Shown here: one piece after another, positions 1 to 46,750 of the stretch
Layout of the letters: each line of letters begins with the position of its first letter
Position numbering within the stretch: position 1 is the stretch's first letter
Assembly (NCBI GenBank): GCA_002688355.1
Contig: NZCT01000024.1
Span: forward strand, 177,762 to 224,511
Direction of reading: 5' to 3'
Length of the DNA stretch: 46,750 nt
Source of the DNA: an archaeon
Lineage (GTDB): Archaea; Nanobdellota; Nanobdellia; SCGC-AAA011-G17; GW2011-AR20
Position numbers and translations under genes: made by a program
The notes under the pieces: model-generated
What the model saw: only the letters and a program-made list of their open reading frames with translations
Database searches by the model: none
Told to the model about the DNA's origin: nothing

Positions 1-2303
1 AATAAAAATAAACTTAATCCAGTCATTAAAATTCCAATTAACAAAATATTATACCACATATTTCTAGAAACAATTCTTTCCTTAGGCTTCCTAGGTGCTT
101 TTTTCATAACACCTTCATCAGCACTATCTAATCCTAAAGCTAAAGCAGGAAAACCATCTGTAATTAAATTAACCCACAATAAATGTATAGCAATTAATGG
201 TATAGCAATATTTCCCCCAAACGTAAATCCAATTATTAAAGCAATAAATAAAATTAAAACCTCACCCATATTACTTGATAATAAATAATTAACAAACTTC
301 TTTACATTATCATAAATACTTCTTCCTTCTTCTATAGCACTTACAATAGTAGCAAAATTATCATCCAATAAAATCATATCAGAGCTCTCTTTAGCAACAT
401 CAGTTCCACTAACACCCATAGAAACACCTATATCAGCTTTTTTCAATGCAGGAGCATCATTAACCCCATCTCCAGTCATTGCAACAATCTCTCCATTATT
501 TTGTAAAGCATCAACAATTTTAATCTTATGCTCAGGATTAACTCTTGCATAAATATTATATTTGTTTATTACATCTTTCAAATGTTCTAGCTTATCAATT
601 TCCTGTCCAGTTAAAACTTTACCCTTTATACCTAACCTAGAACCAATTGCTTTCGCAGTTACAGCATGATCTCCAGTAATCATAATAACTCTAATTCCAG
701 CTTCTTTACATTTTCTAATTGCAACTTTAGCTTCCTCTCTTTCAGGATCTATCATACCTTGTAATCCAACAAAAATTAATTTATTTTCTTCTAGTTTATC
801 ACTTTCCTTATAAGCAAATCCTAAAACCCTTAAAGCATTTAATGCTAAATTCTCATTAACTTTCAAAATTTTATTTTTATCTTTCTCAGAAAGCTTTCTC
901 ACTTTACCATTTTCATAAATTCTATCACAAACACTCAAAATTTTTTCAGGAGCACCTTTAGACATAATCATATTTTTATTCTGCCATTTATGTAAAGTCG
1001 ACATCATTTTTCTTTCAGAAGTGAAAAATTCTTCTTTCAATCTTTTTCTTTTCTTCTCTAAATTCTTTTTATCAATTCCAAATTTTCCAGCACTTACTAA
1101 CAAAGAACCTTCTGTAGGATCTCCAATTAATTCATGATCATCTTGAAACAAAGCATTATTACATAAAACTCCAATCTCTAATAAAAATTCTAATTCTTTA
1201 TCATTAACTTCTTGATCTTTATACAAAAACTTACCTTCTTTATCATAACCAGATCCAGTAACATCAATCACTTTTCCATTAACATAAATTCTTTGTACAG
1301 CCATTTCATTTTTAGTTAAAGTCCCTGTTTTATCCGATCCGATAACAGTTATTGAACCTAAAGTCTCAACAGAAGGTAACTTTCTAATTAACGCATTTTT
1401 CTTAACCATTTTTTTAACACCAACAGCTAAAGAAATAGTAACAACAGCAGGCAATCCTTCAGGAACAGCAGCAACAGCTAAACTAACTCCAACTAATAAC
1501 ATTTCTAAAAAACTTCCGCCTTTTAACGTACCACCAACAAAAACAATTAAAGCAACAACAATTACAATATAACCTAAAGTTTTCCCTAATCTATTTAATT
1601 TAATTTGCAACGGAGTTAAAGTTTGTTCTGTTCCCTCAATTAAAGTAGCAATTTTACCTATTTCTGTTTTCATTCCAGTTCCAGTAACTACAGCTCTACC
1701 TCTGCCATTAACAACAGTAGTTCCAGAAAAAATCATATTATCTTGATCAGCTATTTCACAATTTTCTTTTATTGATTTAACATTTTTAGAAATAGGAATA
1801 CTTTCCCCAGTTAATGAAGCTTCTTGTGTTTGTAAACTATTATTTTCAATTATTCTAGCATCACAAGGAATCTTCTTACCAGTCTCTAAAACAATCACAT
1901 CTCCAGGAACTAAATCTTTAGAATCAATTCTTTTAATCTTACTTTCCCTAACAACTTCAATATGTAAACTACTTAATTTTTTCAAAGCCTGAATACTTTT
2001 CTCTGCCTTATATTCTTGAATAAAACCTAATACTCCATTCAACAACAAAATTGCTCCAATAACTATTGAATCTATAAATTCTTTAAAAAATAGAGAAATT
2101 ACTAAAGCTCCAATTAAAATATACACAACAAAACTCTTAAACTGATTAATAAAAATTTTAAAAGGGGAAATTCTTTTACCCTCTTTTAATTCATTTAAAC
2201 CATATTTTTGCAATCTTAATTTTGATTCCTCTTCACTTAAACCATCTTTAGAAGTTTTTAATTCTCTGAAAACATTATCAACATCTTTTTTATAAAAATC
2301 CAT
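1..2303 (-). CDS. P-type IIA (Ca2+-transporting-like) ATPase, 3'-truncated by window edge
   Basis: Not in ORF track. Manual translation from ATG at 2303 ([26 protein letters not shown]...) gives [47 protein letters not shown] and [15 protein letters not shown]. Confidence 0.95.
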
Positions 2304-2316
2304 AAATTAATATAAA

Positions 2317-2835
2317 TTATTTATTATTTAAATCTACCTTACACCCAACAAATAAATCTTTTGCTGTAAAGTAATAAGACAATCCCAATAAAATCATAAC
2401 ACTAATCCTTATTTCATTAATATATGTTGTAACAAAAGAAAATACACTTACACCTAACCCTCCAAGTAAAGTTATTATTGGAATTAATAAAGCTGAGCAA
2501 GTACATGTTCCCAAAAACAATCCAATAAAAGTTCCAAAAAAACCTCCAGAAGAATTTTTCTGAATTATTGGAGTCTTTAGTTTTACTTTACGATAAATTA
2601 TCATTGTAATTATTACACTTGAAATCAAAGGAACATATATTATATAGATCACATCTAAAAAACTAATAAAATTATTAAAATTAAATACAAACTTAGGAAA
2701 CAGAAATATTATTTGCATTAATATACCTAAAAAAAATAAAAAAATTATAAGAAGGAAAAAAAATAAAAAAAAATAATTTTTATTCTTCAAAACCAAAAGA
2801 CTATTCTTTATTAAATTCCCCATTTTAAAAAACAA
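2317..2835 (-). CDS. Multi-pass membrane protein with CxC motif, probable partner of the DsbA-like protein
   Basis: About 4 hydrophobic segments; GTCTCS in a membrane segment and GCK near the C-terminus; 14 bp downstream of the DsbA-like gene. Confidence 0.6.
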   Translation of the reverse strand: MFFKMGNLIKNSLLVLKNKNYFFLFFFLLIIFLFFLGILMQIIFLFPKFVFNFNNFISFLDVIYIIYVPLISSVIITMIIYRKVKLKTPIIQKNSSGGFFGTFIGLFLGTCTCSALLIPIITLLGGLGVSVFSFVTTYINEIRISVMILLGLSYYFTAKDLFVGCKVDLNNK

Positions 2836-2849
2836 AAAATTAATAGAAA

Positions 2850-3707
2850 TTAACTTTCTATTAAAGTATCTAAGATTTGTTTAAATGTTGAAAATGGTAA
2901 TGCTCCACTTACTTTAAATCCTAAAGCATTATTCAAATCCCCACAAACAGTACCTTGAGGATCACAAACATTTGCATCATAAGATATAGTATCACCATCT
3001 AACTTACCAATTATAAATCCAGGCGTACCACTTACTCCAGCATTATTCCCATCTTGGAAATCTTGATTTACTTCATCAAGATATTTCTGAGAGTCGTAAC
3101 AATCAGTAAATTGTCCAACATCCAAACCTACATCAGAAGCCCATTGTCTTAAGTTACCTTCACTCAAAGAACCTTGATTTTCAAATATTATGTCATGATA
3201 ATCCCAAAATTTACCTTGTTCATTTGCACACTCAGATGCCAATGCTGCAGGCATAGCTAAAGGATGAAAATCTAATGGAAAGTGTTTGTAAACAAATTTA
3301 ACTTTTCCAGAATTGATATATTCTTCTTTTAACTGCGGTAAAGCATTAGCATAAGCTCTTCCACAAAATGGACATTCAAAATCTGAAAACTCTATAATAG
3401 CAATTTCAGCATCTTCATCACCCAATACAGTTTCACCTGCTGCGCTTGCACTTAATATTAATTCTCCTCCAGACGGAACATTATTTCCTCCATTACCTAC
3501 AATAGCTCCAGATCCTCCATTTCCAGAATTAGAACCTTGAAATCCTCCAGTTAAAATACTTATTAAAAATAAAGCCATGAATATAAAACTCACAAACATC
3601 CACATTGTACTTTTCTTAAACGTTACAGTTTCTTCTTTTTTATTATTTATAACTTCTTTACTAGTTGAAACTTCTTCTTTTGAAACTTCTTTATCATTCT
3701 CTTCCAT
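2850..3707 (-). CDS. Membrane-anchored DsbA/DsbG-family thiol-disulfide oxidoreductase
   Basis: N-terminal TM helix, Gly/Asn linker, EFSDFECPFC active site, HFPL, GVSGTP cis-Pro, GALPF; GGAGG Shine-Dalgarno (SD) upstream. Confidence 0.9.
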   Translation of the reverse strand: MEENDKEVSKEEVSTSKEVINNKKEETVTFKKSTMWMFVSFIFMALFLISILTGGFQGSNSGNGGSGAIVGNGGNNVPSGGELILSASAAGETVLGDEDAEIAIIEFSDFECPFCGRAYANALPQLKEEYINSGKVKFVYKHFPLDFHPLAMPAALASECANEQGKFWDYHDIIFENQGSLSEGNLRQWASDVGLDVGQFTDCYDSQKYLDEVNQDFQDGNNAGVSGTPGFIIGKLDGDTISYDANVCDPQGTVCGDLNNALGFKVSGALPFSTFKQILDTLIES

Positions 3708-3809
3708 TAAAACCCCTCCAGATTTTTTAAAAGTAAAATGTTATTTATATACTTTACCTTTAATTATATTATAATTTTTATAGTAAAGATTAATAAATGT
3801 ATTGTTCAT

Positions 3810-5534
3810 TTATTCCAATAATAAATTACTAACATCACTTTTCTTTTTTAAGAATTTATTAACATCATAAGGAATTTTCTTTAAAGGTTTTGTACTTATT
3901 CTTATTCCATCCTCCTCAACATTACATATAATATTCATTTTCCATTTGTCTAAAGTTTCAGGAAAATCAACTCTATAATGAGCACCTCTACTTTCTTCTC
4001 TAAACAATGCACTTCTAATAATCATCTCACAAGTTGGTAACATATTTCTAATATCTAAAGCAGCTATTAAATTTTCATTCATTATTAAAGAATTATCAAC
4101 TTTAAATTTAAGTTTTTTATATTTATGTAATTTCTTCAAAGCTTTTTTCATATCTCTAGCTTTTCTTACAACACCAACATTTCTCCACATTAAATTTTGA
4201 ATATCCTTCTTAATCTTAATCGGATCTTTACCTCTTTCATTTCCTAATTTATGCATTATCTCCAAAACTTTATCATTAACTAAACTTTCATCTATCTTTG
4301 TAAATCTTATTGATTTTAATTCTTTTAAAATGTTTTTCCCTGTTAATTTTCCAAAAATAATAATCTCGGCCAGACTATTTCCACCTAATCTATTTGCGCC
4401 ATGAACTCCAGCTGTAACTTCCCCAATTGCAAATAAGTTCTTTATACTAGTTTTCCCAGTCTCATGATCAACATAAATTCCACCCATAGAGTAATGTGCC
4501 GTTGGAGCTACTTCCATCTTATCTTTAGAAATATCAACATTAACATAATCCTTAAACTGTTTATACATTCTAGGAATTCTTGATAAAATATATTTTTTAG
4601 GTTTGTAACTAATATCTAAATAAACACCTTTCTTTTTAGTTCCTCTTCCTTCTTTAATTTCATTATAAACAGCTCTAGCCACAACATCCCTAGCACTTAA
4701 CTCCATTTTTTCAGGAGCGTATTTTTCCATAAATCTTTGTCCTCTTTTATTTGTTAATATTCCACCTTCTCCTCTTACAGCTTCAGTAACAAGCAAACCT
4801 TCTGCTTCTTGAGGATAAACCATACCAGTTGGATGAAACTGAAACATCTCCATATCCATAAATTTAGCACCTAACTCATAGCCTAAAAAAATTCCATCTC
4901 CATTATTTTCCCAAAATCTTGAAGAACTTCTTTTATACATTCTAGAATGTCCACCAGTACATAAAACTACAATTTTACTATGGAAAATAATAAACTCACC
5001 ATTTCGAATATCTAATCCAATTGCACCATTAACTCTTCCCTTAGCATATAACAAAGAAACAATATAAATTTCATTTTTAAATCTTACTTCTCTTTTCAAA
5101 GTTTGATCAACTAATGAATCTAATATTGCCTTCCCAGTATAATCTCCAACAAAACAAGCTCTTCTATAAGTAGCAGCTCCAAAAAATCTTTGTGTAATCT
5201 TACCGTTAGTTTCTTTATGAAATTTAACTTTCCACTTTGCTAATTCTTTAACAGCGTCAGTCGCGTTTTTACATAAAACTTTGACAGCCTTTGCATCGTT
5301 AATATAGCCACCTTCTCGTATTGTATCAGCAGCATGTACTTGCCAAGAATCTTTTTTATCTAAGTTACCTAAAGCAGCATTTATACCTCCAGTAGCTAAA
5401 ATAGTATGTGCATCTCTCTTCTCGCATTTACCAACAACTAAAACATCTGCTTTATTGTCATGTAACTCAATAGCAACTCTCAAACCAGCTCCACCTGAAC
5501 CAATTATTAGAACATCAGATTTTTCAATATTTAT
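3810..5534 (-). CDS. Succinate dehydrogenase/fumarate reductase flavoprotein subunit (SdhA/FrdA/NadB family); true start uncertain
   Basis: AHTILATGG, QFHPTG, LVTEAVRGEGG, PTAHYSMGG, HGANRLGGNSL, ESRGAHYR. The frame stays open upstream of the tracked TTG (5483) through DVLIIGSGGAGL (FAD GxGxxG) to ATA at 5534, which is preceded by an in-frame TGA. Confidence 0.85.
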   Translation of the reverse strand: MNIEKSDVLIIGSGGAGLRVAIELHDNKADVLVVGKCEKRDAHTILATGGINAALGNLDKKDSWQVHAADTIREGGYINDAKAVKVLCKNATDAVKELAKWKVKFHKETNGKITQRFFGAATYRRACFVGDYTGKAILDSLVDQTLKREVRFKNEIYIVSLLYAKGRVNGAIGLDIRNGEFIIFHSKIVVLCTGGHSRMYKRSSSRFWENNGDGIFLGYELGAKFMDMEMFQFHPTGMVYPQEAEGLLVTEAVRGEGGILTNKRGQRFMEKYAPEKMELSARDVVARAVYNEIKEGRGTKKKGVYLDISYKPKKYILSRIPRMYKQFKDYVNVDISKDKMEVAPTAHYSMGGIYVDHETGKTSIKNLFAIGEVTAGVHGANRLGGNSLAEIIIFGKLTGKNILKELKSIRFTKIDESLVNDKVLEIMHKLGNERGKDPIKIKKDIQNLMWRNVGVVRKARDMKKALKKLHKYKKLKFKVDNSLIMNENLIAALDIRNMLPTCEMIIRSALFREESRGAHYRVDFPETLDKWKMNIICNVEEDGIRISTKPLKKIPYDVNKFLKKKSDVSNLLLE

Positions 5535-5570
5535 TCAAATCACCTCTCCTATATAATAAAAAATTGAATA

Positions 5571-5587
5571 TTAATAAATTTATGTTT
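5571..5587. repeat. 17-bp direct repeat copy 1 (TTAATAAATTTATGTTT), BRE/TATA-like on minus strand
   Basis: Identical to 6543-6559; the two copies bracket the 304-aa ORF. Confidence 0.7.
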
Positions 5588-5603
5588 CTTGATTTAATCA
5601 TTA

Positions 5604-6518
5604 TTATATTAATTTAGGAGTCATATTTTCATTCCATTCTAACAAAGGTACCAATTTATATGATATAAAATGTTTAACGTCTATATAAATAAAATTTGGA
5701 ATTATTGGTTTTTTGATCATTATCTCAGCAGGTTGTTCTACATGACTTTGTAATATAAATGTTATAGGCACATAGACATTTCTACAAAAATTTTCTATAT
5801 CTTGTTTAAAATTATCCACTCCGCCATAAGAGCTACCAAGTTTAAGATATACTCTATTTAAGAATTGTTTTAAATAATTATAATAAAAATTCTCAAAACT
5901 ATTAATGTAATCAGGTAAATCAAGATATTCTAAGAACGATGAATCAAGTTTTACTTGCAACAGTATAGCTCTATTCTTTTTTCTTAAAATTTTCCCAAAC
6001 CTAAATGCAACTTTTAAAAAATCTTTTTCTTCCTCTGTCAAGAAATTTTCTTTTTCTCTTAAATGTTCTATATCCCATGTAGCTTGCATATATTCTTCAT
6101 CCAATAATTCATATATGAATGAAGGTAAATCAACTGCAGAACCCACTTTTTTAACATTTTCAGTTGTTGCAAAATACAGTGGTTTTGAACTCATATCTGC
6201 AGTTATATCTTGATGCCAACCTTCAGTAGAAGATCCTCCTTTTGCTAATATCTTAGATATATTTTCTATTGCTCTTTTCATACCTTTTGGTAATCTTGAT
6301 GTGTCTAAACCATATTTTTTTATAAAAGGTAATAATAATATACTTGTACCATGATACAACCATGCTGATTTATCTTTAATATTATCATTCCATAATTTTG
6401 AGATAAAGATATAATGTTCTTCAACAAATTTATCTATGTCTATACTTTCAAGATATTTTCTATCTACATTTTTTATAATTTCACTCTTGAAATCTTCTTT
6501 AATTTTTTCAATAGACAT
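5604..6518 (-). CDS. Orphan protein with ADP-ribosyltransferase-like (H-Y-E) motifs
   Basis: WLYHGTS...IKKYGL, LYFAT, AILLQVKL and AEIMIKKPIIP occur in the order expected for ART-fold strands. Confidence 0.55.
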   Translation of the reverse strand: MSIEKIKEDFKSEIIKNVDRKYLESIDIDKFVEEHYIFISKLWNDNIKDKSAWLYHGTSILLLPFIKKYGLDTSRLPKGMKRAIENISKILAKGGSSTEGWHQDITADMSSKPLYFATTENVKKVGSAVDLPSFIYELLDEEYMQATWDIEHLREKENFLTEEEKDFLKVAFRFGKILRKKNRAILLQVKLDSSFLEYLDLPDYINSFENFYYNYLKQFLNRVYLKLGSSYGGVDNFKQDIENFCRNVYVPITFILQSHVEQPAEIMIKKPIIPNFIYIDVKHFISYKLVPLLEWNENMTPKLI

Positions 6519-6542
6519 TTTAAAACAATAATCATTATTGAT

Positions 6543-6559
6543 TTAATAAATTTATGTTT
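6543..6559. repeat. 17-bp direct repeat copy 2
   Basis: Identical to 5571-5587; about 25 nt upstream of the ATG at 6518 (minus strand). Confidence 0.7.
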
Positions 6560-6560
6560 T

Positions 6561-7313
6561 CTAATTGCTCGAGTTTTCCCACAAAACATTAAAAATCTTG
6601 ATTTGAGTTCTCGCAAAATTTTCATCCTTTATCAATAATGCATAGGGCTTCTCACCTTGACTAAGAAAATAAACATAATCACCTGCAACTCCAAATTCCA
6701 TTTCCACTTGATCATTCGTATATTTAATTTCAATATATTTTAATTTCTCTCTTTCTTTTCCATGTTCTTTAACATTTTTTGGAACGATTAATCGTTGATG
6801 AACCTTTTTTTTAATTCTAGGCCCATGGAAATATTCTAATAGAAATGCATTCCATTTACTATAAGCAATAGGTGCAGAAGATATGTAAACATTAGAATTA
6901 ATATTCCAACTTTCTGTAAACTCATTAAACATAGATTTAACTCCTCTCAATCCTTCAAAATATTTAAAATCATTTTCTTTACTCTCTTTGATTTCAATAG
7001 TCTTTAATTTATCTACAAATTCTTTTAAATCCTCTCTTTCTTTTTCTAATTGTTTTTCTTTTTCTCTTATAATTGTAAACAAATTTTCAGGATTAACAGA
7101 TCTATACACCTTCACATTATTAGTTATTTTAAAACTAATGAGTCCACTATCAAGTAATTTTCCTAGGATATCATATATATGTGAACGAGGGATCTTCTCT
7201 TTAGAACATATAACTCCTGCTTTTGCTTCTTTATGTTGTAATAGAAATAAATATACCTTTGATTGAACTTGTGTAAGTCCGGTATTTTGTAATTTTTCAA
7301 TTATATCTTTCAT
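6561..7313 (-). CDS. TrmB-family transcriptional regulator
   Basis: GLTQVQSKVYLFLL...IPRSHIYDILGKLLDSGLI winged HTH, NPENL, coiled coil, FEGLRGVKSMF, PLD-like C-terminal domain. Confidence 0.9.
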   Translation of the reverse strand: MKDIIEKLQNTGLTQVQSKVYLFLLQHKEAKAGVICSKEKIPRSHIYDILGKLLDSGLISFKITNNVKVYRSVNPENLFTIIREKEKQLEKEREDLKEFVDKLKTIEIKESKENDFKYFEGLRGVKSMFNEFTESWNINSNVYISSAPIAYSKWNAFLLEYFHGPRIKKKVHQRLIVPKNVKEHGKEREKLKYIEIKYTNDQVEMEFGVAGDYVYFLSQGEKPYALLIKDENFARTQIKIFNVLWENSSN

Positions 7314-7322
7314 TTTAATATA

Positions 7323-7386
7323 GCTACACCAATAAGAGGTAGCAAGTATTTAAATACTCCTTTTAAGCTTATTACTATAAAGTAAA
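7323..7386. promoter_or_regulatory. Divergent promoter region with palindromes (candidate TrmB operators)
   Basis: GCTAC-N11-GTAGC (7323-7343), perfect AGTATTTAAATACT (7345-7358, contains a TATA box), TTACT-N5-AGTAA (7372-7386). Confidence 0.45.
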
Positions 7387-7411
7387 GACAAACGTTCAAG
7401 GAGGAACAAAA

Positions 7412-7843
7412 ATGACAAACATAAAATATAAAATAGGAAACATTGTTGGAGAATTACCAACAAAAGAAGGTATGGATAGTCACAAATTCGTAGTTATGGC
7501 ACGTGAAGAAGAGAATGATCTTGAGTTAGTCCTTAACTCTGAAATACTTCCAACAGAAGGCAGTGGACCATTCGCAAGGGAAAGTAACCTATTACATGCA
7601 GAAATCGTGGATAAAAATCCAGGTGGAAGATGTGTTGGCGGAGGAAAAATAACATATAGTGAATATGATGATACGTCAATAATCGCGGGAGAATCAACAG
7701 GCTATGGAATAGTTCATTCAAACGTAAGAGAGATTTTCGGAAAATTGTTATCTGAAGAGTATAAACTTAAGGAGTTTGATTCAGGTTATATTGAAAAGGA
7801 AAAAAACGAAGCATGGATTAAAAGACACAATATAAAGCTTTAA
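7412..7843 (+). CDS. Janus/Ocnus (14-kDa phosphohistidine phosphatase)-like protein
   Basis: HKFVVM, HAEIVDK, CVGGGKI, IAGESTGYG match the PHP14 pattern KYVL, HADI, CLGGGRI, YGYSxxYG; AGGAGG SD upstream. Confidence 0.65.
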   Translation: MTNIKYKIGNIVGELPTKEGMDSHKFVVMAREEENDLELVLNSEILPTEGSGPFARESNLLHAEIVDKNPGGRCVGGGKITYSEYDDTSIIAGESTGYGIVHSNVREIFGKLLSEEYKLKEFDSGYIEKEKNEAWIKRHNIKL

Positions 7844-7856
7844 TTCAGGAATTTCA

Positions 7857-7885
7857 AGGAGAATAATTTCTCCTCTTCTTATTTT
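7857..7885 (+). terminator. Hairpin plus pyrimidine tract after the Janus-like gene
   Basis: AGGAGAA-TAAT-TTCTCCT perfect 7-bp stem followed by CTTCTTATTTT. Confidence 0.5.
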
Positions 7886-8022
7886 ATATAATCAATTATT
7901 TCCAAAAACACTTATTTAAATTCTTTATGTTTCATTTCAACACTCTTGTATTAATAAATTCTCAAATATTACAAATAAACTCTCTAAAAACATTTATATA
8001 ATTCTTCAAACTAAAAATACTA

Positions 8023-9402
8023 ATGAAAAGAGGTTCTCGTACAGAAAAAGATTACTTGGGTTCTAAAAAGATACCATCATCTGCTTACTATGGAGTTCAA
8101 ACTAAAAGAGCATTAGAAAACTTCCCAATTAGTAATTTACATTTACAAAAAGAATTAGTTTACGCAATTACAATAATAAAAAAAGCAGCAGCCATTACAA
8201 ATAAAAAAAATAAAAGATTAGAACCAAAAAAAGCAAACGCTATAGTAAAAGCATGTAATGAAATACTAAAAGGTAAATTTGATTCACAATTCCCAATAGA
8301 TGTTTTCCAAGCAGGAGCAGGAACTTCTGAAAATATGAACATTAACGAAGTTATAGCAAACAGAGCATTACAAATTCTAAAAAAGAAAAAAGGTTCATAT
8401 AACTATCTTCATCCAAATGATCATGTAAACTTAGCACAATCAACAAATGATGTTTTCCATTCAGCAATTTATATTTCAGCATATACAGAAATAAAAAATA
8501 ATTTACTACCTACATTAGAACATCTAGAAAAAGAATTAAATAAAAAACTAAAAGCCTTTAGCAAAATTAAAAAATCAGGAAGGACACACTTAATGGATGC
8601 TGTTCCTATAACTCTAGGTCAAGAATTTTCAGGATACAAAGACACAATTAAACAAAATAAAGTTAAAATTAAAGAAACTTCTAAAGAACTATTAAATCTA
8701 AACATTGGTGGAACTGCAATAGGAACTGGAATTAACACAACACAATTTTATCAAAAAAATATAGTAAAAGAAATAAATAAAATAACAAAAGAAAAATTCA
8801 AAAAAGCAGAAAACTTAATTGAAGCAACTCAAAATATAAATCCTATAACAAATACAGGTTCTTCATTAAAAAATCTAGCATTAAACTTAATAAAAATAGC
8901 CAATGATTTACGTTTATTAAACTCGGGACCTTCTTCTGGTTTAGCTGAAATATCTCTCCCAAGTGTCCAACCAGGTTCATCTATAATGCCCGCTAAAGTT
9001 AACCCAGTAATGGCAGAAATGTTAGATATGGTTTCTTTCCAAGTTTTAGGTAATGATACAACAATAAACCTATGTGCACAAGCAGGACAATTAGAACTAA
9101 ACGTTATGGTACCTCTAGCAGCTTATAATTTATTACATTCAATTGAAATATTAAACAATAGCATTAAAATATTCACAGAAAAATGTGTTAAAGGAATAAC
9201 CGCTAATAAGAAAAAAACCAATTACTACTTAGAAAAAAACCCTATAATAGTTACAGCATTAACCCCACATATTGGTTATGAAAAAGCAGCTCAAATAGCA
9301 AAAGAAGCATACAAAAAAGATAAATCAATTAGAGAGTTAATCATAGAAAAGAATTTAATGGATAAAAAAACATTAAACAAAATACTAAACGCAGAAATAT
9401 AA
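8023..9402 (+). CDS. Class II fumarate hydratase / aspartate ammonia-lyase
   Basis: YYGVQT, QAGAGTSENMNINEV, HPNDHVN, GRTHLMDAVP, GSSIMPAKVNP. GAGTS leans aspartase, while the gene context fits fumarase. Confidence 0.9.
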   Translation: MKRGSRTEKDYLGSKKIPSSAYYGVQTKRALENFPISNLHLQKELVYAITIIKKAAAITNKKNKRLEPKKANAIVKACNEILKGKFDSQFPIDVFQAGAGTSENMNINEVIANRALQILKKKKGSYNYLHPNDHVNLAQSTNDVFHSAIYISAYTEIKNNLLPTLEHLEKELNKKLKAFSKIKKSGRTHLMDAVPITLGQEFSGYKDTIKQNKVKIKETSKELLNLNIGGTAIGTGINTTQFYQKNIVKEINKITKEKFKKAENLIEATQNINPITNTGSSLKNLALNLIKIANDLRLLNSGPSSGLAEISLPSVQPGSSIMPAKVNPVMAEMLDMVSFQVLGNDTTINLCAQAGQLELNVMVPLAAYNLLHSIEILNNSIKIFTEKCVKGITANKKKTNYYLEKNPIIVTALTPHIGYEKAAQIAKEAYKKDKSIRELIIEKNLMDKKTLNKILNAEI

Positions 9403-9403
9403 A

Positions 9404-10519
9404 ATGGACATAAACAAGGAATCTATAAAAATACATAAAAAATTACAAGGTAAAGTAGAAGTCACACCAAAAGAAAATACAAACAAAGATAATATCAGTT
9501 TACTTTACACTCCTGGAGTAGCTGAAATTTCTAGAATCATCGGCAAAGACGTAAAAAAAGCATATGACTACACAATTAAAAGTAACACGATTGCTATTGT
9601 TTCAGATGGTTCAGCAATTCTAGGTCTTGGAAATCTAGGTCCAGAAGCAGCACTTCCTGTAATGGAAGGTAAAGCAGTATTTTTCAAACAATATGGAGAT
9701 GTAAACGCAGTTCCTCTCTGTATAAAAGATCAAGACGCAGCTGGAATAATAAACTTTGTTGAAAACATAGCTCCAACTTTTGGTGGAATTAACATAGAAG
9801 ATATAGCATCTCCGATCTGTTTTACAGTCGTAGACACATTAACTAAAAATTTAGACATTCCAATATTCCATGATGATCAACATGGCTCTGCTATAGTTAC
9901 ACTTTCCGCGCTAATAAATGCACTAAAAGTTACTAACAAAGATATAAAAGATTCTAAAATAGTTCTTTTAGGTGCGGGTGCCGCAGGTTACGGCGTTGTA
10001 AAAATACTTGATCATGTTGGAGCAAAAAATGTTATAGTTTTAGATAGTAAAGGAATTATTAATAAAAATAGAGAAAATCTAGATGAACATAAGAAAAATA
10101 TTGCTCAAATAACAAATTTAAATTCAGAAGAAGGAGATTTAGAAGATGCAATTAAAGATGCAGATGTCTTCATAGGTTTCTCAGGTCAAAAAAGTATCTT
10201 AACAAAAGATCTAGTTAAAACAATGAAACAAGACCCAATAATATTTGCCCTTTCTAATCCTGATCCAGAGATAATGCCTCAAGACGCAAAAGATGCAGGA
10301 GCAAAAATAATTGCAACAGGAAGAAGCGATTTTCCTAACCAAATTAATAATGTTGTAGCATTTCCATTTGTAATGAGAAAAATCTTAGATGAAAATATTA
10401 AAAAATTAGATCAAGAATTATTTCACAATGCAGCTAAAAAAATTGCTTCAGTCGTTAAAGACCCAACTACCGATCATATTATTCCTTCATTAGATGAAAT
10501 GGAAAATGTCAAATTATAA
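9404..10519 (+). CDS. NAD(P)-dependent malic enzyme (short type)
   Basis: YTPGVA, SDGSAILGLGNLGP, PVMEGK, GGINIEDI, FHDDQHG, GAGAAG, ALSNPDPE, ATGRSDFPNQINN. Confidence 0.95.
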   Translation: MDINKESIKIHKKLQGKVEVTPKENTNKDNISLLYTPGVAEISRIIGKDVKKAYDYTIKSNTIAIVSDGSAILGLGNLGPEAALPVMEGKAVFFKQYGDVNAVPLCIKDQDAAGIINFVENIAPTFGGINIEDIASPICFTVVDTLTKNLDIPIFHDDQHGSAIVTLSALINALKVTNKDIKDSKIVLLGAGAAGYGVVKILDHVGAKNVIVLDSKGIINKNRENLDEHKKNIAQITNLNSEEGDLEDAIKDADVFIGFSGQKSILTKDLVKTMKQDPIIFALSNPDPEIMPQDAKDAGAKIIATGRSDFPNQINNVVAFPFVMRKILDENIKKLDQELFHNAAKKIASVVKDPTTDHIIPSLDEMENVKL

Positions 10520-11529
10520 TGCAACACAATAAATCTTGCAATCATTGTAATCCTAAAGACAACTCAAAAATAAAAATAAGTAAAAATCTAAAAATAACTG
10601 GAACAATCTTTATTCTAGTTTTCTTAATTTCATTTCTTCCAATTTTTGAAAGTTTAAATGAAAGTTTAATTTCTTTTCTAAAATTAATTTGGTGGGCTAT
10701 ATTGATTGGTTTTTTTATTGGAGGATTAATAGATTATTTTGTTCCAGAAGAATTTATCTTTAAATATCTAGGACAAAAAAATAAAAAATCTATTTTCTAC
10801 GCAGTTATTGGTGGTTTTCTTATGTCTGCATGTTCTCATGGTATTCTTGCAATTTCAATGCAATTATATAAAAAAGGTGCAAGCATTCCTGCAGTAATTA
10901 CCTTCTTATTAGCTTCACCATGGGCAAATCTTCCTATAACAATTTTATTATTTGGTTTCTTTGGTATAAAAGCATTATATTTTATCTTAGCAGCCATGTT
11001 TATTGCAGTAGTTACTGGTTTTATCTATTTATTATTAGAAAAATACAACTTAATTGAGAAATCTAAAAAAATTATCTTATCTGGTGATTATCAATGGGAA
11101 AAAATAAAAAATTTTAATTTTAATGAAAGTGTAAAAGGAACTTTTCATGGTTCTATTAGTCTAGCTAACATGGTTCTATGGTGGATATTAATTGGGTTTT
11201 TAATAGCTGCAATCATTGGAGCTTACGTTCCTTCTCATATTTTTGTACAATACTTTGGACCAACTTTCTTAGGTTTACTATTAACATTAGCTTTTGCAAC
11301 AATTATAGAAGTTTGTTCCGAAGGTTCTTCACCAATAGCATTTGAAATATTCAATAAAGTTGGAGTTTTAGGAAACCCATTTGTTTTTTTAATGGCTGGA
11401 GTAGCAACAGATTATACTGAAATAGGTTTAATATGGTCTAACATAGGAAAAAGAACAGCAATATACTTACCAATTATTACAGTACCTCAAATATTATTAA
11501 TAGGATATTTGTTTAACATATTTTTATAA
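10519..11529 (+). CDS. Predicted permease (DUF318/ArsP-like)
   Basis: About 8 TM segments in two repeated halves with SACSHG and EVCSEGSSP motifs, FLLASP/FLMAG; N-terminal CNHC. Confidence 0.8.
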   Translation: MQHNKSCNHCNPKDNSKIKISKNLKITGTIFILVFLISFLPIFESLNESLISFLKLIWWAILIGFFIGGLIDYFVPEEFIFKYLGQKNKKSIFYAVIGGFLMSACSHGILAISMQLYKKGASIPAVITFLLASPWANLPITILLFGFFGIKALYFILAAMFIAVVTGFIYLLLEKYNLIEKSKKIILSGDYQWEKIKNFNFNESVKGTFHGSISLANMVLWWILIGFLIAAIIGAYVPSHIFVQYFGPTFLGLLLTLAFATIIEVCSEGSSPIAFEIFNKVGVLGNPFVFLMAGVATDYTEIGLIWSNIGKRTAIYLPIITVPQILLIGYLFNIFL

Positions 11530-11568
11530 TTCAATAGTGTTTTAAATCTTATTTTTCTTATTTTCTTT

Positions 11569-12414
11569 ATGTCAAATAACTTTTTATCCTTACCAGAAAA
11601 ATATTCAAATGAAGAAAAGTCTAAGGTTGTAATAGTTCCAGTTCCTTATGATAAAACTTCAACATGGCAAAAAGGTTCTTCAAAAGCACCTAAAGCTATC
11701 ATAGAAGCTTCAAAAAACTTAGAACTTTATGATATTGAAACAGATTCTGAAGTTTATGAACAAGGAATACATACAGCCCCTTCTATAAAAGTAGATGAAG
11801 ATTCACCAGAATCAATGGTTCAAGAAGTTGAATCTACTATAACAAAATGCATCAAAAAAAATAAATTCACAATAGCTATAGGTGGAGAACATTCAGTTTC
11901 CATAGGCTCAATTTACGCTCATTCTAAAAATTATAAAGATTTAACAATATTACAACTAGATGCTCATGCAGATTTAAAATATTCTTACAACAACTCAAAA
12001 TATAACCATGCTTGTGTTATGGCAAGAGCAAAAGAAAACTGTCCAATAGTCCAAGTTGGAATAAGAAGTTTAGACATTTCAGAAAAAGAATCTATTGATG
12101 AAAATAAAATATTCTACGCAAAAGATATTCATAATAATACAGACTGGATTGATAACGTTATAAAACAATTAACAAAAAATGTTTACATAACTATAGATTT
12201 AGATGTTTTTGATCCTTCTTTAATTTCAACAGGAACTCCAGAGCCAGGAGGGTTAACTTGGTATCCAATTTTAGAATTATTAAAAAAAGTTTCTCAAGAA
12301 AAAAATATTGTTGGTTTTGATATTGTAGAGCTTTTACCTGGTAAAAATAAATCTCCAGATTTCTTAGCAGCTAAATTAATATATAAAATCTTAAGTTATA
12401 AATTCAAAATCTAA
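11569..12414 (+). CDS. speB: Agmatinase (ureohydrolase)
   Basis: PYDKTS, GGEHS, DAHAD, HAC, QVGIRS, DLDVFDP, TGTPEPGG, DIVE. Confidence 0.92.
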   Translation: MSNNFLSLPEKYSNEEKSKVVIVPVPYDKTSTWQKGSSKAPKAIIEASKNLELYDIETDSEVYEQGIHTAPSIKVDEDSPESMVQEVESTITKCIKKNKFTIAIGGEHSVSIGSIYAHSKNYKDLTILQLDAHADLKYSYNNSKYNHACVMARAKENCPIVQVGIRSLDISEKESIDENKIFYAKDIHNNTDWIDNVIKQLTKNVYITIDLDVFDPSLISTGTPEPGGLTWYPILELLKKVSQEKNIVGFDIVELLPGKNKSPDFLAAKLIYKILSYKFKI

Positions 12415-13151
12415 TCATTAGCAACTCTCGGAGCTAAAATAACACTCAAATTTAACTTATCCAAAATCTTATAATCAATCCGTAAAGGATAATCATTACC
12501 AAAATTTAAAGAAACACTATCACTCAAACTACTCCCTTTAATTATCTTACGCAAATACTCTAAAGAATATTTAGATTTTATAACATTCTCCACTTTCAAA
12601 TTAACATTCTCATTTCCAGAATCTATTTGCACAACTGCATTACTTAAAGTTCCATCTGCTTGCACACTAAATTGTTCTTTATCTGCAACTAAAGTAACAG
12701 AATCCGCAACAACACCCATATCTTCAATAGCCTCATCAAATAAACTTGTACCAATATCTATAGATCCAGTAAACTTTAAATCAGGAATTCTTTGTTTTTG
12801 GTTCTCAATATCAATTAAACTTAAATTAAAAGTTCTTTTGTTCTCTCCCTCTAAATCCATCTTTAATTTATTATTTTTTAGTTCTAAAGACAATTTATCA
12901 CTTGGTTTAGCTCTTCTAAGAATTTGTTTTAAATTATCTAGATTAACTCCAACTTCAACATCCTCTTCCAAAGAATACTCAGTAAAAGCACTGCTTAATA
13001 ATTTAAAATTAATCAAAGCAACATTAGCAGGATCCATAGCAATTAATTCCATTTTATCTTTATCAAATTTAAGAACAACCTCATTTACTAATTCTGATAT
13101 TATAGCTATAGGATTCTTCAAATATTTTGGTTCATCTAAAATTAATTTCAT
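12411..13151 (-). CDS. pcn: DNA polymerase sliding clamp PCNA
   Basis: IAMDPANVAL, IGVN-like GVNLDNLKQIL, SKYSLEYL, DYPL, ILAPRV; 246 aa. Confidence 0.97.
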   Translation of the reverse strand: MKLILDEPKYLKNPIAIISELVNEVVLKFDKDKMELIAMDPANVALINFKLLSSAFTEYSLEEDVEVGVNLDNLKQILRRAKPSDKLSLELKNNKLKMDLEGENKRTFNLSLIDIENQKQRIPDLKFTGSIDIGTSLFDEAIEDMGVVADSVTLVADKEQFSVQADGTLSNAVVQIDSGNENVNLKVENVIKSKYSLEYLRKIIKGSSLSDSVSLNFGNDYPLRIDYKILDKLNLSVILAPRVAND

Positions 13152-13210
13152 CTTCTCTTTTTTTAATTAAGATTTATTTATTAAGTTCATTATGCTAAAA
13201 AATACAAGTT

Positions 13211-13522
13211 CTATACACTATTTATAATAACATCCATAGCTTTCTTATACAATTGCTTGTCTACATTATCCAAATTCTTAACAAAATGACCATGTATCTC
13301 AAACTTTTCCTCGTAAGGCAATAAATTTCCATACAATTTTACAAAACTATTAACCCCAACATTAGCACTTAAAGTAACTAAAATATTCCCACTTCCATCA
13401 TCAATTACTAATTTATCTTCTTCTTTATGTATTATTATCCCAGAAATAGCCACTTTCACATCTTCTTTCTTCAAGTCTTTAATATACTTATCTTTATAAG
13501 GCAAATTATACTCATTAATCAT
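13211..13522 (-). CDS. Small OB-fold protein (RPA small-subunit-like)
   Basis: KVAISG, LVIDDGSG, FVKLYG OB-fold pattern; lies between tfs and pcn. Confidence 0.7.
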   Translation of the reverse strand: MINEYNLPYKDKYIKDLKKEDVKVAISGIIIHKEEDKLVIDDGSGNILVTLSANVGVNSFVKLYGNLLPYEEKFEIHGHFVKNLDNVDKQLYKKAMDVIINSV

Positions 13523-13829
13523 AGCTTCTCCATCGATGTTTACACTTTACACACATAAAAAATTGCGTTTCAGCCTCATCTCCAGATCTTGTTTGATTTA
13601 GCCAATAAAAAGCCTGTTTATTTCCACATTTTGGACATTCTGCCTCAGTTTTAGGTAAAGTCTCAATAGTTTTATCAACTAACTCTATTTTCTTACTATC
13701 TTTAGTTTTCTCTTTTATAACAATACTTTTTTTATCTCTACTTGAATAACCACAATTACTACATTTAATCTTCTTCGGATTATCTTTATCTGGAAATAAT
13801 ATTGATCCACACTTACTGCAAAACATCAT
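13515..13829 (-). CDS. tfs: Transcription factor S (TFS/RpoM)
   Basis: Two Zn ribbons (FCSKCG, CSNCG; CPKCG, CVKC) and the QTRSGDEAET acidic hairpin. Confidence 0.96.
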   Translation of the reverse strand: MMFCSKCGSILFPDKDNPKKIKCSNCGYSSRDKKSIVIKEKTKDSKKIELVDKTIETLPKTEAECPKCGNKQAFYWLNQTRSGDEAETQFFMCVKCKHRWRSYD

Positions 13830-13944
13830 TTTATTCTTATTATTAACAATCTAATATTTAAATTTAATCATTAATACCTATAGTAAAAATCCAAGTTTAA
13901 GTACCAATAAAAACCATTTTAAATCATTCTCTCAAAATAATATT

Positions 13945-14505
13945 ATGCAATACTTAACCAAAGGCCAAAGAGGAGTGGTTTACACAGATCAAAATAAAGA
14001 AATTATTATTAAAATTGGAGAAGAATTTAGAATAAAAAACGAAGCAATATGGTTAGAAAAATTAAACAAATACAATATTGGCCCTAAACTAATAAAACAT
14101 CAAGAAAATTACCTAGTCTTAAAATATATAAAAGGTAAACAAGTATCAGAATATTTCAAAGAAGTAAACAAACAACAAATAATAAACATAATAAAAGAAA
14201 TATTAAAACAATGTAGAACCTTAGATAAATTAAAAGTAAATAAATTAGAAATGAATCATCCATTTAAACACATATTAATTGAAAATAAAAAACCAATAAT
14301 GATAGATTTTGAAAAATGTACATTAACTGAAAATACTAAAAACGTTACCCAATTCTTCCAATATCTTATGTCTAATAACTTAGAACAAATATTTAACAAA
14401 AAAAGCATTTCAATAAACAAAAAAGAATTTATAAAAAAACTAAAAAATTACAAAGATAATAACTCTGATGAAAATTTTTCCAATTTGCTTTCACTAATTA
14501 AGTAA
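13945..14505 (+). CDS. Archaeal RIO/Bud32-like Ser/Thr kinase-fold protein (COG2112-like)
   Basis: KGQRGVVY, IIIK, NEA, IGPKL, YIKG, EMNHPFKHILI, MIDFE. Confidence 0.75.
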   Translation: MQYLTKGQRGVVYTDQNKEIIIKIGEEFRIKNEAIWLEKLNKYNIGPKLIKHQENYLVLKYIKGKQVSEYFKEVNKQQIINIIKEILKQCRTLDKLKVNKLEMNHPFKHILIENKKPIMIDFEKCTLTENTKNVTQFFQYLMSNNLEQIFNKKSISINKKEFIKKLKNYKDNNSDENFSNLLSLIK

Positions 14506-14506
14506 A

Positions 14507-15076
14507 TTAATTAGGACAAACATATTTTTTACCTTCAAAGATTTCTGAAAACCAAACTTTCAACCAACCTAAATAAGGAATTCTAAAATAAGCTTTTCCT
14601 AAAATAATATCTTCTGTAATTCTATTCTCTCCTAATGTACTAATTATATCAAGATTATTATCTCCCTTAGTTTGATATACTTCATTATTCTTTGAAACAA
14701 TTCTATGTATTATAGGATTATCACTTCTTCCACTAAAAACAATTATATCTCCTTTCTCTAAATTCCCACCTCGTAAAACAATTATATCCCCTTTACTAAA
14801 ACCATTTCTTAATTTATAATTCTCAAAATCACTTTTCGTAATTCCATGATCCTCATACCATTTTCCATTATCTTCCCACCACTTTTCAAAGTTTCCTCCA
14901 TTATGTTCCATACTACATGAAACAACAGCAACTAAAGGATGGCTAGTATCTAATAAAAAACCTAATCCTGGAAAAATAAGAAATTTGACAATAACAAAAG
15001 CTAATACAACATTTATAATCCAGGAATATATAGAGTTATCATTCCATATAAATTTCCATAATTTTCTTAAATTCAT
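14507..15076 (-). CDS. sec11: Signal peptidase I, archaeal/ER type
   Basis: VVSCSM, GDII, PIIHRIV, TKGDNN, IPYLG. Confidence 0.92.
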   Translation of the reverse strand: MNLRKLWKFIWNDNSIYSWIINVVLAFVIVKFLIFPGLGFLLDTSHPLVAVVSCSMEHNGGNFEKWWEDNGKWYEDHGITKSDFENYKLRNGFSKGDIIVLRGGNLEKGDIIVFSGRSDNPIIHRIVSKNNEVYQTKGDNNLDIISTLGENRITEDIILGKAYFRIPYLGWLKVWFSEIFEGKKYVCPN

Positions 15077-15108
15077 ATTTTAAAATAGAAAACTGTTATT
15101 TAAAAACT

Positions 15109-15879
15109 TTATTTTTTAGGTAAAACTCTCTTAATTAAATTAATATCCCAACCATTATCTAATAAAGATTTTAATATTTGATCAGTATTCATCCCCATTG
15201 TTTTAGCTTTTCTAATATAAATTCTCAAATTTTCTGCATTAATATCCTCAACAGCTTTACTTATTTGTTGAATAGTCCATCCTTTACTTTGTAAAAAACT
15301 AGTTATTTGATCCTTACCATAATTTTTAGCCATTAGTTTAATAATTATATTTCTTAACTCATTCAAATTAACAAGTGTCTTCTCTTTCTTATTCTCTCCA
15401 GGTTTCTCTAATGATGTGTCTAAACTAAAAGGTTCACTTTTCTGTTTATTTTTTATCGGTTTAACAGGAGGTTCCTTAAATAAACTAGATATTTCCTTCT
15501 CGTTTAAGTTTGTGTCTCCAAAATTTCCACTAGAAGCACTAGGTAAATCTTTTCCAGGAGCACTAGGGGCATTTCCCACAGGAGCATTTGGAACACCAGG
15601 AATATTAGGAACATTTGTCTTGCCAGGCTTAGGTGCCATTGGTATAACTCCTTTCTTTTTTTTGAATTTCTTTAAAATTAAAAATATTGCTCCTAAAACA
15701 GCTAAAACTACAACAATAGCAACAATTATAGTAACTGCATTAATTTCAGTGTCTTCAAGTATAGCCTCTCCAGTAACTCCACTGGTTTCTGTAACATCAG
15801 GCTGTGAATTAATAAAAAAGAAGAATAGCAGTACAAAAATAGCTATAACAATGAAAGATAAACTTTTGTCCTCACCCAT
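15109..15879 (-). CDS. Hypothetical membrane protein with Pro-rich linker and two C-terminal helical repeats
   Basis: Two TM segments, PNIPGVPNAPVGNAPSAP linker, twice-repeated LR.{9}..DQI...L...GW....I motif. Confidence 0.7.
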   Translation of the reverse strand: MGEDKSLSFIVIAIFVLLFFFFINSQPDVTETSGVTGEAILEDTEINAVTIIVAIVVVLAVLGAIFLILKKFKKKKGVIPMAPKPGKTNVPNIPGVPNAPVGNAPSAPGKDLPSASSGNFGDTNLNEKEISSLFKEPPVKPIKNKQKSEPFSLDTSLEKPGENKKEKTLVNLNELRNIIIKLMAKNYGKDQITSFLQSKGWTIQQISKAVEDINAENLRIYIRKAKTMGMNTDQILKSLLDNGWDINLIKRVLPKK

Positions 15880-15982
15880 CTAAAAATAAAAAGAAAAGTT
15901 CTTTAAATAGTTTTTGAATTTTTCACTATAAATACAAAAATAACGATATCTTTATATTGCATTTAGTTGTTATTTCTACATT

Positions 15983-16813
15983 ATGGACATAAAAGAGGTT
16001 GTTAAAGAATTCAAGAAGTTTAAACCAAAAGCAATTGCATTATGGGGTTCATATGGCATGGGTTTGAATGACAAATTCACTCATGATATAGATATAGCAA
16101 TCTATGTTAATAAATTACCTACACAAAGTTCTAAAAAACCCATTTTCTCTAAGCTTTCAGATAGTAATCTAAAATTGCCTTGGGAAGGAGATTTTTTTAT
16201 TAAAAATTATGAGATATATGAAATAAAATTTATCCAATGCAATGATATAGAACAAAAAATAAAAGATTTAAAAAAAGGAAAAAATGACTTTGAAAATAAT
16301 ATCGCTGTGTTCATCAGAGATACTAAAATAATATATGATACTAATTGGTTAATAAAATTAAAAAATAAAATTAAAAAATACCCTAACAAACTATTTAAAA
16401 ATAATTTTAATGAAAACCTAACATTAGCTTTTAGAAAAATACATCATTATGATAGGGCGCTAAACAAAAGAGCAAAACCTCTTTGGGCACAATACATAAT
16501 TAATAGAGGAACTAATTATTTAATTAGAACAATTTTCGCTGCAAATAAAACATATTATGGTAAGGACAAATGGCTTGAATATGAAATAAATAAATTCAAA
16601 ATAAAGCCAAAAAATTTTGAAAAAAATCTTATTAAATTATTAAAATCCAGAGACATCAGTTATTATAAAAAACTAGTTTATGAAGTTTACAATACTTATA
16701 AAAAACATTATCCAAAAGAAGTTGCAAGAATTTTAGAGGTAGAAAAAAGTTTACAAAAAATAGATGCACAAATAGAATTATCTAAAGAATCTAATCGGTT
16801 TCTAATTTATTAG
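15983..16813 (+). CDS. Pol-beta-superfamily nucleotidyltransferase with helical C-terminal (DUF4037-like) domain
   Basis: ALWGSYGMG...DIDIAIY (GS + DxD), IIYD, YP, FAANKTYY..KW. Confidence 0.75.
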   Translation: MDIKEVVKEFKKFKPKAIALWGSYGMGLNDKFTHDIDIAIYVNKLPTQSSKKPIFSKLSDSNLKLPWEGDFFIKNYEIYEIKFIQCNDIEQKIKDLKKGKNDFENNIAVFIRDTKIIYDTNWLIKLKNKIKKYPNKLFKNNFNENLTLAFRKIHHYDRALNKRAKPLWAQYIINRGTNYLIRTIFAANKTYYGKDKWLEYEINKFKIKPKNFEKNLIKLLKSRDISYYKKLVYEVYNTYKKHYPKEVARILEVEKSLQKIDAQIELSKESNRFLIY

Positions 16814-17072
16814 GTTTTCTACCATATTTAATCCATCCAATAATAACAATTCCAATATTCAATGCTCCAAATATATTTGTTATAATTATTGGAAAATCAT
16901 TTAATTCAAAACCATAAAATATCCAAACAATTGCACCAAGAAAAAGAAAAGAATATGTAATGATTGAAATATCTCCAGCACTTTTCCTTTTAAAGATTTT
17001 TATCCATTGTGGTACATTTGCTAATCCACTAATAGTTCCAAAAGTAGTCGCCAAGATTGCTAATAATGTCAT
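16791..17072 (-). CDS. SemiSWEET / PQ-loop transporter
   Basis: 93 aa, 3 TM, NVPQWIKIFKRKSAGDIS, WIFYG, PIIITN. Confidence 0.88.
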   Translation of the reverse strand: MTLLAILATTFGTISGLANVPQWIKIFKRKSAGDISIITYSFLFLGAIVWIFYGFELNDFPIIITNIFGALNIGIVIIGWIKYGRKPNKLETD

Positions 17073-17099
17073 TTGAACCGCCTATATAAATTAAAAAAC

Positions 17100-17375
17100 T
17101 TATTTTATATTCTTATTAAATTGATCTTTAAAATCTTTAATCTTTTTCTTTAAAGAATCGTTAGCTTTTACAACTAAATTAATAGCATCACCTTTACTAG
17201 ATTCAACTAACATAATAGGTTCAGATATCAAAGAATGGTCTATTCTATAAGCACTTACATCTGTTTCATTAAAAGACCATAATTCATTTCTAACAGCATT
17301 ACATAGAGTATGATCTTCTCCAATTACTTCAAATTCTATCTTATTCTTATCTTGTTCTAATATCTTAATTTCCAT
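17100..17375 (-). CDS. rpoL: RNA polymerase subunit L (Rpo11)
   Basis: GEDHTLCN, AYRIDH, P. Confidence 0.93.
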   Translation of the reverse strand: MEIKILEQDKNKIEFEVIGEDHTLCNAVRNELWSFNETDVSAYRIDHSLISEPIMLVESSKGDAINLVVKANDSLKKKIKDFKDQFNKNIK

Positions 17376-17406
17376 AATCTTAACTAAAAATATACACTTT
17401 TAAACC

Positions 17407-18003
17407 TTATGTTTTCTCTAAAATCCATAATCCAACTTCAACATCCTTTGATTTCTTCTTATGAAATAAATAAGATTTTCTTAAAGGAATATTTAATTTA
17501 ATAACATCTAAAACCTTAAAACCATGATCTTTAGAGAGTTTCTCAATAAATTTAATAGAAGTAATCTTATGTAAAGAATATATTTTTCCTGCAACTTCAA
17601 AAGCTTTTAATAAAAATTCTCTATCTATATGTTTAACCTTAGTTCCAAAAGGAGGATTCATAATCACAACATCAACTCTCTTTTTAAAATCTTTAATATC
17701 ACTTTCTACAAAAACACCCCTTTTATCTTTAACATTTTCCTTAGCAATCACTAAAGCATCTTTATCTGTATCAACAAAGTAAACTTTTTTACTCTCAAAA
17801 AATAAACAACCTTTTCCTAAAATACCATTTCCACAACCAAAATCAGCAATAATTTTACCCTTAATATCATAATTAAAATTTATTCTAAGAATTATCTCCG
17901 AAGCAACTTCACTATCTAAGACATACTGCTCTAATTTAATTTTCAAATTTTCTAAAGGGGTTAATTTAGAAAGTTCAATTGATAATTGTTTCTTATTTAA
18001 CAT
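17407..18003 (-). CDS. METTL5-like SAM-dependent RNA methyltransferase
   Basis: KKQL..ELS, LEQY, DFGCGNGIL, MNPPFG, YSLHK, FH. Confidence 0.9.
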   Translation of the reverse strand: MLNKKQLSIELSKLTPLENLKIKLEQYVLDSEVASEIILRINFNYDIKGKIIADFGCGNGILGKGCLFFESKKVYFVDTDKDALVIAKENVKDKRGVFVESDIKDFKKRVDVVIMNPPFGTKVKHIDREFLLKAFEVAGKIYSLHKITSIKFIEKLSKDHGFKVLDVIKLNIPLRKSYLFHKKKSKDVEVGLWILEKT

Positions 18004-18009
18004 AAAAAA

Positions 18010-18474
18010 TTATCTTTTATTAACCTTTATTAAGTCACCGATAGTAATTTCAGAATCCTTAAAATCTAAACTTTTTGTAAGTCTTTTACTCTCTAATTTC
18101 TCAACTAAATTTATATTAAAGAATTTCTCTAATTTTCTAGCAACATCCATATTAGGTTCTAATTTTTTACTTTCAATATTTTGAATAACACTTTCTTTTT
18201 CTCCAATATGTTTAGCTAAATCCTCTTGCTTTAATCCTTTATTTTCTCTAGCTTCCTTTACAACTTTATTATAATTTTCTATCATACTTTCAACAGATTC
18301 TTCAACAACGCTCTCAGGTTTTTCCTTAACAACGTGCTTCTCTTCTACTTCTTTCTTCTCATTAACAATATTTCCAAACTGAGAACAATGTTCACAAACA
18401 TCAAGCATAGTTCCTTCTACAACAACTTCAAAGTAATCTCCTAATTTCTTACCACACATCTCACAATTACCCAT
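18010..18474 (-). CDS. Archaeal multiprotein bridging factor aMBF1
   Basis: CEMCG...VEG...VCEHC Zn ribbon plus ARENKGLKQEDLA HTH, TIGD. Confidence 0.93.
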   Translation of the reverse strand: MGNCEMCGKKLGDYFEVVVEGTMLDVCEHCSQFGNIVNEKKEVEEKHVVKEKPESVVEESVESMIENYNKVVKEARENKGLKQEDLAKHIGEKESVIQNIESKKLEPNMDVARKLEKFFNINLVEKLESKRLTKSLDFKDSEITIGDLIKVNKR

Positions 18475-18516
18475 ATTAATATAAAGATCTCAAATTTTAT
18501 ATAGATTTTGTTTTAA

Positions 18517-19191
18517 TTATAAGCCAACTAAATCTTTTAACTCTCCAATATTTCTATATTTATCAAACATCTCTTTATCTATAACAGTTAAAGGAGCTTT
18601 AGTAATATCATGAATATTCATAAGAGTCTGAACAGCATCATTTTCTGCATTTATATCAAAAGAAAAGATAACAAACTTATCGGGATTTAATTCATATAAA
18701 TTCGTTAAAATATATCCTTGTTCTTCAGATAAATAAGAGTTTCCTAAAAGATCATTTTCATCATTAGTATAAAAAAACAAAATAATATCTTTCTCAATAT
18801 TACATTTCTCTTTAAATTCTTTTAATAATATTAAAGTTTTAATTTCAATTAATTGATAAAATTCTTTTTGAATAAGAACTTCTCGATTATGTTTTCCTTT
18901 TTTATTTTCTAAAACACTAATCTTATCTCCCAATTCATTCTTATCTTCTAATATTTGATCTAAACTAAATTGACAAATATCTTCAGAACTACTAATTAAT
19001 TTATCTTTTAAATTTAAACTAGTAAGATGTACTTCCAATAAATCTTTATCTTCTTCAAATTTATACTGTACATAATTATTAAAAATAATTCCAACTGATA
19101 GTCCTAATAAAAAAATTGAAACTGCAAAAATTATCGCAATAATATATATTCTACCACTCAATCCTCGTTGAATTTTTCTCATTTCTACCAA
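18517..19191 (-). CDS. Membrane-anchored hypothetical protein, helical region plus degenerate thioredoxin-like C-terminus
   Basis: N-terminal TM; ILFFY...QGYIL...IFSFD...ITKAPLTVID pattern without CxxC; overlaps the GT2 stop. Confidence 0.55.
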   Translation of the reverse strand: MVEMRKIQRGLSGRIYIIAIIFAVSIFLLGLSVGIIFNNYVQYKFEEDKDLLEVHLTSLNLKDKLISSSEDICQFSLDQILEDKNELGDKISVLENKKGKHNREVLIQKEFYQLIEIKTLILLKEFKEKCNIEKDIILFFYTNDENDLLGNSYLSEEQGYILTNLYELNPDKFVIFSFDINAENDAVQTLMNIHDITKAPLTVIDKEMFDKYRNIGELKDLVGL

Positions 19192-20432
19192 GATGGTTTC
19201 TTCTTAACTAATATATAAAATATTGCTATAAGCCAAACATTAACTAAAATTAAAGAATAAATAAAAGCATATACCAAATAAGTAAGTATTCCTATATTTG
19301 TTCCATTTATTTTTTCTATTTGTTTAGATTGTCTAGTATATTTCCTAGCCAAATACACAATAAATAAAGCTAGAAAGAATATAATAACCCCTAGAAAAAT
19401 CTTAGGATTAGTTAATTCAGCTAAAATTCTATTAAAATCAAAGTTAAAACTAAAATTGAAATTAATTTTATATGCTAGCAAAATTTTCCTAAAAAAACTT
19501 TCAGCTAATCCAAATATACCAGAAAATAATATCGCTAAAGATAATAAAATTGAAATTAATATCATAGGTAAAAATAATAACCCAAAATCACCATACTTCT
19601 TTCCAAAAATAGATTTATATTTTTTCAAATTAAACAAATTACCATAGCACCACCTTAATCTTTGCCTCAATAACTCTTTTAATTTTTTAGGAACATCTGT
19701 ATATGCAACCGCATCCGTCAAGTGAACAAGTTTATGGTTATGAGATTGTATTTTAAGAGCCATCTCAAAATCTTCAGTTATATTATCAACATCAAAACCA
19801 CCATAATCTTCGAATATTTCTCTTCTAAAATATGAACATGCAGGAGCAGCAGATGAACTATTGATAAAACTCAAAATCTTTCTTGTAAACCCAGATAAAG
19901 TATATTCAACAACTTGTATTCTTTCAAGTAAGTTTTTCGGTTTATACGGTTTTAAAGTTGGAATAACAACACCAACAGCATCATCCTTAAAATAAGAAAC
20001 AGCTTTCTTAGTCAATTCTTCAGTCATTAAAGTATCAGCATCTAAGACAACAATAATATCATTCTTAGCTACTTTTATTCCATCATTTAACGCACTAGCT
20101 TTTCCAGCGTTTTCCTTATTTATTAAAGTAACTTCCTTAAACGATTTAGCAACTTCTTTAGTTTTATCTTTACTTCCATCGTTAATTACAATTATTTCAA
20201 TTTTGTCTTTTGGGTAATCTTGATTAAGAATTGATTTTATCGTGTCTGCTAAAATATCTTCCTTATTATAAGCAGGAATTAAAACAGTAACACTTAATGC
20301 ATTCTTTTCATAATCTTTAGGAACTTTCGTAATAAAATCATCTCTATTATACAAAAAAATAGCTATGTAGACCATACTAATAAAAAAGGAGATAAAATAC
20401 GCTATAAAAATTAATACTTCATATGGTTCCAT
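19185..20432 (-). CDS. Processive membrane glycosyltransferase family 2 (D,D,D,QxxRW)
   Basis: IPAYN, NDGSKD, GKASALN, LDAD, TEDF, QRLRW and flanking TM helices. Confidence 0.93.
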   Translation of the reverse strand: MEPYEVLIFIAYFISFFISMVYIAIFLYNRDDFITKVPKDYEKNALSVTVLIPAYNKEDILADTIKSILNQDYPKDKIEIIVINDGSKDKTKEVAKSFKEVTLINKENAGKASALNDGIKVAKNDIIVVLDADTLMTEELTKKAVSYFKDDAVGVVIPTLKPYKPKNLLERIQVVEYTLSGFTRKILSFINSSSAAPACSYFRREIFEDYGGFDVDNITEDFEMALKIQSHNHKLVHLTDAVAYTDVPKKLKELLRQRLRWCYGNLFNLKKYKSIFGKKYGDFGLLFLPMILISILLSLAILFSGIFGLAESFFRKILLAYKINFNFSFNFDFNRILAELTNPKIFLGVIIFFLALFIVYLARKYTRQSKQIEKINGTNIGILTYLVYAFIYSLILVNVWLIAIFYILVKKKPSW

Positions 20433-20446
20433 TTTTCTCTCCTACA

Positions 20447-21886
20447 CTAAGGAAAATATTTCCAAATTTGAACATCATCATTTTCATAAACTTCAATAAA
20501 ATTTTCACTAAATCGAGCAACAAATAATAATCCATCATTATCATCATTCCACACTAAACCATTAGTCATATCTTTTGTAACATAAATGTACCTTATTCCA
20601 TATTTATTAAGTAGTTTCTTTGTCTTCTCTAAATTTCTTGAATGTGAAATATCTTCATTATCCTTTATTCTCTCGTCAATATCTTGAACATATAAAAAAT
20701 TCTTATCAATGAAATTTTCTCTTTGAGCTATTGAATTTATAAAAATACCATTCTTATAATGAGAAAAAACAACATCTTCTTTGTTAGAAGTATCTCTAAT
20801 ATATTCTAAACTTTCTTGAATATTTTTATTAGGTTCCAAAGATTCAAATTTTGTCGTATAACCAAAACCAGAAAATATTATTCCAAATATTAAAATAGCA
20901 ATTGTAATTTTTTTAATACTATTTACTTCCCATCTTGTGTTATATATTTTAATTAATCCTAGAGCTGCTAAATAGCTCAATAAAAATGTTAGATATATAA
21001 TCAACTTAGGTTCAAAGAAAACTAATAATGACAACATAAACAAATACAAATAAATTATATTATACTTATACTTATTCTCCCATAATTTCTTAAGTCCAAT
21101 TAAACCTAAAACTATTACAAATAAACTTACCCCAAAACCATTAAACTCAGTTATAATATTCTGTAAAATATATGCAAATCCTTGAAAAGAATAATCAGGT
21201 AAACCAAATTTCACAATTTGCCAAAGGAAAGCAATTATTGATGTTATAAATACTCCTAAAATATAATAACCAAGTTTTCTATTCTCTTTCTTATATATTA
21301 AATATAAAGAAACCAAAAAAAATGAAGTAATAAAGTTAAAGAAACCAAAAAAAGGCATCAAAGAGAATAAAACCAAAGATAAAACATATTTATTATTCAA
21401 AAACAAATAAAATCCTAATAACATTAAAAACACCGGTATCATAAAAAAATTAACAGTCGTAAAATTATACAAAAACGTATTAGATAAAAGTAAAATAATA
21501 AATGAAACAAGAATAGTAACATTATCTATATTAAATTTCTTTAGTATCTTTACAAACATCCATGAAGATAAAATTCCAAATAATCCTGGTAAAAAAAGAA
21601 AAACTAAATTATTTAATTTACTAAACAAAGAGAAAAATAAAATTGTTCCTAATGGATATACTAAAGGTCTACCAGCAAAACTCAATTGATCACTTAAATT
21701 AAAATTCCAAATTATTGTTTCAGCAATTCTATTAATCAAATAACTATCATCTCCAGGAATTATAAAATTTGATCTAATTAAAAAAGGTAAAACCAAAATT
21801 ATAAGCGAAATAATTAGGAAATATTTGGTCTTAACAACTGATCTTATAGATTGTTTCTCTTTCTTTTGTAAAGCAACGTTCATCAT
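20447..21886 (-). CDS. Multi-TM GT-C/STT3-like membrane protein (paralog 2)
   Basis: GDDSY, SFAGR...YP, many TM helices, soluble C-domain LEYIRDTS..DVVFS....G..I...AQR, LLNKYGIRYIYV. Start uncertain (56-bp overlap). Confidence 0.65.
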   Translation of the reverse strand: MMNVALQKKEKQSIRSVVKTKYFLIISLIILVLPFLIRSNFIIPGDDSYLINRIAETIIWNFNLSDQLSFAGRPLVYPLGTILFFSLFSKLNNLVFLFLPGLFGILSSWMFVKILKKFNIDNVTILVSFIILLLSNTFLYNFTTVNFFMIPVFLMLLGFYLFLNNKYVLSLVLFSLMPFFGFFNFITSFFLVSLYLIYKKENRKLGYYILGVFITSIIAFLWQIVKFGLPDYSFQGFAYILQNIITEFNGFGVSLFVIVLGLIGLKKLWENKYKYNIIYLYLFMLSLLVFFEPKLIIYLTFLLSYLAALGLIKIYNTRWEVNSIKKITIAILIFGIIFSGFGYTTKFESLEPNKNIQESLEYIRDTSNKEDVVFSHYKNGIFINSIAQRENFIDKNFLYVQDIDERIKDNEDISHSRNLEKTKKLLNKYGIRYIYVTKDMTNGLVWNDDNDGLLFVARFSENFIEVYENDDVQIWKYFP

Positions 21887-23285
21887 TTGTGTATAAAATT
21901 TCTTGAATATTATATTTTTCCTTTACTCTCTGAGTAAAATAAATATAATCAATATTATATCTCCTTATTAAATCTAATGCAACAGCCTCACTCCAAGTAG
22001 TGTAAATTATTTCAACATCATCTATTCTCTGTTCTAAATTAGGCACTAAAAAAACATTAGAATCTAAAATACTTTTTCTTTCTGCTAGTCCAATAACATA
22101 ATTACCCTCTTCCATAATAGATAAAATAACAGATTTCTTATTTGTATTTTCTCTTAGCCATTTTAAATCATCTAATTCATCATTATTAATTTCAAAAGAA
22201 TTAGCCATTAAAAAACTAGGGAAAACTGATAATAAGAAAATCAAACCAACAAATAAAAAAATAAAATAATTTCTAAATCTAGCAGCCTTTGTAATTTTTA
22301 AATAATTCAAGAGTCTAACTATTGCTAATGAAGATGTAACAGTAAATGTTATTGCTAAAATTAATAATATAAGATCAACATTAATTAAATTTAAAATACC
22401 CATCAATAATGTAGTGATAATAAATCCAGATAATAACACAATAATATTATTCTTTTGATTATAATATCCAAAAAATAATCCAACTACACCTAAAATAAAC
22501 ACAATTAATCCTAATCCAAAAAAATCTGTAAAAATATTAAAACTAGCTAAGAAAGCAGAGTTCATACTAGTTATAGAATCTCTAGTAACATAATTAAATC
22601 CATGAAAGATAAATGATTTCCTATAAATTAAAATATTAACAAATGCAATTAAAAAAAATGTAAATATAATTAATTCTTTTCTCCTATTATCTAAAAATGA
22701 ATTATCAATATTCAACAACAGCATATAGAAAACCAAACCTAAAACAAAAATAATTGAGATTGGATGTATTAACCCAATAAAGAATACTAAAAATAAAAAT
22801 AAATTAAAGTATCTTTTATCTTCAATTTTAATTAACAAATAAAACATCAAAAACATTAAAGGTAAAATTAAATGTAAAGGACTAATTTGATTTAAAGTTG
22901 ATTTTAAAACTAATGGTGAAAAAGCAATTAGCAAAGCAGATATAACTGAAGCAGTTTCATTTCTCGTAAGCTCTTTACTTAAGAAATATACAATAATTAC
23001 CAAAGAAGCGATTAACAAAGCAGGAATTATCTTTAAATAAAAAGGTAAAAACAAAAATACAGATATAAAAAAATGAAATAACTGGGGATAGTTAACATCC
23101 CTTCCAGAAAAACTTAGCTCATCATACGTCAATATACTACCATCTTGAACATAATTATTAATTATTCTCAAATGGGAATATGAATCTGAACCAAAAAAAT
23201 GTTCATTACTTAATCCATAAAACAAATTAAAAGAAAGTGATAATAAAAATAATAATATTACAATATGTATTGGTTTAATCTTCAT
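21831..23285 (-). CDS. Multi-TM GT-C/STT3-like membrane protein (paralog 1)
   Basis: GSDSYSH, SFSGR...YP, many TM helices, LKWLRENT...VILS...G......ER, LIRRYNIDYIYF. Confidence 0.65.
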   Translation of the reverse strand: MKIKPIHIVILLFLLSLSFNLFYGLSNEHFFGSDSYSHLRIINNYVQDGSILTYDELSFSGRDVNYPQLFHFFISVFLFLPFYLKIIPALLIASLVIIVYFLSKELTRNETASVISALLIAFSPLVLKSTLNQISPLHLILPLMFLMFYLLIKIEDKRYFNLFLFLVFFIGLIHPISIIFVLGLVFYMLLLNIDNSFLDNRRKELIIFTFFLIAFVNILIYRKSFIFHGFNYVTRDSITSMNSAFLASFNIFTDFFGLGLIVFILGVVGLFFGYYNQKNNIIVLLSGFIITTLLMGILNLINVDLILLILAITFTVTSSLAIVRLLNYLKITKAARFRNYFIFLFVGLIFLLSVFPSFLMANSFEINNDELDDLKWLRENTNKKSVILSIMEEGNYVIGLAERKSILDSNVFLVPNLEQRIDDVEIIYTTWSEAVALDLIRRYNIDYIYFTQRVKEKYNIQEILYTNDERCFTKERETIYKISC

Positions 23286-23844
23286 TTTTGTCTTCTAAAT
23301 CCTTAGAATCATTAATTTTTAATAAAGACTGATTTTCCTCTACTTTAACATTCTCCTCCATTTTAATTTTAAGCTCATTATCCACAACATCAAAGTAATC
23401 ATAAAATTTACTCGTTAATCTTAAAGTTCTAGTTCTTCCAGTTTTCTCAGCAGTAACAAATTCTAATTCTTTTAATTTCTTAATGTGTTCATAAGCTACA
23501 TTACTTCTCATTTTAATTATATCTGATTGCAATATTGGTTGTTTATACGCAATTAAAGCTAAAGTTTCCTGCGTAGATTTATCCATTTCAGAATCTTCTA
23601 ATAATTGTGTTGTTAAATACAAATAATCTTTAGCAATATTTAATTTGTAAGAATTCTCATTATCTATGATCTCTAAAGAAGTATCTCTAGCATCATATTC
23701 TTCCTTCAATTTCTTAATAGAGTCCTTAACAATACCTACACTACCTAAATTACACATTTTAGCTAATTCATCTATAGTTAGGAACCTTCCTGTAGTAAAT
23801 AAAATAGCTTCAACTCTCTTCTTATAATCGTTTAAATCAGTCAT
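23275..23844 (-). CDS. scpB: SMC-Scp complex subunit ScpB
   Basis: VEAILF, ETLALIAYKQPI, HIKKL, TSKFYDYF. Confidence 0.93.
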   Translation of the reverse strand: MTDLNDYKKRVEAILFTTGRFLTIDELAKMCNLGSVGIVKDSIKKLKEEYDARDTSLEIIDNENSYKLNIAKDYLYLTTQLLEDSEMDKSTQETLALIAYKQPILQSDIIKMRSNVAYEHIKKLKELEFVTAEKTGRTRTLRLTSKFYDYFDVVDNELKIKMEENVKVEENQSLLKINDSKDLEDKNED

Positions 23845-23900
23845 TTTCTATAAAGAATTTATAACAATTTTTAAAGTTTTGGTATTTATATCTTAAAAGA

Positions 23901-23966
23901 AAATCTAAAAACAAACCATTTTGTGATGGTTCCCATTGGAATGTAAAATTTAAAGACGATCAATAA
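23901..23966 (+). pseudogene. 3' remnant of a CDGSH iron-sulfur domain gene
   Basis: Intergenic + frame reads KSKNKPFCDGSHWNVKFKDDQ-stop. No CxC and no start codon before the in-frame TAA at 23862. Confidence 0.8.
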
Positions 23967-25054
23967 AGTACATATCTCAAAATAGCAGCAATACCACCAA
24001 TTTCTTTAAACTGTTTTCCTTCATTACTTTCTCCGCTGATAAGTTCAACAGTACCACCAAATGCTTCTGTTTTTTTCTCTAATTCTTCAATTACTTTATC
24101 ATCTAACTCTTCATTTAACAATAAAATATCAACAGCACCATATTCAATTGCTTTCTCAACCTTTTCTTTACCTAAAGCAACTTTTTGCTCTTCTTTACCT
24201 AAAGTATCAAAAAACTTTGTTAACAATTTCTTCTCTTTAATGATACTCTCTTGAGCTAACAAATCTTTACTTTTATCAACTAACTCATTTAAACCAAAAT
24301 CTCCAGTATATCCAAGATCTTTAGTTCCCATGATTTTTTTCTTTAATTCATTGTTCAAATAATCTCCATCTCTAAAAGTTTCTTTTGTAGGTCCAGGCCC
24401 ACCAATAATTATTCCACTTAAATTTTTCATCTCTAAAAATGTTTTATTTGAAATTTCAGCAATTCTTTTATAAAATTCATGTGCAGCCTCTTCTCTTAAC
24501 CTAGCAAACCTCACACTCGATTGACCACCAGCTTTAGTCTTTCCAGGAACACCAGATGTCATATGTGCAATTTCAGTAATACTACTTCCTTTTAACAATC
24601 CAACTGTACCTTCACGATTATCTAACACAATTAAACCATAAACATTTTTAGCTTCCATTTGATCTTTTAAAATATCTAACATAAAAGTTTGATCACATCT
24701 ATACAATCTTGTTTGAATTGGATTAGGAGGCTCAATAGAAAATACTTTAATATCTTCAGCATGTTCTTTTTCTGAAACATTACCAGAAAAAACAGCTAAA
24801 CCATTGTCAGGAGTTTTCTTAAACAAACGTAAATGTCTGATCATTCTCTCTAAAGAATCTATAACTCTATTTCTATTATTTTTATCTTTAATATTAGAAG
24901 CAGTTCCTTGCTCTTGTTGTAAATGTTGTATTATCTTAACTAATTCATAACCTTGAGGAATATAAACAGAAACTAATTCAGTATGTCTTCCTCTAACCTT
25001 ATCTAATTCTTTTACAAATTTACTTAGTTTTCTTTCTTCTAGTTTATCTGTCAT
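23960..25054 (-). CDS. prf1: Peptide chain release factor aRF1
   Basis: TELVSVYIP, ASNIKD, YRCDQTF, AGGQS..RF, GGPGPTK, IGGIAAILRY. Confidence 0.97.
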   Translation of the reverse strand: MTDKLEERKLSKFVKELDKVRGRHTELVSVYIPQGYELVKIIQHLQQEQGTASNIKDKNNRNRVIDSLERMIRHLRLFKKTPDNGLAVFSGNVSEKEHAEDIKVFSIEPPNPIQTRLYRCDQTFMLDILKDQMEAKNVYGLIVLDNREGTVGLLKGSSITEIAHMTSGVPGKTKAGGQSSVRFARLREEAAHEFYKRIAEISNKTFLEMKNLSGIIIGGPGPTKETFRDGDYLNNELKKKIMGTKDLGYTGDFGLNELVDKSKDLLAQESIIKEKKLLTKFFDTLGKEEQKVALGKEKVEKAIEYGAVDILLLNEELDDKVIEELEKKTEAFGGTVELISGESNEGKQFKEIGGIAAILRYVLY

Positions 25055-25057
25055 TTT

Positions 25058-27454
25058 CTAATTAAACTTAACATCAAACTTATTTCCAAAATTTATCATA
25101 GAAGCACTAGTAACAGCCTTTAAATCTTTTAGCATGTCTTCATTAAAATCTTTTTCATATTTTTTCTCTAATTCTAAAACAATTTCTTCTTTCATTGATT
25201 TATTTTCCTTAGATTTCTCAGCTCTAACTTTTCTTAAGATATCTACAAAACTATTTCCCATTTTTTCAATTTTTTTATCATTCATCTTTTTATCTTCTGC
25301 TGGCCATTTACTTAAACTAATACTATTAACCTTTTCTTTTTTACTAAAATAATTCAAATAAATTTCCTCAGTTACAAAAGGGATTATAGGAGAAAACATT
25401 TTTAATACACTTAAAAAAGTATTATACAAAGTATATTGTGCACTTCTCTTAGAATCTAAACCTCGTTTATCTTCATTGTACAATCTATCTTTAACAATTT
25501 CTAAATAATAATCACAAAAAACATTCCAAAAGAAATTCTCAACTTCACTTTTAACTCTAGAATATTCATATTTATCAAAATTTTCTGTACATACTTTAAT
25601 CAAATTATTTAATTTTATTAATAACCATCTATCTATATCTTCTAATTCTTTACTCTTTAAATCTCTATGAACATAATCTTTTAAATGCATAGAAACAAAT
25701 CTAAAAGTATTCCATAATTTATTCAAAGTTTTTTGTCCTGTAACAACATCTTTTTCATGATAAGCTAAATCATCTCCCAATTTAGAACTTGCAGCCCAAA
25801 ATCTTAACGAATCTGCAGAGTATTTATCTAAAACTTCTTGTGGTTCAATGATATTGCCTTTACTTTTACTCATTTTCTCTCCTTTCAAAAAAACAAATCC
25901 ACTTATTGTAATATCATCCCAAGGATTTTTGTTAGAATGTAACTGACTTTTAACCATAGTATTAAACAACCAAAAATTTATTATGTCCGCAGACTGTGGT
26001 CGTAAAGACATTGGAAATATTTTATCATATATTTTTTTATCTTTAACAAAAAATTCTCTAACTATCTGTGGTGTTAAAGCAGAAGTTGCCCACGTATCTA
26101 AAACATCTTTCTCTCCTATAAATTTACTAGAACCACATTTACATTTCTTAACAGGAGCTTTATCTTTTAATGGATCAACTGGTAAATCTTTTTCATTAGC
26201 TAAAATAATTTCACTACAATCTTGACAATACCAAACTGGAAACGGAACTCCATAATGCCTTTGTCTAGAAATACACCAATCCCATTGCAAACCTTTAATC
26301 CAATTTTCCAATCTAACTTGCATATGTTTTGGATACCAATTTAATTCCTTACCATTTTTCAAAAATTGTTTCCTTAAATCTAAATATTTTATAAACCATT
26401 GTTCACTTTCTAAAATTTCAATTTCATTACCACATCTTTCATGCACATTTACAGCATGTTTAATATCTTTCTCTCCAACTAACAAATTACTTTCTTTAAG
26501 ATCTTCAATTATTTGTTTTCTTGCTTCTCTAACATTTAGTCCTTCGTACTTTCCAGCTATACTAGTCATCCTACCTTCTCGATCAATTGCCTCCTTCAAA
26601 GGCAAATTATAAGCTAAATACCATTCAGTATCGTTAGAATCTCCAAAAGTACAACACATTACAACACCAGTTCCTTTTTCAATATCTACACGTTTATCTT
26701 CTAAAACTTTAACTTTATGATTAAACAAAGGAACAGTTAATTCCTTACCAACTAAACTTTTATTTTTCTTATCTTCAGGATTAACAAAAACAGCAACACA
26801 AGCACTTAACAATTCAGGTCTAGTCGTACTTATAACAACATCTTTACTTCCTAATTTAAATTTAACATCAACAAACTTACTACTAAACTCTTTATCTTCC
26901 ATTTCAACTTGAGCAATAGCAGTTCTACAAATTGGACAAAAAAACGTTGGGGCTTTTTTTCTATACTCTCTTCCTTTTTTATATAACTCAATAAAAGATT
27001 TTTGACTTATTCTTTGAGAGTGTTCACTTATTGTAGTATAAAACAAATCAAAATCACAACTCATTCCAATATTCTTCCAACCGTCAATAAACTCAGGCCT
27101 TATCTCATTTAAAGTTTTCAAAACTAATTTAATGAAATCTTTCCTTTCCATCTTATTTGACTTTACACCTTTTAGCTTCTCAACTAATCTTTCGGTAGCT
27201 AACCCATTGTCATCAGTTCCAAATGGAAATAAAACATTATATCCTTGCATTCGTTTAAATCGAACAATAAAATCTTCTTGTGCATAAGAAAAAGCATGTC
27301 CCATATGCATTCTCCCAGAAACAGTTGGAGGTGGAGTATCAACAGAGAATATTTTATCTTTATTTTTATTATTAAATTTAAAAATCTTATTTTTATCCCA
27401 ATACTTCTGTATCTTTACTTCAATACTCTTACTTTCATAATTTTTAACTAACAT
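25058..27454 (-). CDS. valS: Valine-tRNA ligase (archaeal type)
   Basis: DTPPPTVSG.MHMGH, TTRPE, GTGVVMCCTFGD, WCISRQR, DVLDTW, KMSKS. Confidence 0.97.
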   Translation of the reverse strand: MLVKNYESKSIEVKIQKYWDKNKIFKFNNKNKDKIFSVDTPPPTVSGRMHMGHAFSYAQEDFIVRFKRMQGYNVLFPFGTDDNGLATERLVEKLKGVKSNKMERKDFIKLVLKTLNEIRPEFIDGWKNIGMSCDFDLFYTTISEHSQRISQKSFIELYKKGREYRKKAPTFFCPICRTAIAQVEMEDKEFSSKFVDVKFKLGSKDVVISTTRPELLSACVAVFVNPEDKKNKSLVGKELTVPLFNHKVKVLEDKRVDIEKGTGVVMCCTFGDSNDTEWYLAYNLPLKEAIDREGRMTSIAGKYEGLNVREARKQIIEDLKESNLLVGEKDIKHAVNVHERCGNEIEILESEQWFIKYLDLRKQFLKNGKELNWYPKHMQVRLENWIKGLQWDWCISRQRHYGVPFPVWYCQDCSEIILANEKDLPVDPLKDKAPVKKCKCGSSKFIGEKDVLDTWATSALTPQIVREFFVKDKKIYDKIFPMSLRPQSADIINFWLFNTMVKSQLHSNKNPWDDITISGFVFLKGEKMSKSKGNIIEPQEVLDKYSADSLRFWAASSKLGDDLAYHEKDVVTGQKTLNKLWNTFRFVSMHLKDYVHRDLKSKELEDIDRWLLIKLNNLIKVCTENFDKYEYSRVKSEVENFFWNVFCDYYLEIVKDRLYNEDKRGLDSKRSAQYTLYNTFLSVLKMFSPIIPFVTEEIYLNYFSKKEKVNSISLSKWPAEDKKMNDKKIEKMGNSFVDILRKVRAEKSKENKSMKEEIVLELEKKYEKDFNEDMLKDLKAVTSASMINFGNKFDVKFN

Positions 27455-27568
27455 AATTTCTTATTTGACGAATTAATTTAAAATACTTATCATTTTATTA
27501 AATTCATATATTTTTCAAGAAAACTCTTAATATAAAGGTTTAAGAAATTTTTCACTCATCATTTATCT

Positions 27569-28816
27569 ATGATAGAATTTGAAGAACAACAATTAGGAAC
27601 TCATAAAGTTACTATAGTAAAAGAATACAAAAATCCAAAACATTTGGAAATAGAGCTAACAAATTGTAATTTTTATAGAAATATAAATCAACAACGTCAA
27701 AAGTGGAGTAGTTCTTATATAAATTTTAGAGATATAATATCCAAAGATAAAGAAAACAACACATTAGCATTCTATGACGCAGGAAAATATTCTATAACAG
27801 ATTTAAATGATTCGGGTTTTGTAAATATAAAAACATTAGAAGAATCAATTATTCAGATAGCTAGGTGCGCTATAGAAGGTCAAAAAGGAATAGAAGAAGG
27901 ATTAATAACACCAGATGGAAGCATAACACAATATTTTCAAGATAATAAAAACCGAGAAGAAATTTACAAAGAAATAGAGGAAAGAATTTTACAACCAATG
28001 GTAGAATATGATAGGAAAGGAAAGGAAATTCACCATACAACAAAAGACGATATAATAAATTTTTTTACAGAATTACGTATAAATCAAATTAAATTAATGC
28101 AACAATACATAAAAAACTATAATAAAGGTCTTGTATATATTTATGATTCACATCCTGATAACATTAGAACATCAGATAAAGAATCAAAACAAGTAGTACT
28201 AGCAGATTTAGACTTAGGTTTTCAAACATTTGAACCTGAAGTTTTTATTAGGTTATTACAACCAGGATTTCAATACAATTTAGATCCTAAAATTTTCCCA
28301 TTAAAAGACGAAGTTAAACGTGTTTCAAAAGCTCTAGATTACGCACAATTACAAACTCTTCGTTCTCGTGCTATTATAGATGATAATGAAGATCTTATAA
28401 TTAAGATAGATAGATTCCTAGAAGACAAAACAGTGTTTAAAAGTCTAAAAGAAAATAATGAATTCTACAACTTTATTTCCAGAGAGGAAAAAAATGAATA
28501 CAAATTTTTATCAAATTTAGAATTAATTAGACATCATTTAAAAGAATACAGTAGGAAAACTAAGTTATTAAACCAAAAAAAAGATAATTATGATGATCAA
28601 AATATTTCATTGACAAGAAAATTAGAGAACATGCGTAATAACCATCTAAAAATGTTTAAAATATGGACAACTGCATTAGTATTGACATCAAAAGGATCTG
28701 AAATAATTGGAAAAAGAGATGGATTCTTTATTACAAAAATATTATCACATATTTTACATAAAGAAGATAATAATTTAAGTTTATCAAAAGAATTATATGA
28801 AAAATATATTAATTAG
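27569..28816 (+). CDS. Orphan protein with protein-kinase-like motifs
   Basis: TIVKEY, ILQPMVE, IYDSHPDNI (DxHxxN), VVLADLD; helical C-terminus. Confidence 0.5.
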   Translation: MIEFEEQQLGTHKVTIVKEYKNPKHLEIELTNCNFYRNINQQRQKWSSSYINFRDIISKDKENNTLAFYDAGKYSITDLNDSGFVNIKTLEESIIQIARCAIEGQKGIEEGLITPDGSITQYFQDNKNREEIYKEIEERILQPMVEYDRKGKEIHHTTKDDIINFFTELRINQIKLMQQYIKNYNKGLVYIYDSHPDNIRTSDKESKQVVLADLDLGFQTFEPEVFIRLLQPGFQYNLDPKIFPLKDEVKRVSKALDYAQLQTLRSRAIIDDNEDLIIKIDRFLEDKTVFKSLKENNEFYNFISREEKNEYKFLSNLELIRHHLKEYSRKTKLLNQKKDNYDDQNISLTRKLENMRNNHLKMFKIWTTALVLTSKGSEIIGKRDGFFITKILSHILHKEDNNLSLSKELYEKYIN

Positions 28817-29717
28817 ACTTAAAATTCAAATTTGTTGATTCATAAATAATATTAGTCATATTCATAACAATATTTCTCAAATAATTCAAAACAATAGAAT
28901 CTGATACACTTTTTTCTCTTGATGAAATAATTCTATCTAAAATATCTTCCATTTTACAAAAGATTTTAGCACTTTTATCTAATTCATAATTATAGAACAA
29001 TCCATATATTTGATTAAAATAATCTCCAACCTCATCATATAAAGAAAGAGCATTTTTAGATATGACTATCTTTGAATCAATAATATAGTATATTAGAAAT
29101 TTATATTCATCGGCAGTTTTTTCAATGGAATTAACAAGATTATAGAAAAATGGTGTTTTATCTTTTAAACTTTTATTTTTCAAGATCATACGTAAAGAAA
29201 AATTTGTTAATCTATTAATTGTAACTTCCAAATCTAAAATAGATTTCAAGCCTTTAATATCATTTTTCTTTAAGTATTTTCCCATAGAATCAATTACATT
29301 TTTTGTAACTAAAAATAATCTACGTAAAGTATTATTAAACTCATCTTCTAATTCAGTTGTAACAATTCTTATAACACAATGAGATTTTCCTTGTTCAATA
29401 ATTTCATATCCAATAGAATCTTTAAGGATTTTCTCAATTAAACGCAAATCACCTATATTTTTATATTTAAAAGTAACATGATCATAGCCAGAAGTATATA
29501 AACAAATTATTAATTTCAAAATAAATCTTCCATATTTTTCAATATCTAAAACTATTGATTTAATTTTCTTCTCTTCTGAAATTTTTATTAAAATATTACC
29601 TTCAAATAATTCCAAAAAAACTTGATCACCTTTATTTATTCCAAAGTCCCGTGTCCATTGTGCAGGTAAAGACACAACTAAAGTTGAATTTGCTAGCTGT
29701 ATAACATTTCTTCTCAT
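28809..29717 (-). CDS. AbrB/MazE-PhoU family regulator
   Basis: MRRNVIQLANSTLVVSLPAQW...GINKGD (AbrB), Y.SGYD, GYEIIEQ, LRRLF, IEKTAD. Start moved from 29738 to the ATG at 29717, where the family N-terminus begins. Confidence 0.88.
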   Translation of the reverse strand: MRRNVIQLANSTLVVSLPAQWTRDFGINKGDQVFLELFEGNILIKISEEKKIKSIVLDIEKYGRFILKLIICLYTSGYDHVTFKYKNIGDLRLIEKILKDSIGYEIIEQGKSHCVIRIVTTELEDEFNNTLRRLFLVTKNVIDSMGKYLKKNDIKGLKSILDLEVTINRLTNFSLRMILKNKSLKDKTPFFYNLVNSIEKTADEYKFLIYYIIDSKIVISKNALSLYDEVGDYFNQIYGLFYNYELDKSAKIFCKMEDILDRIISSREKSVSDSIVLNYLRNIVMNMTNIIYESTNLNFKSN

Positions 29718-29827
29718 AAAGTTAATAAATAAAATCAATATATAAATTTTTATATAATTATATAACTATAAGGAAATATATAAGTTATAAGGATAAGACA
29801 TATAATTAAAATTCTACATTTATTCTT

Positions 29828-30496
29828 ATGGAAAAACACACTAAAACCGTATTAATAGCCTTAACAATAGTAATTATACTAACATTAACAATATCATTAA
29901 TACTAAGTGATAAGGAAGAAGAAAATAATATTCAGACATTAACTATTGATCCAATAGATGAAGCACAAAAGTTTCACAAGTCAAATACAACGAAAAAACC
30001 TACACTAAAAAAAATAATCATAAATTCAAATTTATCTCTAAAAACACTTGAATTAAATCTTGAAGAAAAAAACATAATAATAAAACCAAAAAACGTACAT
30101 ATTAAAGATAATAACTTAAAACTTAAAATTTCTACAGAAGATCAACTATTAATCAAAGAATTTACAGGCAGAATAATTATTAATGAAACTTTATACTTAT
30201 CTGGAAATTTCTTAGAGTATTCAACTCTTCCAATTAATATTCAACAAGAAACACCAATAGAACTATTCATAGATTATTATGAACTAGAAATTGAAGATGT
30301 TACAATAAAAAATTTAGAAGAAACTCATCAAGGAACAATAAGAATAGATAATTCAGAAATAGATTTAAATGAAGATTTGCTTTATTTAAATGAGTTTATA
30401 GGTTCTCTAATTGTAAAAGATAAAAAAATATTTCTTAATGGAAATACAAAATCAATAGAAATAGAAAAAGAGAAGTACAATTTCAAGATAGATTAA
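29828..30496 (+). CDS. Membrane-anchored hypothetical protein (beta-rich)
   Basis: N-terminal TM; no recognisable motif. Confidence 0.6.
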   Translation: MEKHTKTVLIALTIVIILTLTISLILSDKEEENNIQTLTIDPIDEAQKFHKSNTTKKPTLKKIIINSNLSLKTLELNLEEKNIIIKPKNVHIKDNNLKLKISTEDQLLIKEFTGRIIINETLYLSGNFLEYSTLPINIQQETPIELFIDYYELEIEDVTIKNLEETHQGTIRIDNSEIDLNEDLLYLNEFIGSLIVKDKKIFLNGNTKSIEIEKEKYNFKID

Positions 30497-30500
30497 TATA

Positions 30501-30600
30501 TGGGACGAGTGAGATTTGAACTCACGACCCCATGAGCTTCAGTCATGTCTAAGATCAAGTTTATTCAACTTAACGCTCTCCCAGGCTGAGCTACCGTCCC
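30501..30600 (-). tRNA. tRNA-Phe(GAA) with 26-nt non-canonical intron; CCA not encoded
   Basis: Minus strand: GGGACGG/TCGTCCC acceptor stem, GCTC/GAGC D stem, CATGA-CTGAAGC-TCATG anticodon arm, GTGAG-TTCAAAT-CTCAC T arm; TTTAAATA box upstream. Confidence 0.95.
30549..30574 (-). other. tRNA intron at position 25/26 with bulge-helix-bulge motif
   Basis: GAGA/TCTT 4-bp helix, 3-nt bulges GC|G and AG|A, internal hairpin TTAAGTT-GAATA-AACTTGA. Confidence 0.85.
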
Positions 30601-30689
30601 ATATTAAAATATCTACTAAAAGATGCTTATTTAAACATTTCCAATAACAAAAGAAAACATTTATTAATAAGAACATATCAAATATAAAA

Positions 30690-31316
30690 ATGGTAAAAAA
30701 AGGGGTAAAGAGTAAAACTACTAAAAAGAGGGTTAAACGAGCTCCTCCTAAGAAAAGTTTACTTAAAAAAGCTGTATCACAAAAACAAAGTAAAACAAAA
30801 ATAGATGTAAATCTTTTACTAAAAAATCAAAATCATCAAAGTTCTTTAACTAGAAAATTATTAGTTGTAGTAGCAATCTTGGCTGCTTTCATTGCTTTAA
30901 TTTCCTTAGGTAATTATTCTGGTAATGTAACAGCTCCAATCGATAGAACATTATTCTCTATAGAAGGAGATATTGGCACACCATATAAAGTAGTAGATGT
31001 TTCGAAAAGCAAAAATTCTGCAGTACAGATAGCATATACAAGCACAATAAAAACAAATGTATTTGTTGAAACTAACGATTGTGATGCTTGGAAAAAAGGT
31101 AAAGATTCTAACAATCATGTACTATATGCAATATCAAATATTAAAAGTGCAAATTTCAAAGTGGGAGACTCTTTACAAAACACAAGACAACAATTAGATC
31201 TTTATCAAACAGAAAATTTATGTTTAATAGTAATAAACAAAGAAACACCATCTTCAGGAAAATTCACTTTAACAGCAACTGAAACCGATAACAACATTTA
31301 TAATATAATAGAATAA
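30690..31316 (+). CDS. Membrane-anchored hypothetical protein with basic N-terminus
   Basis: Lys-rich N-terminus, one TM, SGNV, beta-rich ectodomain with two Cys. Confidence 0.65.
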   Translation: MVKKGVKSKTTKKRVKRAPPKKSLLKKAVSQKQSKTKIDVNLLLKNQNHQSSLTRKLLVVVAILAAFIALISLGNYSGNVTAPIDRTLFSIEGDIGTPYKVVDVSKSKNSAVQIAYTSTIKTNVFVETNDCDAWKKGKDSNNHVLYAISNIKSANFKVGDSLQNTRQQLDLYQTENLCLIVINKETPSSGKFTLTATETDNNIYNIIE

Positions 31317-31326
31317 TATCTTAAAG

Positions 31327-31851
31327 ATGAGAAGTAAAAAAGGTGCATTAGAACTTTCTATTAATACTATCATAGTTATTGTAATTGGTGTAACAGTTCT
31401 AAGCTTAGGTTTAATTTTTATAAACAATTTATTCAAAGATATGGGTGGAACTGCGGAAGGAGCTTTTGAAAATGCAAATGCTGCATTAGACAAAATAACA
31501 GGAGATGCAGATGAATATTTATTATTAGCTCCAAATAGCATAACTATTGAACATGGAAAAAACAAAGGTGTTTATGCACTAATAACAAATATTGATTCTG
31601 ATGAAACTTTAACAGGATTAAGTGCAGTATTAAGTGTGCCTGATGAAGATAAAGATGATATAGTTTGTAGATTTTTTACTAATAAAAAAACACAAATACC
31701 AGTAAGAGACATAGAGCCTGGCGATAAAGAAAAAATTGGTGTATTGATAGAAACTGAAAAAAATAAACTAGGACCAAAAATATGTACAATTACAGTTTCA
31801 GGAATACCTAGTGACAGTGAATCAAATATTCTCATAAATGTAGAAAAGTAA
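31327..31851 (+). CDS. Pilin-like protein with class III signal peptide
   Basis: MRSKKG|[15 protein letters not shown] hydrophobic stretch; Ig-like beta-rich C-domain. Confidence 0.8.
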
Positions 31852-31895
31852 TTCTAAATAAAAACAATTTTAAACATGAACATTTCGATAGTAAA

Positions 31896-33281
31896 ATGCC
31901 TTTAAAATTATACAACACACTAACAAGAAAAAAAGAAATATTCAAACCAATTAAAAAAAATTCTGTTGGCCTTTACACTTGTGGTCCTACTGTTTACAAT
32001 TACGCTCACATTGGAAACCTAAGAACTTACATATTCGAAGATATCTTAAAAAGAGTTTTACTTTACAACAAATACAAAGTCAAACATGTAATGAATATTA
32101 CAGATGTAGGTCATTTAACTTCTGATTCAGATACAGGACAAGATAAAATTGAAAAAGCATCTAAAAAAGAAAATAAAACAGCATGGCAAATTGCTAAGTT
32201 CTACACAAAAGCATTCCTAGAAGATACAAAAAAATTAAACATATTAAAACCAGATATAACTTGTAAAGCAACAGATTACATAAAAGAACAAATAGATTTA
32301 ATAAAAATTTTAGAAGAAAAAGGTTATACTTATGAAATTGAAGATGGAATTTATTTTAACACTTCTAAACTAAAAGATTATGGGAAATTAGCAAAGCTAA
32401 AAATAGAAGAATTAAAAGAAGGTGCTCGTGTTGATGTAGTTAAAGGAAAAAAGCATCATGCAGATTTTGCTTTGTGGAAATTTTCTAAAGAAAGAAGACA
32501 AATGGAATGGCCCTCCAAATATGGCATTGGCTTCCCAGGTTGGCATATAGAATGTTCAGCAATGTCCATGAAATATTTAGGAGAAACTTTTGACATACAT
32601 TGTGGAGGTATAGATCATATTCCAGTTCATCATACAAATGAAATAGCACAAACAGAAGCAGCAACAGGAAAAAAATTCGTAAATTATTGGTTACATGGAA
32701 ATTTCATTGTTCTAAAAGATGATATAAAAATGGCCAAGTCAGGAGAGAACTTCATAACATTAAAAGCATTAGAAGATCAAGGATACACTCCAGAAGATTA
32801 TAGATATTTAACTTTAACTGCAAATTACAGAAAACCAATAATGTTTAGCGAAGAAGCTTTAGAAGGTGCAAAAAATTCTTTAGATAAACTAACAACAAAA
32901 ATATTAGAAATAAAAGCTACAACAAATGAAAGTAATGGAAAAACAGACAAATATGAAAAATTATTTGAAAAAGCAATTAATGATGATCTTAACACACCAA
33001 AAGCATTAGCAATTTTATGGGATTTAATAAAAGATCAAAAAGTAAATAATAAAACAAAATATGATTTAATCTTAAACTTCGATAAAATTTTTGGTTTAAA
33101 TTTAAAAAATATTAAAAAATCTTTAATACCTCAAGAAATAAAAGATTTAGCAGATAAAAGAGAAAAAGCAAGGAAAGAAAACAATTGGGATCTTGCAGAT
33201 ACAATAAGAGACAAAATAACAAAAAAAGGTTATTCAATCGAAGATTCTAATTCAGGATATAAAATAACAAAAAATGTATAA
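31896..33281 (+). CDS. cysS: Cysteine-tRNA ligase
   Basis: [47 protein letters not shown]. Confidence 0.97.
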
Positions 33282-33528
33282 AACAATGTTAAAAGCCAGT
33301 ATAATTGGCTATACTCTTGGCGCAGCAATAACTGCTATCTCTGGAATGTGTTTACTAAAATCAGAAATCTATGAAAGATATGGTCTAGAACATATAGTTA
33401 AAGATTCAAAAGAAGATAAAATAATGTTTAACAGTCTAACAACAGGTCTTGCTATTTATTTAACCTCTTTAATTCCTCACGGAATAGCATATTCAAAGCT
33501 CAATAAAGAAGAAAATCTTGAACAATAG
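33274..33528 (+). CDS. Small two-TM hypothetical protein
   Basis: 84 aa, two hydrophobic segments, overlaps the cysS stop. Confidence 0.55.
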
Positions 33529-33558
33529 TTTTTTAAAGCTTAATATTTCTATTTTCCT

Positions 33559-33975
33559 ATGGTAACTATATATGATGTAGACACAAATAAGCTAATAGAA
33601 TCAGCTAGTGAAGAAATGAAAAAGCTAGTTAAAGCTCCAGAATGGACAAAATATGTTAAAACAGGTGTTGGAAAAGAAAGAGCACCTATTGACATAGATT
33701 GGTATTACAAAAGAACTGCAGCAATTCTAAGAAAAGTATATATGCGTGGTCCTCTAGGAACAAATAAATTAAGAACATTATTTGGAAATAGAAAAAATAG
33801 AGGCATGCAACCTGAAAGATTTCGTAGAGGTTCTGGTAAAATTATAAGAACTTCACTACAACAACTAGAAGAAGCAAAACTAATCAAAAAAGGCTCAAAG
33901 GGAACTCATAAAGGTCGTTTAATAACAAATGAAGGAGTTAAATTCCTAGATTCAATAGCTAAAAAAGTAAAATGA
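33559..33975 (+). CDS. rps19e: 30S ribosomal protein S19e
   Basis: PEW..VKTG..KERAP...DWYY.R.A, GSGKIIR..LQQLE. Confidence 0.97.
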   Translation: MVTIYDVDTNKLIESASEEMKKLVKAPEWTKYVKTGVGKERAPIDIDWYYKRTAAILRKVYMRGPLGTNKLRTLFGNRKNRGMQPERFRRGSGKIIRTSLQQLEEAKLIKKGSKGTHKGRLITNEGVKFLDSIAKKVK

Positions 33976-34304
33976 ATGATTTAGATAAATTAAAACAAGA
34001 AAAACTTAAAGAATTACAACAAAATTTAAATCAACAACCACAAGAAAATATACAACAAGAAACACAAATTCAAGATCAAATTAATCAACTAGAAATATTA
34101 ATAAAAAAATACTTAACAAGAGACGCATTATTAAGATATGGAAATATAAAAACAGCAAGTCCAGAAAAAGCAATACAAACATTAACAGTATTAGCACAAT
34201 TAATTCAATTCAAAAAGGAAAACGAAAAAATTTCAGACCAAGAACTTAAAGAAGTATTAATAAAAATACAAGAACCAAAGAAGGAATTTAACATAAGAAA
34301 ATAA
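33972..34304 (+). CDS. PDCD5/TFAR19-like DNA-binding protein
   Basis: LTRDALLRYGNIK..PEKA, ISDQELKEVL, FNIRK; conserved position after rps19e. Confidence 0.88.
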   Translation: MNDLDKLKQEKLKELQQNLNQQPQENIQQETQIQDQINQLEILIKKYLTRDALLRYGNIKTASPEKAIQTLTVLAQLIQFKKENEKISDQELKEVLIKIQEPKKEFNIRK

Positions 34305-34305
34305 A

Positions 34306-34479
34306 ATGGCAAAATTTAAACCACTGGCGAAAAAATTACGTTTAGCAAAGAAGGGTAAACAAACAAAGTGGGCACCATTCTGGACAGTTCAAAAAATTTA
34401 CGGTAGTTCTAGAAGAGTTCATCCAGGAAGACATACTCATGTAAAAAGACATTGGAGAAGATCAAATACTGACGCATAA
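34306..34479 (+). CDS. rpl39e: 50S ribosomal protein L39e
   Basis: Not in track (57 aa): MAKFKPLAKKLRLAKKGKQTKWAPFW...KRHWRRSNTDA; directly before rpl31e. Confidence 0.93.
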   Translation: MAKFKPLAKKLRLAKKGKQTKWAPFWTVQKIYGSSRRVHPGRHTHVKRHWRRSNTDA

Positions 34480-34480
34480 A

Positions 34481-35035
34481 ATGGCACCTTTAGAAAGACT
34501 ATACACTGTACCTTTAAGAAAAAGATTTCTAAAAGGACCTAAATATAGAAGAACAAGAAAAGCAGTTATAGCCTTAAGAGAATTTATACAAAAACATATG
34601 AAATCTGAAGATGTTAGAATAGGTTCTCATTTAAATTTGGAAATGTGGAAACATGGTAAACAAAATCCACCATCAAGAATAAAAGTCAAAGCAATTAAAG
34701 ATACTGAAAAAGTAAAAGATAAAGACGTAGAAATAGTAAGAGTTGAATTACCCCATATTAAAATAGAAACTAAAAAGGAAGACAAGAAAGATGATAAAAA
34801 GAAAACAGATAAAAAAGAGGAAAAAGTAGAAACTCCTAAAATAGAAGATAAAAAGGAAGAAACTAAAGAAACAAAACAAGAGAAAGAAAAGAAAGAAGTA
34901 TTAGAACATCCTGATAAAGAAAAACCAACAGTAACAACAGAGAAAAAACAAGCTACAAAAGAACAAGAAACATTACAAAAAACAAAGAAAATAATTTCAG
35001 CAACAGAGAAACCAATTCACGAAAAGAAAAAGTAA
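34481..35035 (+). CDS. rpl31e: 50S ribosomal protein L31e with K/E-rich C-terminal extension
   Basis: ERLYTVPLR, RKAV..LREF..KHMK, LN..MW..G...PP.RIKV. Confidence 0.95.
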   Translation: MAPLERLYTVPLRKRFLKGPKYRRTRKAVIALREFIQKHMKSEDVRIGSHLNLEMWKHGKQNPPSRIKVKAIKDTEKVKDKDVEIVRVELPHIKIETKKEDKKDDKKKTDKKEEKVETPKIEDKKEETKETKQEKEKKEVLEHPDKEKPTVTTEKKQATKEQETLQKTKKIISATEKPIHEKKK

Positions 35036-35067
35036 ATCTTATATAACCTTATTCTACTAATAATAAC

Positions 35068-35355
35068 ATGATAGAAAAAGAACAAGTTATAGAATATTTG
35101 AAACAAGTCCAAGATCCTGAGTTAAATATAGACGTCTGGACATTAGGTTTAATTTACGATATTAAAATAGCTGAAGATGCTTTAAATATTCAAATGACAT
35201 TTACTACTCCAATGTGTCCCTACGGACCAACATTAGTTGAAAGCATTAAAATGAAACTACTTTCTCTAGAGAAGATTAATCAAGTAGATGTAGAAGTAGT
35301 TTTTGATCCACCTTGGCAACCTAATGACGAATTAAGAGCAATGTTAGGTGTATAA
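35068..35355 (+). CDS. Metal-sulfur cluster assembly factor (DUF59/SufT-like)
   Basis: VQDPELNID...LGLIY, TFTTPMCP, VFDPPW. Confidence 0.93.
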   Translation: MIEKEQVIEYLKQVQDPELNIDVWTLGLIYDIKIAEDALNIQMTFTTPMCPYGPTLVESIKMKLLSLEKINQVDVEVVFDPPWQPNDELRAMLGV

Positions 35356-35359
35356 AAAC
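35331..35359. repeat. 29-bp direct repeat copy 1 (3' end of DUF59 gene)
   Basis: ATTAAGAGCAATGTTAGGTGTATAAAAAC; 28/29 identical to 36675-36703. Confidence 0.92.
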
Positions 35360-35363
35360 AAAA

Positions 35364-36623
35364 TTATTCTAAATTTTTTATTATTCTTTTGTAAATTTCA
35401 AATTCTTCCTTAGATAAACACAAATCCTTTGTTGGCCAGAAAGGATCTACATCTTCTCTATTCAGTATGGAAGTTGCTTCAGGAATAATATCTTTTATAG
35501 ATTGAAGTGCCTCTGTGAATATTCCTTTCATAATTAAATCTTCAAAGTTTTCTCCACGACCAGAATCATTAGTTAAAGAATATAAATTTAGACAGCTTGA
35601 ATGCCCATAACCTGCTATGTGATGAGTTAAACTCCAAATATGTTTCTCAGGATATCTTTCACGAACTAAACTATTATTTACTATCCTTGATTGATAATCA
35701 TTATAGATAATTCCAATACAATTTTGTTGAATTTGTAGTTTTTCCTCAAACCCAATTAGCAATCTACTTTGTTCCCATAATTGATAAAGTCCTTTAATAT
35801 CAACCACTTTGGATGCATATTCTATAACATCGTTTCGTATCTGTTCTATCTTTTCTGAATCCATTAACAATATAGAAAACTGTTCCTTTGTTTGAGAGTT
35901 TCCAATTTTATAATTTGAATTCACAGGGATTAGTTTATTCTGGAAATTATAATTCGTTTCATCATGAATAAATACAATAACATCGTTAAGAAATATCCTT
36001 GATGCTTTCTTTTCATTCTTAGAAATTCCAATATCATTATGGTCTGACCAAATAATTAGCGCTCTTGGGTACACAGAAAATAAATAATGTTGCCAAAATC
36101 TCTTTTCATGTTCATCCATATTAGGATTATCATCTAAATTAAGGGATTCAACTACTCTATAAATAGTATCCAACATATTTAGACTATATTCTTCAGAATG
36201 TTCCTTTGATTTCTGAGTTAATTCTTTTTCTATTGAATTAATTACTTTATTTACATTATCCATATCTACAGTAGAGCTTTCAATCTTTTTCTCTAATTCA
36301 TTCATCATTTCAATTAATCCTTCTCTATCATTTTCATTCTCAAAATAAAATATTGATCTATTTTGTAAATCTTTTTTATTCATTAAATCAATTAAGCTTG
36401 CTTTAAATGTTTTGAAATAACTATCTAATTGATTTTTATCATGATCGTCTTTCTGTACATGCTCAACTAAACTAATTAAATTACTTTCTGTATTTTCAAC
36501 ATAATGCAAAAGGTTATCTTTATCCTCTAGATTGTCTCTTTCTATATGATCTTTAATCTGAGCTAAGTGAACATTTATATTTTTAAGGAAATGTAATAGT
36601 TCTTGAATTGCCGTAATCTTCAT
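35364..36623 (-). CDS. Orphan 419-aa protein inside direct-repeat-bounded insertion
   Basis: Long ORF with GAGGTGA SD and its own TATA-like box; helical N-terminus; no recognisable family. Confidence 0.8.
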   Translation of the reverse strand: MKITAIQELLHFLKNINVHLAQIKDHIERDNLEDKDNLLHYVENTESNLISLVEHVQKDDHDKNQLDSYFKTFKASLIDLMNKKDLQNRSIFYFENENDREGLIEMMNELEKKIESSTVDMDNVNKVINSIEKELTQKSKEHSEEYSLNMLDTIYRVVESLNLDDNPNMDEHEKRFWQHYLFSVYPRALIIWSDHNDIGISKNEKKASRIFLNDVIVFIHDETNYNFQNKLIPVNSNYKIGNSQTKEQFSILLMDSEKIEQIRNDVIEYASKVVDIKGLYQLWEQSRLLIGFEEKLQIQQNCIGIIYNDYQSRIVNNSLVRERYPEKHIWSLTHHIAGYGHSSCLNLYSLTNDSGRGENFEDLIMKGIFTEALQSIKDIIPEATSILNREDVDPFWPTKDLCLSKEEFEIYKRIIKNLE

Positions 36624-36674
36624 TCACCTCTTTAAATTATATAAATTATTGATATAAAAAGTTATCTCAAAAGG

Positions 36675-36703
36675 ATTAAGAGCAATGTTAGGCGTATAAA
36701 AAC
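36675..36703. repeat. 29-bp direct repeat copy 2 (displaced DUF59 3' end)
   Basis: ATTAAGAGCAATGTTAGGCGTATAAAAAC; encodes LRAMLGV-stop like copy 1, with one synonymous change. Confidence 0.92.
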
Positions 36704-36739
36704 TAAAATTATTTAAAACATAATAATTATTCTTTTAAT

Positions 36740-37444
36740 ATGTATGAATATTTAATTGGTAATTTAGGTTTAGGATTAATGTGGCTATTTCTATATATTA
36801 AAAATAATAATTTAAGAAAAGAAATGATTTACGGAGGTATTCTATATGTTTCTATAATAGCACCAACAATAATTATAACAAAACTATTATCGTATTTCAC
36901 ACAAATAACTTGGAGATATGTACCAGATTATTTTAACCCACATACATTATTTAATTTAAGTAGGAAAACTGGAATTTTATCAATAGAAGATATATTATTC
37001 ATGTTCTTAGCAGGAGGGATTATTGTTACAATCTATGAAATAATATTTAAAAAAGAAATAATTAAAACACATAAAAAACACCACATCTTAGCATTGATCT
37101 CTTTCTTTTCAAGTTACATAATTATAGCATTAATTTTTAGTTTTAATCCAATATATAATTTAATCATATCAAGTTTTATTGGTTTTTTAGTCATAACATT
37201 TCAAAGATCAGATTTAATCAAACACTCAGTTTACGGAGGAATAGCATTCACAGTTCTTTGGTTTATCTTAGTAATATTATTTAATATAGTATTTCCAAAT
37301 GTACTTCAAGAAGGGTTCTGGAACTTAAACAATATAAGTGGAATCCTAATGTTAAAAGTTCCTATAGAAGAATTATTATATGCATTTACTTTTGGATTGA
37401 TGTTTGCACCAATGTATGAATATATTAAAGGTTATAAGAACTAA
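36740..37444 (+). CDS. Membrane protein with two lycopene-cyclase (CrtYc/d-like) domains
   Basis: Two repeated halves ending SIEDILFMF and VPIEELLYAF; W....SGI motif. Confidence 0.65.
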   Translation: MYEYLIGNLGLGLMWLFLYIKNNNLRKEMIYGGILYVSIIAPTIIITKLLSYFTQITWRYVPDYFNPHTLFNLSRKTGILSIEDILFMFLAGGIIVTIYEIIFKKEIIKTHKKHHILALISFFSSYIIIALIFSFNPIYNLIISSFIGFLVITFQRSDLIKHSVYGGIAFTVLWFILVILFNIVFPNVLQEGFWNLNNISGILMLKVPIEELLYAFTFGLMFAPMYEYIKGYKN

Positions 37445-38283
37445 TTCTCATTAAACTTCTTCTCTAAAAAATAAACCAATACGAATCCAACTAATCCAAA
37501 TAAAATAACTAAAAATAAACTACTATTAGAATTAACAATATTTCTCCAAGGAATTCTCAAAGAACCCAACATTAATCCAATCAAAAAAGATAAAGTCAAA
37601 AACTTAAACCTCCTTAATAAAAGATCTAAAACCCTAGAAAATATTAACAATCCAGAAATAGCACCTAAAAAAAACACAAAAATAACTTTAATTCTAAAAT
37701 CATGTAAAACATCAATTAAATACTGATATTGATTTAACAATAATAAAATAAAAGCTCCTGAAATCCCTGGCAAGATCATAGCACTTATAGCTAACACTCC
37801 AGAAATAAATATCACAAATAAAGAATGATTAACTTGTAAAGCAGAAAATCCAGCAATAAAATAAGCAAAGAAAAACCCAATTATAGAAAATATTAATCTT
37901 TTATAATTTAGTTTATCAACATGTGTATACAAATACAATGAAGAACCTAATATTAATCCAAAGAAAAATCCAAATGTAATTCCAGTATATTTATCGAGTA
38001 AAACATTAATAATTCCAGATATAAAAAAAACAGCTATTGAAATACCCAATCCTAAGGGAATAAACAATCCAAAATCTATTTTTCTAAATTCTTTAATAAG
38101 ATCTTTAAACTTAAACTTTAAAATTAATAAAATAAATTTAACCAAAAAACTAATAGAACCTATCAATCTTTCATATATCCCAGTTATTAATGCAATAGTA
38201 CCTCCAGAAACACCTGGAACAACATCAGCACTTCCCATAAACAAACCTCGTAAAAAAATAAGAAAACTTTCTTTTAATTTCAT
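37441..38283 (-). CDS. DUF368 membrane protein (polyprenyl-phosphate translocase family)
   Basis: MGSADVVPGVSGGTIA.ITGIYE, AMILPGISG, GLMLGSL..PW. Confidence 0.92.
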   Translation of the reverse strand: MKLKESFLIFLRGLFMGSADVVPGVSGGTIALITGIYERLIGSISFLVKFILLILKFKFKDLIKEFRKIDFGLFIPLGLGISIAVFFISGIINVLLDKYTGITFGFFFGLILGSSLYLYTHVDKLNYKRLIFSIIGFFFAYFIAGFSALQVNHSLFVIFISGVLAISAMILPGISGAFILLLLNQYQYLIDVLHDFRIKVIFVFFLGAISGLLIFSRVLDLLLRRFKFLTLSFLIGLMLGSLRIPWRNIVNSNSSLFLVILFGLVGFVLVYFLEKKFNEN

Positions 38284-38333
38284 AAATCTAATGAAATAAC
38301 ATTATTTTTAAACCTTTAGATCTGAAAATCCTT

Positions 38334-39323
38334 ATGGAAAACTTATTACCGTTTGAGAAAATTGAAAGAGAATTATTAGTTAAAGTAGATGCTAAAACAG
38401 ATCCAAATTATGGTCAAGATCCTAATAAAAGACCAATTAAAGAGTTAATTAGCTATGGAATCATAAATCTAAACAAACCAGAAGGTCCAACTTCCCACAT
38501 GGTCTCAGCTTACGTTCAAAATATTCTAGAAATAAATAAATCTGGACACTCAGGTACCTTAGATCCTCTTGTCGTAGGAGTTTTACCAATAGCTCTAGAA
38601 AAAGCAACAAGAATAGTCCAACCCCTACTAAAAACTGGAAAGGAATATGTTTGTTTAATGCAGATACATAAAGATGTAAAAGAAGAAGATATTAAAAAAA
38701 CAATGGAAAAATTCTTAGGAAAAATTAAACAATTACCTCCAGTAAAATCAGCAATTAAAAGACAAGAAAGAACTAGAGAAGTTTATTATTTTGATATCCT
38801 AGAAATAAATAAACAAAATGTTCTATTCAAAGTTGGTACAGAAGCAGGGACTTACATCAGAAAATTAGTTCATGATTTTGGTCAAGAACTAAAAGTTGGT
38901 GCTCACATGAAACAACTAGTAAGAACAAAAGTAGGTTCATTTAATGATGAAACATGGATAACATTACAAGACTTAAAAGACGCTTACGAATTATACAAAA
39001 ACGAAAATAATGAAGAAGAACTAAAAAAATGTATCTTACCAATAGAATCAGCAGTCCAACATCTACCAAAAATTTACGTTCTCGATTCGACAGTTGATTC
39101 AATTTGCAATGGAGCTAATCTTAACATCCCGGGAATCTCTAAATTAGATTCAAATATAAAAGAAAACGATCAAGTAGCAATCTTAACATTAAAAAAAGAA
39201 CTAGTATGTTTAGGTGTAGCAAAAACAACATCTGAAAACATTCTAAAAAACTATCAAGGTCTCTCCGTAGACGTAAAAAAAGTATTCATGTCCTCTGGAA
39301 TATATCCTAGATATAATAAATAA
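38334..39323 (+). CDS. cbf5: H/ACA pseudouridine synthase Cbf5
   Basis: NKPEGPTSH, GHSGTLDP, KEYVC, QLPPVKSA, AGTYIRKL, PUA domain. Confidence 0.97.
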   Translation: MENLLPFEKIERELLVKVDAKTDPNYGQDPNKRPIKELISYGIINLNKPEGPTSHMVSAYVQNILEINKSGHSGTLDPLVVGVLPIALEKATRIVQPLLKTGKEYVCLMQIHKDVKEEDIKKTMEKFLGKIKQLPPVKSAIKRQERTREVYYFDILEINKQNVLFKVGTEAGTYIRKLVHDFGQELKVGAHMKQLVRTKVGSFNDETWITLQDLKDAYELYKNENNEEELKKCILPIESAVQHLPKIYVLDSTVDSICNGANLNIPGISKLDSNIKENDQVAILTLKKELVCLGVAKTTSENILKNYQGLSVDVKKVFMSSGIYPRYNK

Positions 39324-39353
39324 ATTAATAAACACATAAATCTTTATTAAATT

Positions 39354-39728
39354 ATGAGATTCTATAATCTAAAAGTAGAAAATCCTGAATCACATGGTGT
39401 AGCATTAAAAGTAGATAATACTCAAAATATAGAATCAAAGTTAAAAGATATGACAAAATGTTACAAAGTAGAAATTCATTCACATATCCAAGGATTCTCA
39501 ACATATGAAATTAGTAATAATAAAAATACAATAGCTCACTTAAGAATAAATCTAGAGGAAGAATTATACATTAAACAAAATATCATGGGCAAGGAATTAT
39601 TCCTAACAGAAATAACAGAAGAAGGAGCAAATAAACAAGCTGAAGGAGCAGCAAATTGGAGATTACTACAAGGTTATGTTGGACCAGATTTACCAACAAA
39701 ATCAAAATTAGAACCACATTTTTACTAA
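39354..39728 (+). CDS. Hypothetical protein
   Basis: 124-aa ORF filling the gap between convergent genes; no motif. Confidence 0.55.
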   Translation: MRFYNLKVENPESHGVALKVDNTQNIESKLKDMTKCYKVEIHSHIQGFSTYEISNNKNTIAHLRINLEEELYIKQNIMGKELFLTEITEEGANKQAEGAANWRLLQGYVGPDLPTKSKLEPHFY

Positions 39729-41725
39729 CTAAAAACTTCTAAATAACATTCTTTATTATTTTTAACTTCATAAAAACTTGAAATAAATTTTATAACATCC
39801 AAAGGGTTAATCTTTTTCTCTAATTTATTATCAAATTCAACTCTTAAATATTCTGGTTGCTCATACGAAGAAAAATCATTTAAACTAAAATTAAAACTCT
39901 CATTAACAGAAAACTTATTCCCTTCTCCCTTAACAAAATAACCTTTACTAACTAAAATATTTATAATATCATATATCTCAGAAAAATTAACTTGACTCTT
40001 AGAAAATATATCAGAAGCATTAAACTCTTTCATTTGTAAAGCTAAATTAAAAACTTTCTTCTGTTGTTCACTTAAATTAACCTCAAAAAATAACTTCTTT
40101 CCTTTACCATTTTCTATTTCCTTAATTATCTCTCCATTATTTAAATTAATCAAAACATTAAAATCTTTTAAATTAACAAATAAACAAGGAATTAAACTTG
40201 TCTTAACATCTTTCCTATCTTCCATTAGCATTAAATCTTTCTTACTAACTTTTTGTTTAATCAACAACATTAACTCTCCTTCATTCTTAAATTCTTCAAC
40301 TTTATCAGTAAAATTTTCATTTTCAACATTGCTTTCTTCTATTCTATTCTCAACACTCAAACCAACATCAATAGTTTCTCCGCCATGCTTTGTCCGTCGT
40401 GGTCTAACATTAACAAATAAGGGTAAATCCACAATGCCAGTAACTAACGCAGTTCCAATAGGTAAATTTCTAATCTCTTTTTCAATTTCAGGATTTATTC
40501 CATCAATAGAACTTGAAATACTTTTAACATCATTTGAATTAGTTACACGCAAAACAATACTTGTAGCACATTGACTTAAAACATTTTTCTCAACTCTAGA
40601 AACTCTTTGCGTTATAATCGTTAACCCAATTCCAAACTTCCTTCCTTCAGCTGCTATCTGTCTTAGAATAGGAGAACTTTTAGCCTCCCCCACATTACGT
40701 TCAGGAACAAAATTCTGAGCTTCTTCAATTACACAAAAAAAAGGAGCAACATTATTTTTCTTTCTAGCATCAAACAAATCATTCAATAATTTGTAAACAA
40801 CAACTTCTTGTAATTCTCTATTAACACCTTTTAAATTTATTATACTACATTTCCCAGGACTTATTAATTCCTGTAACGACGTAGGATTATCAGAAAAAAT
40901 TTCTAATTTCTTAATATATTCTAAAATATGAATTAAACTGTACTTAGCATTGTTCTCTTCTAATTCCAATTCTGAAATTAAACTATCAAAATCTACATTA
41001 CCACTTAAATTCTTAACAGCACTATACAACAATCCAACTTGAGTATTAGATAGTTTTGCAGGAAACAATTGTGCTATGTCTGTTGTACTTAAATTATAAT
41101 TACTTAACTTTAGTGGTTGACACTCAGGATTAACTTCAATATCCGGACTATACTCTTTAATTTTATTTCTATAATTTTTCTTATTAACATTAAATTTAAT
41201 CATCCTCTCTTTATCTTTCTCATTATTAAATTTTAAAGTAGAATATTCTCCATGAGGATCAATTATCAACATTGGTATACCACTTTCAATAATATCCTCA
41301 ATTAATACACCACTTGTATAACTCTTTCCAGAACCAGTTTTAGCTAAAATACTTAATTTATTTGTTAATAATTTATTCAAATCTAAATAAACATCAATAT
41401 CATCATATCCATCTAACTTCCCAATAAAAACCCCTTTACTATCTAATCCAATAATTTCTTTAATAAAATCACTATCAGCTTTCAAAACTTCTACACCAGG
41501 TTCTAACGGAGTTAGTAACCTCTTAAATTCTTTATTTTCCCTATAACCAATAATATTACAAAAAGCAATCTCTTCATTACTATCTTTTTCTATTTCTATA
41601 ATTTGTGCAAGAACATAATCTTCTCCATTTAAAACTTGAACATAATCAAATTTCCTAGCTTTTCCTTTAACCATAAAATTAAATTCCTTTGTACTAGTTC
41701 TTCCTGTAATATTTCCTAAGATCAT
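39725..41725 (-). CDS. HerA/FtsK-superfamily (DUF87) ATPase with N-terminal barrel and C-terminal winged-helix-like region
   Basis: AKTGSGKS Walker A, IDPHGEY, IEEAQNF Walker B, EGRKFG, TQR, SQC. Confidence 0.9.
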   Translation of the reverse strand: MILGNITGRTSTKEFNFMVKGKARKFDYVQVLNGEDYVLAQIIEIEKDSNEEIAFCNIIGYRENKEFKRLLTPLEPGVEVLKADSDFIKEIIGLDSKGVFIGKLDGYDDIDVYLDLNKLLTNKLSILAKTGSGKSYTSGVLIEDIIESGIPMLIIDPHGEYSTLKFNNEKDKERMIKFNVNKKNYRNKIKEYSPDIEVNPECQPLKLSNYNLSTTDIAQLFPAKLSNTQVGLLYSAVKNLSGNVDFDSLISELELEENNAKYSLIHILEYIKKLEIFSDNPTSLQELISPGKCSIINLKGVNRELQEVVVYKLLNDLFDARKKNNVAPFFCVIEEAQNFVPERNVGEAKSSPILRQIAAEGRKFGIGLTIITQRVSRVEKNVLSQCATSIVLRVTNSNDVKSISSSIDGINPEIEKEIRNLPIGTALVTGIVDLPLFVNVRPRRTKHGGETIDVGLSVENRIEESNVENENFTDKVEEFKNEGELMLLIKQKVSKKDLMLMEDRKDVKTSLIPCLFVNLKDFNVLINLNNGEIIKEIENGKGKKLFFEVNLSEQQKKVFNLALQMKEFNASDIFSKSQVNFSEIYDIINILVSKGYFVKGEGNKFSVNESFNFSLNDFSSYEQPEYLRVEFDNKLEKKINPLDVIKFISSFYEVKNNKECYLEVFS

Positions 41726-41781
41726 AAATGAAAGTTTTAGTAAGCTTTATTAAAGTTTTTTATCAAAGTATATACTACAAA

Positions 41782-42783
41782 ATGAGTAATATAGTAAACA
41801 TAACAAAAGAATCTGGAATTCCTTTACTTGGTTTAGGATTCATAGGAATAATCTGTAGAAACAATAATAATATGATACAAATTAGAACCACAACAGTTTG
41901 TAACATGAATTGTACCTTTTGTAGTACTGACGCTGGGCCATTCTCTAAATTCCATAAAACTAACTTCGTAGTTGATTTAGATTATCTATTAGAATATTTA
42001 CAAGAGCTAGCAAATTACTTTAACACAGATTTAAATGTTCATTTAGATTCAGTAGGTGAACCATTAGCATATCCTCAATTAGTAGAGTTAATAAAAGGTA
42101 TTAGAAAAATAAAAAACTACAAAGATATTTCTATAGTTACAAATGGAACTTTACTAAATAAGAAAAAAATACAAGATCTAGATAAAGCAGGATTAACAAG
42201 ACTAAATTTATCTTTCCATTCTATTAACGTTCTAAAATCAAAAGAATTATTTGGTTCAAAACATTACAATATAGATGCAGTAATAGAAAACATAAAAGAA
42301 TTACAAAAAACAAACATTGATTTTTATTTAGCTCCAGTTTTTATTCCCTCTATAAATGACAAGGACATAGAAGAAATAATAGAGTTTGGAAAAGAACAAA
42401 ACTGTAAAGTTCTATTACAAAAATTCGAACATTACAAACACGGTAGAAAAGTAAAAGCAAAAGAACAAAGTTATTCTGATTTCTACAAAACATTAAAAAA
42501 TCTAGAAAAGAAACATAAAACAAAATTAAGATATGATTATTCTAAATTAGAAACTAAAAAAGTAAAACCTTTACCAATTAAATTCAAAAAAAATGATAAA
42601 GTAAGTGTTGAAATAAAATCTCCAGGATGGTTCTCAAATCAATCTATTGGAGTAGCAGGAAATAGGGCCATAACGATTCTTAATCATAAAGCAGATGTAA
42701 AAGGAAATTTGAAAGTTAAAATAATAGAAGCTAAAAGTAATATTTATTTAGCAGAACCAGTAAAAAGAAGAATTAGATTCTAA
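41782..42783 (+). CDS. Archaeal radical SAM protein with C-terminal TRAM-like domain (COG2100-like)
   Basis: IPLLG...GII, CNMNCTFCSTDAG, GEP, TNG, RLNLS. Start moved from 41728 to the ATG at 41782 to leave room for promoters. Confidence 0.85.
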   Translation: MSNIVNITKESGIPLLGLGFIGIICRNNNNMIQIRTTTVCNMNCTFCSTDAGPFSKFHKTNFVVDLDYLLEYLQELANYFNTDLNVHLDSVGEPLAYPQLVELIKGIRKIKNYKDISIVTNGTLLNKKKIQDLDKAGLTRLNLSFHSINVLKSKELFGSKHYNIDAVIENIKELQKTNIDFYLAPVFIPSINDKDIEEIIEFGKEQNCKVLLQKFEHYKHGRKVKAKEQSYSDFYKTLKNLEKKHKTKLRYDYSKLETKKVKPLPIKFKKNDKVSVEIKSPGWFSNQSIGVAGNRAITILNHKADVKGNLKVKIIEAKSNIYLAEPVKRRIRF

Positions 42784-43182
42784 CTACTTATATCTTTCAT
42801 AAATGGCATTAAGATAAATTTTTATTTCATCTATCTCTTCACTAGATAAATTTTCAAAAGCATTGGGTAATCTAACATAAGATTCGTACAAGTCAATCAA
42901 TTTATTTTCATATTCATTAGTATTTTTTGGAATACCATTAATGCTAGTTGCTAAATTTTCAAGAGAGGATAAAGGTGTTCTACTATTAAAAAATAATTTC
43001 AAAGATTCTAATTGATCTAAAGGAAAACCTTGACTAGTGGATAATCTTCTAGATAAAGATGCGCTCGAAGTTCCAATATATTCTGCCAGTTCCTTCTGTT
43101 TAACCTTATAAAGATCCAATTGATCTTTTATTTTTCTACTTTCAGATCTTGTCAAAGTATGGTAATCGTTATTTTTGCTCAT
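42784..43182 (-). CDS. Xre/Cro-like HTH protein
   Basis: VKQKELAEYIGTSSASLSRRLS HTH. ATG at 43182 preferred because TTTATAAA lies about 25 nt upstream. Confidence 0.7.
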   Translation of the reverse strand: MSKNNDYHTLTRSESRKIKDQLDLYKVKQKELAEYIGTSSASLSRRLSTSQGFPLDQLESLKLFFNSRTPLSSLENLATSINGIPKNTNEYENKLIDLYESYVRLPNAFENLSSEEIDEIKIYLNAIYERYK

Positions 43183-43220
43183 GATAAAAAATCCAGATAA
43201 GCAATTTATAAAGATATAAC

Positions 43221-44525
43221 TCACTTAGGAATATCCTTTACAGCATCTTCAAAAAGATCCAAACCATAATCAGCTTGTTTTTTATTAATTATTAATGGTG
43301 GACACATTCTAATAACATTATTTCCACAACCTAATAAAACTAAACCTTTCTCACTAGCTTTACACAATATAGAATGTCTTTCTTTAATCCCATAGTTCTT
43401 ACTTCTTTTATCTTCAACAATCTCTACACCAATCATTAACCCCTTACCTCTAACATCACCAATAACGTCATATTGGTCTTTCATTTCATTTAATCTTTTC
43501 ATCATGTAATTTCCTATTTTTAGTGCGTTATCACCTAATTTATGTTTCCTCATATAATTTAATGTAGCCATTCCAGAAACACAAGCTAATAAATTCCCAC
43601 CAAATGTTGTACTATGCGAACCAGGAATCCAATCCATAGTTTTCTTATTAGCTAATGTTACCCCCAAAGGAATCCCTCCTCCAATAGCTTTACTCAAAGA
43701 AACAATATCAGCTTTAACATTATAATTCTCAATAGCTAAAAATTTACCAGTTCTATAACAACCAGCTTGAATTTCATCTGAAACTAACAAAACATCATAT
43801 TTATCACAAGCTTTTCTTAAACCTTTAACAAAACTTTTTGGAGGAACTACATAACCCCCTTCCCCAGAAATTGGTTCAAGAAATACAGCTGCTAGCTCTT
43901 TTTTTAATTTTTTAATACTCTTTTCCCAAGCATCCAAACAATGATTAGATAGATCTTCCTCATCTTCAAATTTACTCCTATAAAAATAAGGGTAAGGAAC
44001 ATGTTTAACTGGCAAAAAAGGGTTAAATCTTTCTCTTTGAACTTTCTTAGAATTTGTCATAGATAAACTTCCCATTGATCTACCATGAAAACAAATATCA
44101 GAAGCTATTAACCATTTCTTATTAGTATGCCACTTAGCTAATTTTAAAGCACATTCATTACTCTCAGTTCCAGAGTTACTCAAAAAAACATTATTCAAAT
44201 GTTTAGGAACAAATTTTAACAAATTCTCAATAAAATTAACAGGAATTTCAGCATAAAAATCTGGAAAAGCACAATGAAAACCATCTTTCATTTGTTTCTT
44301 AACAGCCTTTATCACTTCACTATTCGCATGACCAACAGAATTAACAGCAACTGAAGCAGCAAAATCTAAATATTTTCTTCCATCAACATCCCATAAGTGC
44401 ATTCCTTTACCTTTCTTAAATACAAAACTATACTCCCTATTGTAACTTGAACTAACTACTTTCCTATCTCGAAAAATTATATCAACACTCTTTTTTCCAG
44501 GTTTTTTACAAATGTACTTTGACAT
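43221..44525 (-). CDS. Class III PLP aminotransferase (ornithine/GABA/diamine omega-aminotransferase group)
   Basis: WDVDGRKYLDF, NSGTE, FHGRS, EPISGEGG, DEIQAG..RTG, SKAIGGG, TTFGGN. Confidence 0.93.
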   Translation of the reverse strand: MSKYICKKPGKKSVDIIFRDRKVVSSSYNREYSFVFKKGKGMHLWDVDGRKYLDFAASVAVNSVGHANSEVIKAVKKQMKDGFHCAFPDFYAEIPVNFIENLLKFVPKHLNNVFLSNSGTESNECALKLAKWHTNKKWLIASDICFHGRSMGSLSMTNSKKVQRERFNPFLPVKHVPYPYFYRSKFEDEEDLSNHCLDAWEKSIKKLKKELAAVFLEPISGEGGYVVPPKSFVKGLRKACDKYDVLLVSDEIQAGCYRTGKFLAIENYNVKADIVSLSKAIGGGIPLGVTLANKKTMDWIPGSHSTTFGGNLLACVSGMATLNYMRKHKLGDNALKIGNYMMKRLNEMKDQYDVIGDVRGKGLMIGVEIVEDKRSKNYGIKERHSILCKASEKGLVLLGCGNNVIRMCPPLIINKKQADYGLDLFEDAVKDIPK

Positions 44526-44629
44526 TATATCTTCATAGTCCTCTCTTTTCCACCTTTCTTATAAATTCTATATCTTCTCTTAGCTTTCTTATCGCCTTTA
44601 CTTTTTCTTCTTCCATCTGGATCATTCAT
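44525..44629 (-). CDS. 34-aa Lys/Arg-rich small ORF
   Basis: MNDPDGRRKSKGDKKAKRRYRIYKKGGKERTMKI; begins 1 nt after the ALDH stop and ends in a TAATG overlap with the aminotransferase start. Confidence 0.6.
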   Translation of the reverse strand: MNDPDGRRKSKGDKKAKRRYRIYKKGGKERTMKI

Positions 44630-44630
44630 T

Positions 44631-46091
44631 TTAATCAATCCCCTGCGCTTTTTGCATCTTATCTGAAAAATCAATATAAATAGTTTTCTCTTCAGTAAAT
44701 TCTAAGATTCCACTTGATCCTTCTCTAGTTCCATTACCAGTATCTTTAACACCACCAAAAGGTAAATGAACTTCAGCTCCAATAGTACTACTGTTCACAT
44801 AGATCAATCCACTTTCAATTTTCTCAATAGCTTTAAATGAATTATTTAAATTCTTAGTATAAATACTTGAACTCAATCCATATGAAATAGAATTACAAAC
44901 TTCAATAGCTTCATCTATATCTTCTATAGTTATTAAACAAACAACAGGGCCAAAAATTTCCTCTTGTGCAACTCTCATATTCTTCTTAACATTAGTAAAT
45001 ATAGTTGGTTGAAAAAAATTACCCTCTCTATTTCCTACTTTACCACCAATTAAAAGTTTAGCACCTTCATTTTTACCAACTTCAGTATACATTACACTTT
45101 TCTCAACAGCCTTTTCATTTATCAAAGGACCAACATCAATGTTTTTATCTAATCCATTACCTAGCTTTAATCTTCTAACTTTATTCAATAACAAATTCTC
45201 TAAAGCATTTTTAACTTTCTTATGAACTATAACTCTTGAACTTGCAGTACATCTTTGTCCTGTAGTTCCAAAGCCCCCCCAAATTATACCTTCTACCGCT
45301 AGCTCTAAATTAGCATCATCCATTACAATTATAGCATTTTTACCACCCAACTCTAAACCAACTTTCTTCAATCCCGCGTTACGTAAAATATGTTCCCCTG
45401 TATCCCTACTTCCTGTAAAAGATAAACATCTAACTTTCTTACTTTTAACTAAAGGATCTCCAACATCTTTACCACTTCCAGTAACAAAATTAACTACACC
45501 TTTAGGTACACCACTTTTTTCAATTATTTTTACTAATTCTAGTGCACTTAAAGGAGCATCTGAACTTGGTTTAAACACAACTGTATTTCCACCAACCAAA
45601 GCAGGAGCTAATTTCCAAGAAGGAATAGCAATAGGAAAGTTCCAAGGAGTTATTAAGCCACAAACACCAATTGGAATTCTAGTAGTCATACAAAATTTAT
45701 TCTTTAATTCACTCGGCGTAGTTATACCAAATAACCTTCTACCTTCCCCAGCCATATATTCAAAAATATCAATTGCTTCCTGTATATCTCCACGAGCCTC
45801 TTTATACACTTTACCCATCTCAGAAACCATTATTTTAGTTAGTCTTTCCTGATCATCTCTCAATAAGTTAGCAATTTCATATAAATATTCAGCTCTTTTA
45901 GGTGCAGGAGTTTCCCTCCATTCATTTAAAGAATTTTCCGCACTTTCAATAGCTTCACTAACATCATGTTCATCTGAATCTTGAAATACGCCAATAATTC
46001 TTTTATTAGCAGGATTTAAATTCTTAAACACTTTACCAGAACTACTCTTAACCCATTTACCATTAATATAATTCTTATACTCTTGCACCAA
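44631..46091 (-). CDS. NAD(P)-dependent aldehyde dehydrogenase
   Basis: ITPWNFP, FKP, FTGS, LELGGKN, GQRCTA, EEIFGPV, PFGG; AGGTGA SD before TTG. Confidence 0.96.
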   Translation of the reverse strand: MVQEYKNYINGKWVKSSSGKVFKNLNPANKRIIGVFQDSDEHDVSEAIESAENSLNEWRETPAPKRAEYLYEIANLLRDDQERLTKIMVSEMGKVYKEARGDIQEAIDIFEYMAGEGRRLFGITTPSELKNKFCMTTRIPIGVCGLITPWNFPIAIPSWKLAPALVGGNTVVFKPSSDAPLSALELVKIIEKSGVPKGVVNFVTGSGKDVGDPLVKSKKVRCLSFTGSRDTGEHILRNAGLKKVGLELGGKNAIIVMDDANLELAVEGIIWGGFGTTGQRCTASSRVIVHKKVKNALENLLLNKVRRLKLGNGLDKNIDVGPLINEKAVEKSVMYTEVGKNEGAKLLIGGKVGNREGNFFQPTIFTNVKKNMRVAQEEIFGPVVCLITIEDIDEAIEVCNSISYGLSSSIYTKNLNNSFKAIEKIESGLIYVNSSTIGAEVHLPFGGVKDTGNGTREGSSGILEFTEEKTIYIDFSDKMQKAQGID

Positions 46092-46262
46092 AATATCACC
46101 TTTTTTTACTTATAACTACAAATAGAACTTTTTAAATTTATTCTTTTATTTCATAAATATATATTTTCTAACCTATATTTTCCTTACAAATGTTGCATGT
46201 GCAAGACGCCCGCGCAGAGCTTATAAAGAAAACCATATTTACTATAATTGGAGGTAATAAAA

Positions 46263-46379
46263 ATGAAAATAAACTTTAAATCAAATCAAATCTTACATCT
46301 AAAATTAGGAGACATAAAGGTAAAATCTGAAAGTAGTTACTTCAAAGATTATCAACAGTTTCGAGGTATTACAACATGA
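46263..46379 (+). CDS. 38-aa small ORF A
   Basis: GGAGGT SD; MKINFKSNQILHLKLGDIKVKSESSYFKDYQQFRGITT; ATGA overlap with ORF B. Confidence 0.5.
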   Translation: MKINFKSNQILHLKLGDIKVKSESSYFKDYQQFRGITT

Positions 46380-46504
46380 CTCATATAAAATTAGATCAAT
46401 CTGAATTAAGAGAAAACTTAGGAACTATCTTAAGAAATCTAAAAACAGATGAATTTGAACAAAGAACATTTAATAGTAAAAGATTTTTGATTAAAAATTA
46501 TTAA
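46376..46504 (+). CDS. 42-aa small ORF B
   Basis: GAGGT SD; MTHIKLDQSELRENLGTILRNLKTDEFEQRTFNSKRFLIKNY. Confidence 0.5.
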   Translation: MTHIKLDQSELRENLGTILRNLKTDEFEQRTFNSKRFLIKNY

Positions 46505-46520
46505 AAAAGGAGGTAAAAAA

Positions 46521-46640
46521 ATGTTTTCAAGAGCCCAACTAAGAAGGTTAATGGAATCTGGTGATATTGATAATGTAGAATATGGACACATGCACCATTA
46601 TTATGATTCTAAAAGAAAAAGAAAAGAAGATTCTTTTTAA
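46521..46640 (+). CDS. 39-aa small ORF C
   Basis: AGGAGGT SD; MFSRAQLRRLMESGDIDNVEYGHMHHYYDSKRKRKEDSF; followed by a T-tract. Confidence 0.55.
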   Translation: MFSRAQLRRLMESGDIDNVEYGHMHHYYDSKRKRKEDSF

Positions 46641-46658
46641 TTTTTTATTTTATTTTTT
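46641..46658 (+). terminator. Oligo-T archaeal terminator-like tract
   Basis: TTTTTTATTTTATTTTTT directly after ORF C. Confidence 0.5.
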
Positions 46659-46750
46659 GCAAAGCATTTATACACATATCTCCTCAAATGGCTTTGCCTG
46701 ATAAGTAAACGAAAAGTAAGCTCTACCCGATAAGTCTTAATTCTGCCTGA

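What the first reader, a model, noticed from the sequence alone, without database searches (positions are those of the whole stretch)
7412..7843. Eukaryote-type phosphohistidine phosphatase (PHP14/Janus/Ocnus) motifs in a DPANN-like archaeon
Seen: HKFVVM...LHAEIVDK...CVGGGKITY...IIAGESTGYGIVH. Established: PHPT1/PHP14 has KYVL...YHADIYDK...CLGGGRISH...VYGYSMAYG, with the HAD His catalytic, and the family is characterised in eukaryotes. The Lys, His and Ser positions are kept, with Arg changed to Lys. The gene has its own SD and terminator. Inference: an archaeal pHis/pLys phosphatase relevant to signalling, host interference or the origin of the family.
Basis: partly seen in the sequence, partly recalled or inferred. 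Interest (0 to 1): 0.75.

Follow-up and report, generated by a model that had tools for sequence, protein, structure and literature searches.

The report
Divergent archaeal PHPT1-like phosphohistidine phosphatase gene
A small gene in a tiny marine archaeon encodes a distant relative of the human phosphohistidine phosphatase PHPT1 that keeps the catalytic histidine, so it is probably an uncharacterised phosphatase, though relatives of this family are already scattered through bacteria and archaea.

Summary
Window 7412-7843 (+) is a 143-aa ORF with the quoted motifs, a GGAGG Shine-Dalgarno sequence and a terminator-like hairpin.

It is a real but very divergent member of the Janus/Ocnus/PHPT1 superfamily. 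Pfam Ocnus scores only 15.7 bits against a cut-off of 23. A profile of its small clade matches archaeal Ocnus proteins (hhalign 97.3%, E 2.5e-11). In the PDB that profile hits only human PHPT1. An AlphaFold model (pLDDT 88) matches PHPT1 at Z 10.3-11.3, the only chain with Z>=5 among 48,161.

Lys25, His62 and Ser95 align with PHPT1 Lys21, His53 and Ser94 and are conserved. The Arg78 position is not conserved.

"Eukaryote-type" is misleading: 14 of 401 sampled genomes of the same phylum carry Ocnus genes above the Pfam cut-off, and this genome has a second one.

New context: these genes often sit divergently beside a TrmB-like regulator, in 6 loci from 5 genomes. The canonical loci share an operator-like motif.

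Activity, substrate and pocket geometry are untested. I rate it a new variant of a known kind, of moderate interest.

The parts
7412..7843 (+). CDS of the 143-aa PHPT1/Ocnus-like protein (P0001); the stop codon is 7841-7843
   Evidence: ORF list and translation. Relatives at 39-52% identity. hhalign 97.3% to archaeal Ocnus. AF2 model with pLDDT 88.2. Z 10.3-11.3 to human PHPT1.
7400..7404 (+). Shine-Dalgarno-like GGAGG, 7 nt upstream of the ATG
   Evidence: Read directly from the sequence.
7484..7486 (+). Codon AAA for Lys25, aligned with PHPT1 Lys21
   Evidence: Alignment of profile A6 to 2ai6_A. The column is K or R in 24 of 26 sequences. The role of Lys21 is taken from passages of PMC4817053.
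7595..7597 (+). Codon CAT for His62, aligned with the catalytic His53 of PHPT1; it is the first residue of helix 62-68 in the model
   Evidence: alignments. His in 10 of 10 clade members and 25 of 26 overall. Secondary structure. His53 as general base: passages of PMC11277029.
7637..7648 (+). Codons for Gly76-Gly77-Gly78-Lys79, aligned with PHPT1 GGG-Arg78
   Evidence: Gly in 24-25 of 26 sequences. Position 79 is variable, with Arg in only 4 of 26.
7694..7696 (+). Codon TCA for Ser95, aligned with PHPT1 Ser94 (phosphate-binding OH)
   Evidence: Ser in 26 of 26. Role of Ser94 from passages of PMC4817053.
7796..7828 (+). Codons for the clade-specific C-terminal helix (residues 129-139, including conserved Trp135), which lies outside the PHPT1-aligned core (model 1-127)
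   Evidence: Secondary structure. Aligned ranges. Trp135 in 9 of 10 clade members.
7857..7884 (+). Terminator-like hairpin (7857-7874) with a T-rich tail
   Evidence: Consensus scan. Fold -9.3 kcal/mol with z = -1.28, which is not remarkable on its own.
7314..7411 (.). 98-bp divergent intergenic region shared with the TrmB-like gene; presumed promoters of both genes
   Evidence: ORF coordinates. It does not hold the TGTTGTAGA...CAACA motif of the canonical loci. Its 14-nt palindrome at 7345-7358 is no more than chance.
6561..7313 (-). Divergently transcribed TrmB-family regulator (250 aa); candidate regulator of the phosphatase gene
   Evidence: Pfam TrmB E 1.4e-13. It is 27% identical over its full length (E 1e-22) to the TrmB beside the paralogue. 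The same arrangement is seen in 6 loci of 5 genomes.

Best explanation
Window 7412-7843 is a genuine, independently transcribed gene for a small cytoplasmic protein of the Janus/Ocnus/PHPT1 fold. It belongs to a rare, divergent archaeal clade that falls below Pfam's threshold. Most likely it is a metal-independent phosphoramidate (P-N) phosphatase that works like human PHPT1. In that mechanism His62, at the N-terminus of helix 1, acts as general base to activate water for direct attack on phosphohistidine (possibly phospholysine). Phosphate would be held by the Ser95 hydroxyl and nearby backbone amides, with Lys25 (and here Lys79) neutralising charge. The substrate is unknown. Phosphohistidine-forming enzymes encoded in the same genome are candidates: nucleoside diphosphate kinase, a PEP-utilising enzyme and a succinyl-CoA-ligase-like protein. 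Components acting on its orphan receiver domains are a further possibility. Expression is probably controlled by the divergent TrmB-like regulator. Shown: the gene, the homology, the fold, residue conservation and the gene neighbourhood. Inferred: catalysis, substrate and regulation.
For: Gene reality. Relatives of 139-149 aa at 39-52% identity exist elsewhere. Identical fragments occur in contigs of three other studies.

Homology. Ocnus is the only Pfam hit of P0001 (E 0.016), and 4 of 10 clade members hit it at E<=1 (best 4.3e-4). The clade profile A4 against 15 archaeal Ocnus proteins gives hhalign 97.3%, E 2.5e-11, with HKF, His and GGG..S..YG in register. The clade-only profile A7 finds only PHPT1 chains in the PDB (E 0.0075). 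The joint profile A6 finds them at E 1.5e-13.

Fold. The AF2 model has pLDDT 88.2 and pTM 0.83. Foldseek's top 5 hits are all human PHPT1 chains (E 8.8e-5 to 8.7e-4; the next hit is E 0.12). VIA gives Z 11.3, 10.7 and 10.3 over 98-102 residues, with the next hit at 3.8. In the exhaustive search PHPT1 scores Z 10.8 and is the only one of 48,161 chains with Z>=5. The ESM Atlas's own model of this protein, made without my alignment, matches Ocnus clusters at TM 0.59-0.60.

Residues. His62 is present in 25 of 26 sequences, Ser95 in 26 of 26, Lys/Arg25 in 24 of 26 and the GGG in 24-25 of 26. The PHPT1 site residues and the His53 general-base mechanism come from passages of PMC4817053 and PMC11277029.

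Candidate substrates in the genome: NDK, a PEP-utilising enzyme and Ligase_CoA.

Regulation. A divergent TrmB gene lies next to Ocnus-family genes in 6 loci of 5 genomes, although the genome has only 7 TrmB matches.
Against: P0001 alone fails Pfam's gathering score (15.7 against 23 bits) and finds nothing in the PDB by phmmer.

The PHPT1 Arg78 position is Lys here and is not conserved. It is K, C, E, E, R, S, S, N, K, S within the clade, and Arg in 4 of 26 overall.

The AF2 alignment included canonical Ocnus sequences, and AlphaFold was trained on PHPT1, so the fold match is not fully independent of the homology claim. The single-sequence model was useless (pLDDT 41).

I could not inspect coordinates, so the pocket geometry is unverified.

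No prokaryotic member of the family has been assayed in the papers I could find.

No histidine kinase was detected in the genome. There was no HisKA match, and the three HATPase_c matches are GyrB, Topo VI-B and a HATPase_c_3 protein. A two-component target is therefore doubtful.

Outside this window the clade's genes do not sit beside TrmB: 0 of the 6 other clade loci do. The window's intergenic region lacks the conserved operator-like motif.
Confidence: 0.6

Rival explanations
1. The protein has the PHPT1 fold but is not an enzyme. It would be a phosphate-, ligand- or protein-binding module, for example a co-factor or signal sensor working with the neighbouring TrmB-like regulator. The conserved His, Ser and Lys would then bind an anion rather than catalyse hydrolysis.
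For: The Arg78-equivalent is not conserved. One archaeal paralogue (L023) has lost the His yet stays an intact ORF. The pairing with TrmB regulators recurs in 6 loci of 5 genomes.
Against: The His is kept in 25 of 26 sequences and the Ser in 26 of 26, across sequences that are otherwise only 16-27% identical to P0001 outside its closest relatives. That pattern is typical of a catalytic site. The divergent gene orientation points to transcriptional control rather than a complex.
Confidence: 0.2
2. It is an active hydrolase whose physiological substrate is a small phospho-compound, such as phosphoramidate, a phosphorylated metabolite or a nucleotide derivative, rather than a phosphoprotein.
For: The Atlas shows eukaryotic fusions of the Ocnus domain to NUDIX NAD(+) diphosphatases. 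The gene lies among central-metabolism genes: an SdhA/FrdA-like flavoprotein, fumarase and malic enzyme. No histidine kinase was found.
Against: The only characterised members act on protein phosphohistidine or phospholysine (passages of PMC11277029 and PMC6429109). The gene has its own promoter region and terminator-like hairpin, so it is not in an operon with the metabolic genes.
Confidence: 0.15
3. The similarity to PHPT1 is a chance or convergent motif match, and the protein belongs to another family or fold.
For: Single-sequence scores are weak: Pfam E 0.016, no PDB hit by phmmer, and a stray NCBIfam MazF hit at E 0.065.
Against: Profile-profile comparison gives E 2.5e-11. PHPT1 is the sole PDB hit of the clade profile. 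PHPT1 is the sole structure with Z>=5 among 48,161 chains. The MazF hit scores 13 bits against a cut-off of 150.
Confidence: 0.03
4. It is a gene recently acquired from a eukaryote, or a secreted effector used against a host ('host interference').
For: DPANN archaea are often episymbionts, which is general knowledge and was not tested here. The characterised members of the family are eukaryotic.
Against: The family is scattered through the same archaeal phylum (14 of 401 sampled genomes) and through bacterial clusters. In the tree P0001 sits inside an archaeal or metagenomic clade. The gene lies in a chromosomal region with aRF1, ribosomal proteins, PCNA and aminoacyl-tRNA synthetases. Identity to PHPT1 is only about 21-22% even in the structural alignment.
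Confidence: 0.02

Closest known systems
Human PHPT1 (14-kDa phosphohistidine phosphatase; PDB 2AI6, 2HW4, 2NMM, 2OZW, 2OZX)
   Same: The fold matches: Z 10.3-11.3 over 98-102 aligned residues, model 1-127 against chain 3-123. Lys25, His62, Ala63, Ser95 and the GGG and YG motifs align with Lys21, His53, Ala54, Ser94, GGG and YG. Size is similar and no metal-binding motif is evident.
   Different: Identity is only about 21-22% in the structural alignment. Lys replaces Arg78, in a column that is not conserved. The His-to-GGG segment is 9 residues shorter, by my count on the alignment. There is a low-confidence inserted loop at residues 43-60 (pLDDT 66-70) and an extra C-terminal helix at 129-139 with a conserved Trp. 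Activity is unknown.
Pfam PF05005 Janus/Ocnus family, canonical archaeal members, including this genome's own paralogue (G000 contig C27; L001 1354-1734; P0008)
   Same: Same superfamily (hhalign 97.3%). Same conserved His, GGG, Ser and YG. Same divergent TrmB-like neighbour.
   Different: P0001 scores below the Pfam cut-off (15.7 bits against P0008's 35.6). The two lie in different clades of the tree, so they are not recent duplicates. P0001 lacks the downstream receiver-domain gene that follows P0008. It also lacks the operator-like motif of the canonical loci.
SixA (bacterial phosphohistidine phosphatase of the histidine-phosphatase superfamily)
   Same: It is the functional analogue in prokaryotes. 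It removes phosphohistidine from NPr and, in E. coli, from Ndk. I saw passages of PMC7948535 and only the search-listing abstract of PMC12934123.
   Different: SixA has an unrelated fold and mechanism, with a phospho-enzyme intermediate on its own His. P0001 gave no Pfam hit to His_Phos_1.

Membership tests
Janus/Ocnus/PHPT1 (Pfam PF05005) | Score above Pfam's gathering cut-off (23 bits) | tested here: not met
   P0001 scores 15.7 bits, E 0.016, matching only profile positions 62-99 of 108. Of 10 clade members, 4 hit at E<=1, best 4.3e-4. This is a detection threshold, not a biochemical feature.
Janus/Ocnus/PHPT1 (Pfam PF05005) | Profile-level homology to bona fide members | tested here: met
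   hhalign of A4 (7 clade sequences) against A3 (15 archaeal proteins, 14 over the Pfam cut-off on their own and L020 only when its neighbouring matches in the frame are counted) gives 97.3%, E 2.5e-11 over 83 columns. Clade-only profile A7 against the PDB finds only PHPT1 chains, E 0.0075.
Janus/Ocnus/PHPT1 (Pfam PF05005) | PHPT1 fold: a beta-sheet flanked by two helices, with the active site between the alpha1/beta4 and beta5/alpha2 loops | tested here: met
   AF2 model with pLDDT 88.2. Z 11.3, 10.7 and 10.3 to 2nmm, 2hw4 and 2ai6. PHPT1 is the only one of 48,161 chains with Z>=5. Caveat: the alignment used for the model contains canonical family members.
Janus/Ocnus/PHPT1 (Pfam PF05005) | Catalytic histidine (PHPT1 His53) | tested here: met
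   His62 aligns with His53. It is present in 10 of 10 clade members and 25 of 26 overall. It is the first residue of helix 62-68.
Janus/Ocnus/PHPT1 (Pfam PF05005) | Lys21 and Ser94 equivalents | tested here: met
   Lys25 (K or R in 24 of 26) and Ser95 (26 of 26).
Janus/Ocnus/PHPT1 (Pfam PF05005) | Arg78 equivalent | tested here: not met
   P0001 has Lys79. The column holds Arg in only 4 of 26 sequences and is variable in canonical archaeal members too. It is therefore a PHPT1 feature rather than a family-wide one.
Janus/Ocnus/PHPT1 (Pfam PF05005) | His, Ser and Lys lining one anion-binding pocket in three dimensions | not testable with these tools
The claim rests only on alignment ranges and secondary-structure positions.
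Janus/Ocnus/PHPT1 (Pfam PF05005) | Phosphohistidine or phosphoramidate phosphatase activity | not testable with these tools
   This needs a biochemical assay.
SixA / histidine phosphatase superfamily (PF00300) | Match to the His_Phos_1 profile | tested here: not met
   No such hit appeared in the Pfam scan at E<=10.
MazF toxins (NCBIfam NF052489) | Score above the curated cut-off (150 bits) | tested here: not met
   13 bits, E 0.065, over residues 18-60 only.

The most novel reading that the evidence does not exclude
Ocnus/PHPT1-like proteins, their divergent TrmB-like regulators and the adjacent orphan receiver domains form a previously unrecognised phospho-signalling module of DPANN archaea that have no detectable histidine kinase. 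In this reading the PHPT1-like phosphatase sets the phosphorylation state of the signalling partner: a receiver, the regulator itself, or a phosphohistidine donor such as NDK. P0001 would be a diverged copy of this module.
Probability: 0.12. Interest if true: 0.8.

Novelty: new variant of a known kind. Interest (0 to 1): 0.5.

Why it matters
PHPT1 is one of very few known phosphohistidine phosphatases, and it has been studied only in animals. In the passages and abstracts I read, the only prokaryotic phosphohistidine phosphatase with proposed in vivo targets is SixA, which has an unrelated fold. None of my five searches found a paper that characterises a prokaryotic Ocnus/PHPT1 homologue.

This protein marks a clade that Pfam does not capture, and it keeps the catalytic His, Lys and Ser. 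It therefore offers a small, tractable protein for two questions. Is the PHPT1 mechanism ancient? What does phosphohistidine removal do in minimal-genome archaea?

The recurrent TrmB pairing gives concrete hypotheses for regulation. So do the shared operator-like motif of the canonical loci and the adjacency to a receiver domain in this genome.

The importance is tempered in two ways. The family's presence in prokaryotes is already visible in databases. No function is shown here.

Tried and rejected
1. Single-sequence AlphaFold gave pLDDT 41 and was unusable.

2. phmmer of P0001 against the PDB found nothing at E<=10.

3. The word-indexed homologue search found only the protein itself with the single protein and 5 proteins with alignment A1. 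With the mixed 22-sequence alignment A5 it found only 4 proteins, so that search was largely wasted.

4. The exhaustive representative search listed 7 proteins. Four of them (P0004-P0007, 1181-3962 aa, 5-14 matched stretches each) look like repeat proteins matching short segments. I did not follow them up.

With A2 it found no confirmed relative in genome contigs, metagenome contigs or viral contigs.

6. tblastn against phage records gave no match. Foldseek against BFVD gave 0 hits at E<=0.001, with the best at E 0.04-0.19 to small unnamed phage proteins. The phage link suggested by the Atlas taxa therefore remains only a lead.

7. The third weak Ocnus hit in the genome (L003, 12.8 bits, with a TAA inside) is a short 'YGESFTFG' stretch at the start of an otherwise unrelated 109-aa ORF with no Pfam hit. 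I rejected it as a paralogue.

8. The perfect 14-nt palindrome AGTATTTAAATACT (7345-7358) in the TrmB/P0001 intergenic region was considered as an operator. I rejected it as evidence because the window has 5 such palindromes against 9 +/- 3 in shuffles.

9. The motif TGTTGTRGA-N4-8-HHCAACA was not found in the locus covering this window's region (L002/L004/L024) nor beside the paralogue in L001. A regex for its half-sites also found nothing in either intergenic region.

10. Complex prediction for TrmB with P0001 was not available, so binding was not tested.

11. For expression, no RNA holder was listed among the sequencing runs. The contigs laid gave only short identical fragments, with no variation from which to measure selection.

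12. The search of earlier findings returned nothing for this genome on these words.

Full report
**1. The observation**

GGAGG lies at 7400-7404, 7 nt before the ATG. A 7-bp hairpin with a T-rich tail lies at 7857-7874. The region has 2 terminator-like sites against 0.2 expected in shuffles, although the hairpin's energy is not exceptional (z = -1.28).

The window is a chromosomal stretch of an archaeon. It holds PCNA, TFS, aRF1, ribosomal proteins S19e and L31e, a Cbf5-like pseudouridine synthase, ValRS and CysRS. The genome is 0.96 Mb at 97% estimated completeness. NCBI names a protein of a same-class relative 'Candidatus Woesearchaeota archaeon'. 'DPANN-like' is therefore fair.

**2. Is it related to PHPT1?**

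Single-sequence evidence is weak but points one way.
- Pfam returns only Ocnus (PF05005), at E 0.016 and 15.7 bits. That is below the 23-bit cut-off and covers only residues 72-108.
- phmmer against the PDB returns nothing.
- NCBIfam gives only a meaningless MazF hit of 13 bits against a cut-off of 150.

The protein has few close relatives.
- The exhaustive representative search found two full-length ones (P0002 at E 1.9e-26, P0003 at E 8.6e-17). It also found four long multi-stretch proteins that I did not pursue.
- A profile search added P0009 and P0010.
- Whole-genome searches added L005, L006, L027, L028 and L030. They also found L007, from a genome flagged as unpublished, which I left out of all alignments.

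The profile of this clade gives the decisive results.
- hhalign against 15 archaeal Ocnus proteins gives 97.3% probability and E 2.5e-11. Fourteen of these proteins pass the Pfam cut-off on their own; L020 does so only when its neighbouring matches in the frame are counted. HKF aligns with KF/KY, His with His, and GGG..S..YG stays in register.
- The clade-only profile (10 sequences) finds only the three PHPT1 sequences in the whole PDB, at E 0.0075, with the His aligned.
- The joint 26-sequence profile finds PHPT1 at E 1.5e-13.

**3. Fold**

With the 26-sequence alignment AlphaFold2 gives pLDDT 88.2 and pTM 0.83. Without an alignment the pLDDT was 41.
- Foldseek's five best PDB hits are all human PHPT1 chains (E 8.8e-5 to 8.7e-4). 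The next hit is at E 0.12.
- VIA-align gives Z 11.3, 10.7 and 10.3 (98-102 residues aligned, rmsd 4.2-4.7, 21-22% identity, model 1-127 against chain 3-123). The next hit is at Z 3.8.
- In the search that does not depend on Foldseek, PHPT1 (Z 10.8) is the only one of 48,161 representative chains with Z>=5.
- The ESM Atlas's own model of this exact protein, made without my alignment, matches Ocnus-annotated clusters at TM 0.59-0.60.

One caveat applies. My alignment contains canonical family members and AlphaFold has seen PHPT1, so the fold match and the sequence homology are not fully independent.

**4. Active-site residues**

Passages of PMC4817053 list Lys21, His53, Ala54, Arg78, Ser94 and Ala96 as the PHPT1 catalytic-site set. 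Passages of PMC11277029 describe His53 as a general base activating water, with no phospho-enzyme intermediate. Using the HMMER alignment to 2ai6_A and alignment A6, these map to Lys25, His62, Ala63, Lys79, Ser95 and Gly97.

Column counts are as follows:

| P0001 residue | PHPT1 residue | Conservation |
|---|---|---|
| Lys25 | Lys21 | K or R in 24 of 26 |
| His62 | His53 | 25 of 26 overall; 10 of 10 in the clade |
| Gly76-78 | GGG | 24-25 of 26 |
| Lys79 | Arg78 | variable; Arg in 4 of 26 |
| Ser95 | Ser94 | 26 of 26 |
| Gly99 | Gly | 26 of 26 |

The Arg78 position varies even among canonical archaeal members. In the model His62 is the first residue of helix 62-68. Ser95 lies in the loop before helix 103-117. 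PMC4817053 places the PHPT1 site between these two elements. I could not read coordinates, so pocket geometry is inferred.

Differences from PHPT1 are:
- a shorter His-to-GGG segment;
- a low-confidence inserted loop at residues 43-60;
- an extra C-terminal helix at 129-139, with a Trp kept in 9 of 10 clade members.

**5. Distribution: not 'eukaryote-type'**

- Ocnus matches above the Pfam cut-off occur in 14 of 401 sampled genomes of the same phylum, and in 0 of 14 control model genomes.
- P0001's clade was matched in 4 of 401 phylum genomes. This tally includes G000 and the unpublished G322.
- It was matched in 7 of 240 genomes of the order, and in 0 of 26 other genomes of the same family.
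- The Atlas shows Ocnus-annotated clusters labelled mostly bacterial (Nitrospirota, Acidobacteriota), some phage-labelled, and a eukaryotic NUDIX fusion. These are leads, not tests.
- G000 itself has a second, canonical Ocnus gene (C27; L001 1354-1734; 35.6 bits). In a maximum-likelihood tree P0001 and this paralogue fall in different clades. P0001's clade, plus L030 and L018, forms one side of a branch with 83/83 support, which is not strong.
- G030 also carries one gene of each type (L005 and L009).

**6. Neighbourhood**

P0001 is divergent from a 250-aa TrmB-family regulator at 6561-7313 (-). The same arrangement holds for the paralogue (L001) and for canonical Ocnus genes in L008, L009, L010 and L021. 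That makes 6 loci in 5 genomes.
- Among the 6 other clade loci (L005, L006, L026, L027, L028, L030) none has a TrmB neighbour.
- G000 has only 7 TrmB matches in 0.96 Mb, so two adjacencies in one genome are unlikely by chance.
- The two G000 TrmB partners are 27% identical over their full length.

The four canonical TrmB/Ocnus intergenic regions share an imperfect palindrome, TGTTGTAGA-N5-6-TCWACAACA. Across all 36 loci held, the pattern occurs in 7 loci. By my collapsing of the overlapping loci L021-L023, that is 7 distinct sites. Each lies directly upstream of an Ocnus gene, its TrmB partner or, in L013, the gene preceding the Ocnus gene. The motif is absent from the window's locus and from L001.

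The window's own 14-nt palindrome is not above chance.

The paralogue is followed 16 nt later by a receiver-domain ORF that is cut by the contig end (PF00072, 24.4 bits, below the cut-off). L011 shows a similar receiver-like ORF after its Ocnus gene (28.3 bits, below the cut-off). G000 also has a TrmB gene followed by two receiver genes on C12.

No HisKA match was found. The three HATPase_c matches are GyrB, Topo VI-B and a HATPase_c_3 protein. Phosphohistidine-forming enzymes are present: NDK, a 793-aa PEP-utilising enzyme and a Ligase_CoA protein.

**7. Interpretation**

Shown:
- a real, conserved gene;
- membership of the PHPT1/Ocnus superfamily by profile and by fold;
- conservation of the catalytic His, Lys and Ser;
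- a recurrent TrmB association.

Inferred:
- that it hydrolyses P-N phosphate with His62 as general base;
- that its target is a phosphohistidine protein;
- that the TrmB-like protein regulates it.

My confidence in the homology is above 0.9. My confidence in the whole statement, including catalysis, is about 0.6.

**8. Novelty**

Five literature searches found no paper characterising a prokaryotic or archaeal Ocnus/PHPT1 homologue. Their terms were:
- 'PHPT1' + 'phosphohistidine phosphatase' + 'archaea';
- 'Ocnus', 'Janus', 'phosphohistidine', 'bacteria';
- 'PF05005';
- 'phosphohistidine phosphatase' + 'DPANN';
- 'PHPT1', 'prokaryotes', 'homologue', 'SixA'.

Passages of PMC7948535 list only SixA, PHPT1, PGAM5 and LHPP as phosphohistidine phosphatases with proposed in vivo targets. 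The library does not cover subscription journals, and I opened no supplements, so absence in print is not proven.

The family's prokaryotic presence is already visible in Pfam-annotated databases. The finding is therefore a new, divergent variant of a known kind rather than a new kind.

**9. Other checks**

Identical fragments of the locus occur in contigs from three further studies: 7667-7963 in X2 and X3, and 7202-7446 in X4. No RNA run was listed.

Noticed in passing
L008 1872-1893; L009 1409-1430; L010 880-901; L013 638-659; L021 1404-1425 and 2950-2971; L022 2834-2855: A conserved imperfect palindrome, TGTTGTAGA-N5-6-TCWACAACA, lies upstream of canonical archaeal Ocnus genes and their divergent TrmB partners in several genomes. 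It precedes each of three tandem Ocnus paralogues in G168. It is probably the operator of the TrmB-like regulator.
   Followed up: partly
L001 1750-2040 (G000 contig C27, cut by the contig end); L011 1851-2399: A receiver-domain-like ORF (PF00072, 24.4 and 28.3 bits, both below the cut-off) starts just after the canonical Ocnus gene. The L001 ORF keeps the ED pair and a 'SDVFFP' acceptor-like Asp.
   Followed up: partly
L031 (G000 contig C12): 533-1318, 1306-1848, 1854-2258: A third TrmB-family regulator is followed by two receiver-domain proteins, in a genome with no detectable HisKA or histidine-kinase-type HATPase_c. These are orphan receivers.
   Followed up: partly
L017 1925-3013; L029 418-1533; L031 2-442: A class I Trp/Tyr-type tRNA synthetase gene lies next to Ocnus genes in two genomes. 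In G000 it lies next to the TrmB-receiver-receiver cluster. This may be a remnant of shared synteny.
   Followed up: no
window 3810-5483 (-), 8023-9402 (+), 9404-10519 (+): An SdhA/FrdA-like flavoprotein, a class II fumarase and a malic enzyme flank the finding. This is a partial C4-dicarboxylate set in a 0.96-Mb archaeal genome.
   Followed up: no
window 5604-6518 (-): A 304-aa ORF between the flavoprotein gene and the TrmB gene has no Pfam match at E<=0.001.
   Followed up: no
window 39725-41725 (-): A 666-aa HerA/DUF87-type ATPase ORF also carries a TrmB-type HTH match (28.4 bits in the genome search, G000 C24:217678-217842).
   Followed up: no
L021-L023 (G168 contig C7, 41268-47538): Three Ocnus paralogues lie within about 3.3 kb (G168:C7:42768-46038). 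One (L023 1459-1851) has Asp/Ala in place of the conserved His. A Pycsar-effector-like (PycTM) ORF lies between them.
   Followed up: no
L003 1240-1569 (G000 C24:120353-120472): A weak Ocnus match (12.8 bits, with a TAA inside) is caused by a 'YGESFTFG' stretch at the start of an otherwise unrelated 109-aa ORF. It is probably chance.
   Followed up: yes
proteins P0004-P0007: Four long proteins (1181-3962 aa) match short parts of P0001 in 5-14 stretches each. They may be repeat proteins built from a similar beta-hairpin motif.
   Followed up: no

Follow-up and report, generated by a model that had tools for sequence, protein, structure and literature searches.

A single-gene insert between duplicated DUF59 gene tails in a tiny marine archaeon, and similar inserts elsewhere in its genome

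How does a lone gene come to lie between two copies of its neighbour's tail? The question is raised by a locus in the 962-kb (0.96-Mb) genome of a tiny marine archaeon, which was assembled from a metagenome and has a GC content of 27%. Within the 46,750-nt stretch of DNA analysed here (the window), the end of an intact DUF59 gene recurs on the far side of a 419-aa ORF, referred to below as the cargo. The locus is composed as follows.

35068..35355, forward strand: target gene DUF59 / FeS_assembly_P, 95 aa, intact, ending in repeat copy 1 (ORF; Pfam PF01883 at 1.9e-15)
35331..35373, forward strand: direct repeat copy 1, joined to the live DUF59 gene; last 8 codons, stop and 18 nt of spacer (a gapped alignment may reach 35391)
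35364..36623, reverse strand: cargo ORF, 419 aa, antisense to DUF59 (ORF list)
36624..36674, reverse strand: upstream region of the cargo gene, cassette-borne, with GAGGTGA and T/A-rich TATA-like strings (from reading the sequence)
36675..36717, forward strand: direct repeat copy 2, a displaced DUF59 pseudo-tail with stop and spacer (a gapped alignment may reach 36737)
36740..37444, forward strand: original downstream neighbour, a 234-aa lycopene-cyclase-domain membrane protein (Pfam PF18916 at 6.4e-17)

The two repeat copies (35331-35373 and 36675-36717) match over 43 ungapped nt at 86% and are spaced 1344 apart. Of the first 29 nt, 28 are identical, and the sole mismatch (GGT/GGC) is synonymous in the DUF59 frame; alignment confirms the duplicated tail 1344 bp downstream that had been described from the letters and ORFs of the window (the sequence-only reading). 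That reading let the repeat run to ~38 bp with a 1-nt indel. The extension past 29 nt holds, but the repeat is longer, 43 nt ungapped or ~62 nt gapped, and covers the spacer almost to the next ATG. It comprises the last 25 nt of DUF59 including the stop, followed by at least 18 nt of spacer. The gapped local alignment (35331-35391 against 36675-36737) contains three gaps, and at its limit, 36737, copy 2 ends 2 nt before the ATG of the downstream gene. The AT-rich part past 35373 is less secure. Those C-terminal residues of the cargo that this part encodes align with the C-termini of free-standing homologues of its second module, which argues that the repeat past 43 nt is native to the cassette.

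The cargo is the single ORF of at least 60 aa between the repeat copies, and its stop and last two codons fall within copy 1. GAGGTGA stands directly before its ATG, and TATA-like T/A-rich strings lie at most 40 nt upstream. One antisense ORF with these signals, ending inside the repeat, is also what the sequence-only reading had reported. From its sequence, the region 36624-36674 probably acts as the cargo promoter, and the promoter of the 234-aa downstream gene likely sits in repeat copy 2. The insert measures ~1.28-1.30 kb, and its GC content (0.24-0.30) does not differ from that of the flanks. It encodes no transposase, Cas1 or integrase, as judged from its one ORF, which matches no Pfam family. 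Of the 24 inverted-repeat pairs found, none joins the two ends of the insert, indicating that it has no terminal inverted repeats, and no Rfam match at E of 0.1 or better lies within 34000-38000.

The alignment score of the repeat is 77, whereas 2000 windows of 150 nt drawn at random from this genome score 21.2 on average (sd 4.5) and at most 42; the 25-nt core has exactly two occurrences in the 962 kb. An independent Logan contig from a public run that may be the source sample (X1) covers 33000-36790 with 0 differences. Because this contig spans both copies and the insert, misassembly, a danger raised by the sequence-only reading, is excluded. Runs from three other samples (X2, X3, and X4) contain pieces identical to the interior of the insert, and samples dated 2014 to 2023 have the same cassette sequence. 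The sequence-only reading had further suggested a cassette that was mobilised in trans or was formerly a circle. Neither an empty site nor a 1344-bp skip nor a circle joint appears among the 12 joints listed from the four public runs, but contigs of such low depth do not demonstrate absence. Possibly the cassette is a fixed scar that has lost its mobility.

Is the DUF59 locus singular? We compare the 962-kb genome with itself for repeats, with five Markov-simulated genomes passed through the same pipeline as control. The real genome yields 43 self-matches and the five simulated genomes yield 0. Fifteen of the self-matches lie inside ORFs at both copies, one is an internal repeat that reaches an ORF end, eight belong to a small-gene array on contig C5, and five are repeated operon junctions on contig C26. 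The remaining 14 correspond to 11 loci at which a direct repeat of 30-62 nt brackets a small unique insert. One repeat copy carries the stop codon of the flanking gene at nine of these 11 loci, compared with 4.6% of 45-nt segments by chance. This gene-end enrichment may reflect the survival of harmless insertions and not targeting. No motif common to the repeats is seen by eye, and an 8-mer present in two of them is within the estimated chance.

At other loci of this kind, the tail of a ferredoxin gene brackets VapB and PIN genes (repeat 42 nt, 100%), that of a VIT1 gene a ParE pair (30 nt, 100%), that of a NUDIX gene a 145-aa orphan (51 nt, 49/51), and that of an HTH-CBS gene five ORFs. Behind a 242-aa gene on contig C24, pairs of YoeB-like and DUF2283 genes lie in a three-copy array (repeat at 29854, 31501, and 32202), in which successive cassettes have a repeat in common. 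Where the cargo can be identified, it is mostly a toxin-antitoxin pair. The scan for further gene-end duplications, proposed by the sequence-only reading, thus finds ~9 gene-tail duplications in the genome. Together, the DUF59 insert and the ~8 similar inserts indicate a recurring, enzyme-less gene gain and therefore not a one-off event. The 145-aa orphan represents a second cargo family, found in 4 of 240 genomes and in 0 of the 26 other genomes of its own family; in genome G207, it again lies within a three-copy gene-tail array.

The cargo of the DUF59 locus is rare among relatives. A homologue is present in one of 60, and the only family-level relative that has one is the nearest relative, G010. 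This homologue (365 aa, with an N-domain 45% identical to that of the cargo) is located elsewhere, flanked by 37-nt repeats (36/37) in which an aminotransferase gene has its first 12 codons duplicated. An arrangement common to all relatives, named by the sequence-only reading as the pattern that would speak against a cassette, is therefore not what we find. The aminotransferase site is empty in the window.

44490..44630, reverse strand: empty counterpart of the G010 cassette site; the start codon of the aminotransferase gene and the stop of a small ORF upstream overlap (comparison with G010, synteny)

At its DUF59 locus, G010 carries an unrelated VTT-domain gene, and further repeat pairs touch gene ends in a 287-kb sample of its genome. 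A Y1 transposase lies inside the G010 cassette, whereas the studied genome contains none; IS200 is accordingly rejected as the agent, and the transposase in the G010 cassette is probably a secondary insertion. A third member of the cargo family (L046) is located between 40-nt repeats that occur in three copies. Of the six loci that carry an N-domain gene, three (one in G066, two in G067) lack flanking repeats of at least 20 nt at good identity.

DUF59 homologues are found in 27 of the 61 genomes searched, the studied genome included. In a distant relative (G047, locus L019), DUF59 is followed after 32 nt by a homologue of the 234-aa downstream gene. This adjacency, seen at one of the relatives' 26 DUF59 loci and at 49% protein identity, is a matter of gene order only. 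The distance from stop to ATG at repeat copy 2 matches this uninterrupted junction. The proposal that DNA was inserted at the extreme end of a protein-coding gene with duplication of the gene tail, already made in the sequence-only reading, is supported.

What does the insert carry? Residues 1-115 of the cargo form a conserved four-helix-bundle N-domain, and residues ~115-419 form a second module (C-module) that is also found free-standing. The family is modular, with a conserved N-domain and variable C-domains. An exhaustive search among 1.84 billion representatives gives 10 matches, and a word-index search returns the cargo itself only. No match is obtained in Pfam, PADLOC or PHROGs, and the match in NCBIfam is far below threshold. 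The AF2 model of the N-domain has a pLDDT of 89, and that of the whole protein is poor (pLDDT 50, with the C-module under 50). Foldseek with the N-domain model finds nothing at E of 0.001 or better, the best match being at 0.42 (DGR Avd protein, plant inhibitor). In VIA-align, the best Z of 10.7 is within the generic range of helical bundles, and we name no fold family. RloB- and OLD-like names are dropped, the best ESM Atlas score of 0.79 being at noise level. A free-standing homing endonuclease gene with a duplicated gene tail would encode a nuclease (LAGLIDADG, GIY-YIG, HNH or PD-(D/E)XK). No nuclease family is recognized in Pfam, NCBIfam, PHROGs or PADLOC, but the pLDDT of the C-module leaves room for a hidden nuclease fold; no restriction or methylase family is matched either. 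A viral origin is rejected, neither the cargo family nor the repeat having a relative or copy in IMG/VR. Because of the toxin-antitoxin company of the cassettes, the patchy distribution and the swapped C-domains, the cargo most probably represents a gene of selfish or defence type, an assignment of low confidence.

An enzyme for the insertion has to be sought outside the cassette. The genome has four PF00589 matches, namely three Xer-like tyrosine recombinase ORFs of full length plus a fragment, and it has no Y1 transposase. None of the three full ORFs reaches the NCBIfam cut-offs, and none neighbours a cassette in the window; the match nearest to the cassette on its contig is ~190 kb away. 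The search for a Xer or tyrosine recombinase, likewise suggested from the letters, therefore gives 0 in the window, and the description as a single-gene cassette without a recombinase is upheld by the one ORF of the insert and by the location of all these matches outside the window.

Ancestrally, the DUF59 stop would have been followed by a spacer of ~35-40 nt and then by the start codon (ATG) of the lycopene-cyclase-domain gene. Into this junction, a segment of ~1.28-1.30 kb, with one gene and its own expression signals, would have entered. The DUF59 tail (25 nt) and at least 18 nt of spacer now flank the insert on both sides, so that DUF59 retains its C-terminus and stop, and the downstream gene its upstream region. 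Since there are ~9 gene-tail duplications in 0.96 Mb and no recombinase in the cassette, either the cell or another element should provide the mechanism. The likeliest route would be recombination of the chromosome with DNA that comes in as a circle, or as an ends-in linear molecule, and already holds a short copy of the target, carried out by the host homologous recombination machinery or by a recombinase acting in trans. Such a circle-plus-homology route also accounts for tandem arrays in which one tail copy is common to two cassettes. The first unit of tail plus cargo would require a rarer illegitimate event. To insertion at the junction with duplication of the tail, by recombination with incoming target-bearing DNA, we assign a probability of about 0.6, the route being deduced from the anatomy alone.

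A much broader scenario is speculative and, in our judgement, improbable. Ultra-small archaea might exchange cassettes generally in a recombinase-free manner, through small circles addressed by a copy of a host gene tail. Such circles would enter by host homologous recombination over 30-60 nt of identity, accumulate in arrays and be looped out again; toxin-antitoxin pairs would be their main riders, together with polymorphic genes, the four-helix-N-domain family among them. If true, this exchange would constitute a distinct, unnamed class of mobile element and a main route of gene flow in genomes poor in conventional mobile elements.

Among the alternatives to recombination with target-bearing DNA, site-specific integration comes foremost, although we consider it unlikely. 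The cassette would be a minimal or decayed integrative element, a CIME-like islet with the repeats as attL and attR, served by a tyrosine recombinase that is encoded at a distance in the genome or by a helper virus or plasmid. Direct repeats that measure 30-62 nt and stand at 3' gene ends are typical of tyrosine-recombinase elements: in the available portion of a survey of archaeal integrated elements, crenarchaeal att sites measure 29-69 bp, and 14 of 68 thaumarchaeal elements are integrated in the 3' ends of protein genes (PMC6563490). The four PF00589 matches would fit, and tandem arrays with one common repeat resemble accretion at an att site, as the accessible text of PMC5704250 describes it. 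However, ~9 repeats without a common sequence would need many specificities, compared with three full Xer-like ORFs; moreover, no remnant of an integration or transfer gene is present in the 1.28-kb single-gene insert, and neither the gene nor the repeat occurs on a viral contig.

A one-off repair scar seems still harder to defend. Foreign or translocated DNA would have been caught at a break or stalled fork, and illegitimate replication-based repair would have copied ~40-60 nt of the target twice, leaving an insert that is not mobile. A process of this kind, with double-strand breakage suggested, has been proposed for the long target duplications at restriction-modification genes, according to the part of that study at hand (PMC2853133). 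The variable repeat length, from 30 to 62 nt, is in agreement with it, as is the fact that neither empty site nor circle is seen in the four low-depth runs. But the three-copy arrays with a common repeat (C24, G207, and L046) would need repeated accidents at exactly the same place, and, across different genomes, cargo of the same families turns up again in such settings.

An integron-type gene cassette or CALIN remnant, in which the repeat would contain an attC- or attI-like site used by an integron integrase, is very improbable. GTTAGGY in both copies fits the core GTTRRRY, and archaeal integrons and integrase-less attC clusters, including in Nanoarchaeota and commonly with toxin-antitoxin cassettes, are reported in the consulted portion of a preprint (10.1101/2022.02.06.479319). 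However, the core motif is present in both copies of one of 12 repeat sets, about the expectation from its genome frequency of 1.9 per kb, and on neither strand do the repeat regions fold better than shuffles (z +0.4 to +0.8). The repeat consists of host gene sequence and is not a conserved cassette-borne site, and the DUF59 locus has no array and no adjacent integrase. An artefact, that is, a low-complexity AT-rich match or a misjoined bin in a 27% GC metagenome assembly, can practically be discounted given the score of 77, the empty simulations, the independent contig and the identical pieces in other samples.

How does the cassette compare with known systems? A CIME is an integrated element without integrase and transfer genes that keeps attL and attR, in the accessible text of PMC5704250. 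It resembles the present inserts in flanking repeats that include the target gene's end, in the absence of an internal recombinase and in tandem accretion at the repeat. It differs in that CIMEs are, in the same text, decay products of ICEs or IMEs that need the cognate integrase, whereas here a compact single gene has no remnants and many different repeats have no common core. Archaeal integrated elements, as far as the available part of their survey goes (Krupovic et al. 2019, PMC6563490), share the archaeal host, integration that enters a protein gene in its 3'-distal part and restores its end, and similar att lengths, but their repeats arise from integration by a tyrosine recombinase or casposase, and the 1.3-kb cassette encodes neither. 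Archaeal integron cassettes and CALINs (10.1101/2022.02.06.479319, in the portion consulted) are likewise small, often single-gene and promoter-poor, with toxin-antitoxin cargo and integrase-less clusters; in contrast, the present repeats are host gene tails, with neither an attC-like fold nor a conserved cassette-borne site. An integron attC is an imperfect palindrome of ~55-140 nt with paired R'' and R' cores, whereas neither repeat copy folds above shuffles and GTTRRRY is at chance frequency across the 12 repeat sets. Unlike an IS, transposon or casposon, the insert has no transposase or Cas1 and no terminal inverted repeats, and the duplication is long, varying from 30 to 62 nt between loci, not short and fixed.

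Insertion with long target duplication is reportedly also treated by Nobusato et al. in 2000. It has been described for bacterial restriction-modification genes (Furuta, Abe and Kobayashi 2010, PMC2853133) and, on the available text of that paper, it is the closest published match to the DUF59 cassette. The duplications there are variable, occur without mobility genes, and often extend across a start or stop codon; the 2010 screen was left with no archaeal case, according to the same text. In common are a short insert without mobility genes, flanking direct repeats of more than 30 bp of target sequence that often cross a start or stop codon, a target gene that stays intact, and selfish or addiction cargo (there restriction-modification, here toxin-antitoxin at sister loci); the insert is also under 20 kb (here ~1.28 kb), with no mobile-element genes in or beside it. 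The differences are an archaeal instead of a bacterial host, a DUF59-cassette cargo that is not restriction-modification, the search criterion of that study, repeats of 30-62 nt instead of up to several hundred nt, and ~9 loci in one 0.96-Mb genome, including arrays with a common repeat. As for a single-copy empty site, the DUF59 locus has the gene order in G047 only, and the sister case of G010 has its empty site in the window. A full-text literature search finds no description of such inserts in archaea. DPANN archaea have tiny genomes, and their gain of accessory genes is poorly understood; here, ~9 small inserts, mostly of addiction-type genes, lie at gene ends with 30-62-nt duplications and no enzyme of their own, and two cargo families recur in a like setting at other sites and in other genomes. 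The defined junctions, both of the empty site and of the circle, can now be searched in reads. Insertion with long target duplication would thereby extend to archaea and to cargo other than restriction-modification genes.

The genome that carries the DUF59 gene (962 kb in 32 contigs, 97% complete; local GC content 22-33%) belongs to an organism that occurs in marine metagenomes. The window corresponds to positions 177762-224511 of contig C24. The tail of the gene is duplicated around a single-gene insert.

35068-35355, plus strand: DUF59/FeS_assembly_P gene, 95 aa (Pfam 1.9e-15)
35331-35373: repeat copy 1, the last 25 nt of the DUF59 gene with its stop codon and 18 nt of spacer
35364-36623, minus strand: cargo ORF, 419 aa, the sole ORF between the copies
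36675-36717: repeat copy 2, spaced 1344 nt from copy 1

The opening 29 nt of the copies are identical at 28 positions, and the single difference, GGT/GGC, is synonymous; the sequence-only reading had described this mismatch, the spacing and the one antisense ORF, and all are confirmed. A gapped alignment (three gaps) extends the repeat to 35391 and 36737, the latter 2 nt before the next ATG (36740), and scores 77, vs a mean of 21.2 (sd 4.5, maximum 42) for 2000 random 150-nt windows of the same genome. Genome-wide, the 25-nt core has exactly two occurrences. The stop codon and last two codons of the cargo ORF lie inside copy 1, and its ATG is immediately preceded by GAGGTGA, with T/A-rich TATA-like strings upstream, as putative signals. 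None of 24 inverted-repeat pairs joins the two ends of the insert.

G047 belongs to the same order and is distantly related (DUF59 49% identical); there, a spacer of 32 nt lies between the DUF59 stop codon and the ATG of a homologue of the 234-aa gene, a lycopene-cyclase-domain gene, that opens with the same MYEYLI. In the window, 39 nt separate the pseudo-tail stop codon (36698-36700) from the ATG of the 234-aa gene. Therefore, the old right flank consists of the 234-aa gene together with the spacer and copy 2, the old left flank consists of the DUF59 gene with copy 1, and about 1.28 kb has been inserted between them. The adjacency is found at one of 26 DUF59 loci of relatives, and in G010, the nearest, family-level relative (DUF59 70% identical), an unrelated antisense VTT-domain gene follows DUF59. 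The locus is a variable region, and the empty-site evidence for it is indirect.

A misassembly is contradicted by a Logan contig of public run X1, which covers 33000-36790 with 0 differences and spans both copies and the insert, although X1 is possibly the source sample, so that the independence of the contig concerns the assembler and not the sample. The longest exact run common to the copies, 18 nt, is probably shorter than would be needed to mislead an assembly graph built with k=31. Parts of the insert's interior are also recovered, without differences, as short contigs in runs X2, X3 and X4, from other samples (2014 to 2023): 35391-35697, 35720-36007, 36064-36227 and 36472-36633. Contigs of these three runs also join 36387, in the cargo N-domain region, to 39315, where Cbf5 ends, with 7 intervening letters of other sequence; the joint appears in one joint table only, is absent from the main joint listing, and may reflect a relative with another arrangement or an AT-rich misplacement.

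The cargo gene is single-copy in its genome. The possibility that all relatives carry the same arrangement does not hold, because a homologue is found in one of 60, G010, at another site, with a match limited to the N-terminal 110 residues. This site lies in L032, a stretch of G010 contig C46 that is syntenic with the window.

L032 2184-3281: cargo homologue, 365 aa, its N-terminal 114 residues 45% identical to the window protein
L032 2089-2125 and 3959-3995: 37-nt direct repeats (36/37 identical) flanking the 365-aa ORF
Window 43221-44525, minus strand: orthologous aminotransferase gene, starting directly at the stop codon of a small upstream ORF, with no insert

The second G010 repeat copy comprises the start codon and next 11 codons of a class-III aminotransferase gene. 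The corresponding junction is uninterrupted in the window, which therefore represents the empty site for the G010 insert. The two genomes agree in having the displaced copy upstream of the cargo ORF and the live-gene copy beyond its stop codon, an agreement with a one-in-two chance at n=2. The G010 insert also contains an IS200-type Y1 transposase gene (152 aa, L032 3290-3900, Pfam 8e-28) with GC-rich hairpin-like flanks; L045, a metagenome contig from the same organism, ends just past it. Y1 transposases are absent from the genome studied, and we infer that the one in the G010 cassette is a later insertion. Elsewhere in L032 (9700-9770), the G010 gene for the pseudouridine synthase Cbf5 reads as two ORFs of 81 and 250 aa, and its conserved GTL and DP(A)VTG codons are separated by about 21 additional bases that contain in-frame stops; the window orthologue (38334-39323) is uninterrupted. 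Mini-introns are known in crenarchaeal cbf5 mRNAs, and the extra bases could be a mini-intron or a sequence error.

A search of 1.84 billion representative proteins gives 10 matches with E of at most 0.001, the cargo itself included. Seven of them (P0004, P0005, P0006, P0007, P0008, P0009 and P0011) have residues 1 to about 115-140 in common; among these, P0005 is the G010 cargo homologue, of which P0008 is a truncated form. P0008 (108 aa) matches the G010 cargo over its first ~70 residues and then diverges, which suggests a disrupted or rearranged allele in another data set. P0010 and P0012 are without the N-domain and align full-length to residues 115-419 at 22-23% identity. The N-domain has two invariant histidines seven positions apart (H19 and H26), is predicted from seven sequences to be a four-helix bundle (pLDDT 89, pTM 0.82) and has generic structural neighbours only. 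Among the N-domain proteins, no alignment is found between the C-terminal parts; the one of P0006 looks methyltransferase-like by eye and has no Pfam match. Across the order, 4 genomes out of 240 match an N-domain profile. The family is rare, patchy and modular, with a constant head and swapped tails. The P0006 gene (metagenome contig L046) lies between copies of a 40-nt repeat (3353-3392 and 4876-4915), of which a third copy (672-711) follows another gene's stop codon; a 281-nt upstream module is likewise repeated. Family members in G066 and G067 (three loci) have no such flanking repeats.

A self-blastn survey (same strand and contig, spacing 250-8000, length up to 400) gives 43 hits in the genome studied, vs 0 in each of five third-order-Markov simulated genomes. 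Fifteen have both copies within ORFs (as internal repeats or paralogues), one is an internal repeat reaching an ORF end, eight belong to an array on C5, five to repeated operon junctions on C26, and 14, at 11 loci, bracket a unique insert. At nine of the 11 loci one repeat copy contains the flanking gene's stop codon, counting C9, whose repeat has two of the three stop-codon bases; by chance 4.6% of 45-nt segments contain one. The same pipeline gives 18 hits in a G010 sample (287 kb, 21 stretches), four with a copy over a stop codon and a fifth being the N-domain cassette at the start codon. A one-off repair scar at the DUF59 gene is a live rival reading. Treating the cassette as a single case does not stand, with nine such loci in the genome, and the proposed scan for other gene-end duplications succeeded.

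Repeat-bracketed loci in the genome studied (contig positions; repeat; duplicated part; cargo)
C24 213092 (DUF59 case); 43-62 nt; DUF59 tail; 419-aa orphan
C9 2507/3243; 42 nt, 100%; ferredoxin tail; VapB and PIN
C4 10996/11511; 30 nt, 100%; VIT1 tail; 64-aa ORF and ParE
C25 81081/81645; 51 nt, 49/51; NUDIX tail; 145-aa orphan
C1 16980/17451; 30 nt, 29/30; 241-aa gene tail; 119-aa orphan
C32 17443/21066; 48 nt, 45/48; HTH-CBS tail; five ORFs including a TrmB regulator
C32 20489/22002; 43 nt; 93-aa gene tail; interleaved with C32 17443/21066
C24 29854/31501/32202; three copies; 242-aa gene tail; YoeB-like and DUF2283 pairs
C16 4709/5567; 48 nt; junction with start codon and promoter; aldo/keto reductase between Lgt and S6e

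The repeats of C9 and C4 have sharp boundaries, and the PIN stop codon of C9 forms the first three bases of its repeat, paralleling the 419-aa ORF that ends inside copy 1. Four of the order's 240 genomes have the 145-aa cargo of C25, and 0 of the 26 others in its own family do; its homologue in G207 is bracketed by copies of an upstream gene's tail, stop codon and terminator-like hairpin, in an array in which three tail copies delimit two cassettes. The company of toxin-antitoxin cassettes and the rare, modular family fit a selfish or defence-type gene as the candidate role of the 419-aa cargo.

Inside the three-copy array of the 242-aa gene, a 36-codon ORF and its broken copy (164 nt, 78% identical; L052 2630-2790 and 3398-3560, within C24 30630-31558) bracket the YoeB-like pair as a nested duplication. 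The C5 array (positions 1-3500 of a 21-kb contig) contains a dozen ORFs of ~70-85 aa with repeated stop-to-start junctions; the contig also has a Xer-like tyrosine recombinase (L036 1459-2043), and the array may be one of cassettes or else an element resembling a plasmid or virus. On C26 (14507-23657), four T/A-rich junctions of 55-61 nt ending in ATG, spaced 3350, 2258 and 3489 nt, precede successive operons of predicted membrane proteins; they may represent a further cassette array or else promoters repeated among paralogous operons. In G010 contig C16 (L074 298-2769), a 23-25-nt palindromic element has four intergenic copies, spaced 570-1240 nt, which resemble one more series of repeat-delimited cassettes.

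We favour recombination with DNA that would already have carried a copy of the target, either a circle or an ends-in linear piece. Such a cassette would be able to leave by looping out and then insert at the same site of a relative without it, and arrays sharing one repeat would follow with no added assumptions; the first tail-plus-cargo unit would still require an illegitimate event. Site-specific integration in trans is also a live rival. Profile and family searches detect no recombinase-like content in the cassette, and the suggested search for a Xer/tyrosine recombinase finds candidates in the genome but none in the window: PF00589 matches three full ORFs and one fragment, and the ORFs score 127, 34 and 29 bits for XerA (NCBIfam), far below the cut-off of 220. 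No shared core is evident among repeats of different loci; GTTRRRY is present in both copies of one of 12 repeat sets, the DUF59 set, at about the chance rate, and neither strand of either DUF59 copy folds better than shuffled sequences. A transposase makes a fixed stagger, whereas the repeats vary from 30 to 62 nt. The original claim of an integrase-less cassette at the end of a protein gene is right in kind; neither an empty site nor a circle joint is seen in the low-depth contigs of runs X1-X4.

The cassette is neither unique in its genome nor without published precedent. In the available text of Furuta et al. (PMC2853133), restriction-modification insertions have target duplications that are long and variable, without any other mobile element, and the repeats often span a start or stop codon, which leaves the target intact. 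Most of those cases are from naturally competent bacteria, the proposed cause is double-strand breakage, and, within that text, no archaeal case survived the screen. The anatomy of the DUF59 cassette matches this description, and we file it as an insertion with long target duplication, in an archaeal lineage and with non-restriction cargo.
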